The notes under the pieces are model-generated. The model was not told the DNA's origin, searched no databases, and saw nothing but the letters and a program-made list of their open reading frames with translations. The position numbers and the translations under genes were made by a program. Shown here one piece after another: positions 1-50,531 of a DNA stretch of 50,531 bases. The DNA lies in the IMG/VR virus record IMGVR_UViG_3300044620_000612, positions 1 to 50,531 of that record, one strand, 5' to 3'. This stretch comes from a virus. Taxonomy: Duplodnaviria; Caudoviricetes. Every line of letters begins with the position of its first letter. Position 1 is the first letter of the stretch.

Positions 1-3000
1 GAGTTCAGCATTAGCGTAGTCAATTATCCCTATTGGATTTTAAAGCGTTACGAGTTCACGACTACATGGAATAACGCAACTAACGGCGTTGTGCCGCCAG
101 TATCCATTAGCAACAGAAACAATGCGTTAGACTTCGACTATGAGTTAGAGACTGTGAGCGTTGGCTCCTACTATCGAAGGTTTAGAATTAAGAGGACGAA
201 GGGCACGACTGCAAACGTCCAAGCAATGGTTCTAATGCGTAGCTTCGGAGATTTCGCCACACATTCGCGAACCGAGCTTACCGGGACTGGAACATCAACA
301 TACAGCTCGTACATCACTCGAAGCTACGACTATGTAAACCCAAACATTGCTGCGCCACCGCCTGCAAACTACAGCGGAAGCGGAACGCCGCTTTCCCTGT
401 ACGCCAGCAACGCAATCGGCACAGGAGCTGGTGGCGGATTAGCACTGCAAGCCGGTAACGCAGCAAGCACAGGCGGCGGTGGGAGCATAACGCTCTACAC
501 AGGAGCAGGTGCAGGAGGCGGCGTAGGCGGTGCAATTCTGAGCCGAAGTCAAGCGGACTCGTACAACCGAAGCCACAAGTTCATCTTAGTCAGGAGCATC
601 CCTGATACTGTTGGCAACTATGTGGAGCTTGGGAGAATTGGCTGGCTAGCCGGAGCGATCCTAAAAGTATCTGTATTCGCTAGTCGAGGGGCGTTTCACG
701 CTGCTTTCAATACTTACAATGCTCTCGGCAAAGAGTACGAGATTTACACTCACTACTACAGTAGTGGAACTGTAGCTCCAAGGGCGATTTCTGGCGATCT
801 AGTAGGCGGACGGCAACCAAACGAGTTTGAGCTTGAGCTAGCTTGGAACGGCAACGGATACCAAGTATTGCGCCTTAGAAGATCCAAAGCTGACGCTACC
901 AACTTCAGCGGCTACACAGCTACAGTTGTTATTGAACAGTTAATCTGGTCGCCACACGCCTTTGAATTCGTTGAGTTGTCGGGCACAGGTACCTCAGCCC
1001 TCACTAACGCTTACCTGACTAACACCGGCACTTATTGCTATCCAGCCCTGATCCCGCCTCCAACTGTTGGCACTTCTGGAGCCGGTACAGACCTAGCTAT
1101 TTACGGTGGCAGCGCAATCGGCACAGGTGCTGGCGGTTCCATAATCCTTCAGCCGGGAGCACAGGCTACGAGTGGTGGCGATGGCACAGTTATCAGTCGT
1201 CGCGGGGCTAACGGCGTATCAAACATTCATCATTTTCAAGTCGGCACTAGCACATACGCATTTATTGACAGCAGCGGGCGATTATGCATAACCCCTGAAG
1301 TTTCAACCACAGTTATGCCTGTGGATTGTGGCTTATTTGTAACGCCGAGAAACAACGCAAACACTATTGGTGTTGTCGTCAGAGGTGTTTCTGGGCAGGC
1401 GGGCAACCTTCAGCAGTGGCAGAATAATGCTGGAACCGTCCTGTCTGCCATCAACAGCGCAGGCGACTTTACGAATACTGGCGGGCAGGCTCAATCTGAA
1501 AAATTTGGAAATGGAGCTGTAGTTTCTGTTGGACAAGCAACAGCGATTGGAAATGGAGCATCGGCTGGACAGCTTTCAACTGCTGTTGGGTATGCCGCAG
1601 GAACTACTGGCGTTACTGGGGTTGCTGTAGGGGCACAAGCAAGTGCCAACGATGGCTCAGTTGCCGTTGGCAGGCAGGCTGGCGCAAGTGGCGGTTCTGC
1701 TATAGCGATTGGTCCTAACGCATCAGCAACAGGAGCCAACTCAATAGCGGTCGGAAGGCTTTCTGCGTCCAGTGGTGGCATATCGATTGGCTACAACTTT
1801 ACTGGCGTTGGTCTTGGATATACAAGTTTCAACGCTTCAACCAACGGCACTTCGTCCACAGGCGCAATAGCTGTTTATGCTGGTGATGGTGCAAACAACG
1901 GCAATTTTAGCCGTCAGCACTCCATGCTCGGCACTTGGTCAGTAGCCACTTACGCATCACGCCTTGGCCGTGTCCAGTTGCGTGTCAACGACTACACGAC
2001 AGATCGTGAAGCAATCCGCTACGAGTCTGACGGTGCAAATGCACTGACTAGCATCGGTGGCAGTGCGATAATCGCCAACACTACGCTGGCAGTTCAGCCT
2101 GCTGTTTCTGGTAACAAGGGCGTTGTAGTAAAGGGTGCGTCTGGACAGTCTGCAAATCTTCAGGAGTGGCAAAACAACAGCGGCACCGCTCTAGCGTCAA
2201 TTGATTCTGCTGGAAACTTCGGCGTTAATTCCATCACTTCGACTGGAGCGTTTGATACATACTTCGACACTTGGTACGGAGCAGTTAAGAGGCGTGTGTA
2301 CAGGGTTTCTGTACCAAGCACGATTGGCAACTACCAAGAAATATTCAGGCTAAACTGGTCAAGTAATGTTATTGCAAAGATCAAGGTTCTTGCATTTGGC
2401 AGCGGCATAGCAAACGCCAAAGAATACGATTTCAATTCGTCATATGGAATGACCGGCGTGCTTGCCCCGCTAAGGTCTGCATACTTGTACAACACGGTTG
2501 CTGTTCAATACGAGCTTGAGAACGACTGGAATGCTGGCACAGGCTGGAACACCATTCGTGTCAAGAGGACTTCAGGCACAGATGCTCTGAACCTGTTTGT
2601 CTACGTTGAGGTTCTTGATGCAACTTCAGGACATCCTCAAGCTGTAAGTGGAACCGGCACTTCATCAATTGGCGGCATACTTGGCTCATACGCAAGCTTC
2701 ACATCAATTACCCCGCCAGATGTAGTTGGCGGCAATGGTAATGGCTACCAACTCAGCCTGTACGGTGGCAATGCGCTTGGCACTGGTAATGGCGGCAACA
2801 TCCTACTGCAAGCCGGTGCGCTGTCTACCAGCGGTTCCAACGGCAAAGTCATCGTGCGTGGCTTGGCGAGTAATACTGCGAACTTGCAAGAGTGGCAGAA
2901 TAATGCTGGGACGGTTTTGGCTTATGTCAGCTCTGACGCATCAGTAATAGGCACCCCATCTAATTGCTATATTGGGGCAAACGACAACTCTGGCGGCCAG

Positions 3001-3420
3001 ATAATACTTTATGGTTCTGCTGGCGGTTACGGGGTTGGCTTCAAAACAACTAGCTCAGGCAGTGAAGTAATAAGGTTCAACAGCGGACAAATCGCGCTTA
3101 CAGTTGGCCAAGGCGGGAATAATGCTGGCTTGCTAGTCAACGGGAATTTAGGCTCGTCTGGAAGTGTTGCATCATTTGTAAACGCTGGTAATGCTGCCTC
3201 TAAGGGCATCGTAGTCAAAGGCGCAACTAGCCAGACAGGCAATTTGCAGGAGTGGCAGAATAATGCTGGTTCAGTCCTATCAGCAGTAAAGTCTGATGGA
3301 TCAATTCAACCAGCAAGCATGGCTGATTCGGCAGCTACAAACAATTCAATCTATTATTCAACTACAGCGTCAAAACTGGTTTACAAGGATGCTGCCGGGA
3401 CTGTTAATAATCTTTATTAA
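1..3420 (+). CDS. Tail fibre/adhesin, C-terminal part (5' truncated; frame open from base 1)
   Basis: Gly/Ser/Thr/Asn-rich; four GxVVKGxxxQxxNLQEWQNNAG-type repeats; YadA-head-like AVAVG/AIAIG repeats; repeated ~150 aa globular module; frame 1 has no stop from base 1. Confidence 0.8.
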   Translation, partial: EFSISVVNYPYWILKRYEFTTTWNNATNGVVPPVSISNRNNALDFDYELETVSVGSYYRRFRIKRTKGTTANVQAMVLMRSFGDFATHSRTELTGTGTSTYSSYITRSYDYVNPNIAAPPPANYSGSGTPLSLYASNAIGTGAGGGLALQAGNAASTGGGGSITLYTGAGAGGGVGGAILSRSQADSYNRSHKFILVRSIPDTVGNYVELGRIGWLAGAILKVSVFASRGAFHAAFNTYNALGKEYEIYTHYYSSGTVAPRAISGDLVGGRQPNEFELELAWNGNGYQVLRLRRSKADATNFSGYTATVVIEQLIWSPHAFEFVELSGTGTSALTNAYLTNTGTYCYPALIPPPTVGTSGAGTDLAIYGGSAIGTGAGGSIILQPGAQATSGGDGTVISRRGANGVSNIHHFQVGTSTYAFIDSSGRLCITPEVSTTVMPVDCGLFVTPRNNANTIGVVVRGVSGQAGNLQQWQNNAGTVLSAINSAGDFTNTGGQAQSEKFGNGAVVSVGQATAIGNGASAGQLSTAVGYAAGTTGVTGVAVGAQASANDGSVAVGRQAGASGGSAIAIGPNASATGANSIAVGRLSASSGGISIGYNFTGVGLGYTSFNASTNGTSSTGAIAVYAGDGANNGNFSRQHSMLGTWSVATYASRLGRVQLRVNDYTTDREAIRYESDGANALTSIGGSAIIANTTLAVQPAVSGNKGVVVKGASGQSANLQEWQNNSGTALASIDSAGNFGVNSITSTGAFDTYFDTWYGAVKRRVYRVSVPSTIGNYQEIFRLNWSSNVIAKIKVLAFGSGIANAKEYDFNSSYGMTGVLAPLRSAYLYNTVAVQYELENDWNAGTGWNTIRVKRTSGTDALNLFVYVEVLDATSGHPQAVSGTGTSSIGGILGSYASFTSITPPDVVGGNGNGYQLSLYGGNALGTGNGGNILLQAGALSTSGSNGKVIVRGLASNTANLQEWQNNAGTVLAYVSSDASVIGTPSNCYIGANDNSGGQIILYGSAGGYGVGFKTTSSGSEVIRFNSGQIALTVGQGGNNAGLLVNGNLGSSGSVASFVNAGNAASKGIVVKGATSQTGNLQEWQNNAGSVLSAVKSDGSIQPASMADSAATNNSIYYSTTASKLVYKDAAGTVNNLY
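452..661 (+). repeat. Near-identical copy of the contig end (50322-50531)
   Basis: Offset 49870; last 85 nt (577-661) identical, a few substitutions upstream. Confidence 0.95.
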
Positions 3421-3431
3421 GGAGCTTTCTA

Positions 3432-3791
3432 ATGCCTGATCCAGAAGTAAACGCTGTAATGCCTGACTTTCCTCCAGTCCCTGCTGCTGATCCAGTAGTC
3501 ACTCCTCCAGTACCTGAAGAGACTCAGGATGTATGGGGTCTAGATTACCAGCATATTCGCCGCTACGAAGTCGAGGGCGGATTCAAATTTGAGCTATACA
3601 CGATCTGGTCTTTAGGCCGAATGTCAGCTACCGGAGTTTGGACTCCAGCTAAGCCAGAAAACAAAAAGAATGTTGTTCTAGCCGATATGCTGTCGCCAAC
3701 TTCTCTAGACGAAAATCCTGAGATCGGTGCGATTGCAACGCCATTCTTTACTAACCTTGCATCTCTATGTAAGCGAGTTGGCAACCTGTAA
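3432..3791 (+). CDS. Hypothetical protein, possibly tail-fibre associated
   Basis: AGGAG RBS; directly follows the fibre gene. Confidence 0.6.
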   Translation: MPDPEVNAVMPDFPPVPAADPVVTPPVPEETQDVWGLDYQHIRRYEVEGGFKFELYTIWSLGRMSATGVWTPAKPENKKNVVLADMLSPTSLDENPEIGAIATPFFTNLASLCKRVGNL

Positions 3792-3800
3792 GGAGCTTAA

Positions 3801-4937
3801 ATGCTCGGCGGTTATCCACTAGCAAAAGCACCATTAGCAAGCCTCGGTTCAACTGGGGCTAATGCTATTGGTGCGTTTGTTTCGTTGGTTTTAACTGTGC
3901 AATCTGGAACGGCAACTGGTACTGCTTCGGCTTCAGGCCTGTCGAATTCATTAGTAGTATCCAAGCAACTTGGAACAGCAACTGGAACAGCAGCGGCTTC
4001 AGGCTTATCGAACAATCTTGCCGTATCTAAGCAGATTGGCAGCGCATCTGGAGCGGCATCGGCTTCAGCATTATCCAACAGCCTAGCAATATCAAAACAA
4101 CTTGGTTCTGCTACTGGGAATGCCTCGGCTAGTGGTCTATCTAATTCGTTGCCGTTATCGCCTTTGTCTGGATCATCAAGCGGTTCATCGTCTGCCTCTG
4201 GATTGTCCAACAGCCTGACGATTTCTAAGCAATTAGGATCGGCTACAGGAACAGCACTAGCATCTGGACTGTCCAATAATATAGCCATCGTCAAGCTGGA
4301 TGGTTCATCGTCTGCCTCTGGTAACGCATCCGGCCAATCAAATAATCTCGCCATAGTTAAACTTGACGGCTCATCATCTGGATCAGCTAGTGCGTCTGGG
4401 ATAGCCCAGAACATTTCCTTAGCCAAGATGAATGGTTCTTCAATAGGTAGTGCTGTTACTTCCGGTTTAATAACCAACATTGCATTGGCTAAACAGCTAG
4501 GCTCAGGTTCTGGATCGTCTACGACTTCAGGAACAATCACTTCGGTTTCAATTACAAAACAGCTTGGCAGCGCAATAGGCGGGGCATCAGCATCAGGCCA
4601 ATCCAATTCAATAACGATTGTAAAGCAGCAAGGTACTGGATCAGGTTCGGCAAATACATCTGGAATAATCCAGTCAATAACAATCCAGCCTGTTGCAGGT
4701 TCGGCTTTTGGATCAGCTGTAGCCAACAGCGATATGACTTTTGTGGCTATCGTCCATCAAGACGGTTCAGCCAAAGCATTCAATCCTCCAAGTTGGGCGA
4801 GGGCAAGAGTTTCAGAAATAACCAATGCCAATGCAAGTGTAAGAAAAATTGGATTCACAAACAGGATTGTTGCTCAGTCTTATGTAAAAATTAATAATTC
4901 AACAAGAACAGCAAATACTATTGTCCCAATTGATTGA
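3801..4937 (+). CDS. Ser/Gly/Ala-rich virion protein with 22-aa tandem repeats
   Basis: About 13 repeats of ASASGLSNSLxxSKQLGSAxGx; AGGAG RBS. Confidence 0.7.
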   Translation: MLGGYPLAKAPLASLGSTGANAIGAFVSLVLTVQSGTATGTASASGLSNSLVVSKQLGTATGTAAASGLSNNLAVSKQIGSASGAASASALSNSLAISKQLGSATGNASASGLSNSLPLSPLSGSSSGSSSASGLSNSLTISKQLGSATGTALASGLSNNIAIVKLDGSSSASGNASGQSNNLAIVKLDGSSSGSASASGIAQNISLAKMNGSSIGSAVTSGLITNIALAKQLGSGSGSSTTSGTITSVSITKQLGSAIGGASASGQSNSITIVKQQGTGSGSANTSGIIQSITIQPVAGSAFGSAVANSDMTFVAIVHQDGSAKAFNPPSWARARVSEITNANASVRKIGFTNRIVAQSYVKINNSTRTANTIVPID

Positions 4938-4945
4938 GGTAAATC

Positions 4946-5230
4946 ATGGCATATGACATTGGTGATACCTTGAGATTAACCGTCACATTTACAAGCGTTA
5001 TTAACTCAACGCCAGCAGATCCAACCAATGTAAAACTTATAGTAAAACGCCCTGATTTAATTGAAGAAGAATTTTTATACCCTGCTATTTTACAAAAAGA
5101 TTCAATTGGAATATATCATCACGATTATTCTATAGATCGAAGTGGTAGATTCTGGTATCGTTGGGAGGGAACTGGAGCAAATCCTTCTGCCGTGGAGGGT
5201 TATTTCATAGTTTCCCAAAGTCAGTTTTAG
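4946..5230 (+). CDS. Small beta-rich virion protein
   Basis: GAGG RBS; YDIGDTLRLTVTF and GxYxxDY patterns seen in small phage tail-associated proteins. Confidence 0.6.
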   Translation: MAYDIGDTLRLTVTFTSVINSTPADPTNVKLIVKRPDLIEEEFLYPAILQKDSIGIYHHDYSIDRSGRFWYRWEGTGANPSAVEGYFIVSQSQF

Positions 5231-5239
5231 GTGAAATAT

Positions 5240-5328
5240 CCGGGGCAGGGCGGGGATGTTTTTGCTGTTTCCTGTCACGCCTCATACCACACCAGAAGAT
5301 GAACAGCGTCATGGAGTGGTTGCCCCGG
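5240..5328 (+). promoter_or_regulatory. Structured intergenic leader (three-way junction candidate)
   Basis: CCGGGGCA/TGCCCCGG closing stem enclosing two inner stems. Confidence 0.4.
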
Positions 5329-5355
5329 TTATCCTTCTTTTACTGGAGAGTCTAA

Positions 5356-6207
5356 ATGGATTGGTCAATTCGACAAACTGATCCTCATGCTTATCGCTTA
5401 GACTTTACAGGATTGAAGGATAGGGATTGGAGGCGTGTCATGCTCCTATCCGATCTGCACTGGGATTCTGCTCAATGTAATCGGGAACTGCTCAAGAGAG
5501 ATCTAGACGAGGCATTAAAAACGGGAACCCCTGTCATTCTGGTTGGCGATACCTTCGATATTATGCAGGGTAAATTTGACAAGCGAAAATCGGCTAAATC
5601 CCTTCGACCAGAACACCAAACCGACAACTATATCGACACAGTAGTCGATGACGCAATCGACTGGTTTACCCCTTACAGAGATGTCCTAGCTCTTGTCTCC
5701 AAAGGCAACCATGAAACATCATGGGAAAAATACCATGATACAGATGTATGCGCCCGATTCGTATCCGGCCTAAAGCGTAACAAATCCTCGGTACTTCTTG
5801 GAAAGTACTGGGGTTTTGTACAAATCGGTTTAATTGAAAGTCCCAAAAACAGGGTATCTAAAACCCTATTTTTTCATCATGGCGCAGGCGGGGGTGGAGA
5901 AATTACACGGGGTATGATAGATAATTCTAGAACTAGAGGTATGTATATGGCAGATGCTTTCATATCTGGACATATCCATAGACGAAATTTAGATGAGAAT
6001 ATAGTATATCATTTAAACAACTTAGGAACAGTATGTGCAAGACAGCAGCTATTCCTTCGTAGTTCGACATACAAGATTGAGGATGATGGGTATCACGCAG
6101 AGAAAGGACGGGGGCCAAGGCCTCTGGGTGGATGGTGGCTTGAATTCCGCTATCTACGAAATTCAGATGTTGGGACTGATTGCAATATGAGGGCTTATCA
6201 GACATGA
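5356..6207 (+). CDS. Calcineurin-like metallophosphoesterase
   Basis: SDLH, GDTFD, GNHE, HHG and GHIH motifs in canonical order. Confidence 0.9.
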   Translation: MDWSIRQTDPHAYRLDFTGLKDRDWRRVMLLSDLHWDSAQCNRELLKRDLDEALKTGTPVILVGDTFDIMQGKFDKRKSAKSLRPEHQTDNYIDTVVDDAIDWFTPYRDVLALVSKGNHETSWEKYHDTDVCARFVSGLKRNKSSVLLGKYWGFVQIGLIESPKNRVSKTLFFHHGAGGGGEITRGMIDNSRTRGMYMADAFISGHIHRRNLDENIVYHLNNLGTVCARQQLFLRSSTYKIEDDGYHAEKGRGPRPLGGWWLEFRYLRNSDVGTDCNMRAYQT

Positions 6208-6911
6208 TTACCACCACTCTTGGGCTGTTAATGCTAATTGCGAATCAGCAACCAAAGCTGACTTTTCCAGCCAAGTTGCAGGGATTGCCGGGTTCATTCA
6301 TCGTTGTCAAGCCTATCCAGATTGATGGGAAATCGGTCAAATATTTCACTCCATCACCCGGCCTGAATCTATTCCCAGCTGACCTACTATCTGACAAGAC
6401 TGCAACGGTTGCAACTGCCAATCTACCGGGTAAATACCTTGTCTATGGCTATACGGCACTGGGCGACATTCCAAGCGATCCAGCATCAATTGAAATCATT
6501 ATTGGCGATCCCGGCCCAACTCCATTCCCTCCTCAGCCTCCAGCCCCAAATCCTCCTAATCCTGATCCAACTCCAGATCCGCTAATGGAATCCCTGCAAG
6601 CTATTTGGGGCGCATTGGATGAGCCGGGTAAATCCCAATCTAAATCTAAGCTGGTTCAAGTCTACCGGGAATCGGCCAAGATCTGTAAAGATCCCGCTTT
6701 CCTAACTGTTGGACAGGCTTTTGCACGATCCAAGGAGATCGGGAAAGCTGCATTGCCAGATTCAGCATTATCTTCGCTCAGATCGAGGATCAGTGAGGAA
6801 TTGAGGTCTGTAGTCCCAATTGATCCTTCAGTCATTCTAAACGCAGAATTGAGGGCAAAGATTGCCTCTCAGCTGGATCGTATGGCTATCCTTGTGGAAT
6901 CTCTGAGGTAA
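6204..6911 (+). CDS. Exported protein with Pro-rich linker (lysis-cassette associated)
   Basis: Hydrophobic N-terminus, PGPTPFPPQPPAPNPPNPDP linker; ATG overlaps the upstream stop (ATGA). Confidence 0.65.
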   Translation: MITTTLGLLMLIANQQPKLTFPAKLQGLPGSFIVVKPIQIDGKSVKYFTPSPGLNLFPADLLSDKTATVATANLPGKYLVYGYTALGDIPSDPASIEIIIGDPGPTPFPPQPPAPNPPNPDPTPDPLMESLQAIWGALDEPGKSQSKSKLVQVYRESAKICKDPAFLTVGQAFARSKEIGKAALPDSALSSLRSRISEELRSVVPIDPSVILNAELRAKIASQLDRMAILVESLR

Positions 6912-6915
6912 TCCA

Positions 6916-7821
6916 ATGGAAGACCAATTCTATAAACCCGGTTGGGAAGATCGACCAGAAGAGGTTGTAGCGATTGCTGACCTACAGCCTATGCCTGTAT
7001 TCGGTGACACTCCAGCAGGGCAGGCGGATATTGTCCTACCTAAAACCTGTTACTTTTGGAAAATCCATGAGCAGGTAACTGGGCAAAAGCCAATTCCCTA
7101 TAACCAAAAATCCGTAGGTAGCTGCGTTGCCTTTGGAGCAGTTTCGGCCATTGAGGGAACAATGGTCAATGAGATCATGCGGGGGGAGAAAGAGGAGTTT
7201 CGCCATCTTTGCCAAGAGGTCAGTTATGCCGGTTCACGCATTGAAATTGGCAAAGGTAGGCTTGGTAGAAGTGATGGCTCAATTGGCGCATGGGCAGCTG
7301 AATTTGCTTTGAAGTACGGATCAATTGATCGTGGAGTTCATGGTAAATACGATCTTAGCAAATATGATGAAGAACGATGCCGAGCATGGGGTAACTCTGG
7401 GGTTCCAGACGATCTTGAACCTACTGTCAAGAAGTATCCCGTGAAGGGGATTACACTGGTCAAAACTTGGGAAGATGCCAAGAAGGCATTGGCTCAAGGC
7501 TACGGGATTAGTGTTGCATCTAATCAGGGCTTTACAATGGCCCGTGATGCAAAGGGGATGGCCCAGCCCAAGGGGCGATGGATGCACCAAATGTGCCTAT
7601 GGGGCTACTCCACAGAAGGCAGTGAGAAGGGCTGGATTAGAAATAGTTGGGGCGCAAATGCCCATACTGGCCCAGTTGGTGAAGGTGATCCACCCACTAG
7701 CGGATTCTGGGCTGATGTCGAAGTTATTTCAAAAATGTTAAGCCAAGGCGATTCTTGGGCATTCTCTGGACTGTCTGGATTCCCAGCCAAAGATGTGATT
7801 AATGTTGATTGGAATCTCTAG
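6916..7821 (+). CDS. Papain-like (C1) cysteine peptidase, candidate endolysin
   Basis: QKSVGSCVAF (Gln and catalytic Cys), HQM (His), RNSWG (Asn). Confidence 0.85.
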   Translation: MEDQFYKPGWEDRPEEVVAIADLQPMPVFGDTPAGQADIVLPKTCYFWKIHEQVTGQKPIPYNQKSVGSCVAFGAVSAIEGTMVNEIMRGEKEEFRHLCQEVSYAGSRIEIGKGRLGRSDGSIGAWAAEFALKYGSIDRGVHGKYDLSKYDEERCRAWGNSGVPDDLEPTVKKYPVKGITLVKTWEDAKKALAQGYGISVASNQGFTMARDAKGMAQPKGRWMHQMCLWGYSTEGSEKGWIRNSWGANAHTGPVGEGDPPTSGFWADVEVISKMLSQGDSWAFSGLSGFPAKDVINVDWNL

Positions 7822-7830
7822 GAGTTAGTT

Positions 7831-8169
7831 ATGGCCTTGCTTCCCTACCCAGCAGTTTTCCCTCAAGAAGCTCTCCTGATGATGCTCGACAAGTTTCGAG
7901 GCAGAGAAGTATCTACTCCTGATCTTGTCAATGCTGCATGGAATGTAGCTGGCTATTCGCTTGGACAGTCTCTTGGCGGGGGCCAAATGGTTGCAGGTAA
8001 TTTGCCTCAACTAGACTCCGGTGAAATCAATGAAGCCGATCTGGTTGCATCTGTATTGCAACAGCATGGTTCCCAAGTTGATGGCGAAGAGAAGGCAATT
8101 ACCTTCACTGTTATCCCTTGGATCGTTTTGGCCAAAGTTGCTATTAAGCTGCTTGCCAATCTGCTCTAA
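7831..8169 (+). CDS. Small protein with hydrophobic C-terminus, possible holin/lysis accessory
   Basis: AGGAG RBS; C-terminal VIPWIVLAKVAIKLLANLL; follows the peptidase. Confidence 0.5.
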   Translation: MALLPYPAVFPQEALLMMLDKFRGREVSTPDLVNAAWNVAGYSLGQSLGGGQMVAGNLPQLDSGEINEADLVASVLQQHGSQVDGEEKAITFTVIPWIVLAKVAIKLLANLL

Positions 8170-8177
8170 CGAACCAA

Positions 8178-8239
8178 GGGGTTGAGTAGGTAATTGGCTA
8201 TCTGTGTTGGATTGCCAAGGTGGGGGCCTACTCAACCCC
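8178..8239 (+). promoter_or_regulatory. Long hairpin upstream of the HNH gene
   Basis: 13-bp perfect inverted repeat GGGGTTGAGTAGG/CCTACTCAACCCC with inner TTGGC/GCCAA stem. Confidence 0.6.
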
Positions 8240-8253
8240 AAGGATACCCTTCT

Positions 8254-8601
8254 ATGTTATCAGACATTATTAGCTTTGGTCAGCGCATTTGGGGTGAGAT
8301 CCAGCGTTCATCTCGTTGGCCATCCGTTAGAGCTAAATTCTTAAAGGGGAAATCCTGCTCTGCTTGTGGGACGAAAAAGAATTTGGAAGCGCATCATGTT
8401 ATACCACTGGCTCATGGTGGAGAGGAATTAGAAGAATCAAATCTAATTGGACTATGCCGTAACTGTCACTACTTCATTGGACATCTCCAAGACTGGACAA
8501 GTTACAATTGCGATGTTCATGCCGATTCTGCATCATATCTACAGAAGCATACTAATCGCCCAAAACTTATCCACCCGGAAGAAGATACGCCACTCATTTA
8601 A
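8254..8601 (+). CDS. HNH endonuclease (HK97 gp74-like, packaging associated)
   Basis: CSACG...EAHHVIP...GG...NLIGLCRNCH; ATG 8254 follows AAGGA. Confidence 0.85.
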   Translation: MLSDIISFGQRIWGEIQRSSRWPSVRAKFLKGKSCSACGTKKNLEAHHVIPLAHGGEELEESNLIGLCRNCHYFIGHLQDWTSYNCDVHADSASYLQKHTNRPKLIHPEEDTPLI

Positions 8602-9023
8602 TGCCTAATACAAGTCTTACTTTTCGGCATTGCCTTAGATTGGCAACCTTTAGCTGCACAACGACCATTGGCAATCTTCTCTTTCATTATTTGCAAATCT
8701 TGTTCTTTTTTAATTTGAGGCAATCGACAACTACGACATATAAGTTTTGGCTTAATCACATAACAGTCCCCGCATCTTTGACACTTCTCTCTCCTGTTAC
8801 CTCGTTTGGATGGTTGTTGTTTGCATCGAAAACAAATACCAGTCTTATCCTTTGTTGGCCAATTGCATTTCTTGCACTTTGTTTTTCCATCTAAATCCTC
8901 AATCTTTTTGGGAGCAGGCTTTTTCTTTGTTTCTGATCTAAATAGCTCTTGTCGTCTCCTACTTCTTTTAGCTGCCTGTTGCCGAATAAACTCTAAATAA
9001 TCACCAGCATAATACTCGTCCAT
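8598..9023 (-). CDS. Cys-rich (multi CxxC) basic hypothetical protein
   Basis: Four CxxC pairs plus a C-terminal Cys/His cluster. Confidence 0.65.
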   Translation of the reverse strand: MDEYYAGDYLEFIRQQAAKRSRRRQELFRSETKKKPAPKKIEDLDGKTKCKKCNWPTKDKTGICFRCKQQPSKRGNRREKCQRCGDCYVIKPKLICRSCRLPQIKKEQDLQIMKEKIANGRCAAKGCQSKAMPKSKTCIRH

Positions 9024-9025
9024 CG

Positions 9026-9364
9026 CTACCGCATCCTCACCTTACTGATCTGATTCAAATACTGGCTCCTTATTTCCTTGTGGCAAAGAACAAAACCTGC
9101 GGTGCTAAACAGGAAAATTGCGACAATAATTAACACGCTCCAAGCAGAAAACCTTAGCCAGAACATCAATGATTCCTTCCAGCTTTCGATTGTGTCGATC
9201 CGATTTCTTATAATTTTTGAATCCTCAAAGAAAGAACTGTAATGCTTGGAATATAAGTCCAATCGTTTCTTGTTTTCCTCAATCTGATGCTTGGCATTTC
9301 TCCAGTCATCAGCAGAGATGCTAATCAATTTGTTTAATTGAATATTATTTTCATCACCCATCAC
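9026..9364 (-). CDS. Hypothetical membrane protein
   Basis: Coiled segment followed by one hydrophobic helix; GAGG RBS. Confidence 0.65.
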   Translation of the reverse strand: MMGDENNIQLNKLISISADDWRNAKHQIEENKKRLDLYSKHYSSFFEDSKIIRNRIDTIESWKESLMFWLRFSAWSVLIIVAIFLFSTAGFVLCHKEIRSQYLNQISKVRMR

Positions 9365-9468
9365 TCACCTCTGATTGTTTTTAAGTAAATAATGCCGATC
9401 ATAAAACCTATTAATATTTTCACGACATCGAAGAACTGATCCAACCAAAAGTTTCGGGCATTCATTGC

Positions 9469-9708
9469 TTACTCCCCTCCCGGCAGCGGGCCAATTGCTT
9501 TCCACCAGACAACCTGTGGGTTCTGCCACCCATCCGTCAGGTGGTAGTAATTTAGGCCGAAGTGATAACCAGTAGTGACATAAAGACCGCATTGATCTGG
9601 AACATCTTCTGGCCACTTACGCCAGCGAAGCAGGTCACGCAATCGATCAACCTCAGCTCTTGCTTCTTGCAGTTCAGCCAGCGTATGTTCTGCGTCACGA
9701 TCACTCAT
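9469..9708 (-). CDS. Hypothetical protein (DUF551-like)
   Basis: WRKWPEDVP...VVWWKAIGPLP pattern. Confidence 0.6.
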   Translation of the reverse strand: MSDRDAEHTLAELQEARAEVDRLRDLLRWRKWPEDVPDQCGLYVTTGYHFGLNYYHLTDGWQNPQVVWWKAIGPLPGGE

Positions 9709-10070
9709 TTCTTTTTCTTCCTTTTCAGTTTTGCGTTCTCTTCTTCCAATTCAATAACTCTAGCCATCAATCGCTCATGCACTTCATCTTTAATTGAATC
9801 GTAAAGCCTAGGTACATTTGAAGCATTCTCTACTGGGTTTTTATCTACACGAATCTGTATGTTCAACTTGTAGTATTGCTCCTTAAAAGTTGGTTGAACA
9901 TACTGCATCCCATCTTCTAAGGAATTAATAGTCTCAGCATTCATAATGTATTCTGGATAAATCTTAATGTCTGTAACATTTGGTATTTTCAATCCAAAAA
10001 ATTGAAGGTCTACTCCAGATGATTCATCGCTTGGTAAAATTGTCCAAGGCGAACTGCCAATATTGCTCAT
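9705..10070 (-). CDS. Hypothetical protein
   Basis: AGGAG RBS; stop overlaps the next start. Confidence 0.65.
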   Translation of the reverse strand: MSNIGSSPWTILPSDESSGVDLQFFGLKIPNVTDIKIYPEYIMNAETINSLEDGMQYVQPTFKEQYYKLNIQIRVDKNPVENASNVPRLYDSIKDEVHERLMARVIELEEENAKLKRKKKK

Positions 10071-10083
10071 TTTGTTCTCCTAT

Positions 10084-10130
10084 TTCACCCCCAAGGAATC
10101 GAACCTTGGCGCACACAACCAGCAGATGAA
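10084..10130 (-). ncRNA. Miniature tRNA-like element lacking an anticodon arm
   Basis: TTCATCT/GGGTGAA acceptor-like stem, GC-TGGT linker, CCAAGG-TTCGATT-CCTTGG T-arm. Confidence 0.5.
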
Positions 10131-10273
10131 CATGAAAGTAGCATCGATTTGCGAAGTGGCCATATTCTAAATGGCCTTAATGTTTAGACCCAATATGGTT
10201 GCCGTCCTTCATTCCTCCCGGTTTAATTTCCCTAATTGCACGGGAGATCAATTAGGTTTTCCACTCAAGTGGT

Positions 10274-10732
10274 TCATCGTGCAATAGAGCAGGCAGCGCA
10301 AAGGCTTTGCTCTACTGGTATACCTCTAACCCCGCAATCAAAACAGACATTATCCACACTTCCAAGGTCTGAGTGGGACTTGCCGTTTTTCAGCCAAAAG
10401 AATATTTTGTAGTATTCTTCCTCCCCGCCCCATAAATCGTATGTGGCTTTTTGTAAGACAGAATTCATCCGATTATCAAGATTAGCCTCGCCAACACGCC
10501 CCAGAATAGAGGCGCAAACTTCATCACCTGTTCCTATTTCCATGCCATCTCTCTGGACAGTTACCCTTGGCTTTTCGCCAGTTCCTACCCAAGAAAGTGA
10601 CTCTCTCGATATTTTGTACGAACCAATAGTGACGCTATCTGGCCCGCACTTAATTGCGCTAGGCGGTTTTGGGCGACTCATTATCCGAATTATTTGAATC
10701 AGATTGCATTCTTGTGCTGTAAGCAATTCCAT
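10274..10732 (-). CDS. Hypothetical protein with C-terminal zinc ribbon
   Basis: CFDC...CAAC; AAGGA RBS. Confidence 0.6.
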   Translation of the reverse strand: MELLTAQECNLIQIIRIMSRPKPPSAIKCGPDSVTIGSYKISRESLSWVGTGEKPRVTVQRDGMEIGTGDEVCASILGRVGEANLDNRMNSVLQKATYDLWGGEEEYYKIFFWLKNGKSHSDLGSVDNVCFDCGVRGIPVEQSLCAACSIAR

Positions 10733-10803
10733 ATCCTTTTCCTTTCATATAAAACCCAACCAGAGGGGGGATTGTGCGTTCCACCCCTCCAGCTGGATAG
10801 GCC

Positions 10804-11139
10804 TTAGCGGTAGCGGACTACTGCAATCCACATTCCGTTATTCAGACGAGCAGTGCCAATATCGACTGCATTGCGCTTGCCCCAATAGCAGCAATTTTGA
10901 ATTGCGCCCTGCTGAGTCGATGCCATGCCGATCCCTTCAAACAGTCCAGCTGGATGACCATGATGACGGAATCGACCAGTTTCAACAATCAGCAATGCTG
11001 CATTTTGGGCTGTTGAGGTATCGCCTTTAACTGCCACAACTGGAGCAGCTGCAACTACCCGTGTCTTGCGAAATACACCAGCATCAGAAGACTGTACCAA
11101 ACCAAGGCAAGCAGCAAGGCCAAGAGCAAATCGAAACAT
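10804..11139 (-). CDS. Secreted small protein, CAP/SCP-like
   Basis: Signal peptide MFRFALGLAACLGLVQSSDA; HHG...EGIG...CCYWG...WIAVVRY; AGGAG RBS before ATG 11139. Confidence 0.6.
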   Translation of the reverse strand: MFRFALGLAACLGLVQSSDAGVFRKTRVVAAAPVVAVKGDTSTAQNAALLIVETGRFRHHGHPAGLFEGIGMASTQQGAIQNCCYWGKRNAVDIGTARLNNGMWIAVVRYR

Positions 11140-11152
11140 AAAGAACTCCTTT

Positions 11153-11371
11153 TCAAAATCGGACTTCATCCTTCTCATATTCCTCAACAACCCGTTCGAG
11201 GAATCCAAGCTCGACGACAAGAACTTTGATTAATTCTATCAATTTCTTCGTGTCATCGTAGTTTACTATATGCGGAACTTGGTCTATTCTATGAATGATG
11301 CTCAAAAATTCTTTTCGAGTCATCCTTGATTTATTAGGCCAGAACTCTGGCCATACATCATCCTGATTCAT
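11153..11371 (-). CDS. Hypothetical protein
   Basis: GGAGG RBS; fits the operon. Confidence 0.55.
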   Translation of the reverse strand: MNQDDVWPEFWPNKSRMTRKEFLSIIHRIDQVPHIVNYDDTKKLIELIKVLVVELGFLERVVEEYEKDEVRF

Positions 11372-11702
11372 TGCCATCCTCCGGTTCAATATTATCAATC
11401 TCTTTTTTAATTCGCTTCATCTCATGCACCAAAGTACCAAGCAATCCTCCAGCCTTCCTCAAATGTCTAATACTTTCATCGTAATTCTTTTTTGGACGAG
11501 TTATATAATGAATCACAGTAAAAGACATATACATGAAAATGTACTTGTAGCGCAATGAGCAAAAATCTGGAATTAACTTTTCAGAATCTAGATGATCTAT
11601 TCCTTCACCAGAATCGAGTAATTTAGATACACGAACAATATCGTCATACTCAAAATCGGCATCAATAGCATCGTCAATAAATTCCTCAAATTCACTGCTC
11701 AT
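11358..11702 (-). CDS. Hypothetical protein
   Basis: GAGG RBS immediately after the primase stop. Confidence 0.6.
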   Translation of the reverse strand: MSSEFEEFIDDAIDADFEYDDIVRVSKLLDSGEGIDHLDSEKLIPDFCSLRYKYIFMYMSFTVIHYITRPKKNYDESIRHLRKAGGLLGTLVHEMKRIKKEIDNIEPEDGNESG

Positions 11703-11704
11703 TG

Positions 11705-13753
11705 CTACCTCAGCCGGGCAAATTGCACTCCGTTTACAGGCGCAATGGTTGCCATATCGTTTAGACTATCTTGTACTTCAGTAACATTATATCCACAATT
11801 AATGGCATCACGGATAAGTAAATCAACCAATTTCCTACCAGTAGATAGATATGATCCTATCCACCAGCGAATATCCATTGTTGGCGCATTTTGGACTTGG
11901 CCGGGAACAACATAATCATTCCCAGAATTGCCCATGCGAACATCTAATTCAGCAGGTATAACGCTATTCGATTTAGATACGAATAGCCGACGAATATTGC
12001 TGTTTGCCGGTTCGCCATCCACTCTGGACAGGTTAATCATTTGACGGCATTGGCCAACGATACGCCTACCCAGTGCTTCTCCACCAGAAGATAAATGCGT
12101 TACCATGACAATCGAGGTATTGGTTCTCTGGGCTATCTCAGCTAATGGCCGAAAATACTTAACACCATCCTCTGGGCGCATCGTGTTGTGACTTGTGCTG
12201 TTCATCACAGTATCAACAAAGACCAGACTAACCCCAATGCGCTTTATGCGATCTTCAAGCATTTTGAATTGATCTGGTTTATCCAGCATCGTTCCTTCCG
12301 TTGGATCGTCATTCCAGCCATTCAAATAGATGGCATCAGCTGGAATTCCAAACTGTTCGGGAAATTGGGCTATTTCGCCCCACTGATTGTCGCAGCATAA
12401 CCACAATACTTTTGATCCCTTATCCAGTGTTGGAGCAGTTCCATCCGGCCAAGGCATATGGTTATAAACACGCCTTGCCAAGTCAGCGCACAATCGAGTC
12501 TTACCAGCACCCGGTTCAGCAGCTATGCCAACTAGCACACCTCGTTGAATCCATCCCGGCCAAATCCACTGCATGGACTGCCCAAGGCGAATGAGGTCAG
12601 CAACAGTTGCATCGCTCTTATCTGCTGGAACAGTTTTAGTTGATTCGGAAATCGTCTGCTTTTTAATCAAACTACCAATTTTCGATTGGTCGATTTTTCC
12701 GGCAGCAGATGAAATTTTATGGGCTAAATCGCTATCGCTCCAAGGAGGTTGGCATCCCTGATTCCAATCACGAATAGCTGCAAGTGCGTCTGGTTCACTT
12801 AAACCAAAACCCTCCAACAGGATGGAGGCAACCCGATAAGTTTTGTTGTGGCCACTCTGCCCTGATACAGCTGGTTCAATATTTGAAATATACTTCTTAG
12901 CCAAATCCAATGGGCTTTTGACTGTGTCTTGATTAGATGAGTAAGCATTCTGCTCACGCCATGCCTCAACTAATTTCTGAATAGATTCAGTATTAGCTTT
13001 CCTCGCCTCTGGACTGGTATCGCCAACAGATACTATTCCAGTGCAACGCCAAGGCCTTTCAGCTGTAGAGTCGCCTTTTCGAGCCATTGTGCCGTACACA
13101 CGAACCATGCGCTGGACATCGAATGTAACCTTGTCGATCTTTGCGCCAGACGATATACACCTGCTACTTAGCTCAGAAAGGAATTCCTTTATAAGGTGAT
13201 CACTTGCTTTGTTGGCGGGCATATCCACTGGATAGAGCAGATGGCAACCATTGCCAGAATCGGCCTTGATTGGATCCCTGAAGCCGAATGCTTCCAATGT
13301 GGCGATTGCATCGTCTGCAAGCTCAAACGCTTTGCTGCGCTCAAATTCAGTGGCGGAAACATCGCTTGGCCGATTAGAATCACAGTCAATAAATAACCAT
13401 CGGCGTGAAATAGTTTCCTTTGAACTACTGGACTTAATCTTGGTTAGGAATGGCTTGCGCCAAACAGATTGATTTAGATTGGCCAGATCAGGATTGACCG
13501 GGTTAGAAACCAGATAGATTCCAACGCATTCGTTTTTAGAATCTATTTTGTGTACATCGGTTGCAACCGTTTCAGCATCCCGGCCAAAGTAGTATTGGTT
13601 ACGGCATATGCGGGAATCTTCATTCTGCGGGGAGCGTAGAAGAGCCCGAACCTCAGTGAGAGATTCGGGCTCAACCAGCAGGCGAATGGAATCGGCGATA
13701 CCAAAGATAGCCATCCTATATCCCTTCCAATCAAAGAATCTCTTCAGACTCAA
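11705..13753 (-). CDS. Primase-helicase (AEP-like primase + PriCT-like domain + RecA-fold AAA_25-like ATPase); start may be 13714
   Basis: FIDCD and DSGNGCH primase motifs; AVSGQSGHN...WNQGCQPPWS domain; Walker A AEPGAGKT, Walker B VFVDT. Confidence 0.85.
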   Translation of the reverse strand: MSLKRFFDWKGYRMAIFGIADSIRLLVEPESLTEVRALLRSPQNEDSRICRNQYYFGRDAETVATDVHKIDSKNECVGIYLVSNPVNPDLANLNQSVWRKPFLTKIKSSSSKETISRRWLFIDCDSNRPSDVSATEFERSKAFELADDAIATLEAFGFRDPIKADSGNGCHLLYPVDMPANKASDHLIKEFLSELSSRCISSGAKIDKVTFDVQRMVRVYGTMARKGDSTAERPWRCTGIVSVGDTSPEARKANTESIQKLVEAWREQNAYSSNQDTVKSPLDLAKKYISNIEPAVSGQSGHNKTYRVASILLEGFGLSEPDALAAIRDWNQGCQPPWSDSDLAHKISSAAGKIDQSKIGSLIKKQTISESTKTVPADKSDATVADLIRLGQSMQWIWPGWIQRGVLVGIAAEPGAGKTRLCADLARRVYNHMPWPDGTAPTLDKGSKVLWLCCDNQWGEIAQFPEQFGIPADAIYLNGWNDDPTEGTMLDKPDQFKMLEDRIKRIGVSLVFVDTVMNSTSHNTMRPEDGVKYFRPLAEIAQRTNTSIVMVTHLSSGGEALGRRIVGQCRQMINLSRVDGEPANSNIRRLFVSKSNSVIPAELDVRMGNSGNDYVVPGQVQNAPTMDIRWWIGSYLSTGRKLVDLLIRDAINCGYNVTEVQDSLNDMATIAPVNGVQFARLR

Positions 13754-14072
13754 TCATAGGATCTTCGCCTTCTGGCTCAGAATCTACATGGGATTTTGGC
13801 CCCCGAATTCCAGACATGAATGTAATATCATTCTGGTTTTCCCATATCCAATCGGTCACAACTTCATCGTTGGTATACCACCTACTACCAATTCGGATAG
13901 CAGGCAGTTTCCCAACCAAAACCCAATTTGACAAAGTGAGATTCGAGAAGTGCTTGCTCAGGAAACATTCGCTCACTGGAACGATAATGCCACCCGATTT
14001 CATCACTTCCATGATCCGCTTATCGAAGATATTGGGCTTGCGCTTATCAACTGTAATTGTTGGTTCGCTCAT
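13731..14072 (-). CDS. Excisionase-like (MerR/HTH_17-type) DNA-binding protein
   Basis: TLSNWVLVGKLPAIRIGSRWYT motif. Confidence 0.6.
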   Translation of the reverse strand: MSEPTITVDKRKPNIFDKRIMEVMKSGGIIVPVSECFLSKHFSNLTLSNWVLVGKLPAIRIGSRWYTNDEVVTDWIWENQNDITFMSGIRGPKSHVDSEPEGEDPMIESEEIL

Positions 14073-14569
14073 TAGAATGGAGTCTCCTGTACTGGTTCCT
14101 CAGATTCGGCCTTCTTGAGACTTGTCACAGTGATATTGTGGTAAGTCTTACCAGTGGTCTGGTTCGTGTTGGCCTTTTTACGGCCATTGAAAACCTTGCC
14201 AATGGATTTAGAAATAGCCCCCATCAGCAGCTTGGATAGTGGAACACCGGACTTCTTCCACTCACGATCCAGACTGCCAAGCAGCACCAGATCTGAACCA
14301 AGAATGTTCAAGGCAACCGGCTTAGCAAAGTAGCTGGTACGGTCAACACTGGCTCCAACACAGCTTGGGCCAGCTTCAACCTTCAGGCTCCAGCGCAGAA
14401 TTGGATTGCCAGTCTGCTCAATCTTGGACAGTTCCATATCGGTGATCTTGAAGACATAGTTGCCATCTTCAAGTGCATCCGCATTAACCTTGCTGGACGG
14501 ATCGAATTCTGAAGCCATCGAGTCAATAAGATCTTCGACCCAGTCATAATTCGGTTGATCGCTAGACAT
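14072..14569 (-). CDS. ssDNA-binding protein (DUF669-like)
   Basis: LEDGNYVFKITDME...GNPILRWSLKV; acidic tail ending in PF; AGGAG RBS. Confidence 0.7.
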   Translation of the reverse strand: MSSDQPNYDWVEDLIDSMASEFDPSSKVNADALEDGNYVFKITDMELSKIEQTGNPILRWSLKVEAGPSCVGASVDRTSYFAKPVALNILGSDLVLLGSLDREWKKSGVPLSKLLMGAISKSIGKVFNGRKKANTNQTTGKTYHNITVTSLKKAESEEPVQETPF

Positions 14570-14585
14570 AATTCGCCAACTCCTA

Positions 14586-16169
14586 TCATCGGTGAGAAAA
14601 ACGAGGCTTAGGCATTTGCCTGCTGGCAATATCCCCAATCCACTGGTTAAGTTCTGGCCTACTTGCACCAGACCCATCTGCAAACACTAGATGGCTTTTA
14701 GCTCTTGTCAGGGCGACATAGAGCAGATTCTTTTCCTGCTGGAAGGCCTCTTCGTCCTTCGCACGGATACACATTAGATCGGGGCGAAGCAGTGTAACAT
14801 TATCAGCCTCCAACCCCTTGGCCCTATGTATCGAGGATAGATTCACTTTGTTCACATCTTCCGATTCAGTGAATAGATCTCGACACAATGAAATCATCTG
14901 TTCGATTGTTTCGCACTCTTGAGACAGTTCCGTTATACATTCCACCTTATCTTTAAGAGCATCGAATGCAGTTTCATGGGCATCACGATCAAGCAGCTTT
15001 TTCTGCTCCCGTTCGTTCCATCGACCCAATCGGGAATGTAGATCCTTAATATCGAGAGGGTCAAGTTTAACAACCAGATTAACTATATCGTCTCCAATCG
15101 ACTTACCCTTAACAGCGCATGGTACTTTCAATCGCATAAGATTATAAGCTGCTCCAACGAGTGGGGCATTGTTTCGACAGATAATTAGATCGCCCGCCTT
15201 AGCCTGCCCAGCAAGAGCATATTTAGTTATCTGACTAATATCACCTTTAATCGCATCTGGACGGGCTTCAATATGCGGAACAAGCATACGAGCTAATTCT
15301 AGATGAGATGACGGGCAACGCCAGCAGACTGACAGGGGCATCGACTTGGCATCTAGCTGGTTGGTCAGATTTTTAAACGAGTGGGTATCTGCTCCAGCCC
15401 ATCCCATAATCGACTGGTATGGATCTCCCACTATAACTGTGTTGGCTGATACGCTGAGGATCAGTTTCTGCTGACAGGGATTAAAATCTTGGGCCTCATC
15501 TGCAAATAGCAAATCATAATCCTTATTTGCTATTCCAAGGCGGACAGGCAACCAGATCATATCCGCAAAATCCATCTCCACTATATGCTGCGGATCAGAT
15601 CCAATCTCAAGGATGTGAAACGCTGCACCAATAACTTCATCCACATACTGCTTGGCTGGAAGAGTAATACCTTGAATATCAGCAGCTTTGCAAACCTGAT
15701 CCCGTAGCACCTGAGTCAAGGTATCGACAGGAATTGCCTGACTACGAATCAGATTGATTAGAGCGAATAGGCTGGCCACTTCTGGACGCAACCAGCTTTT
15801 AGTTCCACGGGATTCGAAATAGTTTGGGTAGATAGCCTTGGCAATTTTTTGGTACTTCTTGCCGTATTGGTCAATTTGTAGGGACGGGATCTTGGATTTA
15901 ACCAGTCTCATGCCCAGTGAATGAAGAGTGGATGCTTGTGCCGATCCATCTAGCTTCTTGCCAAGCTCTTCGGCAATGGCTTTATTAAACGCAGTAAATG
16001 CAATCTTACCAAATTTCTTAGCAGCATATTTTGCAGCTTGGACAGCGGTAGTTGTTTTACCGCTGCCAGCCACAGCATTGACACTGATGTTCCCAGATTC
16101 AGTTTGGCGCAGCTTTTTATTGCCCGCTAGAATATCATAGATTGATTGTTGCTGAGCCGTAGGAATCAT
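14586..16169 (-). CDS. UvrD/Rep superfamily 1 helicase
   Basis: AVAGSGKTT, DEAQD, VGDPYQSI, WRCP, SIHRAKGLE, YVALTRAK. Confidence 0.95.
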   Translation of the reverse strand: MIPTAQQQSIYDILAGNKKLRQTESGNISVNAVAGSGKTTTAVQAAKYAAKKFGKIAFTAFNKAIAEELGKKLDGSAQASTLHSLGMRLVKSKIPSLQIDQYGKKYQKIAKAIYPNYFESRGTKSWLRPEVASLFALINLIRSQAIPVDTLTQVLRDQVCKAADIQGITLPAKQYVDEVIGAAFHILEIGSDPQHIVEMDFADMIWLPVRLGIANKDYDLLFADEAQDFNPCQQKLILSVSANTVIVGDPYQSIMGWAGADTHSFKNLTNQLDAKSMPLSVCWRCPSSHLELARMLVPHIEARPDAIKGDISQITKYALAGQAKAGDLIICRNNAPLVGAAYNLMRLKVPCAVKGKSIGDDIVNLVVKLDPLDIKDLHSRLGRWNEREQKKLLDRDAHETAFDALKDKVECITELSQECETIEQMISLCRDLFTESEDVNKVNLSSIHRAKGLEADNVTLLRPDLMCIRAKDEEAFQQEKNLLYVALTRAKSHLVFADGSGASRPELNQWIGDIASRQMPKPRFSHR

Positions 16170-16195
16170 AGTTAATTCTCCTATCCTATCCTGTT

Positions 16196-16897
16196 TTACT
16201 GTTGAACTGTATCAAGCCACTCGTTTACTTCTCTAATATCATAGTCAGTCATTGTCGAAGAGTCAAGTTTAGGAAATTTATTTTTCATGGTTTCCTTTAG
16301 ATTTTCAACATTTTTTGCAACCTCAGAGAACCTAGCAAACAATGCAGCTTTGTCAGCTTTAGAAGCAAACTTAACTGTTGTTTGGGCAGAGTAGTTTGGA
16401 ATATCTGAAACCTCTGTTTCATCTAGAAATCCTAAACCGCACATTGCCAGAGTGGTTCGCCTGATTGCTTTAGTATGCGCTTTCATAAACGCATTGGCCA
16501 GATCCACGCCAACCAAAGTCTTAGGGATAAATACATCTCCACGATTAATAGAGATGCGTCCATCCCTGTCTTGCATTTTAACACGAACTGTAAAGATACC
16601 AGTCTCTTTGTTATATGATTCATCTGCTTCGATTATGGACAGTCCATATAACTTAGACAGTTGGTCAGTGCAGTTCCGCTTGGCATACAGAACTTCTTTT
16701 CCTTGCAAGTTAAAGAACCCGAATGGTTGCCCAAGCGGATTCAATCCCATGCTTTCGCAAGTCTTATTGAGGAGTGCCATACGCTCCTCTGGGCTTAGCT
16801 TACTGTAATCATTCTTAACCAGTGCTGATTCAACAGCAGACCAATTGACTGGCTTTTTCTCAACAATCGCACTATCAACCTTCGCTTCAATTTCCAT
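16196..16897 (-). CDS. Single-strand annealing protein (RecT/Rad52-like)
   Basis: CESMGLNPL...LYAKRNCTDQL...NAFMKAHTKAIRRTTLAMCGLGFLDETEV. Confidence 0.75.
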   Translation of the reverse strand: MEIEAKVDSAIVEKKPVNWSAVESALVKNDYSKLSPEERMALLNKTCESMGLNPLGQPFGFFNLQGKEVLYAKRNCTDQLSKLYGLSIIEADESYNKETGIFTVRVKMQDRDGRISINRGDVFIPKTLVGVDLANAFMKAHTKAIRRTTLAMCGLGFLDETEVSDIPNYSAQTTVKFASKADKAALFARFSEVAKNVENLKETMKNKFPKLDSSTMTDYDIREVNEWLDTVQQ

Positions 16898-16930
16898 TTC
16901 AATCTCCTTTTAATCGGGAAAACAACCACA

Positions 16931-17212
16931 CTATCGCAGCAACTCACTCCGTAAAATACGAACATTATCCGACATGATTAGACGCAAGGATACTCTCCCG
17001 CCTTCTATTCTTTCCAGATAGATTGCATCACCATCAAGACCAATCGAATCATCGGGGAACAAATCATAGCGCACACCATCCAAGGTGAGGCGGGCAGAAC
17101 CATCTGGATTAATCATTTCAAATTTAACACGCCTATCCAATCCTCCTTTATATTTGAGTTGAATTTCTTCAGTCATTTTACGCATAATAACTAAGCCACC
17201 AATACGCTGCAT
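16931..17212 (-). CDS. csrA: CsrA/RsmA-like translational regulator with internal insertion
   Basis: N-terminal LVIMRKMTEEI and C-terminal IYLERIEGGRVSLRLIMSDNVRILRSEL match the CsrA strands and the R-E-E-L-type motif. Confidence 0.65.
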   Translation of the reverse strand: MQRIGGLVIMRKMTEEIQLKYKGGLDRRVKFEMINPDGSARLTLDGVRYDLFPDDSIGLDGDAIYLERIEGGRVSLRLIMSDNVRILRSELLR

Positions 17213-17222
17213 TCCATTCTCC

Positions 17223-17729
17223 TTATGCCATACTCTTAGCTACAATAACCAACAGCATTTCCAATCGCTCAATCTGCCAACGACCGTTGTTCAGAATCTT
17301 TAGATTAGAAATACACACTTCGGGCACAACATCATTCAGCAACGAGTTGATTTCGTTAAGCCCACATACACTATACGCAACCGAAATAATCTGATCTTGA
17401 CTTAACGGCAATGCACCAAGGTAGTTTTGGATCATGCCACTCGCCAAGATGAACGGATGCTCTGGTGGGAAACTATCAACCGAAATCTTCTCACGCAAAA
17501 ATGCTAACGCCTTGGTTGCATTGTTGTGTATGAAGTACTTCATCAGCTGATTGTAGATAGCACCATCATGAGTTCCATCCAGATCCTTTATGGAGATCCG
17601 CATCATATCGACAGTTTCGGCATGAAGCCTACCAATCTGCCTGAAATATATGATCGATGATTCAGTTTCTGGAGAATTCTTTGCCATCGCCAGCCCCCTC
17701 ATTCTGGTGGACTTCGATGTGGGTAACAT
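17223..17729 (-). CDS. Hypothetical protein (start may be ~17687)
   Basis: 168-aa ORF within the leftward operon. Confidence 0.6.
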   Translation of the reverse strand: MLPTSKSTRMRGLAMAKNSPETESSIIYFRQIGRLHAETVDMMRISIKDLDGTHDGAIYNQLMKYFIHNNATKALAFLREKISVDSFPPEHPFILASGMIQNYLGALPLSQDQIISVAYSVCGLNEINSLLNDVVPEVCISNLKILNNGRWQIERLEMLLVIVAKSMA

Positions 17730-17829
17730 ACTTTAGCAGAATGCTAGCAAGAAACCATATCCCAATAAATGTTCCAGCCAATGGAACAAATAAGCAGAAC
17801 CATCCAGCAAACATAAGCGCATTAGTCAT
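17662..17829 (-). CDS. Small membrane protein
   Basis: One TM helix; AAGGA RBS; overlaps neighbours in operon style. Confidence 0.5.
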   Translation of the reverse strand: MTNALMFAGWFCLFVPLAGTFIGIWFLASILLKYVTHIEVHQNEGAGDGKEFSRN

Positions 17830-18070
17830 TTCCTTGTCCTTTCCTCGAATAGGATTCAATCAGGAATCTCAAATAGTTTTGGGCTTTTTGTAAATCCAAA
17901 ACCCCGTTTTTTTCTCGGAACCTGAATAGGTATTTGGTTATGCAGCCAACGCAATAGTCCTCAAATCCCTTCTGCCCAACAGCTGATTCAATTGCATTCC
18001 AGCAGCTGACTCCATCAATAGATTTAGATAGATAATAATCTGGATGGATTGGATTCACTGGCTCAGTCAT
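17822..18070 (-). CDS. DUF3310 (SaV-like) protein
   Basis: HPDYY...YCVGCITKYLFRFREKNGVLDLQKAQNYL. Confidence 0.85.
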   Translation of the reverse strand: MTEPVNPIHPDYYLSKSIDGVSCWNAIESAVGQKGFEDYCVGCITKYLFRFREKNGVLDLQKAQNYLRFLIESYSRKGQGND

Positions 18071-18632
18071 ATAAATACTCCCATTCGATTCCTGATTCCT
18101 GAATAGCTTCACGAATATTCTGTATTGCCAACCGCTTGAGTTCAGTCACATTGTGGTAATGGATTCCTCGCTCCTTAGCGATCTCGCCATGAGATAGACC
18201 ATCCAGATGACGCAGGATAATCTCCCGGCGTTTGCCATCTATCATATTAATCAGTTTGTAGAGAAAATCCTTGTTATATTGCAATACTTCCGAGTCTTCT
18301 AGATCGATTCTATCAGTACAGGATGCTTGAGCTATCACTGAAGATGGATCATCATTATAGCATGGGCGGACTTTGCTAGACCGAATAACTCCTCGACGCA
18401 ATGTCATTCGGCAGAAATGGAATCCCCTAACAGCATATGTGGAAAATCTACATCCACTTGGATCGTATGTGGTAGCTGCTTTCCATAATGCTATCAGTAG
18501 TTCAGACTGATACTCATCATAGGTATAGCCCTTAACTTCTGGATACCTACCCATGTAGAATCCAATTAAACCCAGATTTTCATTAACGAGTTCCTCGACT
18601 GTCCGTGTCCTATTCTCGTCAACCTTCGCCAT
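18063..18632 (-). CDS. Sigma-70-family sigma factor 1
   Basis: Region 2 NLGLI...LWKAATTYDPSGCRFSTYA; region 4 HTH GLSHGEIAKERGI. Confidence 0.85.
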   Translation of the reverse strand: MAKVDENRTRTVEELVNENLGLIGFYMGRYPEVKGYTYDEYQSELLIALWKAATTYDPSGCRFSTYAVRGFHFCRMTLRRGVIRSSKVRPCYNDDPSSVIAQASCTDRIDLEDSEVLQYNKDFLYKLINMIDGKRREIILRHLDGLSHGEIAKERGIHYHNVTELKRLAIQNIREAIQESGIEWEYLYD

Positions 18633-18760
18633 CGTCCTATCTCCTTTTAATTACTGCTTAACTGTGATAGCCACACAACTATCCTTGCTTTGGTATGTGG
18701 CAGTTACTGAAACCTCAATTGGTTTAGGCATAGTTGAATGCCTTGATGATTGGCAACCTA

Positions 18761-19000
18761 CTATCCACGGCAACACGAACAGACTGATGGTGGTGAATCG
18801 CATTGAATGCAAACCTCCTGCTCCGATGATCTTATCCGTATCCTATTACCTGCCATCTCCAGCCAGTCTGTTTTATCGCCCGATTGACCCACAAAATTTA
18901 CTATTTCTTCCGCTAAACCGCAATGGCATTTTTTGTTGGTTTTGGCCAGTTTCTGAATGCCAGTAATGGTAGCAGAACGAAGCATTGATATATCTCCCAA
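18761..19000 (-). CDS. Small Cys-rich hypothetical protein
   Basis: CHC and CIQC motifs; lies between the two sigma genes; start uncertain. Confidence 0.4.
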   Translation of the reverse strand: MGDISMLRSATITGIQKLAKTNKKCHCGLAEEIVNFVGQSGDKTDWLEMAGNRIRIRSSEQEVCIQCDSPPSVCSCCRG

Positions 19001-19010
19001 AAATCATTCA

Positions 19011-19724
19011 TCATACATTTGATTGCTCCTGTTGCAATTTGTTTTGCCACCTAAACAGCTTATTTTTTATGTACTTGTTTCTGGCCTTACACTCCCTGCA
19101 CCTTAAATTACGATTGCGATTCAACATACTAATCTTGCAGCTGTATTCGCATCCACAGTCCATGCACAGACCTATCTGGGATATAAGCTCATCTGTGGCA
19201 TACTCTTCTGACATACGCTTGATAGCCTGTCGAACTGCTTCACGGGTTATGCCCAGCCCCTTACCAATCTGCTGTAGTGTTTTACCCTGCAATATCCCTT
19301 CACATATAGTTTTCCTTTTCCCAGTAAGTCTACTGATTAGATTGTGAATTGAATCCTTATTTTCTATATTGAATGATGGATCTTTAGCTTTCACATCCTC
19401 GACCATATCGCAGACTGGCACATCGGCTTTTTCTGAAATATGGTTGAGCGATACATGGGTGTGCTTTTTAGCCTGATTGATTACCCATGATCGTTTATGC
19501 AGAACTAAACGAAACATGAGAGTAGATAGCTTTCCTTTCTCTGGATCGTAATACAGGATAGTTTGAACTAAACACGACAGAACCTCTTGATACCAATCCT
19601 CATCATCAAACCCCATTGGGCATTTTACTTTTTTAGAGAAAAACTTAGCTAACTTTATATTATCATTGAATAGCTTGTGCCCTTCGCAAGTCATCTTCCC
19701 ATCAATTGCAAATGGCGATAACAC
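19011..19724 (-). CDS. Sigma-70-family sigma factor 2 with C-terminal zinc ribbon
   Basis: YDPEKGKLSTL region 2; GKTLQQIGKGLGITREAVRQ region 4; CMDC...CREC. Confidence 0.85.
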   Translation of the reverse strand: MLSPFAIDGKMTCEGHKLFNDNIKLAKFFSKKVKCPMGFDDEDWYQEVLSCLVQTILYYDPEKGKLSTLMFRLVLHKRSWVINQAKKHTHVSLNHISEKADVPVCDMVEDVKAKDPSFNIENKDSIHNLISRLTGKRKTICEGILQGKTLQQIGKGLGITREAVRQAIKRMSEEYATDELISQIGLCMDCGCEYSCKISMLNRNRNLRCRECKARNKYIKNKLFRWQNKLQQEQSNV

Positions 19725-19981
19725 TAGAATAATTCCTTTCTACGCTGGAGCCCCAATTTTGAGCCCTGAGCCACTGTTTTGCCAAACTTGGGCAATACCT
19801 CAACGAAGTAGTCTAAACCGTCTGTAATGCAAAATTCAGAGGCATTGCGGGCAAGTTTGTAGGCCTCAGTCTCGCATTTCGTCAGTCGCTGCTTCTGGAT
19901 AGTCTTTCCATCACGCCAGTAGCGCAGTACGACTAGAAACGAATCACCATGAATTGGTGGCATGATTAGACCTCCTGCCAA
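19724..19981 (-). CDS. Hypothetical protein
   Basis: Operon-coupled ORF. Confidence 0.55.
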   Translation of the reverse strand: MAGGLIMPPIHGDSFLVVLRYWRDGKTIQKQRLTKCETEAYKLARNASEFCITDGLDYFVEVLPKFGKTVAQGSKLGLQRRKELF

Positions 19982-20250
19982 ACTGCTGAAGTGGCAGCTA
20001 TTTCGTCTATGAGATTGGCAGCTGCTAGTTCAGCATTAACCATAGCAGAGATGCAACAATCGTGTTCAGACTGAGATGCTTTAGATCTGCTGCCTAAGAA
20101 CCAAACCATTTGAATGTATTTCTTAGTTACAACGCATTGGTAAACACAAAGCATTATTTCGTCTTCTCTGACGATTCCTCGCTTAGTTAAGCTGGTAATA
20201 CTGGCGCAAATGCCATTACCTGACGGATTAACATTCCAATTGATCTTCAT
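19966..20250 (-). CDS. Hypothetical protein, first gene of the leftward operon
   Basis: AGGAGATAGGACA leader before ATG. Confidence 0.65.
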   Translation of the reverse strand: MKINWNVNPSGNGICASITSLTKRGIVREDEIMLCVYQCVVTKKYIQMVWFLGSRSKASQSEHDCCISAMVNAELAAANLIDEIAATSAVWQEV

Positions 20251-20300
20251 TGTCCTATCTCCTCTTTCCTTTGCGTCGAACTTTGTTGTTCGATGATTTA

Positions 20301-20329
20301 TTTATAGACCACCTATCGAACCGTGTCAA
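20301..20329 (-). promoter_or_regulatory. Sigma-70 promoter for the leftward arm
   Basis: TTGACA-N17-TATAAA with AT-rich upstream DNA. Confidence 0.7.
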
Positions 20330-20478
20330 GCCGTTTGTTCAATTATTTTTATTATTTTTTATTCTCTATTATTTTCTTAATAGCTAGTTGCCCTAAAAAT
20401 GGCTTATTCTAATTACGCACAATCTTTATGGCTATTCGTATCTCCTTCTGGAATAGTGACTTATGGAATTGGAAACGA

Positions 20479-20495
20479 TTGGCACGGGATTTGCT
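20479..20495 (+). promoter_or_regulatory. Sigma-54 (-24/-12) consensus site
   Basis: TTGGCACGGGATTTGCT. Confidence 0.6.
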
Positions 20496-20536
20496 ATTAG
20501 TATATAGTATACTAAGTTAGTTAAATAATATAAGCT

Positions 20537-20608
20537 AAAAATTGACGGTTAGAGGGAGGAGGGGGACGCTGCGGAGCAAGTCCAACCCTCATCCCGCCGT
20601 CAATTTTT
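20537..20608. repeat. Hairpin A (origin/priming-signal candidate)
   Basis: AAAAATTGACGG/CCGTCAATTTTT stem; contains CGGAGCAAGTCC. Confidence 0.6.
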
Positions 20609-20718
20609 TAATTGTCTAGTTAAATTAATAATAGGGGTAAAAAAAAATTGAGAAAATCGCCGTTCGTTGCTAGAGTATTTCAGCGTAGTTAAGATGCAAA
20701 AAAAATGGAGAGGGGAGA

Positions 20719-20886
20719 ATGGAATACAAAGATTTATACCGGCCTGAAAATGTGATGCTGCTGGCCAAATTGACTGATAAAGCGATTGGCTTGATTATAA
20801 ATAAAAAGTCAAATCCAAGCCCAGATGAAATAGATCTAATCAGGAAGGACTTATTTAAGAAGCAGAGTGAAGTGTTGAATGGTTAA
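20719..20886 (+). CDS. Small hypothetical protein (55 aa)
   Basis: GGAG RBS; MEYKDLYRPENV...EVLNG; too short for the ORF track. Confidence 0.45.
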   Translation: MEYKDLYRPENVMLLAKLTDKAIGLIINKKSNPSPDEIDLIRKDLFKKQSEVLNG

Positions 20887-20894
20887 GCGCAAAA

Positions 20895-20977
20895 GGGATT
20901 ATTGCCCTTCGGCGGGCGGGACTTGCTCCGAGGAAGCCTCGTCGCCCCCTATACCCCGCCTTTACGGGCATAATCCC
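20895..20977. repeat. Hairpin B (origin/priming-signal candidate)
   Basis: GGGATTATTGCCC/GGGCATAATCCC stem; contains GGACTTGCTCCG, the reverse complement of the hairpin A core. Confidence 0.6.
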
Positions 20978-21021
20978 GGCTAAGCTAAAGCGGGGATACC
21001 CCGCACCCCAAAGGATAAATT

Positions 21022-21303
21022 ATGCTGAGATATGAACAGATACAGGAGTTAGCAATTGCCAGTGAACAAGACATTCCAATGCTTGCAGATTTTGATGATT
21101 GTATTGCTGGTGTGATTTATAAGAAAAACAAGTATTATGTAGTTTATAGTAGGTCTAAGATTCTAGATAAGTTGATGAACGACAATGGATGGCAATATCT
21201 CGACGCATTAGATTATTATGAATTCAATATTGAATGCGCTTATTATGGACCACAATCGCCATTGATACTTATCGACGAATTACCCGATGGGCCAAATCTA
21301 TGA
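21022..21303 (+). CDS. Conserved phage hypothetical protein
   Basis: FDDCIAGV...VVYS...ALDYYEFNIECAYYG pattern; AAGGA RBS. Confidence 0.7.
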   Translation: MLRYEQIQELAIASEQDIPMLADFDDCIAGVIYKKNKYYVVYSRSKILDKLMNDNGWQYLDALDYYEFNIECAYYGPQSPLILIDELPDGPNL

Positions 21304-21719
21304 GTATTCTATCTAGACTGATTGATCCTATATGGTCAATTACTGTTCCAGCCCCCACAAGCAACAACAAGATGTATATGCCAGTGGGTAACAAAGGAAG
21401 GGGCGGGAGCAGACTAATAATCAGTCCAGAATATAGATTGTGGCGAGAGAGTTTGAACCTGCTTGAATGGAACAGTCCGATCATTGATGGAAGAGTATTT
21501 GTTGGAATTGAGGTTCGCCCCGGCCAGACCATGACAGACAAATCTGATTCAGATGGCTTTATTAAAGCTAGCATTGATTGCCTTGTACGGCATGGAGTGC
21601 TAGCAGACGATAGTCGAAAATATGTAGTTGGTTCACTATGCTATTTTGGTAGACCAGTTATTGAATGTATCCACGAAGGTTATGCCATAATTTCAGTATA
21701 TCCAGAGAGCATTTTATGA
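21300..21719 (+). CDS. rusA: RusA-like Holliday junction resolvase
   Basis: PAPTSNNKMY...DSDGFIKASIDCL...GVLADDS; ATGA coupling to the upstream gene. Confidence 0.75.
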   Translation: MSILSRLIDPIWSITVPAPTSNNKMYMPVGNKGRGGSRLIISPEYRLWRESLNLLEWNSPIIDGRVFVGIEVRPGQTMTDKSDSDGFIKASIDCLVRHGVLADDSRKYVVGSLCYFGRPVIECIHEGYAIISVYPESIL

Positions 21720-21967
21720 TGACATATTATTACATTTGGAATAAGATGAGAGCGTTGAAAGGTGAGATTTATGTTCTAGAATCTAAAGCTCGTAATGGAA
21801 GCATTAGCGTTGAGCAGATAAATAGATTGGTTGAGCTAGAATCAGATCATGAGCATTTGGAAATGCTAGAATCTATCTGGAATAAATATGGGGAGAGCGG
21901 ATTCGATGGATATAAACCAAAACAAGAATTCGTCGATGAGCGCAATAAAGCTAAAGCGATTAGCTGA
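21716..21967 (+). CDS. Hypothetical protein
   Basis: ATGA-coupled ORF. Confidence 0.55.
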   Translation: MMTYYYIWNKMRALKGEIYVLESKARNGSISVEQINRLVELESDHEHLEMLESIWNKYGESGFDGYKPKQEFVDERNKAKAIS

Positions 21968-22154
21968 ACTAAAAGAATTTGTATACTCAGATAGAATTGA
22001 TCCTGACAAATTTAGGATCACAGTATCGGATGCGCTGCTCTTGCTGGAGAGTCAATGGGAAGAGTATTGTAATGGTGCAGAGGTTGCATTCCAGATCCAA
22101 CGGGAATCAGATATAGCCAAGCTATTATCTAAAGAGGAAATCAAGCCCGTTTAG
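21936..22154 (+). CDS. Hypothetical protein
   Basis: Overlapping last ORF of the short rightward operon. Confidence 0.45.
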   Translation: MSAIKLKRLAELKEFVYSDRIDPDKFRITVSDALLLLESQWEEYCNGAEVAFQIQRESDIAKLLSKEEIKPV

Positions 22155-22285
22155 GAAATCTCTAGAATTAAAAAGTCACTTTTTTTTAAAGCGGAAATTG
22201 AGCATAGTCAGGAAAACTAAGCATTTATTTATACGATTTATTTTGAGACGATTTTTTCAACTCCCGGTTCAATCTGGGCCAGTTC

Positions 22286-22416
22286 TTAGCTAATTTCTGA
22301 CGCAATTCCTAAACTAATTTCAATTAATGCGCCAGCCATAGTTTACTTGTGGGCCAACAACTTACGGCAATTGCGTTAGCTAAAATTGACGCAATGCGGG
22401 GATAATTTTACGCAAT
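22286..22416. repeat. Cluster of four TNACGCAAT boxes
   Basis: Copies at 22298, 22370 (reverse), 22387 and 22408; two preceded by TTAGCTAA. Confidence 0.65.
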
Positions 22417-22594
22417 AAAGTTTAGGACTGGTTCGCTTCTCGCCTTGGAGCAGTCATTGGATAAGCTGGGAATAAGTTTGGGGGAAAAATAATTTTTAAA
22501 AAATTCCCGGCTTATATTTTTTATTTTTCGAATACCCATTTTTGACCCCAAAAATTCTGGCGGTATTTCGGATCGGTTATATATTTTTATACCC

Positions 22595-22624
22595 TGTGGG
22601 GGTGGTGTGGGGGTGGTGTGGGGT
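22595..22624 (+). repeat. 11-bp G-rich tandem repeat (TGTGGGGGTGG x2.7)
   Basis: Read directly from the sequence. Confidence 0.85.
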
Positions 22625-22631
22625 TTGATAT

Positions 22632-22651
22632 AAGCTTTGATATCAAAGCTT
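22632..22651. repeat. Perfect 20-bp palindrome AAGCTTTGATATCAAAGCTT
   Basis: Self-complementary. Confidence 0.9.
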
Positions 22652-22701
22652 TTTCAACTTCCTTTCCCTTCCCTTCCTTTGGTTTTCTTTCCCACCCTTA
22701 T

Positions 22702-22731
22702 ATACTATCGGTTTAAATGCTTTACTTGCAA
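22702..22731 (-). promoter_or_regulatory. Leftward sigma-70-like promoter with no downstream ORF
   Basis: TTGCAA-N18-TAGTAT. Confidence 0.45.
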
Positions 22732-22817
22732 GTCTTTATAAGGCAAGATAGCAATATTAGACTTTTTTGTTTTTTTCTCTTTTTTTTACTTTTTTTCTTT
22801 TTTATTGTTTTTTTGTG

Positions 22818-22846
22818 TTGACAAGTAAAAAAGCATACGATAGTAT
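22818..22846 (+). promoter_or_regulatory. Strong early sigma-70 promoter P1
   Basis: TTGACA-N17-TAGTAT preceded by long T tracts. Confidence 0.85.
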
Positions 22847-22898
22847 TAAAGAAGACAAGTAAGAAAGCTTGTCAGCACAAAAGGAAAGGAAGTGGATT

Positions 22899-23093
22899 AT
22901 GGAATATACCGCAGACATGAAAGTACTTCAAGTTGCAACCGCCTTGAGAATCCAAGCCAATACAGGCTTAAAGCATTCTAAGGGTAGTGTATTAAAGCTT
23001 GCCAAAGCCTTGTATCTAGTGAAAGGTAATACAGCCCGCCAAGTACTAGAATCAATGAAAGAATGCTTTTCTAATATTCCAAAGCATTGGTAA
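22899..23093 (+). CDS. Early hypothetical protein
   Basis: ATG follows the AAGGAAAGGAAGTGGATT leader. Confidence 0.75.
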   Translation: MEYTADMKVLQVATALRIQANTGLKHSKGSVLKLAKALYLVKGNTARQVLESMKECFSNIPKHW

Positions 23094-23105
23094 AATACTA
23101 GGCTT

Positions 23106-23134
23106 GGGGGCTTGCCTTAAAAAAGCCCTTTTTT
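23106..23134 (+). terminator. Rho-independent terminator
   Basis: GGGCTT/AAGCCC stem followed by a T run. Confidence 0.65.
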
Positions 23135-23172
23135 GTTTTTTTTCTTTTTTTTTACTTTTTTTGTTTTTTCTC

Positions 23173-23201
23173 TTGACAAGCTTTTGAGTGTAGCATATAG
23201 T
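23173..23201 (+). promoter_or_regulatory. Strong early sigma-70 promoter P2
   Basis: TTGACA-N17-TATAGT with upstream T tracts. Confidence 0.85.
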
Positions 23202-23251
23202 AATAACACAAGGCAAAAAGCCTTGGGAACCAAAAGGAAAGGAATTGGATT

Positions 23252-23467
23252 ATGACAAGGCAAGAGGTTATGGCAAGTGAAGGCTTTGTTATTACTTGGG
23301 ATACCAAAGAATTACAAGAAAGCTTCGAAGTATTAGGCTTTTGCCTAGGCTTTTGTGGGGTTAAGTGTCGAAAGACTGGCAAGCTTGGGAGTCTTTCTTT
23401 TGATAGGTATCAAATAGATGATAAGGCCACAAGGCTTTATCATTCTTTGGTGTGGGATTCCAAGTAA
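23252..23467 (+). CDS. Early hypothetical protein
   Basis: Leader motif; WDTxELQxxFEVLGF...GxLGSLxF...RLY pattern. Confidence 0.75.
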   Translation: MTRQEVMASEGFVITWDTKELQESFEVLGFCLGFCGVKCRKTGKLGSLSFDRYQIDDKATRLYHSLVWDSK

Positions 23468-23490
23468 TTAAAAGGAAAGGAAAGTGGATT

Positions 23491-23778
23491 ATGGAAAGTA
23501 AAAAGCTTTTTTGGGGTGCGGATCGTAGGGTATCCAATATGGTAATACCCAAGTCTTGGGATGGTATAATCACGCAAAATGGCGATCGTATTACCTTTTC
23601 TTTTATTCAAGAGGATCCCAAGACTTACCTAGTCTTTGGGTACTTATCATCTTTGCTTGAAACGCAAAAAGACTATAGGCTTGTGACAAGAATGCCAAAG
23701 TCTTTACTTTTCAAGCTTTTTGGCGATAAGGAAGCCTTTTTGTTCTACTGTGACAAGCTTTGGATTGAAACCCGATAA
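23491..23778 (+). CDS. Early hypothetical protein
   Basis: Leader motif before ATG 23491. Confidence 0.7.
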   Translation: MESKKLFWGADRRVSNMVIPKSWDGIITQNGDRITFSFIQEDPKTYLVFGYLSSLLETQKDYRLVTRMPKSLLFKLFGDKEAFLFYCDKLWIETR

Positions 23779-23794
23779 GAAAGGAAAGTGGATT

Positions 23795-24184
23795 ATGCGC
23801 AATGAGAAAAGGATCAAAGAGGTTCTTGATAGTACTTTGCAAAAGCACTATGTCAAGGAAGCTTTCAGACTTTTAGAATTAAAAGATTTTTCTTTTGAAG
23901 AATTTGAAACCCTTTTGATAAGTACTTGTAAAGTGGCTAAGGGTATCGTATCTTTCAAAAAAGCTTATAATGGGCCAAGTGAGCTTACAAAAGTCTTTCT
24001 TGTGGTCTGGCATGACAAGCTGAGGGAAGACGGACTAAAAAAGCAGCTTGGAAGCTTTTATAATACTTTTGACTTTTCAAGGCAGACAAGCTTTTACTGC
24101 TCTGCATTTGACTTTCAATTATATTTAAAGGCTTTAAGCCTTGTAAGTCTTTTACGGTCTTGTTTTGGTATGGAAGTAAAATAA
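23795..24184 (+). CDS. Early hypothetical protein
   Basis: Leader motif before ATG 23795. Confidence 0.7.
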   Translation: MRNEKRIKEVLDSTLQKHYVKEAFRLLELKDFSFEEFETLLISTCKVAKGIVSFKKAYNGPSELTKVFLVVWHDKLREDGLKKQLGSFYNTFDFSRQTSFYCSAFDFQLYLKALSLVSLLRSCFGMEVK

Positions 24185-24205
24185 ATAAAGGAAAGGAAGT
24201 GGATT

Positions 24206-24925
24206 ATGGAAGGTAATAGGTTGGCATTTGCGGTAGAAGTAAGTGAGAACAAAAAGGTGGGCTTGTCGTCTGGCACATATGCTAGCCAAGTGAGTACTTG
24301 CCCCGATTCTTGCCCCTTAAAGCCTACCGTTGATAGTAAAGGTAAGGTAATAAAGACCAATGGCTGTTATGCCAATGGCACTATGGTTGCCATGCAAAGC
24401 GCAAAGCTTAACCAAGCCCCTAGGCAAAGCCCAAGAGAAGCACAAAGGCAAGAGGTAAAAGCTATTGAAGGCTTGACTGGTAACCTAGACTTGCGAGTTC
24501 ACATAGTGGGTGACTGTGTTGACGATACCCATGCAAAAGCCTTGTCAAAAGCTATGTTAGCACATAGGCAAAAGAAAGGCAAAGCAGCTTGGACATATAC
24601 CCATAATTGGCGCAAAATAAAGGCTTCAAGCTGGCAAGGGGAAAGTGTATTGGCAAGCTGTGATAGTCTAAGTCAAGTAAAAGAGGCTAAAAATCTTGGC
24701 TATTCTTCAGCTGTAATAGTAGACTCTTTCGATAGTCAAAAAGTATATGTCAAGGATGGTATCAAGCTTTTGCCTTGCCTATACCAAACAAAAGGCATTC
24801 AGTGTGTTGATTGTAGGCTTTGCTTGGATAGTCAAAAGCTTTCAAGGCTTGGGCTTACCATAGCTTTTGTTCCGCATGGCGGGGGTAAGGCAAAGGCTAG
24901 AATCTCTTTGGGTATGGTATCCTAA
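24206..24925 (+). CDS. Cys-cluster early protein (gp88/DUF7227-like, radical-SAM-related)
   Basis: TCPDSCPL...GCYA, LRVHIVGD, WTYTH, ASCDS, CxxxxxxxxCVDCRLC. Confidence 0.7.
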   Translation: MEGNRLAFAVEVSENKKVGLSSGTYASQVSTCPDSCPLKPTVDSKGKVIKTNGCYANGTMVAMQSAKLNQAPRQSPREAQRQEVKAIEGLTGNLDLRVHIVGDCVDDTHAKALSKAMLAHRQKKGKAAWTYTHNWRKIKASSWQGESVLASCDSLSQVKEAKNLGYSSAVIVDSFDSQKVYVKDGIKLLPCLYQTKGIQCVDCRLCLDSQKLSRLGLTIAFVPHGGGKAKARISLGMVS

Positions 24926-24946
24926 CAAAAGAAAGGAAAGTGGATT

Positions 24947-25228
24947 ATGTTGCCCTACTCTGTTTTAGTGAAGTACTTGCCACCAACCGATTGCAAGGGT
25001 AGTAGGTTGAAAGCCTCTTGTGATGGTAAAAGTATTACAATTGGCTTTGATAATTCTTTGAATATTGATAAGAATTTTGATAATGCTTGTTTGGCTTTAA
25101 TTAAAAAGCTTGGCTTTTTTAAAGGAAGCTTAAGCCAATATTACCTAACAAGGGGAACAGTAAAAGAAAGGGAAAGAGTATACTCTTTCCACAGTTTCCA
25201 CACAAGGCTTGAGATTCCAAAGTATTAA
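24947..25228 (+). CDS. Early hypothetical protein
   Basis: Leader motif; KYLPPTDCKGSRLKA pattern common in phage early genes. Confidence 0.75.
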   Translation: MLPYSVLVKYLPPTDCKGSRLKASCDGKSITIGFDNSLNIDKNFDNACLALIKKLGFFKGSLSQYYLTRGTVKERERVYSFHSFHTRLEIPKY

Positions 25229-25235
25229 CCAAAAC

Positions 25236-25266
25236 AAAAAGCCTTGGCGCGGGCTTGGGCTTTTTT
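25236..25266 (+). terminator. Rho-independent terminator
   Basis: AAAAAGCC...GGCTTTTTT. Confidence 0.7.
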
Positions 25267-25304
25267 CTTTTTTTTCTTTTTTTTACTTTTTTTATAATTA
25301 AGCC

Positions 25305-25333
25305 TTGACAAGCTTTTGCCTATGGTATATTCT
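25305..25333 (+). promoter_or_regulatory. Strong early sigma-70 promoter P3
   Basis: TTGACA-N17-TATTCT with upstream T tracts. Confidence 0.8.
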
Positions 25334-25386
25334 TTAATTACAAGCCTAAAAGAAAGGCTTGAAACAAAGGAAAGAGGAAGTGGATT

Positions 25387-25599
25387 ATGAATATTCTTAT
25401 CGTAGTGCCAGCCTATGGTCGTGACTATAAAAGCCAAAAGGAAGTAAAGGAAGCTTGGGCACAAGGCAAAGACTTTATAATAGCTTCTATGCATTCGGAT
25501 GATTATGGCCGATATGTAAACAATGAAGATGCACCTAAAAAAAGCTATGTTAACATACGGTTTAAGAAAGGGGCTGGATTAGTTGTAATAAAGACTTAG
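25387..25599 (+). CDS. Early hypothetical protein
   Basis: Leader motif; PAYGRDYKS...WxxGKDF pattern. Confidence 0.8.
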   Translation: MNILIVVPAYGRDYKSQKEVKEAWAQGKDFIIASMHSDDYGRYVNNEDAPKKSYVNIRFKKGAGLVVIKT

Positions 25600-25610
25600 G
25601 CTAATATTAT

Positions 25611-25660
25611 AAGGCTTGGCTTGGTAGCCTTTAAGCTTGGTTCGATCCCAAGCAAGTCTT
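25611..25660 (+). ncRNA. Miniature tRNA-like element lacking an anticodon arm
   Basis: AAGGCTT/AAGTCTT acceptor-like stem, GGCT-TGGT-AGCC D-like hairpin, GCTTGG-TTCGATC-CCAAGC T-arm. Confidence 0.55.
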
Positions 25661-25710
25661 TTGCCCACTTTGGGCTTTTGTAGGGTAATAGGATAAAAGG
25701 AAGGCTTGCC

Positions 25711-26160
25711 ATGAAAGTTAAAAAAGATTCTTTCATTCTTTCCATAGTTGAACGCACGGTAAAAGAATGTGAAAGAGAAGGAACTAATTGGGGTGAAGTA
25801 ATAGACGATAGGCTTGAAGAAAATGGTATAGAATTGCATGACGATAAACCCGATGGTAGGGATCATAATATAATAGCAAGGCTTGCCGATGGCAGGGAAA
25901 TATATTGTGAGACGGACGGAAGCGGAAGCTTGGGAATAACCAATAAATACTGGCATTACAATTATGAAATAGAAGGCCTAGAAGGAAGTGAAGATACCGT
26001 TACAGCTCGTAACCTATCGGAAGCCGTAAGAATTGCCAAAGATTGGCTTGGTGTAAAGTACTTAGCAAGCTTAAAGCTAACAAAGCCTTCAAGCCTTTGG
26101 GTAAGCGGTCCCGATGGTGAACATGGTGAGACGATTACAATCCAAAGCCTTTTAAAATAA
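25711..26160 (+). CDS. Early hypothetical protein
   Basis: AAGGAAGG RBS; 149 aa. Confidence 0.7.
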   Translation: MKVKKDSFILSIVERTVKECEREGTNWGEVIDDRLEENGIELHDDKPDGRDHNIIARLADGREIYCETDGSGSLGITNKYWHYNYEIEGLEGSEDTVTARNLSEAVRIAKDWLGVKYLASLKLTKPSSLWVSGPDGEHGETITIQSLLK

Positions 26161-26181
26161 ATAAATATAAATAATAATATT

Positions 26182-26216
26182 AAAAAAAGCCTTGCCTAAT
26201 AAGCTTGGCTTTTTTT
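26182..26216 (+). terminator. Rho-independent terminator ending the early module
   Basis: AAAAAAAGCC...GGCTTTTTTT. Confidence 0.75.
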
Positions 26217-26297
26217 ATTTATTTATTATTAATTATTAGATTGGAATGGGTAAGTGTAGTGGATAAATTGTAAGCTATATTTAACTAACTATGCTAC

Positions 26298-26314
26298 CAT
26301 CAAATATCGTGCCA
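26298..26314 (-). promoter_or_regulatory. Sigma-54-like site (imperfect -12)
   Basis: TTGGCACGATATTTGAT on the minus strand. Confidence 0.35.
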
Positions 26315-26514
26315 AATAAAAATAATTTTAAAATTTATTTTGATAGTAGGAAATCATGAGGATAGGGGGTGTGAGGGTTTTAACCCCCCCAAAATTTAGA
26401 CTATAAAAAACTATAGCCTTCTACATTTTTACTAATACCAATTGACCTTGATTTCATATCACAAACTATCTAACCTAATTTTTTGGGGAGAAAATTTTCA
26501 AAGGTAACTTCCAG

Positions 26515-27063
26515 ATGAATAAGGACATCCTTGGCCTTGATCCTGACTCTGGAAAGTTAATTAAAAATAAACCGGCTAAGGGACCAGCTGGATTAAAGAC
26601 AAGTCATGTAATTAAGAATCTAACTAATGCCGAAATAATTGAAGCGATAACAAAGTGTCGAGGACTCCTATATCTTGCCTCAAATGTATTGAGCGTTAAT
26701 TACCAGACACTTGCTGAGCGGGTTAATAACGATCCCGAATTACAAGACGCAGTCAAGGATCAACGGGGTAAAACCCTTGACATGGCTGAAGCCAAATTGA
26801 TGCAGGCAGTCGATAAGGGAGAGCAATGGGCAATCACCATGCTCCTCCGTACTCTGGGGCGTGAGAGGGGCTTTGTGGAGCGTCAAGAGGTATCCAATGT
26901 AACCACAGTCCGGCTGCAAATAGTCGAGGAAATTGTCGATTCTAATCAGAAGCAAATTGCCGTAACAGTTAATCCGACAATCGACTATCGGCCAAACTTG
27001 CCAGAAGGATTCAGCGATGCCAAGACCGAAGGGGCCGAGCTTGAAGGCGAGTATGACGGCTAA
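26515..27063 (+). CDS. terS: Terminase small subunit
   Basis: HTH followed by LDMAEAKLMQAVDKGEQWAITMLLRTLGRERGFVERQE; immediately upstream of TerL. Confidence 0.8.
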   Translation: MNKDILGLDPDSGKLIKNKPAKGPAGLKTSHVIKNLTNAEIIEAITKCRGLLYLASNVLSVNYQTLAERVNNDPELQDAVKDQRGKTLDMAEAKLMQAVDKGEQWAITMLLRTLGRERGFVERQEVSNVTTVRLQIVEEIVDSNQKQIAVTVNPTIDYRPNLPEGFSDAKTEGAELEGEYDG

Positions 27064-29218
27064 AAAGCCGGTTGAAACAATCAGTAAGACCTTCAAGCTA
27101 CATCAAATTCAATATGATTTTCACCATTCCCAAGCCCTGTATCGAGGATTTGTGGGTGGCATCGGTTGCACCGCTCCAGAAACTCTTCTGGGCGGTATAC
27201 CAATTGGCGATCTTACTTCTTCTGGGGGAGAATGCCGGACTCTATTAGGTGACGCTCTAAGATCACCATCTTTCTGTAAGGGGAAAGCTGATCTTTATCG
27301 AGTGACAATGGAATCAGGTCGAGAGGTAACGGTAACCTTAGCCCACCGTTTTCTAACGCCAGAAGGCTGGATTCCTCTGAGCAAATTGCGTATCGGCTCT
27401 TTATTAGCTGCTGATGGTAGCGAAGATGCGATTCGTGACTTGGGAAAACCCATAGATTTGAAGGGTGATTATTGGCGGGGACTTCATCGTGATGATGTAC
27501 AGTCTCACCCGATTCAAGCATTCTATTTAGACAAAATTCAGCAATCCTTCGAGCGAATTTCCGGCAATCGCTCCATTCAATCTGGGATTTTCCACCCTTC
27601 CATTGGCGATTCTTTGGCCCAGAAGCATTGCCAGCCTTCCTCATCTGGAGAGTCTTATCATGCTTCAACATTCTCCTGCGTATCACTTCAGCATCAACAC
27701 TATAAAGCCTGCCCAAATCAATCGTTGACATTCCTTCCTTATATTGACAAACAACCTGATCCATTGGCAATTGATGAATTGGATTCCTTGCGCCCCTTCC
27801 GGCAAACACGCCATTCCTCCGAAGAACTCTTGAAACTTGACTTTGACCAATGCCAAGTTGAGCAGCAACAATCTTCTGATTTTTATGGGCATTCCATAAA
27901 TCAACCACAATATTATCCATATAGCCTCCGAGAGTGCTTAGGTTCAATTACTTATACTAATTCATTCTGGGACAAAGTTCAAGATATATCATTTATAAAA
28001 CATGGTGATTTTTATGATTTAACGGTTCCCGGTCTTGAGCATTATTCTGCTGCTGGGCTTTATCACCACAATAGTGGAAAGTCATGGGTTGGAGCTTACG
28101 ATTTGCTACGCCGGGCGATGAGTGATGATGGCAAGGGCCGCCTCTACATGGTCATTTCCCCGACCTACAATATGCTCCAAGACGCAACCATGCGAACAAT
28201 CAACCAGTTGGGAGAAGAATTAGAAATAATCCGAGAGAAGTGGAAACAGCCTCCCCGCCTTGTTCTTACAAATGGATCAGAAATTATCTTCCGTTCCGGT
28301 GACGATCCAGACAAGCTACGGGGGCCAAACATTAGCGGAATCTGGATGGATGAAGCCTCGATCATGGAGGAAGAGGTATTCAATATTTGCATTGGTCGTT
28401 TGCGGGAAGGCGGAAAAGCTGGATGGCTAACATCAACCTTCACGCCCAAGGGAATGAGCCATTGGACTTACAATGTATTCGGCAAAGGGGATCGTGAGAA
28501 CACGGAGCTATTTAAATCCAAGACCTCCCAGAACCCGTTTCTTGCTGGAGAGTTCATTAAGGCAGTTTCCAAGCAATATTCAGACAAGCAGGCGAATCAG
28601 GAATTAGATGGCGAATTCGTCGATCAGGAGGGCGCAGAGTGGCCATCCGCCCATTTCGGTGAACATATCTGGTTTGAAGAGTGGCCTGTAAATTCCAACA
28701 TTAAAATCAAAACTATGTCAGTTGACCCGTCCAAAGGTAAAGATGCACGGCATGGGGATTATACGGCAATTATTAAATTAGCCCGTGATAATAACGGAAT
28801 CATCTATTGCGATGCCGAATTGAAGCGCATGGATGCCGAAACAATGGTAGCCAAGGTGGTGGCAGAGGCTGAGGCATTTGAGCCGGATGGCCTTGGAATT
28901 GAAACAAACCAATTCCAGCATCTACTAGCTACGCAAATACTTGAAGAATCAAAAAGGCAAGGAAATGCTATTCCAATCATGCAAATCTATAATAATATAA
29001 ATAAAGATGTGCGTATTAGGAGGCTGGGGCCATACCTCGCCAATAAACTAATTCGATTCAAGCGTAGTGAAGGCACTCGACTCCTTGTTGCACAGCTGCG
29101 TGAGTTCCCGCTTGGGAAACATGATGATGGGCCGGATGCCTTGGAAATGGCATTGCGGACTATGATTTCCATCTGGAATGGCAAGCGGGCTCCACTGGCA
29201 AGAAGGATAATCGCATGA
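27017..29218 (+). CDS. terL: Terminase large subunit interrupted by an intein (start may be 27053)
   Basis: Walker A GGIG|SGKS split by the insert; LRGPN...WMDEAS Walker B; VDPS and HDDGPDA nuclease motifs. Confidence 0.95.
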   Translation: MPRPKGPSLKASMTAKKPVETISKTFKLHQIQYDFHHSQALYRGFVGGIGCTAPETLLGGIPIGDLTSSGGECRTLLGDALRSPSFCKGKADLYRVTMESGREVTVTLAHRFLTPEGWIPLSKLRIGSLLAADGSEDAIRDLGKPIDLKGDYWRGLHRDDVQSHPIQAFYLDKIQQSFERISGNRSIQSGIFHPSIGDSLAQKHCQPSSSGESYHASTFSCVSLQHQHYKACPNQSLTFLPYIDKQPDPLAIDELDSLRPFRQTRHSSEELLKLDFDQCQVEQQQSSDFYGHSINQPQYYPYSLRECLGSITYTNSFWDKVQDISFIKHGDFYDLTVPGLEHYSAAGLYHHNSGKSWVGAYDLLRRAMSDDGKGRLYMVISPTYNMLQDATMRTINQLGEELEIIREKWKQPPRLVLTNGSEIIFRSGDDPDKLRGPNISGIWMDEASIMEEEVFNICIGRLREGGKAGWLTSTFTPKGMSHWTYNVFGKGDRENTELFKSKTSQNPFLAGEFIKAVSKQYSDKQANQELDGEFVDQEGAEWPSAHFGEHIWFEEWPVNSNIKIKTMSVDPSKGKDARHGDYTAIIKLARDNNGIIYCDAELKRMDAETMVAKVVAEAEAFEPDGLGIETNQFQHLLATQILEESKRQGNAIPIMQIYNNINKDVRIRRLGPYLANKLIRFKRSEGTRLLVAQLREFPLGKHDDGPDALEMALRTMISIWNGKRAPLARRIIA
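27213..27920 (-). CDS. HTH-HNH homing-endonuclease-like protein encoded antisense inside the intein
   Basis: Two HTH-like segments, GPKNRQWKGG, ETVHHHDEVPANNHPSNL...HLRYH; GGAGG 4 nt before ATG 27920. Confidence 0.85.
   Translation of the reverse strand: MDNIVVDLWNAHKNQKIVAAQLGIGQSQVSRVLRRNGVFAGRGARNPIHQLPMDQVVCQYKEGMSTIDLGRLYSVDAEVIRRRMLKHDKTLQMRKAGNASGPKNRQWKGGKSQIEWSDCRKFARRIAEFCLNRMLESGETVHHHDEVPANNHPSNLWVFPSHESHLRYHQQLIKSRYAICSEESSLLALENGGLRLPLPLDLIPLSLDKDQLSPYRKMVILERHLIESGILPQKK
27954..27982 (-). promoter_or_regulatory. Promoter candidate for the antisense HNH gene
   Basis: TTGAAC-N17-TAGTAT; -10 box ends 34 nt upstream of the ATG. Confidence 0.55.
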
Positions 29219-31350
29219 ATACTTGGCAGAAAATCATCAATTTCCTTCTTCCGCCAAAACCTACCGGAGAGCATGGCAAGCGTGTCAAGAGGAACTTGCG
29301 TGAAAATGTACTCACGAATGATTTTTGGCTTGGCAATTATGTCGATCTTCTCGACCGTTTCCGTGATGGAGGCGTGTTCGCTTATCCAATCTCGAATCCA
29401 CAGGATCGGCGTTACGGATCGAATTTCCCATTCTGGTACTCAGAGCAACAGTTATCTATTATTCGGGCTCAAGCCCGGCTTGTTACCACTACGAATCCAA
29501 ATGCAATTGGACTCCTTAACGGATTATGCAGTTATGTCATTGGCAGTGGATTCAATTACCGTGTTGCCCCAAAGGGAACAATCGAGATCGACGAATCCAC
29601 AGTGCGACGATGCCAAGATGTACTCGACAGATTCCTGAATGAGAACGAATGGGATTTGATGGAGGACGAGATTTTCAAGCGTTCCCGAACTGATGGCGAA
29701 TGCTTCCTCCGTCTGTTCCCTCAACCTTCTGGACGGTTATTGATTCGCACAATTGAGCCAGAGCAAGTCTATCAACCACCCGGTGAAGACTTCGCCCATT
29801 GGTCATATGGAATTGAAACTGACCCAGACGATGTATTTAACATAATGAATTATTACATCGACTATAACGCTCCAAAGGGCGAAGAGGAGCGGGATGCCAC
29901 TGCTGGAAATGTAAATGGCGAAACAGTACCAGCCGATAGGATTATCCACATCAAGTGCAATGTTCCAAAGGCAATTAAGCGAGGATTGTCAGATTTTAGC
30001 TACGATACGCTAGATACATTTTCAACTTCGGCCAAGCTACGCAAGAATTTGGGAGAAGGCGCATCAGTTCAATCGGCAATTGCTGCTGTACGCCAGCATG
30101 ATGCAGCGTCTGCGTCTCAAGTTGAGGCATTTGTCGATGACATGATCGATTATTCGGTGGCCAATGCACCAAGTGGGCGACAGACAGATTATCAGCGTAT
30201 TGAGCCGGGTACATTCTTAGACATTCCAAAGGGAATGAATTATGTTAAACCACCCGGAGCAGATAGCGCAAAAGATCATCTGGAGATCTTCCAATCGCTA
30301 CTTCGCTCAGCTGGCAATCGACACAATGCGCCAGAGTGGCTATCTTCGGCCAATGTGGCTGGGGCAAACTATGCTTCCAGCTTGACGGCTGAATCTCCAT
30401 TCCTTCGCAACTGCGTTAGGATGCAGACATTCTACCGACGATACTTCTTGCGGATTGCCCGTGAAGCAATTCGTACTGCTGCCGAGATGGGTACTCTGCC
30501 AATCAACATCTTGGATGTTATTGATGTTATGGTCACTCCTCCAGCAGTAGAGGCCCGTGACAAGATTGCTGATTCTCAAGCTAACCAGACATACATGACA
30601 ATGGGTATTAAATCTGCCCAGACAATCACTCAAGAGCTTGGCCTTAATTTTGACGCAGAACAGCGCAACATTGAGCAGCAAGCTGAGAAGATGGCATCTG
30701 AAATTGCACCCGGTCAAGAGGATTCTTCCCAAGTGTCTGATTCTGCTCTGAACGGGTTGCAAATTGAGAATCTGGTAGGAATCGTCATGAGGGTAGCAAC
30801 TGGGCAGATTCCAGTTGAAGTTGGCAGATCAATTGCGTCTGCTGCATTCCCATTAATGCCTCAAGACCAGATCAATGCCATTTTCCCTGAATCGCTACAC
30901 GGGACGCAAGAGTTGCCTCCTCACTCCGCTGGACGGTCAGATCCAACGGGGCAAGATCCAATGGCTGAACAGCCTGAAGATCCATTACAGGTAGCTCCAG
31001 TGCAGGAGTCTAATGACGAAGGTAAATACGGCCACATAACTTTCACGCCTCCTGATTCAGTGCGTAAAGCTGCCAAGCGTGGATTAGAACTAAGGAAGAA
31101 GTATGGGCGAGGCGGAACTGCAATTGGCGTAGCCCGTGCAAGGGATCTAATGAATGGTGCAGAACTATCTCCATCAACCATTAATCGCATGGTTAGTTAC
31201 TTTGCCCGTCACGAAGTGGACAAGAAGGGCGAAGGATGGGGCAAAGATTCAGCTGGGTACATTGCATGGCTATTGTGGGGTGGAGACTCAGGAAAGTCTT
31301 GGGCAAGCAAAGTTTCCAAGCAGATGGATGCAGCGGATAAAAAGAAATGA
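29215..31350 (+). CDS. Portal protein (lambda-like) with C-terminal extra domains
   Basis: Follows TerL; DGECF, IIHIK...RGLS, ANYASS motifs. Confidence 0.85.
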   Translation: MNTWQKIINFLLPPKPTGEHGKRVKRNLRENVLTNDFWLGNYVDLLDRFRDGGVFAYPISNPQDRRYGSNFPFWYSEQQLSIIRAQARLVTTTNPNAIGLLNGLCSYVIGSGFNYRVAPKGTIEIDESTVRRCQDVLDRFLNENEWDLMEDEIFKRSRTDGECFLRLFPQPSGRLLIRTIEPEQVYQPPGEDFAHWSYGIETDPDDVFNIMNYYIDYNAPKGEEERDATAGNVNGETVPADRIIHIKCNVPKAIKRGLSDFSYDTLDTFSTSAKLRKNLGEGASVQSAIAAVRQHDAASASQVEAFVDDMIDYSVANAPSGRQTDYQRIEPGTFLDIPKGMNYVKPPGADSAKDHLEIFQSLLRSAGNRHNAPEWLSSANVAGANYASSLTAESPFLRNCVRMQTFYRRYFLRIAREAIRTAAEMGTLPINILDVIDVMVTPPAVEARDKIADSQANQTYMTMGIKSAQTITQELGLNFDAEQRNIEQQAEKMASEIAPGQEDSSQVSDSALNGLQIENLVGIVMRVATGQIPVEVGRSIASAAFPLMPQDQINAIFPESLHGTQELPPHSAGRSDPTGQDPMAEQPEDPLQVAPVQESNDEGKYGHITFTPPDSVRKAAKRGLELRKKYGRGGTAIGVARARDLMNGAELSPSTINRMVSYFARHEVDKKGEGWGKDSAGYIAWLLWGGDSGKSWASKVSKQMDAADKKK

Positions 31351-31553
31351 TCCAAGTCAATGCTGAGCATGATCCGCTTGATCTATGCAACCTGACTGTA
31401 GCTTTTATGCTACAGTTGGGTACAGTGAACGAGATTGTCAAGCATCAACCGGATAACGCACAAGCCATTGAGAAGAAGCAGTATTTAGAGAGCGGATTAA
31501 AAACTCACATAGCTGAATGCGATAGATGCCGGAATTCCCTAAAGGATGAGTGA
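31347..31553 (+). CDS. Small hypothetical protein
   Basis: ATGA coupling to the portal; HIAECDRC motif. Confidence 0.55.
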   Translation: MIQVNAEHDPLDLCNLTVAFMLQLGTVNEIVKHQPDNAQAIEKKQYLESGLKTHIAECDRCRNSLKDE

Positions 31554-32829
31554 TATGGATTTCAAAGATAGGATCAAAGAGTTTAGGCGGATAAAGGCCA
31601 GTGATCTTTTAGCTAATCCGCTAAACCATAGAGTTCATCCAGAAAAGCAGCGCAAAGCATTACGCAAGACTCTAAAAGAGATTGGCTTTGCTGGAGCGTT
31701 ATTGTGCCGTGAGCATGATGGCAAGTTGATCTTGCTTGATGGTCATATGCGGGCAGCTGAGTGTGGCGATGCCGAAATTCCAGTCCTAATTCTTGATGTG
31801 AATGAGGATGAAGGAAACAAGATACTTGCCTCGTATGATGCCATCGGATCAATGGCAAAAATTGACGAGAAGATTTTAAATGATCTGATGGATTCATTCA
31901 CTAGCGATATTGGTGATGTATTCGGTGAAGTGAATTCATCAGGAAATATTTTTGAGGAAGACGAAGAGAAACAGAGGAAAAAAGAGGAGGAGGAAAACGA
32001 ATTAAGGGAGAAGGAGCAAAAGGAAGATAAGGCAAGACGAGAGCGGATAAAGAGTGGCGAAGAATTATTAGGTGTTAAGCCGGGAGAACTGTGGAAAATT
32101 AGGGATGGTTCTTACATCTACTGCGGTAGTTATAAGGACAAGATTTTCACAGATATGTTTATTGAGATGGCAAATTTTGGGGCAAAGACACGAACATACT
32201 ACAAGGTTATGTTAAACGCTCCAAGAGCGACAACTGCGGAATATGGCGCATTTGATTTCCTGTCCAATCTAATTAAATTAGACGAAGGTTGGACTTTTAC
32301 AAATAATGATCCAGCCCTTCTCGCCTCCCTGCTGGACAGTAACAGTGTGCAGGGACTATATACATTTTCCAATGGTGATTTCTCTCAAATAACGACATTC
32401 CACAGCAAGAATAAATCTGAGCCTATTTCTCATATGAAGAACCATTTTAATGAGGAAACTGACAGGGATAGGGGGAGGCATCTAACAGCGAATGTCGAAG
32501 CATTCCCTCCTCCGGTCAATGGCGCAAGAGTCCATAGATTTGCATTAGAAAAACTTATTGCCAAAACCAAGAGACACGCATCAGCACAAGAAAAAACTGT
32601 TCCGTTTCTAATTATTCCATGTTCAAACACTGGACTAATTACAAGAATTGCCTTATCAAGCCACCATTGCAAAATATTGGCAGCTGAACCAGACCCAAAT
32701 TTGGTAGAGTACACTCTTCAAAACTTTTTCGCTTTTCCGGCAAGACATAACGAAAACCGGGAAACTATGCCTCCACCAAAGAGGATAATTAGATGGAAGC
32801 AGCAACTAGGCGATTTAACGAACTCTTAG
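31546..32829 (+). CDS. ParB-N domain fused to a degenerate DNA methyltransferase-like domain
   Basis: NPLNHRVHP...LLDGHMR; KPGELWKI...IYCGS; catalytic and SAM motifs appear decayed. Confidence 0.7.
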   Translation: MSDMDFKDRIKEFRRIKASDLLANPLNHRVHPEKQRKALRKTLKEIGFAGALLCREHDGKLILLDGHMRAAECGDAEIPVLILDVNEDEGNKILASYDAIGSMAKIDEKILNDLMDSFTSDIGDVFGEVNSSGNIFEEDEEKQRKKEEEENELREKEQKEDKARRERIKSGEELLGVKPGELWKIRDGSYIYCGSYKDKIFTDMFIEMANFGAKTRTYYKVMLNAPRATTAEYGAFDFLSNLIKLDEGWTFTNNDPALLASLLDSNSVQGLYTFSNGDFSQITTFHSKNKSEPISHMKNHFNEETDRDRGRHLTANVEAFPPPVNGARVHRFALEKLIAKTKRHASAQEKTVPFLIIPCSNTGLITRIALSSHHCKILAAEPDPNLVEYTLQNFFAFPARHNENRETMPPPKRIIRWKQQLGDLTNS

Positions 32830-33875
32830 CTGCAAAGGTTGGTATTGAGCAGATAGAAGCACTGCATGATGCAGATATTGTTTCAAGGAAATTGCTTGGA
32901 CTAATATCTCAACGGCAAAAATTGGCAACAAATGCCAAGGATCTCAACGACTACACTTCAATCCATTTTAATTTGGAATGTATTTATCTGGAAATTAACA
33001 GTCTTGTAAACAGATTGTGCCCAAAAATACTTGAGGATCATTCAAGACGGCTCAATGTAATTATGGCCGACCTACTTGTAGGAAACGATTTACAAGAGTC
33101 AAAGCGCACAATTGCCCGTGATATTTTTCCCGGTATTCCAAAGAATTTAATCCTTGAAATAATTCGCAACAGAAATATTCCTCAGCGAATTATGCAAAAA
33201 ATGTCTCGTACCCGGATGAATCCAACTGCTGTAGCACAGCTAATTGCAATCCAGAAAGACCCGTTAATCCGGTCTGCAATGGTCACCCAGTATTTTCAAA
33301 CTATGCGGAATAATGCCTACATGATTGCCCGTACGGCAATTAGTTCAATGATGGGCCAAGTTGCCAGAAATACATATTCGTCACTGCCCAAGGAATTGGT
33401 GGGGTTCCAAATCCATGCCATTCTGGACAGTAGAACAAGACCAGCACACCGTGAACGGGATAAGACGGTTTATTACAAGAATCCTCGCTATGACAACCTT
33501 GGCTTTGACCAGATGCCAAATCCGCCACTGGAGGCAGATGGATCGACTGCATTCAATTGCAGGTGCTGGCTAACCCCAATTCTGAACACTGAGCCAACTA
33601 AATTTTATGATTTTAAAGGCCGAATCATTCCAGATGCCAAGACTTTCAGCCAGTGGTTTGGATCAAGTACGAAAGATAAGCAGGTTTTAGCGATTGGGGT
33701 TAAACGGCACCAGATGGCTTCAAAGCGTTTAAAGAAAGGCGAAACACTCCAGTGGTGGCATCTGCTAGACCCAGATTCTGGGATGTTACTTGATTTAGAT
33801 GAAATAAAATCAGAATCTCCCCAAAAAAGGGCAGGAAGAATTAAAAAAGCAAAAAATATCATATTCAAGGCTTGA
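32793..33875 (+). CDS. Head morphogenesis / minor capsid protein (SPP1 gp7, MuF-like)
   Basis: IARTA...AILDSRTRPAH...PP...FNCRC. Confidence 0.85.
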   Translation: MEAATRRFNELLAAKVGIEQIEALHDADIVSRKLLGLISQRQKLATNAKDLNDYTSIHFNLECIYLEINSLVNRLCPKILEDHSRRLNVIMADLLVGNDLQESKRTIARDIFPGIPKNLILEIIRNRNIPQRIMQKMSRTRMNPTAVAQLIAIQKDPLIRSAMVTQYFQTMRNNAYMIARTAISSMMGQVARNTYSSLPKELVGFQIHAILDSRTRPAHRERDKTVYYKNPRYDNLGFDQMPNPPLEADGSTAFNCRCWLTPILNTEPTKFYDFKGRIIPDAKTFSQWFGSSTKDKQVLAIGVKRHQMASKRLKKGETLQWWHLLDPDSGMLLDLDEIKSESPQKRAGRIKKAKNIIFKA

Positions 33876-33900
33876 CATAATTTTATATTGCTATCAATAT
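33872..33900 (+). promoter_or_regulatory. Putative promoter upstream of the head genes
   Basis: TTGACA-N17-CAATAT in an AT-rich gap. Confidence 0.4.
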
Positions 33901-33907
33901 ATTTAAT

Positions 33908-35233
33908 ATGCCAACTAATCTTTCGCTTCTAGAAGACCTCAACTCTATTATTCCACTTAGCCAATGGTCGAGTGGCAAAGAGGCTTTGACGGTTGATCGT
34001 GAAGCCGGGATCATCAAAGGCATCAAGATTCTTGGGTTCACATCTCAGAATGGTAGGCGATATACGCCTGAAGCCTGTAAAGCTGCGATTTCCCTGTACG
34101 AAGGGAAAAAGGTCAATATTGACCATCCAGAAAAAGGCCCAACTCAGCAGCGTTCAACCTATGATCGCTTTGGAAAGTTCATCAATGTTCGCTTCGTTGA
34201 AGGCGATGGACTTTTTGGTGATCTCCTCTACCTCAAAAGCCATGAAATGGCTGAGAGTGTATGTGAAGCGGCTGAGCGCAAAGAACTAAATGATGTATTT
34301 GGAATGAGCCATAATGCTCAAGGCGAAGGATCTGTAGATAAACAAGGTATATTCGTTGTCTCACGGATAACGGAAGTGCGCCATGTCGATCTCGTCGCAG
34401 ACCCGGCAACGACACAATCGCTCACGGAATCAGCGACAGCAAAGCAGAAAACAGAAGAAGCAGCGTACTCTGGAGTTTATCGAACGAGTAAAAAACGCTC
34501 TCCTAAAGCGAGGAGGGGATTCGTGAAATCCAAAAGTAAAAGCGCAAACAAGCCTACTGGGACTATTAAAGAGAGCGAAGACGAGACTACTCCAGTAGTG
34601 AACGAAAAAGAAGAAGACAGAAAAGACTTGCACCATCGGGTCATGCAGATCATTACCCGTGACGATATGGCTGATGATCGTAAAGCTGATGCTGTTCTTG
34701 ATTTCCTTATGGATGAAATGGGAGACGAAGAAATGGATGCAACTGAGGCAATGGATCGTATCGATGATACAAATAAGGATCAGAAAAGCGATACGCCAGC
34801 TGATTCTGGATCGGATGATACAGAAGAGGCGAAGGGCACTAAGAAGTGCGCTAAGTGTGGTTGCGATTGCCAAGGCAGCGAGATGGATGCTGAAGAGGCA
34901 AAATGCAACGAAGAGGAAGGATCTTGTGGTGATGGGAAGGAGCGCATGAAACCTGTAAAAGAATCTAAAGATCCTAAAGAAGAGCTTGAATACTTGCGGG
35001 CCAAGGACAACATTCGAAACTTGTGTGAGCAAGCTGGAATCAAGTTCGAGGATTCCCTCGTAGAAGACCTTTCCAGCCTTTCCGCCTCCTCTTTGGAGCG
35101 TCAGATCAAGCGAATTGCTGCTTCTGAGAAAGCTGCAAAGCCAAAATGCCCACCAATCAATGCCCCGCTTCAAGAAAGTAAGGGTAGTGGTATTCCTGAA
35201 GGTGATTCTTTGTTCCGTTGGTTGCAAAACTAA
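33908..35233 (+). CDS. Prohead protease / scaffold fusion
   Basis: SQNGRRY, NIDHP, GMSHNA, VDLVADPAT; acidic C-terminal half. Confidence 0.85.
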   Translation: MPTNLSLLEDLNSIIPLSQWSSGKEALTVDREAGIIKGIKILGFTSQNGRRYTPEACKAAISLYEGKKVNIDHPEKGPTQQRSTYDRFGKFINVRFVEGDGLFGDLLYLKSHEMAESVCEAAERKELNDVFGMSHNAQGEGSVDKQGIFVVSRITEVRHVDLVADPATTQSLTESATAKQKTEEAAYSGVYRTSKKRSPKARRGFVKSKSKSANKPTGTIKESEDETTPVVNEKEEDRKDLHHRVMQIITRDDMADDRKADAVLDFLMDEMGDEEMDATEAMDRIDDTNKDQKSDTPADSGSDDTEEAKGTKKCAKCGCDCQGSEMDAEEAKCNEEEGSCGDGKERMKPVKESKDPKEELEYLRAKDNIRNLCEQAGIKFEDSLVEDLSSLSASSLERQIKRIAASEKAAKPKCPPINAPLQESKGSGIPEGDSLFRWLQN

Positions 35234-35248
35234 AAAGGGGGTACGACG

Positions 35249-35788
35249 ATGAGTACGACTTTTGGTGGTGGTAGACTCTACAAGCCTGCTTCTGATACGG
35301 TTATGAATCTGCCCAGCGCAGCTTCGACCGCTATCACTCCCGGCGACCTGTTGTATTGGGATACTTCGGCAAAGGTTCTAAAGCCTTTCGATGTTTACCC
35401 CGCAACTGGAACGGTTAATACCGACCAAGCTGCAATTCGTGCAGTTTTCGCTGGTGTTGCCCTTCAAGGTAAATTGGCAGCTGATGCCAGCACTGGCTAT
35501 CCAGCTTTCAACGGTGAAGTAATCACTTTCACCCCTGATGCTCTTTACGAAGCAACTTGTGCAGCTACCACTTTCGAGCCGGGTGACTTGGTTGCAGCTT
35601 CGGTTGCAGCAACTGCTGGTGCTGGCAATGTCGCAGCACAGACCCTTGTAAAGACCACCGATGCGGGCGAAGCATTGGGTTATGTTGTTGAGCGTTATGC
35701 AAGTAACACAACTACGGTTCGTGTTCGCTTGATTGGGCGATGGTCGCCTTACAACTTCGCTGATTACAACACCATCACCTCGGCCTGA
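35249..35788 (+). CDS. Head decoration / capsid cement protein
   Basis: Lies between protease and MCP; AITPGDLL and FAGVA patterns. Confidence 0.7.
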   Translation: MSTTFGGGRLYKPASDTVMNLPSAASTAITPGDLLYWDTSAKVLKPFDVYPATGTVNTDQAAIRAVFAGVALQGKLAADASTGYPAFNGEVITFTPDALYEATCAATTFEPGDLVAASVAATAGAGNVAAQTLVKTTDAGEALGYVVERYASNTTTVRVRLIGRWSPYNFADYNTITSA

Positions 35789-35818
35789 TCCCTAACACAA
35801 TAAGAAAGGTACTGATCC

Positions 35819-37159
35819 ATGAACACGATGAAGTTGAGAAATCTGTACGAGTCCCGAACCAAAGAAACCAATGGTCGCTGGCGTTTCCTAACCGAAATGC
35901 GCCAAGGCCTTGGTCTTTGCGACAAGGATGGCAACGACAACAAGGACTTTGCTGGCAACCGCATCTTGAAGGACAGGAATGTCCGTCCAGAGCAGTTCAG
36001 CCTGCAAGAGCTTGCTGAATCCATTGTTGGGCCTAGCTGGAGGCAGATTTTCAATCCTGAATCCGGCACAATGAATCAGTACACCGTAGCTCGTTCGCTG
36101 GTGGAGAGTGGTTTCCCCAATGAGCAACGGGCACTGGTTGAGGCCACTGGTTTTGGCCTTGATCCATCCGCCTTCCTGAACATCAATACTTTCACCTCCA
36201 TCGTTGGTGGACTGGTTGAAGTAAAGATTTTGGAAGCATTCCAAAATCCTGCTCTGATTGCTGATCGCCTGATGCCTGTTGAGTCCACAAAGCTCAATGG
36301 CCAGAAGATTATCGGTCTTCAGAACATTGGTGATCGTGCCCGTAAGCGTGGCCCCGGTGAAACTCATCCTCGTGCCCAATTCGGGGAGCGTTGGATCGAG
36401 ACTCCAGAAACCCGTGAAAACGCCTTGGCACTTGATGTTCTCAAGGAAACGGTTTTCTTTGATCTGACTGGTGCAATTCTCCAGCAGGCATCTAGCATTG
36501 GTACTGAGTTGGCATACCGTAAGGAACTTGAAGTGATTGATACCTTCCTTGGTATCAACAACTCCTTCAAGTACAACGGTACGGCCTACAATACCTATCA
36601 GACGAGCCGAACCCTTGGCTATCTGAATGCCCATACGAACCAGCTAGTGGATTGGACTTCACTCCAGTCTGCATATCTGCTGTTCACTCGCCAAGAAGAT
36701 CCCCATACCGGAAAGCGTTTGCTCATCACGCCGGATACCATTTTGGTAAATCCAGCAAGGATGGCAACCGTCAATCTGATCATTGGGGCATCCTCCACTG
36801 ATCGCCGTACCACTCCGGGTTCTACTCAGGCTACTGCTGCTGAATTGAACATTAGCAGCACTCCGGGTAATCCTTACAGTGGCCAGTTCAATGTTGTGAC
36901 CAGTCCTCTTGTCGAGCAGCGTTGCTTGGCAGCGGATGGTCTGAACTTGAATCAGGCTAACACTGACGGCTTGTGGTTCATGATGCAAGCTGGTAAGGCG
37001 TTCCGCTATATGCAGAACTATCCTTTGACCGTTACCCAAGCAAGCCCCAGCCAGTACGAAATGCTGGATCGAGGCATCGTAGCATCCTACTTCGCTGAAG
37101 AGCGAGGTATCCCAAGCGTCTGGAGTCCTTGGCACATTGCCAAGAACAACAACGCTTAA
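35819..37159 (+). CDS. Major capsid protein (HK97 fold)
   Basis: 446 aa; synteny; FFDLTGAI, PDTILVNP. Confidence 0.85.
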   Translation: MNTMKLRNLYESRTKETNGRWRFLTEMRQGLGLCDKDGNDNKDFAGNRILKDRNVRPEQFSLQELAESIVGPSWRQIFNPESGTMNQYTVARSLVESGFPNEQRALVEATGFGLDPSAFLNINTFTSIVGGLVEVKILEAFQNPALIADRLMPVESTKLNGQKIIGLQNIGDRARKRGPGETHPRAQFGERWIETPETRENALALDVLKETVFFDLTGAILQQASSIGTELAYRKELEVIDTFLGINNSFKYNGTAYNTYQTSRTLGYLNAHTNQLVDWTSLQSAYLLFTRQEDPHTGKRLLITPDTILVNPARMATVNLIIGASSTDRRTTPGSTQATAAELNISSTPGNPYSGQFNVVTSPLVEQRCLAADGLNLNQANTDGLWFMMQAGKAFRYMQNYPLTVTQASPSQYEMLDRGIVASYFAEERGIPSVWSPWHIAKNNNA

Positions 37160-37175
37160 CAATTGAGGCATACAG

Positions 37176-37376
37176 ATGAAACCCACCACATCTGATAAGC
37201 CTGTTGTTGCTGCGCCAATGATGAAGGCATGGGAAGTCGCTTATGGTGATTTACCCCGTGCCTTCATCAAGGCTTATGGCAGAGAACAGGCCAAGAACGA
37301 ATACCGAATTCGTTACCAGTTGCATGATAGTAGGCAACCAATCGCATCGGAGATAAAAGATGTCAGCGGAAACTGA
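37176..37376 (+). CDS. Hypothetical protein
   Basis: GAGG RBS after the MCP. Confidence 0.55.
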   Translation: MKPTTSDKPVVAAPMMKAWEVAYGDLPRAFIKAYGREQAKNEYRIRYQLHDSRQPIASEIKDVSGN

Positions 37377-37578
37377 TCTAGATCAGGCAATCGCAAACAT
37401 CTCTTCGGCGATCAAGGAAATAACTGCTAGTCCCAAACCCAACTATACGGTCGATGGTCAGACCGTATCTTGGGGGGATTATCTCGATACATTGACAACC
37501 AAGCTGGCATCATTGGTTAAGACTAAGCAGATTATCGGTGGCCCATATCAGCGCATGACAAGGATGAAATCCCGATGA
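37360..37578 (+). CDS. Head-tail joining protein (lambda gpW-like)
   Basis: Helix-YTVDGQTVSW-helix. Confidence 0.65.
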   Translation: MSAETDLDQAIANISSAIKEITASPKPNYTVDGQTVSWGDYLDTLTTKLASLVKTKQIIGGPYQRMTRMKSR

Positions 37579-37892
37579 AATACGCCAAAATTGACGCAGC
37601 TACAGCTGGATCAAACACTATTGTTGCTGCTGTTACAGGTAAAAGAATTTTGGTGTTACTGTATGCCATCACGAGTTCAGCGAACCAAAACGCATATTTT
37701 GCTTCAGGTTCTACAGCAATTACTGGAACAATGTATTTTGGGAATCACAGCAATACGATGGCAGCATATGGAGCAATGACTCCAGCTGGTACTGTTGGAG
37801 TGTTTAGAACCGAGATTGGCGAGGCCTTGAATTTGGTTCTAAGCGCATCAACAAGCCTTGGTGGTCATTTAACCTACATGGTAACGGACTAA
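37575..37892 (+). CDS. Small virion protein
   Basis: IVAAVTGKRILV...GEALNLVLS pattern. Confidence 0.6.
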   Translation: MKYAKIDAATAGSNTIVAAVTGKRILVLLYAITSSANQNAYFASGSTAITGTMYFGNHSNTMAAYGAMTPAGTVGVFRTEIGEALNLVLSASTSLGGHLTYMVTD

Positions 37893-37896
37893 TAAA

Positions 37897-38484
37897 ATGG
37901 CAAATCTCAGAACAGTATTGACAATTCAATACACTGATGAGTTGCCACCAGAAGAATCAATTCTTCCAGCTATTCCAGTTAAAGAAGAGAGAACTAAGCC
38001 CACTGGCATACTTTCAAAGGTAGGCGATTTCTTTACAAATTTATTTGGTAGATTTTCTGGGAAAAAGGCTAAAGACAAAGAAGTGGTTCAAGCTGAGCCA
38101 ACGATGGTTGAATTTGAACCTCCAGAGGTTGATAGAAAAGCTAGAAAGAAATATTTGCTTCAGTTTGCATCACAAATTGTTGAGAAACATAAGCAAAATA
38201 TTAATGTTAAGTATCCTCCAGCATCATTGCCGGGTGAATATCCAGCGAGACGATCTGGGAAACTGCAAAGAAGCGTTTACTACAAACCTCGTACTCCAGA
38301 ATCGCTTGAGGATAACAGCAGGATAAAAATTGGATATAAGAGTCAGGGAAAACCTGATCCTGCATTTTATTCTAAAATATTGGCTGGAAGAGGAAGACTT
38401 GGATTGGCCGATACGGCAGATAATATGCCAAAACCAAGTAAATTTGGTCAAATAGAAATACGCTATCCGGGGGATAGATCGTAA
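37897..38484 (+). CDS. Neck/tail completion protein (HK97 gp10-like)
   Basis: SLPGEYPARRSGKLQRS motif; synteny. Confidence 0.55.
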   Translation: MANLRTVLTIQYTDELPPEESILPAIPVKEERTKPTGILSKVGDFFTNLFGRFSGKKAKDKEVVQAEPTMVEFEPPEVDRKARKKYLLQFASQIVEKHKQNINVKYPPASLPGEYPARRSGKLQRSVYYKPRTPESLEDNSRIKIGYKSQGKPDPAFYSKILAGRGRLGLADTADNMPKPSKFGQIEIRYPGDRS

Positions 38485-38816
38485 TGCTAGATATATCGTC
38501 AGACTATGAAGTATTTGACAACAAAGAGAATATTTCATTTCAAAATATTGGCGAAAACTCTATAGTAATTTCAAATGTTATTCGCCGTCCAGCAAATCTT
38601 GCATTTGAAAGTGCTGCTGGAACAATTATGTACACTGTAGCAGTTGAATTTATTATTTGGAAATTAGAAGCACCTGTAACATTTATACCAAAATTAAATG
38701 CAAAAATTACAGACAATTTAGGAAAAATATATAATGTAGACAGCATTGAAGATGGCGTGTTACGATCTAGATGGAATGTAAAAGCTACTGCTCAAGCATC
38801 ACTTGGGGTTAATTGA
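38484..38816 (+). CDS. Head closure / head-tail adaptor
   Basis: Size, synteny, ITDxxGxxYNVDSI. Confidence 0.55.
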   Translation: MLDISSDYEVFDNKENISFQNIGENSIVISNVIRRPANLAFESAAGTIMYTVAVEFIIWKLEAPVTFIPKLNAKITDNLGKIYNVDSIEDGVLRSRWNVKATAQASLGVN

Positions 38817-39256
38817 TGGCTAGTTCAGTATTTTGGGAAGCACTGGTTTACACCAAGCAGCGTCTTGAGGCAATTCCAGCAATCCCAACTGTTAAAATTC
38901 GCAAGAAACCTGTACTGCTCCAAGAAGACACGATCCCGCTTATCCTTGTCACTCCGGGCAAGGAAAAGGTTGGGATGGAAGCATTTGAGCGGGTAGTCGA
39001 ATATATTTACGAAATTCAAATAACCATGATACGGCCCGGCAATCGTATATACGAAGCAGATGTTGAATCGTTCTTAAAATTAAGACAATCTATTAGAAAT
39101 AGTCTTTACCAGCCAAATCTTCCCGGTGCAGACACAGTAATTGATGCAATTATTGAAACAACCGCACCTTTTGATGTTGTATCTGGCGATGCAGGCAATT
39201 ATGATATATCTGGTTTAATTATTAGATATAAAAGTATTGAGGAGCGAGTTAGCTAA
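38813..39256 (+). CDS. Tail terminator-like protein
   Basis: Size and position before the tail tube genes. Confidence 0.55.
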   Translation: MMASSVFWEALVYTKQRLEAIPAIPTVKIRKKPVLLQEDTIPLILVTPGKEKVGMEAFERVVEYIYEIQITMIRPGNRIYEADVESFLKLRQSIRNSLYQPNLPGADTVIDAIIETTAPFDVVSGDAGNYDISGLIIRYKSIEERVS

Positions 39257-39738
39257 TGGCACTGAACTCTGCTTCAACATCATTGAGCTTATCGTGGGAT
39301 CAGCAAAAAACCCTTACTGGATTTGATTCAGTAAGTCAGGGGCCAGATGCCCTATCGCTATCCGTATCTCCAAATTTGACTGGAACTAATCCAGTAAATG
39401 TTGTATTCGCAGAGCAGCGAACCTTGGCAGCTGCTGGATCATACACCTACGACATGAGTACAGGGCTAACTGATTTCCTTGGAAATTCAATCGCATTGGC
39501 CCGAATTTTCGCCATTGCCGTTTCCTCATCCTCTGGAACAGTTGTATATGCTCCCGGTGCATCAAACGGTCTAGAGTGGTTCCTTGGCGGAACAAGCCCA
39601 ACTATTAGCATTCCAGCTGGGGCAGGTTTTATATTTACGACTCCCACTTTCCAAGCAGTTAGTGGAACCGACAAAACACTGACTCTTTCTAGTTCCGCTG
39701 GTGCTACCTACAAAATTGCATTTCTAGGAGGTCAGTAA
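39256..39738 (+). CDS. Virion structural protein
   Basis: Ser/Thr/Gly-rich beta protein in the tail operon. Confidence 0.55.
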   Translation: MALNSASTSLSLSWDQQKTLTGFDSVSQGPDALSLSVSPNLTGTNPVNVVFAEQRTLAAAGSYTYDMSTGLTDFLGNSIALARIFAIAVSSSSGTVVYAPGASNGLEWFLGGTSPTISIPAGAGFIFTTPTFQAVSGTDKTLTLSSSAGATYKIAFLGGQ

Positions 39739-39739
39739 T

Positions 39740-40180
39740 ATGGCTTATTACGCTGGCAAGACCGGGTTCCTCTCCATTACTCCTGTTGGCGGAACTGCCA
39801 CCCGTCTCCCTCTGGAAGAGTGGAGCTTGGAGCTTGAGACTGAGGAAGTAGAGTTCACCAATTTTGAATCATATGGAATGAAGTCATTGCTCGGTGGTAT
39901 TCGTGGTGGAACCGTTTCTGGTTCAGGTCAATTTGAGAGCGTTGCCGTTGGCACTGTCCTAGCCGACTTCCAAACCAATAGCGGTAAAGTTGTCGATGTT
40001 GAGCTTGGACTGCTCCAGACCGGAACTATTGGATTTACGGTTAAAGCCGTCCTTACCGGAATGACACTCGGCCACAATGTCAAAGAAAAGGCTACATTTG
40101 AATTTAGTGGCACATTGACCAATATGGACAACACTGGGGCAATTGTTGCTCTTCAGAATCAGTCTATTGCTGCTTCCTAA
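39740..40180 (+). CDS. Tail tube protein
   Basis: WSLELETEEVEFTNFES...GGIRGGTVSGSG; AGGAGG RBS. Confidence 0.8.
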   Translation: MAYYAGKTGFLSITPVGGTATRLPLEEWSLELETEEVEFTNFESYGMKSLLGGIRGGTVSGSGQFESVAVGTVLADFQTNSGKVVDVELGLLQTGTIGFTVKAVLTGMTLGHNVKEKATFEFSGTLTNMDNTGAIVALQNQSIAAS

Positions 40181-40192
40181 TGAGGTGATGCC

Positions 40193-40696
40193 ATGCCCTT
40201 CTATCTTGGTAAGGGTTCTGGTATTGTCTTCACTTCCGAGACTCGACCGGGAACCGTCCTTACTCTCTTTGCCGATGAATGGGGCATTGAGATTAAGGAC
40301 GAGTCCATTAATATCACAAGCATAAAACCACTTCGTGACAATAATGTCATAGATGATCTTTCAGCTGTTCCAGACTGGAAGAACTATGGCATTCCAATGC
40401 AAATGCTTAATGGCGGACTTCGTGAAACAGTAATTACTATTCACGGATTTGTATTTTATGACAACAGTGTAAGCGTTAATGATGGGGCAAGAATACCGAT
40501 TATTAACGAGCGTGGAAAACTTGAAATAAAATATAGTAATAACGCCGGGATTAAAAAAAACCTATTTAAAGCAGACAGTGTTGTTGTAATTAGTTCAAAA
40601 TTTGATATGTCAGTTACTGGTTCTTTAGAATATGATATAGAATTCAATGCTCTGACTACTGACATTGATTATGTAACCCACCCAGCGAAGGTTTAA
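40193..40696 (+). CDS. Second tail-tube-like protein
   Basis: YLGKGS...EWGIEIKDESINIT...GGLRETVITIHG parallels the preceding gene. Confidence 0.55.
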   Translation: MPFYLGKGSGIVFTSETRPGTVLTLFADEWGIEIKDESINITSIKPLRDNNVIDDLSAVPDWKNYGIPMQMLNGGLRETVITIHGFVFYDNSVSVNDGARIPIINERGKLEIKYSNNAGIKKNLFKADSVVVISSKFDMSVTGSLEYDIEFNALTTDIDYVTHPAKV

Positions 40697-40698
40697 TC

Positions 40699-41142
40699 AT
40701 GGGAATTAATACGCTTTCTGATTCACTTGGACAGTCTGGCGGATCAATTGAATGGACTTGCTCCAAGGGAAACAAATACAAAATCTCGCTAATGACGCTT
40801 GAAAAGCAGTCAGAATTTGAGCGGGCATTAGAGAAGCGGGCAATTGAGAAAGTAAGAACTCTGAAAGATGTTCTTGACAAAGATGAATACTCAGCAGAAA
40901 TATCCAAGGCAATCGAATCAATTAAAGATGGTCATTACATTTTTGGTGGCCCAGCTGCATCAGAAGCATTAAAAACTCTTTGGGGAATTTCCCATTTAAT
41001 GTCAATCCTAATCGGTGTGCCACCTAATGATGCCAGCATTATTATTGCTGAGAACAATGATATTGGCGAAATCATGGAAATGGTGATTGAAAGATCTTTC
41101 CCGGTGGCATCGGGAAAGGGGAAGAAGGGGGAGGGCCAATAA
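40699..41142 (+). CDS. Tail assembly chaperone (gpG-like)
   Basis: Between tube and tape measure; slippery site near its end. Confidence 0.75.
   Translation: MGINTLSDSLGQSGGSIEWTCSKGNKYKISLMTLEKQSEFERALEKRAIEKVRTLKDVLDKDEYSAEISKAIESIKDGHYIFGGPAASEALKTLWGISHLMSILIGVPPNDASIIIAENNDIGEIMEMVIERSFPVASGKGKKGEGQ
41112..41118 (+). other. Programmed -1 frameshift site G GGA AAG
   Basis: Same heptamer as lambda G/GT, in the correct phase; the -1 frame stays open to 41414. Confidence 0.85.
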
Positions 41143-41414
41143 GGCCAAATTGGCCACAGCTTGTCGCTGGATTAGTGGATGAGCCATATTGCCTGACAAT
41201 GGATCAGGTGGCAAAGCTAACCATGAGGCAAGTATCACTAATTTACTACCGGGAGCGTGACAGAAAAACCGGAGTTCCAAAGAAGATAAACCCAAGCTGG
41301 GATAATAGTGTAGACGCTGTTTACCAGCAGTTTATTTCGATGGGCCTCTTTTTCGGAAAGTCCATAGAAGAACTACAGGCGGAGTGGGACAAAGCAAATG
41401 GCAACTCCAGCTGA
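41112..41414 (+). CDS. Tail assembly chaperone frameshift extension (gpGT-like)
   Basis: -1 frame reads GKGEEGGGPIRPNWPQLVAGLVDEPYCLTMDQVAKLTMRQ. Confidence 0.75.
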   Translation, partial: GKGEEGGGPIRPNWPQLVAGLVDEPYCLTMDQVAKLTMRQVSLIYYRERDRKTGVPKKINPSWDNSVDAVYQQFISMGLFFGKSIEELQAEWDKANGNSS

Positions 41415-43002
41415 CAATCTAGACACAATGGTTGCATCTCTTGGATCAATCCAAGGAGTAATGTCCACTGTTAATTCCTCAGTCCAGTATTCAATTGCTG
41501 CGATAACTAATATAAGCGCAGGAATTGCAACTTTAGACATGACAACTAAGGTTGCAGCAAATGGGCTTTACCAGCAACTTGCACGATTAAATAATAATGT
41601 TGTGGGTGCAATACAGGCCAGTGGTGGCAGTGGTGTTGCAAATTTAACAACAGTTGAAACATTATTAAACAGCATTGAATCAAATACTGGGCTATTAAAT
41701 GGTGTTATTTCTGGTCTTGCAACTATTGATATGACAGTAAAGATTGCTGCAAACGGTCTTTATCAACAAATTGCAAGGCTAAATAATAACCTTGTTGGAG
41801 TAATTAGGGCTACAGGTGGAAACAACATAATTGCCAATATGTCAACATCAGAGGCTTTGCTTACATCTATAGATAGAAATATATTAGCACTTCTTAGATC
41901 TACAAATTTGAATGCAAATAAAAAACCTTACAATAGCAATCAGAAAAAAAATAAGAAGAAAAATGGCGAAGAGGATTTTGTAAAAGGCGAGGCAAGTTTT
42001 AATAAAGCATTGGCTGGAGTTACTGGTGGAATTGGAACGGCATTTGTTTCAATTACAACTGAACTTGCAAAATTTGGATTTCAAATAAAAGCAGCTGCAT
42101 CAAAAGGTGGATTTGCTGGATTTGCAGGAGTAATGGGACTTATTGCCACAGCAGCAGCTGGAATACCTGCTGCATTCATGAGCATAGTTTCACTTGGAAA
42201 GTCATTTGTTAGCGCACTTGATCCAGCATTAATGCAACAACTTGAACTGGCATTTGCCAATTTAAGCGCAGTAATAGGAGTTGCGTTTACACCAATAATT
42301 TCAGCAGCAGTTGTTATTTTCCAAATGATGGCAGACCAACTAAAGCCAGTAATGGAATTCCTTGTTCCAGCAATAAAGAATTTCGCTTTAACCTTAATAG
42401 ATATAGCTGTCCCGTATGTGGAAATGCTGGCTTATTCTTTAGCGGAAATGGGGCCAGTAATTGAGAATTTGACTGGATTAATGCAACCGCTTGCATCAAT
42501 GATAATGCCGTTAGTTATCGCTGGTTTTAGAGGAATTGCAACAATATTGAATGTAATTATTGGTGTTTTCAATTTTGCTATTGCTGGGGTTTATGCGTTA
42601 ATCGGAGCATTTAATAAAGCAGCTAGTTGGCTAGTTAGTTGGGTTAGTAAGGATAGTGCAAAAGCATTGGATAAAAGCGCACAAGACGCATTTGATAATG
42701 TGAAAAAATATGGCGATCAGGGAATGAAATCTTTCTCTGATGCTTTTGGAGATGTTAGCCAAAAGGTTGCTCCAGCTGTAAAAGGTGGCGGGGCTGGAAT
42801 GGCAGCAAGGCAAGCTAGTTATGCAGGCATATCTGACCTTGGAAAGAGCATGATGCAAGCTGCATTTGGTTCAAGCAAAGAGGCAGTTGCCAACCAGCAA
42901 CTTGAACAGCAAAGAAGAGCAGCTGATGGAATTGATCGTCTCGTTGGACTTGGATTGAGACAAGACAACGGCAATAGAAGGCAAGCAGGAGTTCGTGGAT
43001 AA
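41398..43002 (+). CDS. Tape measure protein (short, 534 aa)
   Basis: Ala-rich helical and hydrophobic segments; follows the chaperone pair. Confidence 0.8.
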   Translation: MATPADNLDTMVASLGSIQGVMSTVNSSVQYSIAAITNISAGIATLDMTTKVAANGLYQQLARLNNNVVGAIQASGGSGVANLTTVETLLNSIESNTGLLNGVISGLATIDMTVKIAANGLYQQIARLNNNLVGVIRATGGNNIIANMSTSEALLTSIDRNILALLRSTNLNANKKPYNSNQKKNKKKNGEEDFVKGEASFNKALAGVTGGIGTAFVSITTELAKFGFQIKAAASKGGFAGFAGVMGLIATAAAGIPAAFMSIVSLGKSFVSALDPALMQQLELAFANLSAVIGVAFTPIISAAVVIFQMMADQLKPVMEFLVPAIKNFALTLIDIAVPYVEMLAYSLAEMGPVIENLTGLMQPLASMIMPLVIAGFRGIATILNVIIGVFNFAIAGVYALIGAFNKAASWLVSWVSKDSAKALDKSAQDAFDNVKKYGDQGMKSFSDAFGDVSQKVAPAVKGGGAGMAARQASYAGISDLGKSMMQAAFGSSKEAVANQQLEQQRRAADGIDRLVGLGLRQDNGNRRQAGVRG

Positions 43003-44081
43003 TGGCAATCGAACCATCATCAAGAGAACTATACGAACTTCTCGATAGGAACTCTCCATCAAAAGCCACATTCCAGACGGATGGTGGTTCTGCCAATATG
43101 GATTTCATTATCGAGCGTCAAAAGCTCGGTGCAATGGTAAGCGAAATACTTGGAAGTGTATATAAAGCTGGTGATGGAACTGGAATGCTTGTTCGTAGGC
43201 TCCCGGCAGCGCATCCATATTACGATTGGCTTTATGCCTCAAAGATAACAAATATTGAAGGTATCCGTCCATATGGCAGAGAGCTTGGCGAGAATTATCA
43301 ACGAGATAAAAGCCTAAATTATATTTACGATTTCGTTACTTACGAACAGTACAAAGTATCAGTTCAATTTGAACCTCGCCCTTACCTTATGATAAACGAT
43401 GCGGATTTGAAAGGTAAGCAAGAGCAGAAGAAATGGTACTACAATCTTGCAGAAGACTTTGTTAATTTTACTGATCCAAAAGAATACTTGCGGTTCGTAG
43501 ATGTTGAATGTGAACCTGCTGCTGAATTCCTTTCAAGTCCGCAAGGCCAATTCCGATTCAAGACATCTGACAATACTGCACCCGGTGGCCCTCCTCCTAA
43601 CGGTGGTAGCTCAGTTACGAATCAAAATGGTGGTGGAATCAATCTGCTAGTGGTTAAGCGGAAGATAAAATTTACATGGTTCTTTGTTCCATACGAAGTC
43701 ATATTTTCAGAAAATGTTGTCTCTGGTTTTGGGAAAGTCAACCAATATGATTTCTATGGATTTCCAGCTGGTTCGCTTCTGCTGGAGGGTACAGAGGTGA
43801 AGCGTTACCCACCTCCTGAACAGCTAATTAAACCTGACCCAGTAAATGCTGGCCCAGTGGCTCAGAAACTGTGTGATATTACATTTGTATTCAATTGTCT
43901 GATGCAACCGCAAAAGGATTTAAGTACCAAGATTCCAGCAAGCACTGGATTCAAGAAAACATATGGCCACAACCTCCTGCCCCGTGCAGGAGAATTGAAA
44001 TATTACTATGTAGAAGGCGATTTCAATAGCAGACCAGTCTACGAGTCTTATCCGATGGAGAGGCTTTTTCAGGTGATATAA
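43002..44081 (+). CDS. Tail tip / distal tail protein candidate
   Basis: Position after TMP; LPAAHPYY...GKVN...FYGFPAGSLL. Confidence 0.6.
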   Translation: MAIEPSSRELYELLDRNSPSKATFQTDGGSANMDFIIERQKLGAMVSEILGSVYKAGDGTGMLVRRLPAAHPYYDWLYASKITNIEGIRPYGRELGENYQRDKSLNYIYDFVTYEQYKVSVQFEPRPYLMINDADLKGKQEQKKWYYNLAEDFVNFTDPKEYLRFVDVECEPAAEFLSSPQGQFRFKTSDNTAPGGPPPNGGSSVTNQNGGGINLLVVKRKIKFTWFFVPYEVIFSENVVSGFGKVNQYDFYGFPAGSLLLEGTEVKRYPPPEQLIKPDPVNAGPVAQKLCDITFVFNCLMQPQKDLSTKIPASTGFKKTYGHNLLPRAGELKYYYVEGDFNSRPVYESYPMERLFQVI

Positions 44082-44082
44082 T

Positions 44083-44490
44083 ATGGCAATGCAAGAAGTA
44101 AGAAATATTGGCGGAAAGAATCAGGTAGTAACACCTGATTGGTTCGTCGCACGAATTACGGAGGTTGGTGCAAGCCAGATTGGAAGCGGAACCTGTATTG
44201 GCTATCCTCATGGATGGTTGGAACAGACTGTTTGCAAAAATGCAATTGGATATGAAGACGCACCAGTTGAGTCAGCAGATTCCGGTACATTGGCCGATAG
44301 CGACAATCTTGCCTACATGATTGGTGGTGGTCAGGCAACAGTCGATGATCTTGTTCTAATGCGAATTAAAGGCATTGATACTGACGGGAAGACTATATAC
44401 GAATTTCAGCCAAGAGGTGGTGGTGGTGGTGGATCTGGATTTGTGACATCAGTCCAGTGTACTGGTGGATATTTGATTGTGAGCTATTGA
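44083..44490 (+). CDS. Minor tail protein
   Basis: Tail operon; poly-Gly hinge near the C-terminus. Confidence 0.55.
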   Translation: MAMQEVRNIGGKNQVVTPDWFVARITEVGASQIGSGTCIGYPHGWLEQTVCKNAIGYEDAPVESADSGTLADSDNLAYMIGGGQATVDDLVLMRIKGIDTDGKTIYEFQPRGGGGGGSGFVTSVQCTGGYLIVSY

Positions 44491-44492
44491 TA

Positions 44493-44942
44493 ATGGCAAC
44501 TTTTGACTGCAAAACACTGGCACCCGGCCTAACTTATAATCCTGCATATTTTCCATGCTGGGGGCTAAGAGCATTACCTGCAACCATGTCATTTTCTGCT
44601 GGCCCATCAACGCCAATTCCTCCAAATACAAGCTGCAATACTGGCTGGCCAACAACGGTTGTAACTGGAACACTCACCAGAACTGGGCCTTGTGATTTCG
44701 CATGGGGATATTCAACTGGTTCATTTGGAATCCTCTTCGCTTGGACTGGTGGCGATGTTCCACTTAGCTGCACGATTGACCAAGCAGAATTATATCCAAG
44801 CTGGTCATTGAACAATGTAACTGGAACTCCAACTGGTTCATGTTCACAAAATCCTTCGACTGGAATTGTCACATTGACATTCAATGGGATCATCTCAGAC
44901 GGATTTTGTACTGCTCCAATAACAGTAACTTTTAGTGGGTGA
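44493..44942 (+). CDS. Cys/Thr/Gly-rich minor tail protein
   Basis: ATG 44493 (MATFDC) directly after the upstream stop. Confidence 0.55.
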   Translation: MATFDCKTLAPGLTYNPAYFPCWGLRALPATMSFSAGPSTPIPPNTSCNTGWPTTVVTGTLTRTGPCDFAWGYSTGSFGILFAWTGGDVPLSCTIDQAELYPSWSLNNVTGTPTGSCSQNPSTGIVTLTFNGIISDGFCTAPITVTFSG

Positions 44943-44945
44943 CGC

Positions 44946-46040
44946 ATGGCCACTCACGGGCCTGTTTATCAACTTTCTGGGAATTGCGTAGTAACTCCCA
45001 GTAGATTATGTATGCCATTTAAAGAGTTTTGCATCCATACTCTGATGCACTCTCCCGCAATTGGTCAACCTATTGATCCAGAGGCTGGAACATTTGGTTG
45101 CATGGCTAGTCCACAAACAACGAATCTTGGAACTCAATTCCTTCCTCAGCCAAAGATTCCAAGCAATATCAATCGTGCGCCAGTATACGGAAGAACATCT
45201 GATAATTTGACTCTCGATTTTTATTACCAAGTAGCTGATCTTGCTCCTTGGAGATCAAGGAAAATACTTGGAATTTCCGATCCATACAACAAAAAGACTT
45301 CGGGGCCAGCTGTATACCAAGGGCATATGGTGACAGAGGTTAGGAGAAGGTTACGAGGAGCATCTCCAAATAACGCCAATTATGTTGGCCGATACTCGCA
45401 TTATTTTACTGATTCTAATACACCAATAAATGGAGAAGCAGACTGGTTGCGATTCATGCATCCAGCTGGATTATTCTGGACAAATAAAGGACTTTCTGAG
45501 CCATTCAAGGCAACTGATTACTATGAAGACACTGACCAGTACCCAATATTCACGGACAACTATAATCAATATTTCATTCCATTCTGTTCTCCCCTGAATG
45601 TCTATAACGAAATTGGCCAGCTTATTGGCCAGCACATTGGCTACACAATGATCTTTGAGTTTGGATTCGCCTACAATCGAGTTCCAATCAAGATAAATTT
45701 GCCAGAAGATTACTACATTAACCCGCAACCTGTTCCGCCAATAAAGGTGACTCCTGAAAACCAATTCATGTCACTGGACTGTCATTTATTCATGGTTAGT
45801 GCGCCAGTTGGTGGTGGTGACGGAGCTACTGAAATAAGATCTCCACTCTTAAATTCGGTGCGCTATTGGTTCTACAATAAGCCAACATCCACATACAATA
45901 TTTGTTCTCCATACATATATCTAAGTTGTGGCCTAACAACATCAGAATGGAAATTTGATGTGACATTTAACCACTATGGAGGCGGAAGCGAAGTAATAAA
46001 GTTTGGAATATCAAACCTACAAATTTATGTGACTCCATAA
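44946..46040 (+). CDS. Minor tail protein
   Basis: 364-aa ORF tightly packed in the tail operon. Confidence 0.55.
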   Translation: MATHGPVYQLSGNCVVTPSRLCMPFKEFCIHTLMHSPAIGQPIDPEAGTFGCMASPQTTNLGTQFLPQPKIPSNINRAPVYGRTSDNLTLDFYYQVADLAPWRSRKILGISDPYNKKTSGPAVYQGHMVTEVRRRLRGASPNNANYVGRYSHYFTDSNTPINGEADWLRFMHPAGLFWTNKGLSEPFKATDYYEDTDQYPIFTDNYNQYFIPFCSPLNVYNEIGQLIGQHIGYTMIFEFGFAYNRVPIKINLPEDYYINPQPVPPIKVTPENQFMSLDCHLFMVSAPVGGGDGATEIRSPLLNSVRYWFYNKPTSTYNICSPYIYLSCGLTTSEWKFDVTFNHYGGGSEVIKFGISNLQIYVTP

Positions 46041-46041
46041 A

Positions 46042-47493
46042 ATGCCAATTACTGAAGTAAGACCAGCATCGGCAATCGTTACAGCGACAACAAATGTCAC
46101 TGTGGCTACCAATGTCTGCGGTGATCTGCCATCAACAATTCCAGTCAATATTGACTGCTCACTGTGCAATCTTGGATTCCCCCAATTTGGCGGAAGAATT
46201 TCAATTAGTTTCTATGGGCCAATTTGTCCACCAGCTACAAATCCAAGTCCCAGTTTTTGGCTTGGATCAGCAGCAAAGGAAGCGCAATGGCAATGTCCTA
46301 ATCCCGGTATGAATGCTGAGCCCAACCCCAATAGGTGGGTGGCTACTGGATACTTTGGTGGAATTGCATCTGGATCATGTGCTAACCAATACAAATTTGA
46401 AGCCCAATTAAATGCGATAAATTACACGCAAATCAATGTATCCGTAAATGTATATGTTTTAGTCCCAGCAACTGGTGGTGCTACTTGGTCATTGTATTCA
46501 GCCTTTAGCGAAACAATGACTGAAACGCCAAGTATAGATACGAGTCTTTACAGGAGCAGGGCATTTCAATCGCCAACTTATATGTCTTTGACAGTCAGTC
46601 AGAATGGTGGAAAAGGCGATCCAGTAAGCTACTACAAGATGGTGGTTGGCACTGAGAGTATGCGGGTTGGGTGTGGAGATCCATCAGCAGCTGGAAACGG
46701 TGTTCCAGATGTATGCGGAATGTGGGATGGTTCTCAATGGCTTAGCTGTATGCGTGGATTTATCAAATCGACTGGCAATACATCAATCAGGGAATTTACC
46801 CAACTGGGATTTAACCCTTCTGGTTGTGGAGGAGTTGGTGGAACTCCATGCGAATGTGACACAATAAATTTAACTGCAACATCTCCACCGACTGGAACGA
46901 CGACATACAATTTTGATCCATCATTTGTAACGAGCTACGGGGTACTTGGAATAACAGGTGGAATTGAGGCAGTTGGCGCACGGCAGCAACTGCAAATAGC
47001 CAAGGGGACTGATTGCGGAATAGCGGTAGTTGTAAAGCAAATAAACAATGGGACGATTTACATTTGCACTAATGACAACGGGGCTGGATGGATCTGTTCT
47101 GCTGCAACATTGGCCCAAGCAAATAGTCCACACATATTGACGGCATCACGATCAACCTTTGTTGTCTATCTGTACTCGCTCAATTTTCCCAATCCTGAAT
47201 TACTTTCAACAGAATGTTATACCCCACCAGCTGAGGGATTCATTCCTCTAGAAATCCCGGCACAAGCTGAAATTGTGCAAGAACCAATCCCAGAGGATCA
47301 ATCTCAAATCAAGATGCTGAGGCGGATGAAATTGAACTGCATCCACCTTGGAGAAGTAATAGCCAATTCAAATCGAGGTGGTTGTGGATCATGCTCAAAA
47401 TATAAATGCGCCATTCATGGAGAATGCAGGAAAATAGATAATCTAAATGAAGTAGCACAGTGTGTGACTTGCGAGGATTATTCCAATGGCTAA
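46042..47493 (+). CDS. Cys-rich minor tail protein with C-terminal Cys cluster
   Basis: CIHLGE...GCGSC..YKCAIHGEC...CVTCEDY. Confidence 0.6.
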   Translation: MPITEVRPASAIVTATTNVTVATNVCGDLPSTIPVNIDCSLCNLGFPQFGGRISISFYGPICPPATNPSPSFWLGSAAKEAQWQCPNPGMNAEPNPNRWVATGYFGGIASGSCANQYKFEAQLNAINYTQINVSVNVYVLVPATGGATWSLYSAFSETMTETPSIDTSLYRSRAFQSPTYMSLTVSQNGGKGDPVSYYKMVVGTESMRVGCGDPSAAGNGVPDVCGMWDGSQWLSCMRGFIKSTGNTSIREFTQLGFNPSGCGGVGGTPCECDTINLTATSPPTGTTTYNFDPSFVTSYGVLGITGGIEAVGARQQLQIAKGTDCGIAVVVKQINNGTIYICTNDNGAGWICSAATLAQANSPHILTASRSTFVVYLYSLNFPNPELLSTECYTPPAEGFIPLEIPAQAEIVQEPIPEDQSQIKMLRRMKLNCIHLGEVIANSNRGGCGSCSKYKCAIHGECRKIDNLNEVAQCVTCEDYSNG

Positions 47494-47908
47494 TTTCGTA
47501 TACAATAGTTTTTGCTATGATTTATGCTATAATACAATAAAAATCCCAACAGATGTATTCTACATGATGCTTGTTACATCGGCATACACTCCGGACAGGG
47601 CGCATTCCAAACGGAGTTCAATAACGAATGAAGTGTCAGGGGCGGGTTATACTGCTGGCGGGAAACAGGTAACCATGCTCCTCCAGACTGTAGATAATAC
47701 GAATAACGATGTTGAAATTTTCTTCGATACTGTAACTTGGGCATCTTCGTCCATCACTGCCCGTGGAGCAGTCATTTATAAGAGGCGAGGCGGGCCATCA
47801 TATTCAGATGAACTTATCCAATATATAGATTTTGTGACTGACAGAACTAGCAGTTCAGGCGATTTTATTGTCGCAATGGACGATTCACTTAAATTTCAAT
47901 ATATATAA
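47486..47908 (+). CDS. Conserved tail-associated protein (paralogue 1)
   Basis: VYNSF...MMLVTSAYTP...NEVSGAGYTAGG...ITARGAVIYK. Confidence 0.75.
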   Translation: MANFVYNSFCYDLCYNTIKIPTDVFYMMLVTSAYTPDRAHSKRSSITNEVSGAGYTAGGKQVTMLLQTVDNTNNDVEIFFDTVTWASSSITARGAVIYKRRGGPSYSDELIQYIDFVTDRTSSSGDFIVAMDDSLKFQYI

Positions 47909-47911
47909 GTA

Positions 47912-47940
47912 TTGCATGGCCTATATTTCTCAATTATATT
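47912..47940 (+). promoter_or_regulatory. Putative sigma-70-like promoter
   Basis: TTGCAT-N17-TATATT in an intergenic gap. Confidence 0.4.
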
Positions 47941-47979
47941 GAATCAATAATCAATATTGAATTTGAGAGATCATACTGC

Positions 47980-48255
47980 ATGGACTGGCTCAAATTTGTC
48001 GAGCAGTATGGACTTGCATCAGCAGGGCTAGTTGCCGTGTTCTGGTATGTAGTTTTACCGCTAAAAGACCGGCATATTAAGTTCTTAGATACAACTGAAG
48101 AAACGAATAAATCTTTGGCTAGAACGATTGAAAAACAAGCTGAAATACTTGAAGGCGTACAAACTGGTCTAGAACGGATGAATAGTAAAATAGATAAGAT
48201 GGAAGAAGTAGTTGAGAAACTAAGCGTTGTAACTCAGCATCTTAGGATGCCATAA
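47980..48255 (+). CDS. Holin-like protein (single N-terminal TM + coiled coil, BhlA-like)
   Basis: EQYGLASAGLVAVFWYVV followed by a heptad-rich tail. Confidence 0.55.
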   Translation: MDWLKFVEQYGLASAGLVAVFWYVVLPLKDRHIKFLDTTEETNKSLARTIEKQAEILEGVQTGLERMNSKIDKMEEVVEKLSVVTQHLRMP

Positions 48256-48268
48256 CTGGGGGTAAATC

Positions 48269-48697
48269 ATGCCAAGTCTTGTTTATAACTCGTTCATGCG
48301 AGACATAGCCACAGGGCAAGTGGACTGTGATACCGACACTTTCAAGATGATGTTGGTAACCAGCACTTATACTGCTTCAAAGTCTCACGCAAAGCGTAGC
48401 GATATTACAAATGAGGTTGCTGCTGGTAGCGGTTATACGACAGGCGGAAATGCTTGTGCGTTGACTGTTGCAGCTACGGACAATGTGAACAACGATGTTG
48501 AAATTTCGTTCTCTGTCACCTCGTGGACGAGTGCTACGATCACCGCACGGGCAGGCGTGATCTACAAGTCTCGTGGTGGTCTTGCTACGGCGGATGAGCT
48601 TGTTGGCTATGTCGATTTCTTGTCAAACATAACCTCGACAAACGGCACTTTTGCCGTGACTGTATCCACACCATTGAGTCTGACAAACCCAAGCTAG
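48269..48697 (+). CDS. Conserved tail-associated protein (paralogue 2)
   Basis: Aligns end to end with 47486-47908. Confidence 0.75.
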   Translation: MPSLVYNSFMRDIATGQVDCDTDTFKMMLVTSTYTASKSHAKRSDITNEVAAGSGYTTGGNACALTVAATDNVNNDVEISFSVTSWTSATITARAGVIYKSRGGLATADELVGYVDFLSNITSTNGTFAVTVSTPLSLTNPS

Positions 48698-48712
48698 TTA
48701 GGATGATCACCA

Positions 48713-50531
48713 ATGGCGTTGATCAAAGCGGACAGGGTTAAAGAATCATCGACAAGCACCGGGGCAAGCACTTTCGCATTAGCGGGTGCTTTTACTGGTT
48801 TTCGAGCCTTTAGCTCTGTCTGCTCGGTTGGTGACACTTTTTACTATGTAATTGATTCTGACTTGGGAAGCGAGTGGGAGACTGGATTAGGCACTTATTC
48901 GGCAGCTAATACGCTGACTCGCACGACTGTCCATGCCAGCAGCAATGGCGGAAGCATTGTTACATTTTCAGCCGGTACGAAAAATGTTTACATTTCTCTT
49001 ACCGGGAATCAGCTTGGAACGCTGTCTACCTTGACTGGTAGCGAAACCCTCACAAACAAAACGATCAACGCCAGCAACAACACTATCACAAATGTTTCGC
49101 TAACCTCTGGCGTGACTGGCACTCTGCCACTAGCCAACGGTGGCACAGGCACAACTACAGCACAATTAGCAATTAACGCCCTAGCTGGTGCGGTTACAAG
49201 TGGATCGTATCTCAGAGGCAACGGCACTAATGTTGTCATGGCTACGATTGCTGCTGGTGATGTACCGACGCTGAATCAGAACACTACCGGCACAGCATCA
49301 GGATCGGTAAGCGGGACGGCTTCGTATCTGGCGAAGTTTACTGGTACTAATGTGGTGGGTAATTCGCAGATTATTGATAACGGTACAAGCGTTGGCATCG
49401 GCGCAGTTCCAGTTTCTGGATACACCGGGTATCGTCTACAAGTTGGCAATAGTGCTGATGTTCAAACATTTATCGTAATTGGCAACTCGACATCAGGTCT
49501 AGGCCCAACTAATGGCCTGATCGTAGGCAATGACAGCGGCAACGCTTACCTGATGAACAACGAGAATACTAGGCTTCGCATTGGCAATAATGGCAGCGAT
49601 CACTTTGTAATTGATGCTACTGGCGCAGTAGGAATTAACCAGTTTACGCCTGCATCACAACTTCATGTCACTACCGCAGCAGCAGCAACTAAGGGGCTCA
49701 TAGTCAAAGGTGCATCAGCGCAGTCAGCGAATTTGCAAGAATGGCAAAATAGTGCTGGGACGGCGTTGGCTAGCGTTAATTCTGCGGGCTCAATATCTGC
49801 GGGCTCAATCTACTCAAACAGGTTTTCACAGAACCGCTTCAACAAAATATCTACTTCCAGATCGTTACCTACTACAGTTGGCGACTATGTTGAGATTTGC
49901 AACTTTACCGAGAATGGTGGCAAGTACACGATAGTTATATCGTGCGACCAAGCTGGCGTAGGTCAGGTATCAAAAAAGTACGAGTTTGTTTGCGCCTATC
50001 AAACGCAGCAAGGCGTAATTCCTCCATCTTATGTAGTCTGGAATAGTGCATCAACAACGCCAACAAATGATTTTCATTTAGAAATCGTGAGACTGCCATC
50101 CGCATACGATGGCAGAATAAGGATTAAGCGTGTTGCCGGAACGGCGGCAATAACACTTTTTATTGATGTAGAGTACTCTGGAATTGGATCGCTCACCGAA
50201 TACAGCGGCACAGGTACATCATCGCTAACATCGTACACAAGCACCTACAATTACCAGATGTATGCTGCTCCGCCGCCGCCTTCTGGCAATAGCTACTCAG
50301 GCAACAGCTTCCCGATTTACGGCGGTAACGCAGCAGGCACAGGCAATGGTGGGAGCATAACGCTCTACACAGGAGCAGGTGCAGGCGGCGGCGTAGGCGG
50401 TGCAATTCTGAGTCGAAGTCAAGCGGACTCGTACAACCGAAGCAGTAAGTTCATCTTAGTCAGGAGCATCCCTGATACTGTTGGCAACTATGTGGAGCTT
50501 GGGAGAATTGGCTGGCTAGCCGGAGCGATCC
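48713..50531 (+). CDS. Tail fibre/adhesin, N-terminal part (runs off the contig end)
   Basis: MALIKADRVKESSTSTG virion-anchor-type N-terminus, GTLPLANGGTG, NLQEWQN repeat; open to 50531 and in frame with the repeat at 452-661. Confidence 0.85.
   Translation, partial: MALIKADRVKESSTSTGASTFALAGAFTGFRAFSSVCSVGDTFYYVIDSDLGSEWETGLGTYSAANTLTRTTVHASSNGGSIVTFSAGTKNVYISLTGNQLGTLSTLTGSETLTNKTINASNNTITNVSLTSGVTGTLPLANGGTGTTTAQLAINALAGAVTSGSYLRGNGTNVVMATIAAGDVPTLNQNTTGTASGSVSGTASYLAKFTGTNVVGNSQIIDNGTSVGIGAVPVSGYTGYRLQVGNSADVQTFIVIGNSTSGLGPTNGLIVGNDSGNAYLMNNENTRLRIGNNGSDHFVIDATGAVGINQFTPASQLHVTTAAAATKGLIVKGASAQSANLQEWQNSAGTALASVNSAGSISAGSIYSNRFSQNRFNKISTSRSLPTTVGDYVEICNFTENGGKYTIVISCDQAGVGQVSKKYEFVCAYQTQQGVIPPSYVVWNSASTTPTNDFHLEIVRLPSAYDGRIRIKRVAGTAAITLFIDVEYSGIGSLTEYSGTGTSSLTSYTSTYNYQMYAAPPPPSGNSYSGNSFPIYGGNAAGTGNGGSITLYTGAGAGGGVGGAILSRSQADSYNRSSKFILVRSIPDTVGNYVELGRIGWLAGAI
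50322..50531 (+). repeat. Near-identical copy of 452-661
   Basis: Direct comparison of the two segments. Confidence 0.95.

Follow-up and report, generated by a model that had tools for sequence, protein, structure and literature searches.

A GGA-containing leader repeated before seven start codons of a lake-water phage that also carries a putatively CsrA-like ORF

Layout of the leader-led gene block

The window analysed here, a viral genome stretch of 50,531 nt taken at its full length, carries at 22.6–26.2 kb a block of genes in which seven start codons (22899, 23252, 23491, 23795, 24206, 24947 and 25387) are each preceded by a leader of 22–25 nt (AAAGGAAAGGAA(A)GTGGATT followed by ATG; Table 1). 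All seven leader ATGs open an ORF, with sizes ranging from 64 to 239 aa, and the encoded proteins are mutually unrelated (lowest pairwise BLASTP E = 0.11). Allowing at most one mismatch, GGAARTGGATTATG was matched seven times, on the plus strand only and every time running into an ATG; allowing two, there were 10 matches against 1.05 expected, a number reached in 0 of 100 shuffles. The shorter motif AAAGGAAAGGAA, with at most one mismatch, gave eight matches (0.62 expected), five of them at the seven leaders of the block. An independent repeat search returned the leader sites as a direct-repeat family of 25 nt in seven copies and, in the same genome, a family of promoter cassettes (D1; 93 nt, three copies). 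The leader repeat that the initial annotation had described at these starts is real and far above chance, being borne out both by the mismatch counts against shuffles and by the independent search. The GGA-repeat leaders that it had placed ahead of leftward genes are likewise present, before 20250 and 18632 (AGGAGATAGGAC) and before 16169 (AGGATAGGATAGGAG).

Within the leader, adjacent GGAs lie 6 nt apart, the GGA at −5 to −3 is invariant in 7/7 copies, and by direct reading the GGAAG core lies at −11 to −7; GGAG is absent from all seven, which have GGAAG or GGAAAG instead. The seven genes fall into three operons, and every operon has its own copy of the repeated promoter cassette together with a hairpin at the 5′ end. 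Because the leader adjoins the ATG within operons and lies downstream of distinct −35/−10 pairs, a role as a promoter element was ruled out. The block has a GC content of 0.37–0.39, against 0.41–0.52 elsewhere in the genome, and contains all but one of the 26 AAGCTT sites of the genome. The genome contains no tRNA genes, no Rfam family was found at gathering thresholds (two matches at E ≤ 1 fell far under their cut-offs), and the phage collection searched gave no DNA match to known phages. The stretch was present in 24 lake-water DNA runs, with no RNA run among those listed.

Table 1 Coordinates of leader copies, promoter cassettes and related features in the window
Feature	Position	Strand	Remarks
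Leftward GGA-repeat leader (AGGATAGGATAGGAG...)	16170–16190	−	Precedes UvrD-like helicase gene 14586–16169
ORF P0001, putative CsrA-like	16931–17212	−	93 aa, all-beta; small phage-only family
Leftward leader AAGGAGATAGGACG	18633–18650	−	Precedes sigma-like gene 18063–18632
Leftward leader AAAGGAAAGAGGAGATAGGACA	20251–20272	−	Precedes gene 19966–20250
Pyrimidine tract	22655–22680	+	Complementary to leader core
Promoter cassette P1	22762–22854	+	T-tract upstream region, TTGACA at 22818, 17-nt spacer, TAGTAT; family D1 copy; promoter scan 10/12
5′ hairpin of predicted P1 transcript	22854–22873	+	7-bp stem in MFE fold of predicted 5′UTR (TSS assumed 7 nt past the −10 element); leader unpaired
Leader copy 1 + ATG	22880–22901	+	Gene 22899–23093, 64 aa, no family
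Promoter cassette P2	23128–23220	+	TTGACA at 23173, TATAGT; then 5′ hairpin 23209–23225
Leader copy 2 + ATG	23233–23254	+	Gene 23252–23467, 71 aa
Leader copy 3 + ATG	23471–23493	+	Gene 23491–23778, 95 aa
Leader copy 4 + ATG	23776–23797	+	Gene 23795–24184, 129 aa
Leader copy 5 + ATG	24187–24208	+	Gene 24206–24925, 239 aa, DUF7227
Leader copy 6 + ATG	24927–24949	+	Gene 24947–25228, 93 aa; leader and gene both missing in relative L028
Terminator-like hairpin, then promoter cassette P3	25239–25352	+	Hairpin 25239–25256; TTGACA at 25305, TATTCT
Leader copy 7 + ATG	25366–25389	+	Gene 25387–25599, 70 aa

Ribosome-binding potential of the leader and its fate in relatives

Scans of the family of ORF P0001 and of a putative capsid protein, each against bacterial genome contigs, yielded zero relatives that could point to a host, and HIP1 (GCGATCGC), a possible cyanophage hint, has 0 copies in the genome. 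Duplex energies were computed with generic 16S 3′ tails, which may differ from the host's: with a 13-nt tail the leaders paired at −6.8 to −10.1 kcal/mol, and with that tail extended by UUUCU at −10.4 to −14.4 kcal/mol. Best duplexes had a median of −7.0 kcal/mol for the 73 called genes and −3.8 kcal/mol for random 24-mers; the strongest leader duplex ranked 11th among the 73 genes (13-nt generic tail), and the leaders are not the genome's top Shine–Dalgarno (SD) sequences. Start regions outside the block are enriched in AGGAG (15 of 66 genes), AAGGA (12) and AAAGG (9), so the leader is built of the phage's house SD words. All seven copies stand directly ahead of the start codon of the gene that carries them, and their complementarity to the generic 16S tails agrees with the distance of 5–9 nt upstream of the start expected of an SD. 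In MFE folds of the three predicted 5′UTRs, the leader was unpaired in two and nearly unpaired in the third, and all three began with a hairpin of 6–7 bp.

We read the leader as largely a long SD-type complement at the correct spacing, one that would drive translation of the genes behind it. Duplex energies and house SD words lend better support to an alternative that the initial annotation had itself raised, that of strong start-associated sequences, than to its proposal of translational shut-off by CsrA. Whether anti-SD complementarity explains the motif fully is another matter: the central core is predicted to pair with the generic tail, but the GGA at −5 to −3 is too near the ATG to act as an SD and is left unexplained by such pairing. 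The avoidance of GGAG is also odd under selection for ribosome affinity alone, GGAG being the commonest SD word elsewhere. A start-proximal GGA recurs across the clade and was found in 12 of 73 genes here, whereas control phage loci had one in 32 of 948.

Three diverged relatives (L150, L154 and L156) have ORFs with 63–72% nucleotide and 53–74% amino acid identity to those of this phage. In these, GGAAAGGAAG(T/C)GGA stands ahead of each of the four orthologues seen, 4/4 of which also keep the GGA at −5 to −3; the upstream intergenic identity is 53–67%. Ungapped identity of the leader to the diverged orthologues amounts to 57 of 76 positions, and its excess over the flanking sequence is therefore modest, barring 1-nt indels. 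In a closer relative (L028, 91–96% identical), gene 1 is swapped for an unrelated 74-aa ORF that has the same leader ahead of it, and leader 6 and gene 6 are missing as one unit; in a backbone relative, the whole 22.6–26.2 kb block is replaced. The leader bounds both cassette differences in L028, the only two cassette events seen, and the suggestion that these sequences are anchors for cassette shuffling has thus also gained better support than shut-off. Recombination may use the leader; breaks at conserved flanks would be expected of any replacement made between them.

Possible remote CsrA likeness of the 93-aa ORF

The claim that the phage encodes a CsrA homologue survives in part: the ORF exists, CsrA is the top weak Pfam match of most of its family and both halves of the protein beat nearly all shuffles in alignment to CsrA, but the Pfam cut-off, the PDB sequence search and the fold search all failed it. 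Against Pfam CsrA (PF02599), P0001 scored 13.7 bits (E = 0.064), under the gathering cut-off of 27 bits, with residues 65–92 aligned to profile positions 21–48; PF02599 was the top weak match in 10 of 11 family members (best E = 1.7e-4). It gave no P0001 match at E ≤ 0.01, and a six-frame search of the genome gave none at E ≤ 10. Profile searches of the PDB with P0001 returned no CsrA chain at E ≤ 10, Foldseek against the PDB returned no CsrA among the matches listed (best listed, FAIM-NTD, E = 0.064), a BFVD fold search returned only unnamed viral proteins of ~85–97 aa at TM 0.5–0.6, and neither P0001 nor its relatives matched a PHROGs family at E ≤ 0.01.

Taken by halves, P0001 reached an hhalign score of 23.5 for residues 6–46 against CsrA 1–36, equalled in 0 of 270 column shuffles, and of 18.2 for residues 48–93 against CsrA 3–49, equalled in 2 of 270. 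The hhalign and Pfam alignments place residues 6–20 on CsrA 1–14 and residues 65–92 on CsrA 21–48, at probabilities of just 12–64%. With our own narrow CsrA HMM, 163 of 3300 shuffles equalled or beat P0001; the whole family aligned by hhalign to E. coli CsrA alone over 13 columns at a probability of 4%; and an internal repeat, N half against C half, was not significant, its score being attained in 18 of 150 shuffles. In a protein atlas, the third-ranked cluster for P0001 scored 0.80 and had CsrA on 27% of its members, which we take as a lead only.

Like CsrA/RsmA, P0001 is small and beta-rich. Its conserved segments towards the N terminus (GGLxISR) and the C terminus (RIxRxEL) are placed on CsrA beta1 and beta5 by the alignments of 12–64% probability and may correspond to these strands. 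R11, R85, R88 and E90 do not vary among 17 family members, and invariant positions of the family concentrate in the segments aligned with these two strands, with R88 on CsrA Arg44, a residue that a review describes as essential for RNA binding (PMC7366521). Unlike the CsrA subunit (~60 aa, five strands, a C-terminal helix, homodimeric), P0001 has 93 aa and, in an AF2 monomer model (pLDDT 74.8, pTM 0.65), nine strands and no helix; it stays below every curated threshold and has no CsrA among the fold matches listed. Where CsrA pairs two subunits, P0001 may perhaps join two CsrA-like halves in tandem. The remote-homology comparisons suggest weakly, though consistently, that each half resembles CsrA at a remote level below the thresholds.

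Readings of the repeat and known systems

On balance, we lean towards the repeat being a cassette for translation initiation that belongs to an exchangeable module of early genes. Small ORFs, probably early, would be expressed from three near-identical units, in each of which an intrinsic terminator and a T-tract upstream element are combined with a promoter of the sigma-70 type and a stabilising hairpin at the 5′ end, and every ORF would begin behind one unstructured, purine-rich leader. The leader centre (GGAAAGGAAGTG) would provide a long SD complement at a distance of ~6 nt to the ATG, and GATT would be the fixed spacer behind it. Its constancy would reflect selection for uniform, efficient ribosome loading, and, because its sequence is common to all cassettes, it could serve as the homology joint where ORFs are gained, lost or replaced. 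As a house-style ribosome-binding site (RBS) cassette, the leader would allow the start codons of orphan early genes to be placed precisely and would constitute a compact, portable expression element, and the leader-plus-ORF units would illustrate how early host-takeover genes are packaged and traded among lake phages.

That the identity of the leaders is mainly historical, the copies having spread recently by recombination or gene conversion between cassettes belonging to one type of module, with an ordinary SD being all that the sequence would have to supply, would fit the block's own GC and AAGCTT content, its wholesale swap in the backbone relative, the repetition of the promoter cassettes as well and the breaking of cassette differences at the leader. 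We consider it very improbable, however, as the core is retained together with all three GGAs where coding sequence has diverged by ~30% and upstream intergenic sequence is 53–67% identical, a retention before diverged orthologues that argues for purifying selection on the leader. Most improbable is a reading in which another factor, either an endoribonuclease of the phage or a protein of the host, cleaves or binds the leader and thereby inactivates early mRNAs at the RBS in the manner of T4 RegB, whose recognition site is a single-stranded GGA with an A-rich stretch behind it. The leaders are predicted to be single-stranded, are GGA-rich and A-rich, and are confined to the promoter-proximal, probably early block. 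RegB sites are described as conserved, A-rich, GGA-containing and single-stranded elements within early-gene SD regions that shut early genes off (PMC1702504); the target of RegB/S1 is single-stranded, 11 nt long and begins 5′ with an invariant GGA (PMC1702504; PMC3014915). Yet neither RegB (PF10715) nor RegA (PF01818) had any match at E ≤ 1 in the complete genome, no candidate nuclease was found among the ORFs scanned, and the leaders, lacking GGAG, depart by direct reading from the published 11-nt consensus GGAGRAYARAA.

We regard as rather unlikely the shut-off first proposed, in which the seven leaders and the clade's GGA-repeat leaders would be operators of a CsrA-like P0001 that lowers early translation as it accumulates; similarly doubtful is that it would do so by binding over the RBS GGAs, functionally like T4 RegA but with a CsrA-type RNA-binding surface. 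The Pfam ranking within the family, the alignments of both halves and the invariant residues in the beta1- and beta5-like segments, including R88 on Arg44, all point towards such a regulator, as does the distribution of GGA repeats: in ten genomes or loci that carry the family, leaders with at least two GGAs precede 121 of 392 called genes, compared to 95 of 948 in 69 control viral loci without any P0001-family member, a roughly threefold enrichment across the clade. Furthermore, a multi-GGA leader also precedes the P0001-family gene in each of the 7 loci listed, and in this genome multi-GGA leaders concentrate in the non-structural 10–26 kb region. The family-positive phages, however, form one related clade, probably with a common host group, and the association is therefore not independent evidence. 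Nor is the specific leader tied to the gene, since five relatives (four of them at least 90% complete) carry a P0001-family gene with 0 copies of it and a contig with a 97%-identical P0001 gene has a different early module. The co-occurrence of csrA and motif in related phages that the initial annotation had put forward as a check thus holds clade-wide for GGA-repeat leaders in general, with phylogenetic confounding, and breaks down for the specific leader. The sub-threshold Pfam score, the lack of CsrA in the PDB profile searches and among the listed Foldseek matches, and the shuffles that match P0001 under the narrow HMM also speak against an operator role, and the 6-nt GGA spacing is in large part explained by anti-SD complementarity.

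In a further version, which we judge decidedly unlikely, P0001 would be a single-chain tandem in which two CsrA-derived halves are fused within 93 aa and retain a single composite RNA-binding surface, from beta1 of the first half and beta5 of the second (the two most conserved segments), that reads the clade's GGA-repeat leaders. Its targets would include the seven early leaders and P0001's own, it would time the translation of non-structural genes in a host possibly without CsrA, and the GGA-rich tract on the minus strand at 22655–22680 could be a P0001 decoy. If the regulator reading were true, a CsrA fold would have been remodelled by a phage into a single-chain regulator of its own GGA-rich leaders; besides T4 RegA and RegB, phages would then have a third way of controlling early genes post-transcriptionally, and the structural range of the CsrA family would widen. 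At the level of titles and abstract openings, the literature on CsrA in phages held nothing like such a regulator.

For the translation-initiation cassette that we prefer, the host-takeover module of Bacillus phage SPO1 offers a parallel, both consisting of small, mostly orphan early genes in short operons with their own strong host-type promoters. Stewart et al. in 1998 reportedly noted unusually strong ribosome-binding sites in the SPO1 module. The SPO1 module comprises 26 genes in operons with predicted promoters (PMC6873191). This phage is unrelated to SPO1 and differs from it in reusing one ~22-nt leader seven times, without a GGAG core and with a third GGA at −5 to −3. Operators of RegA are A+U-rich and variable, in contrast to the fixed GGA-repeat sequence of the leader here. 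The phage protein T4 RegA competes with ribosomes for the initiation regions of ~30 phage mRNAs (PMC3014915), a mechanism of the kind proposed in the initial annotation for the CsrA-like gene. Canonical csrA does occur in phages, in 88 records found in this analysis and in 30 of 2517 phage genomes in the review cited above (PMC7366521).

A leader repeated before seven early genes

The initial annotation had described seven early start codons sharing one long leader, and this was borne out: GGAARTGGATTATG occurs seven times at no more than one mismatch, on the plus strand only, each copy ending in an ATG (22899, 23252, 23491, 23795, 24206, 24947 and 25387). At up to two mismatches it gave 10 hits against 1.05 expected, a count reached by 0 of 100 shuffles; the leader's upstream half, AAAGGAAAGGAA, gave 8 hits against 0.62 expected, and a repeat search independently picked out these sites as a 25-nt family of seven copies. 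The proteins behind the leaders (64–239 aa) are not paralogues (lowest pairwise BLASTP E-value, 0.11), and only one of the seven, with DUF7227, carries a Pfam family. The GGA-repeat leaders quoted earlier for leftward genes are present as described.

Three transcription units cover the seven genes. Each is opened by a copy of a 93-nt repeat with T-tracts, TTGACA, a 17-nt spacer and a −10 hexamer (promoter scan of the repeat copies, 10–11 of 12). In MFE folds of the predicted 5′UTRs, with an assumed transcription start 7 nt downstream of the −10 element, a 6–7 bp hairpin stands at the 5′ end of each, and the purine-only leader is unpaired or nearly so. Within operons, the intercistronic space is a stop codon plus the leader, nothing more.

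GC content of the early block is 0.37–0.39, compared to 0.41–0.52 in the remaining genome, and of the genome's 26 AAGCTT sites, 25 fall within its 3.6 kb (22632–26201), in all three reading frames as well as outside coding sequence, which leaves one for the other 47 kb. AAGCCTT and AAGGCTT are likewise concentrated there (22 of 28 copies), and the diverged block relatives L150, L154 and L156 are also AAGCTT-rich (10, 16 and 9 copies). Immediately before the first early promoter, the non-coding stretch 22598–22700 contains GGGGTGGTGTG repeats, a perfect 20-bp palindrome (22632–22651) and a pyrimidine tract (22655–22680; kept in the related contig L028, absent from L154 and L156) that is the complement of the leader core, the minus strand there being a GGA-rich run.

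Proposed roles in ribosome loading and cassette exchange, and rival explanations

The most economical reading, towards which we lean, is that the leader is a stereotyped translation-initiation cassette of an exchangeable early module: selection for ribosome loading would keep it constant, and it would double as a recombination joint for cassette exchange. Before start codons elsewhere in the genome, word enrichment is strongest for AGGAG (15 of 66 genes), AAGGA (12), GGAGA (11) and AAAGG (9); the host therefore reads canonical Shine-Dalgarno (SD) sequences, and the leader is composed of these enriched words. Paired with a generic 16S tail of 13 nt, the leaders form duplexes of −6.8 to −10.1 kcal/mol; extending this generic tail by UUUCU gives −10.4 to −14.4 kcal/mol (8 + 3 bases paired around one A–C mismatch). 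The median across 73 called genes is −7.0, and that of random 24-mers −3.8. The core GGAAG lies at −11 to −7, a normal SD spacing. Anti-SD complementarity, raised in the initial annotation as a possible full explanation, thus accounts for most of GGAAAGGAAGTG, but three features lie beyond it: the leaders have no more than moderate strength (the best is 11th of 73 in a ranking that takes in six of the seven, the uncalled 25387 gene being left out), all seven avoid GGAG, and the GGA at −5 to −3, too near the ATG for an SD, is invariant. Translational control by a CsrA-like protein, the candidate being the 93-aa P0001 (minus-strand ORF 16931–17212), would cover these leftover features if the protein bound the leaders, and we regard such control as unlikely. 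That the leader is a RegB-like cleavage target is very improbable. The genome has no RegA or RegB homologue and no Rfam family.

Comparison with relatives bears on the preferred cassette reading and on the view that leader identity is pure copying history, which we consider very improbable. An exact-pattern scan of viral contigs returned one contig with several leader copies, L028 (91–96% identical), in which an unrelated 74-aa ORF stands in place of gene 1, with the same leader before and the same terminator after it, and in which leader 6 and gene 6 are absent as one unit. A metagenome scan found orthologous early genes in L150, L154 and L156 (63–72% nucleotide and 53–74% amino-acid identity). 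All four orthologous leaders keep GGAAAGGAAG(T/C)GGA; one is identical at 18 of 19 positions, and in the others the difference is a one-base indel, a T-to-C substitution or a mismatch at the final two bases. Without gaps, leader identity is 57/76, and the sequence at −59 to −20 is 53–67% identical, which suggests, by a modest margin, purifying selection on the leader. The L004/L110 contig shares the backbone at 87–91% and the P0001 gene at 97% identity. It has another early module altogether, in which the leaders are of the GGATAGGATAGGG type, with one GGGAGAGTGGATTATG. Between its leftward and rightward modules, L004 (reverse strand, ~8440–8560) also carries some nine tandem copies of GGCCCTAGCCTGT in non-coding DNA, with nothing similar at the equivalent place in the window.

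P0001, CsrA likeness and multi-GGA leaders

The claim that the phage gene is a CsrA homologue holds up in part. Most direct tests were negative: P0001 has no Pfam hit at E ≤ 0.01 and no PHROG, PDB profile searches with a cut-off of E ≤ 10 brought up no CsrA chain, and a six-frame search of the genome gave no CsrA hit. Its AF2 monomer model (pLDDT 74.8) has nine strands, no helix and no significant PDB fold match (best, FAIM-NTD, E = 0.064). The family is small: 5.8 billion clusters yielded 3 close relatives and 1.84 billion representatives another 5 that are more distant, and additional copies lie in related viral contigs. Across it, however, there is a faint but consistent CsrA signal. CsrA is the top weak Pfam hit of 10 of 11 members (best E = 1.7e-4), and the invariant residues sit in GGLxISR and GGRxxxRxIxxDxxRIxRxEL, which align with CsrA β1 and β4–β5, a family Arg falling on Arg44, given as essential in PMC7366521. 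With the family alignment split at residue ~47, the N half scored 23.5 against CsrA 1–36 (matched by 0/270 column shuffles) and the C half 18.2 against CsrA 3–49 (2/270); likeness between the halves was not significant (18/150 shuffles reach the score). On a purpose-built narrow CsrA HMM, five of 11 members outscored 99.8% or more of the shuffles; P0001 was not among them, its score being reached by 163/3300. Descent of P0001 from CsrA is about an even call; if so derived, the protein resembles two CsrA-like halves in tandem and not the usual single subunit. Among phages, canonical csrA is already frequent (88 records).

The csrA-like gene and the specific leader are not coupled: none of five relatives that encode a family member has the leader, even with one mismatch allowed, and four of the five are at least 90% complete. 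Multi-GGA leaders (at least two GGA in the last 22 nt before the start) precede 20/73 genes in the window, 15/71 and 13/65 in the related genomes G001 and G002, 11/21 in L110 and, in another six loci with a family member, 5–17 genes each. The total of 121/392 compares with 95/948 in 69 unrelated viral loci (single control loci up to 57%; no family member or CsrA in any); the complete relatives compared all carry the gene. In the window these leaders are concentrated at 10–26 kb, among non-structural genes, and the P0001-family gene itself stands behind one in 7/7 loci listed. The GGA-repeat habit is clade-wide; its link to the gene is an association, not a test, because the positives all belong to a single clade of relatives, probably with a common host group.

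Another stereotyped leader, (A)AGGAGATAGGAC(A/G)ATG with close variants, precedes many small non-structural genes clade-wide (L110, L118, L119, L124 and L157; window 18633–18648 and 20251–20266); anti-SD pairing gives no account of its start-proximal GGA.

Genome source and gene content

The 50,531-nt window is an entire IMG/VR virus record, 100% complete by CheckV. No DNA match was found among 50,697 deposited phages and no relatives in two scans of bacterial genomes; near-identical DNA is present in 24 lake-water metagenome runs.

Genes of the window assigned by Pfam
Feature	Coordinates	Strand	Basis
Terminase large subunit with intein	27017–29218		Pfam
Lambda-type portal	29215–31350		Pfam
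UvrD-like helicase	14586–16169	minus	Pfam
AAA_25 primase/helicase-like protein	11705–13753	minus	Pfam
Sigma-70-like ORF	18063–18632	minus	Pfam
Sigma-70-like ORF	19011–19724	minus	Pfam

Both sigma-70-like ORFs rest on weak hits to regions 2 and 4; their presence suggests that, once the early phase is over, host RNA polymerase is redirected by the phage. The terminase intein is Pfam Intein_splicing (residues 88–352); 27168–28074, within this gene, is missing from the close relative L028, which suggests an intein-free allele there. A 1109-aa ORF (91–3420) with a YadA-head repeat hit probably codes for a tail fibre or adhesin-like protein.
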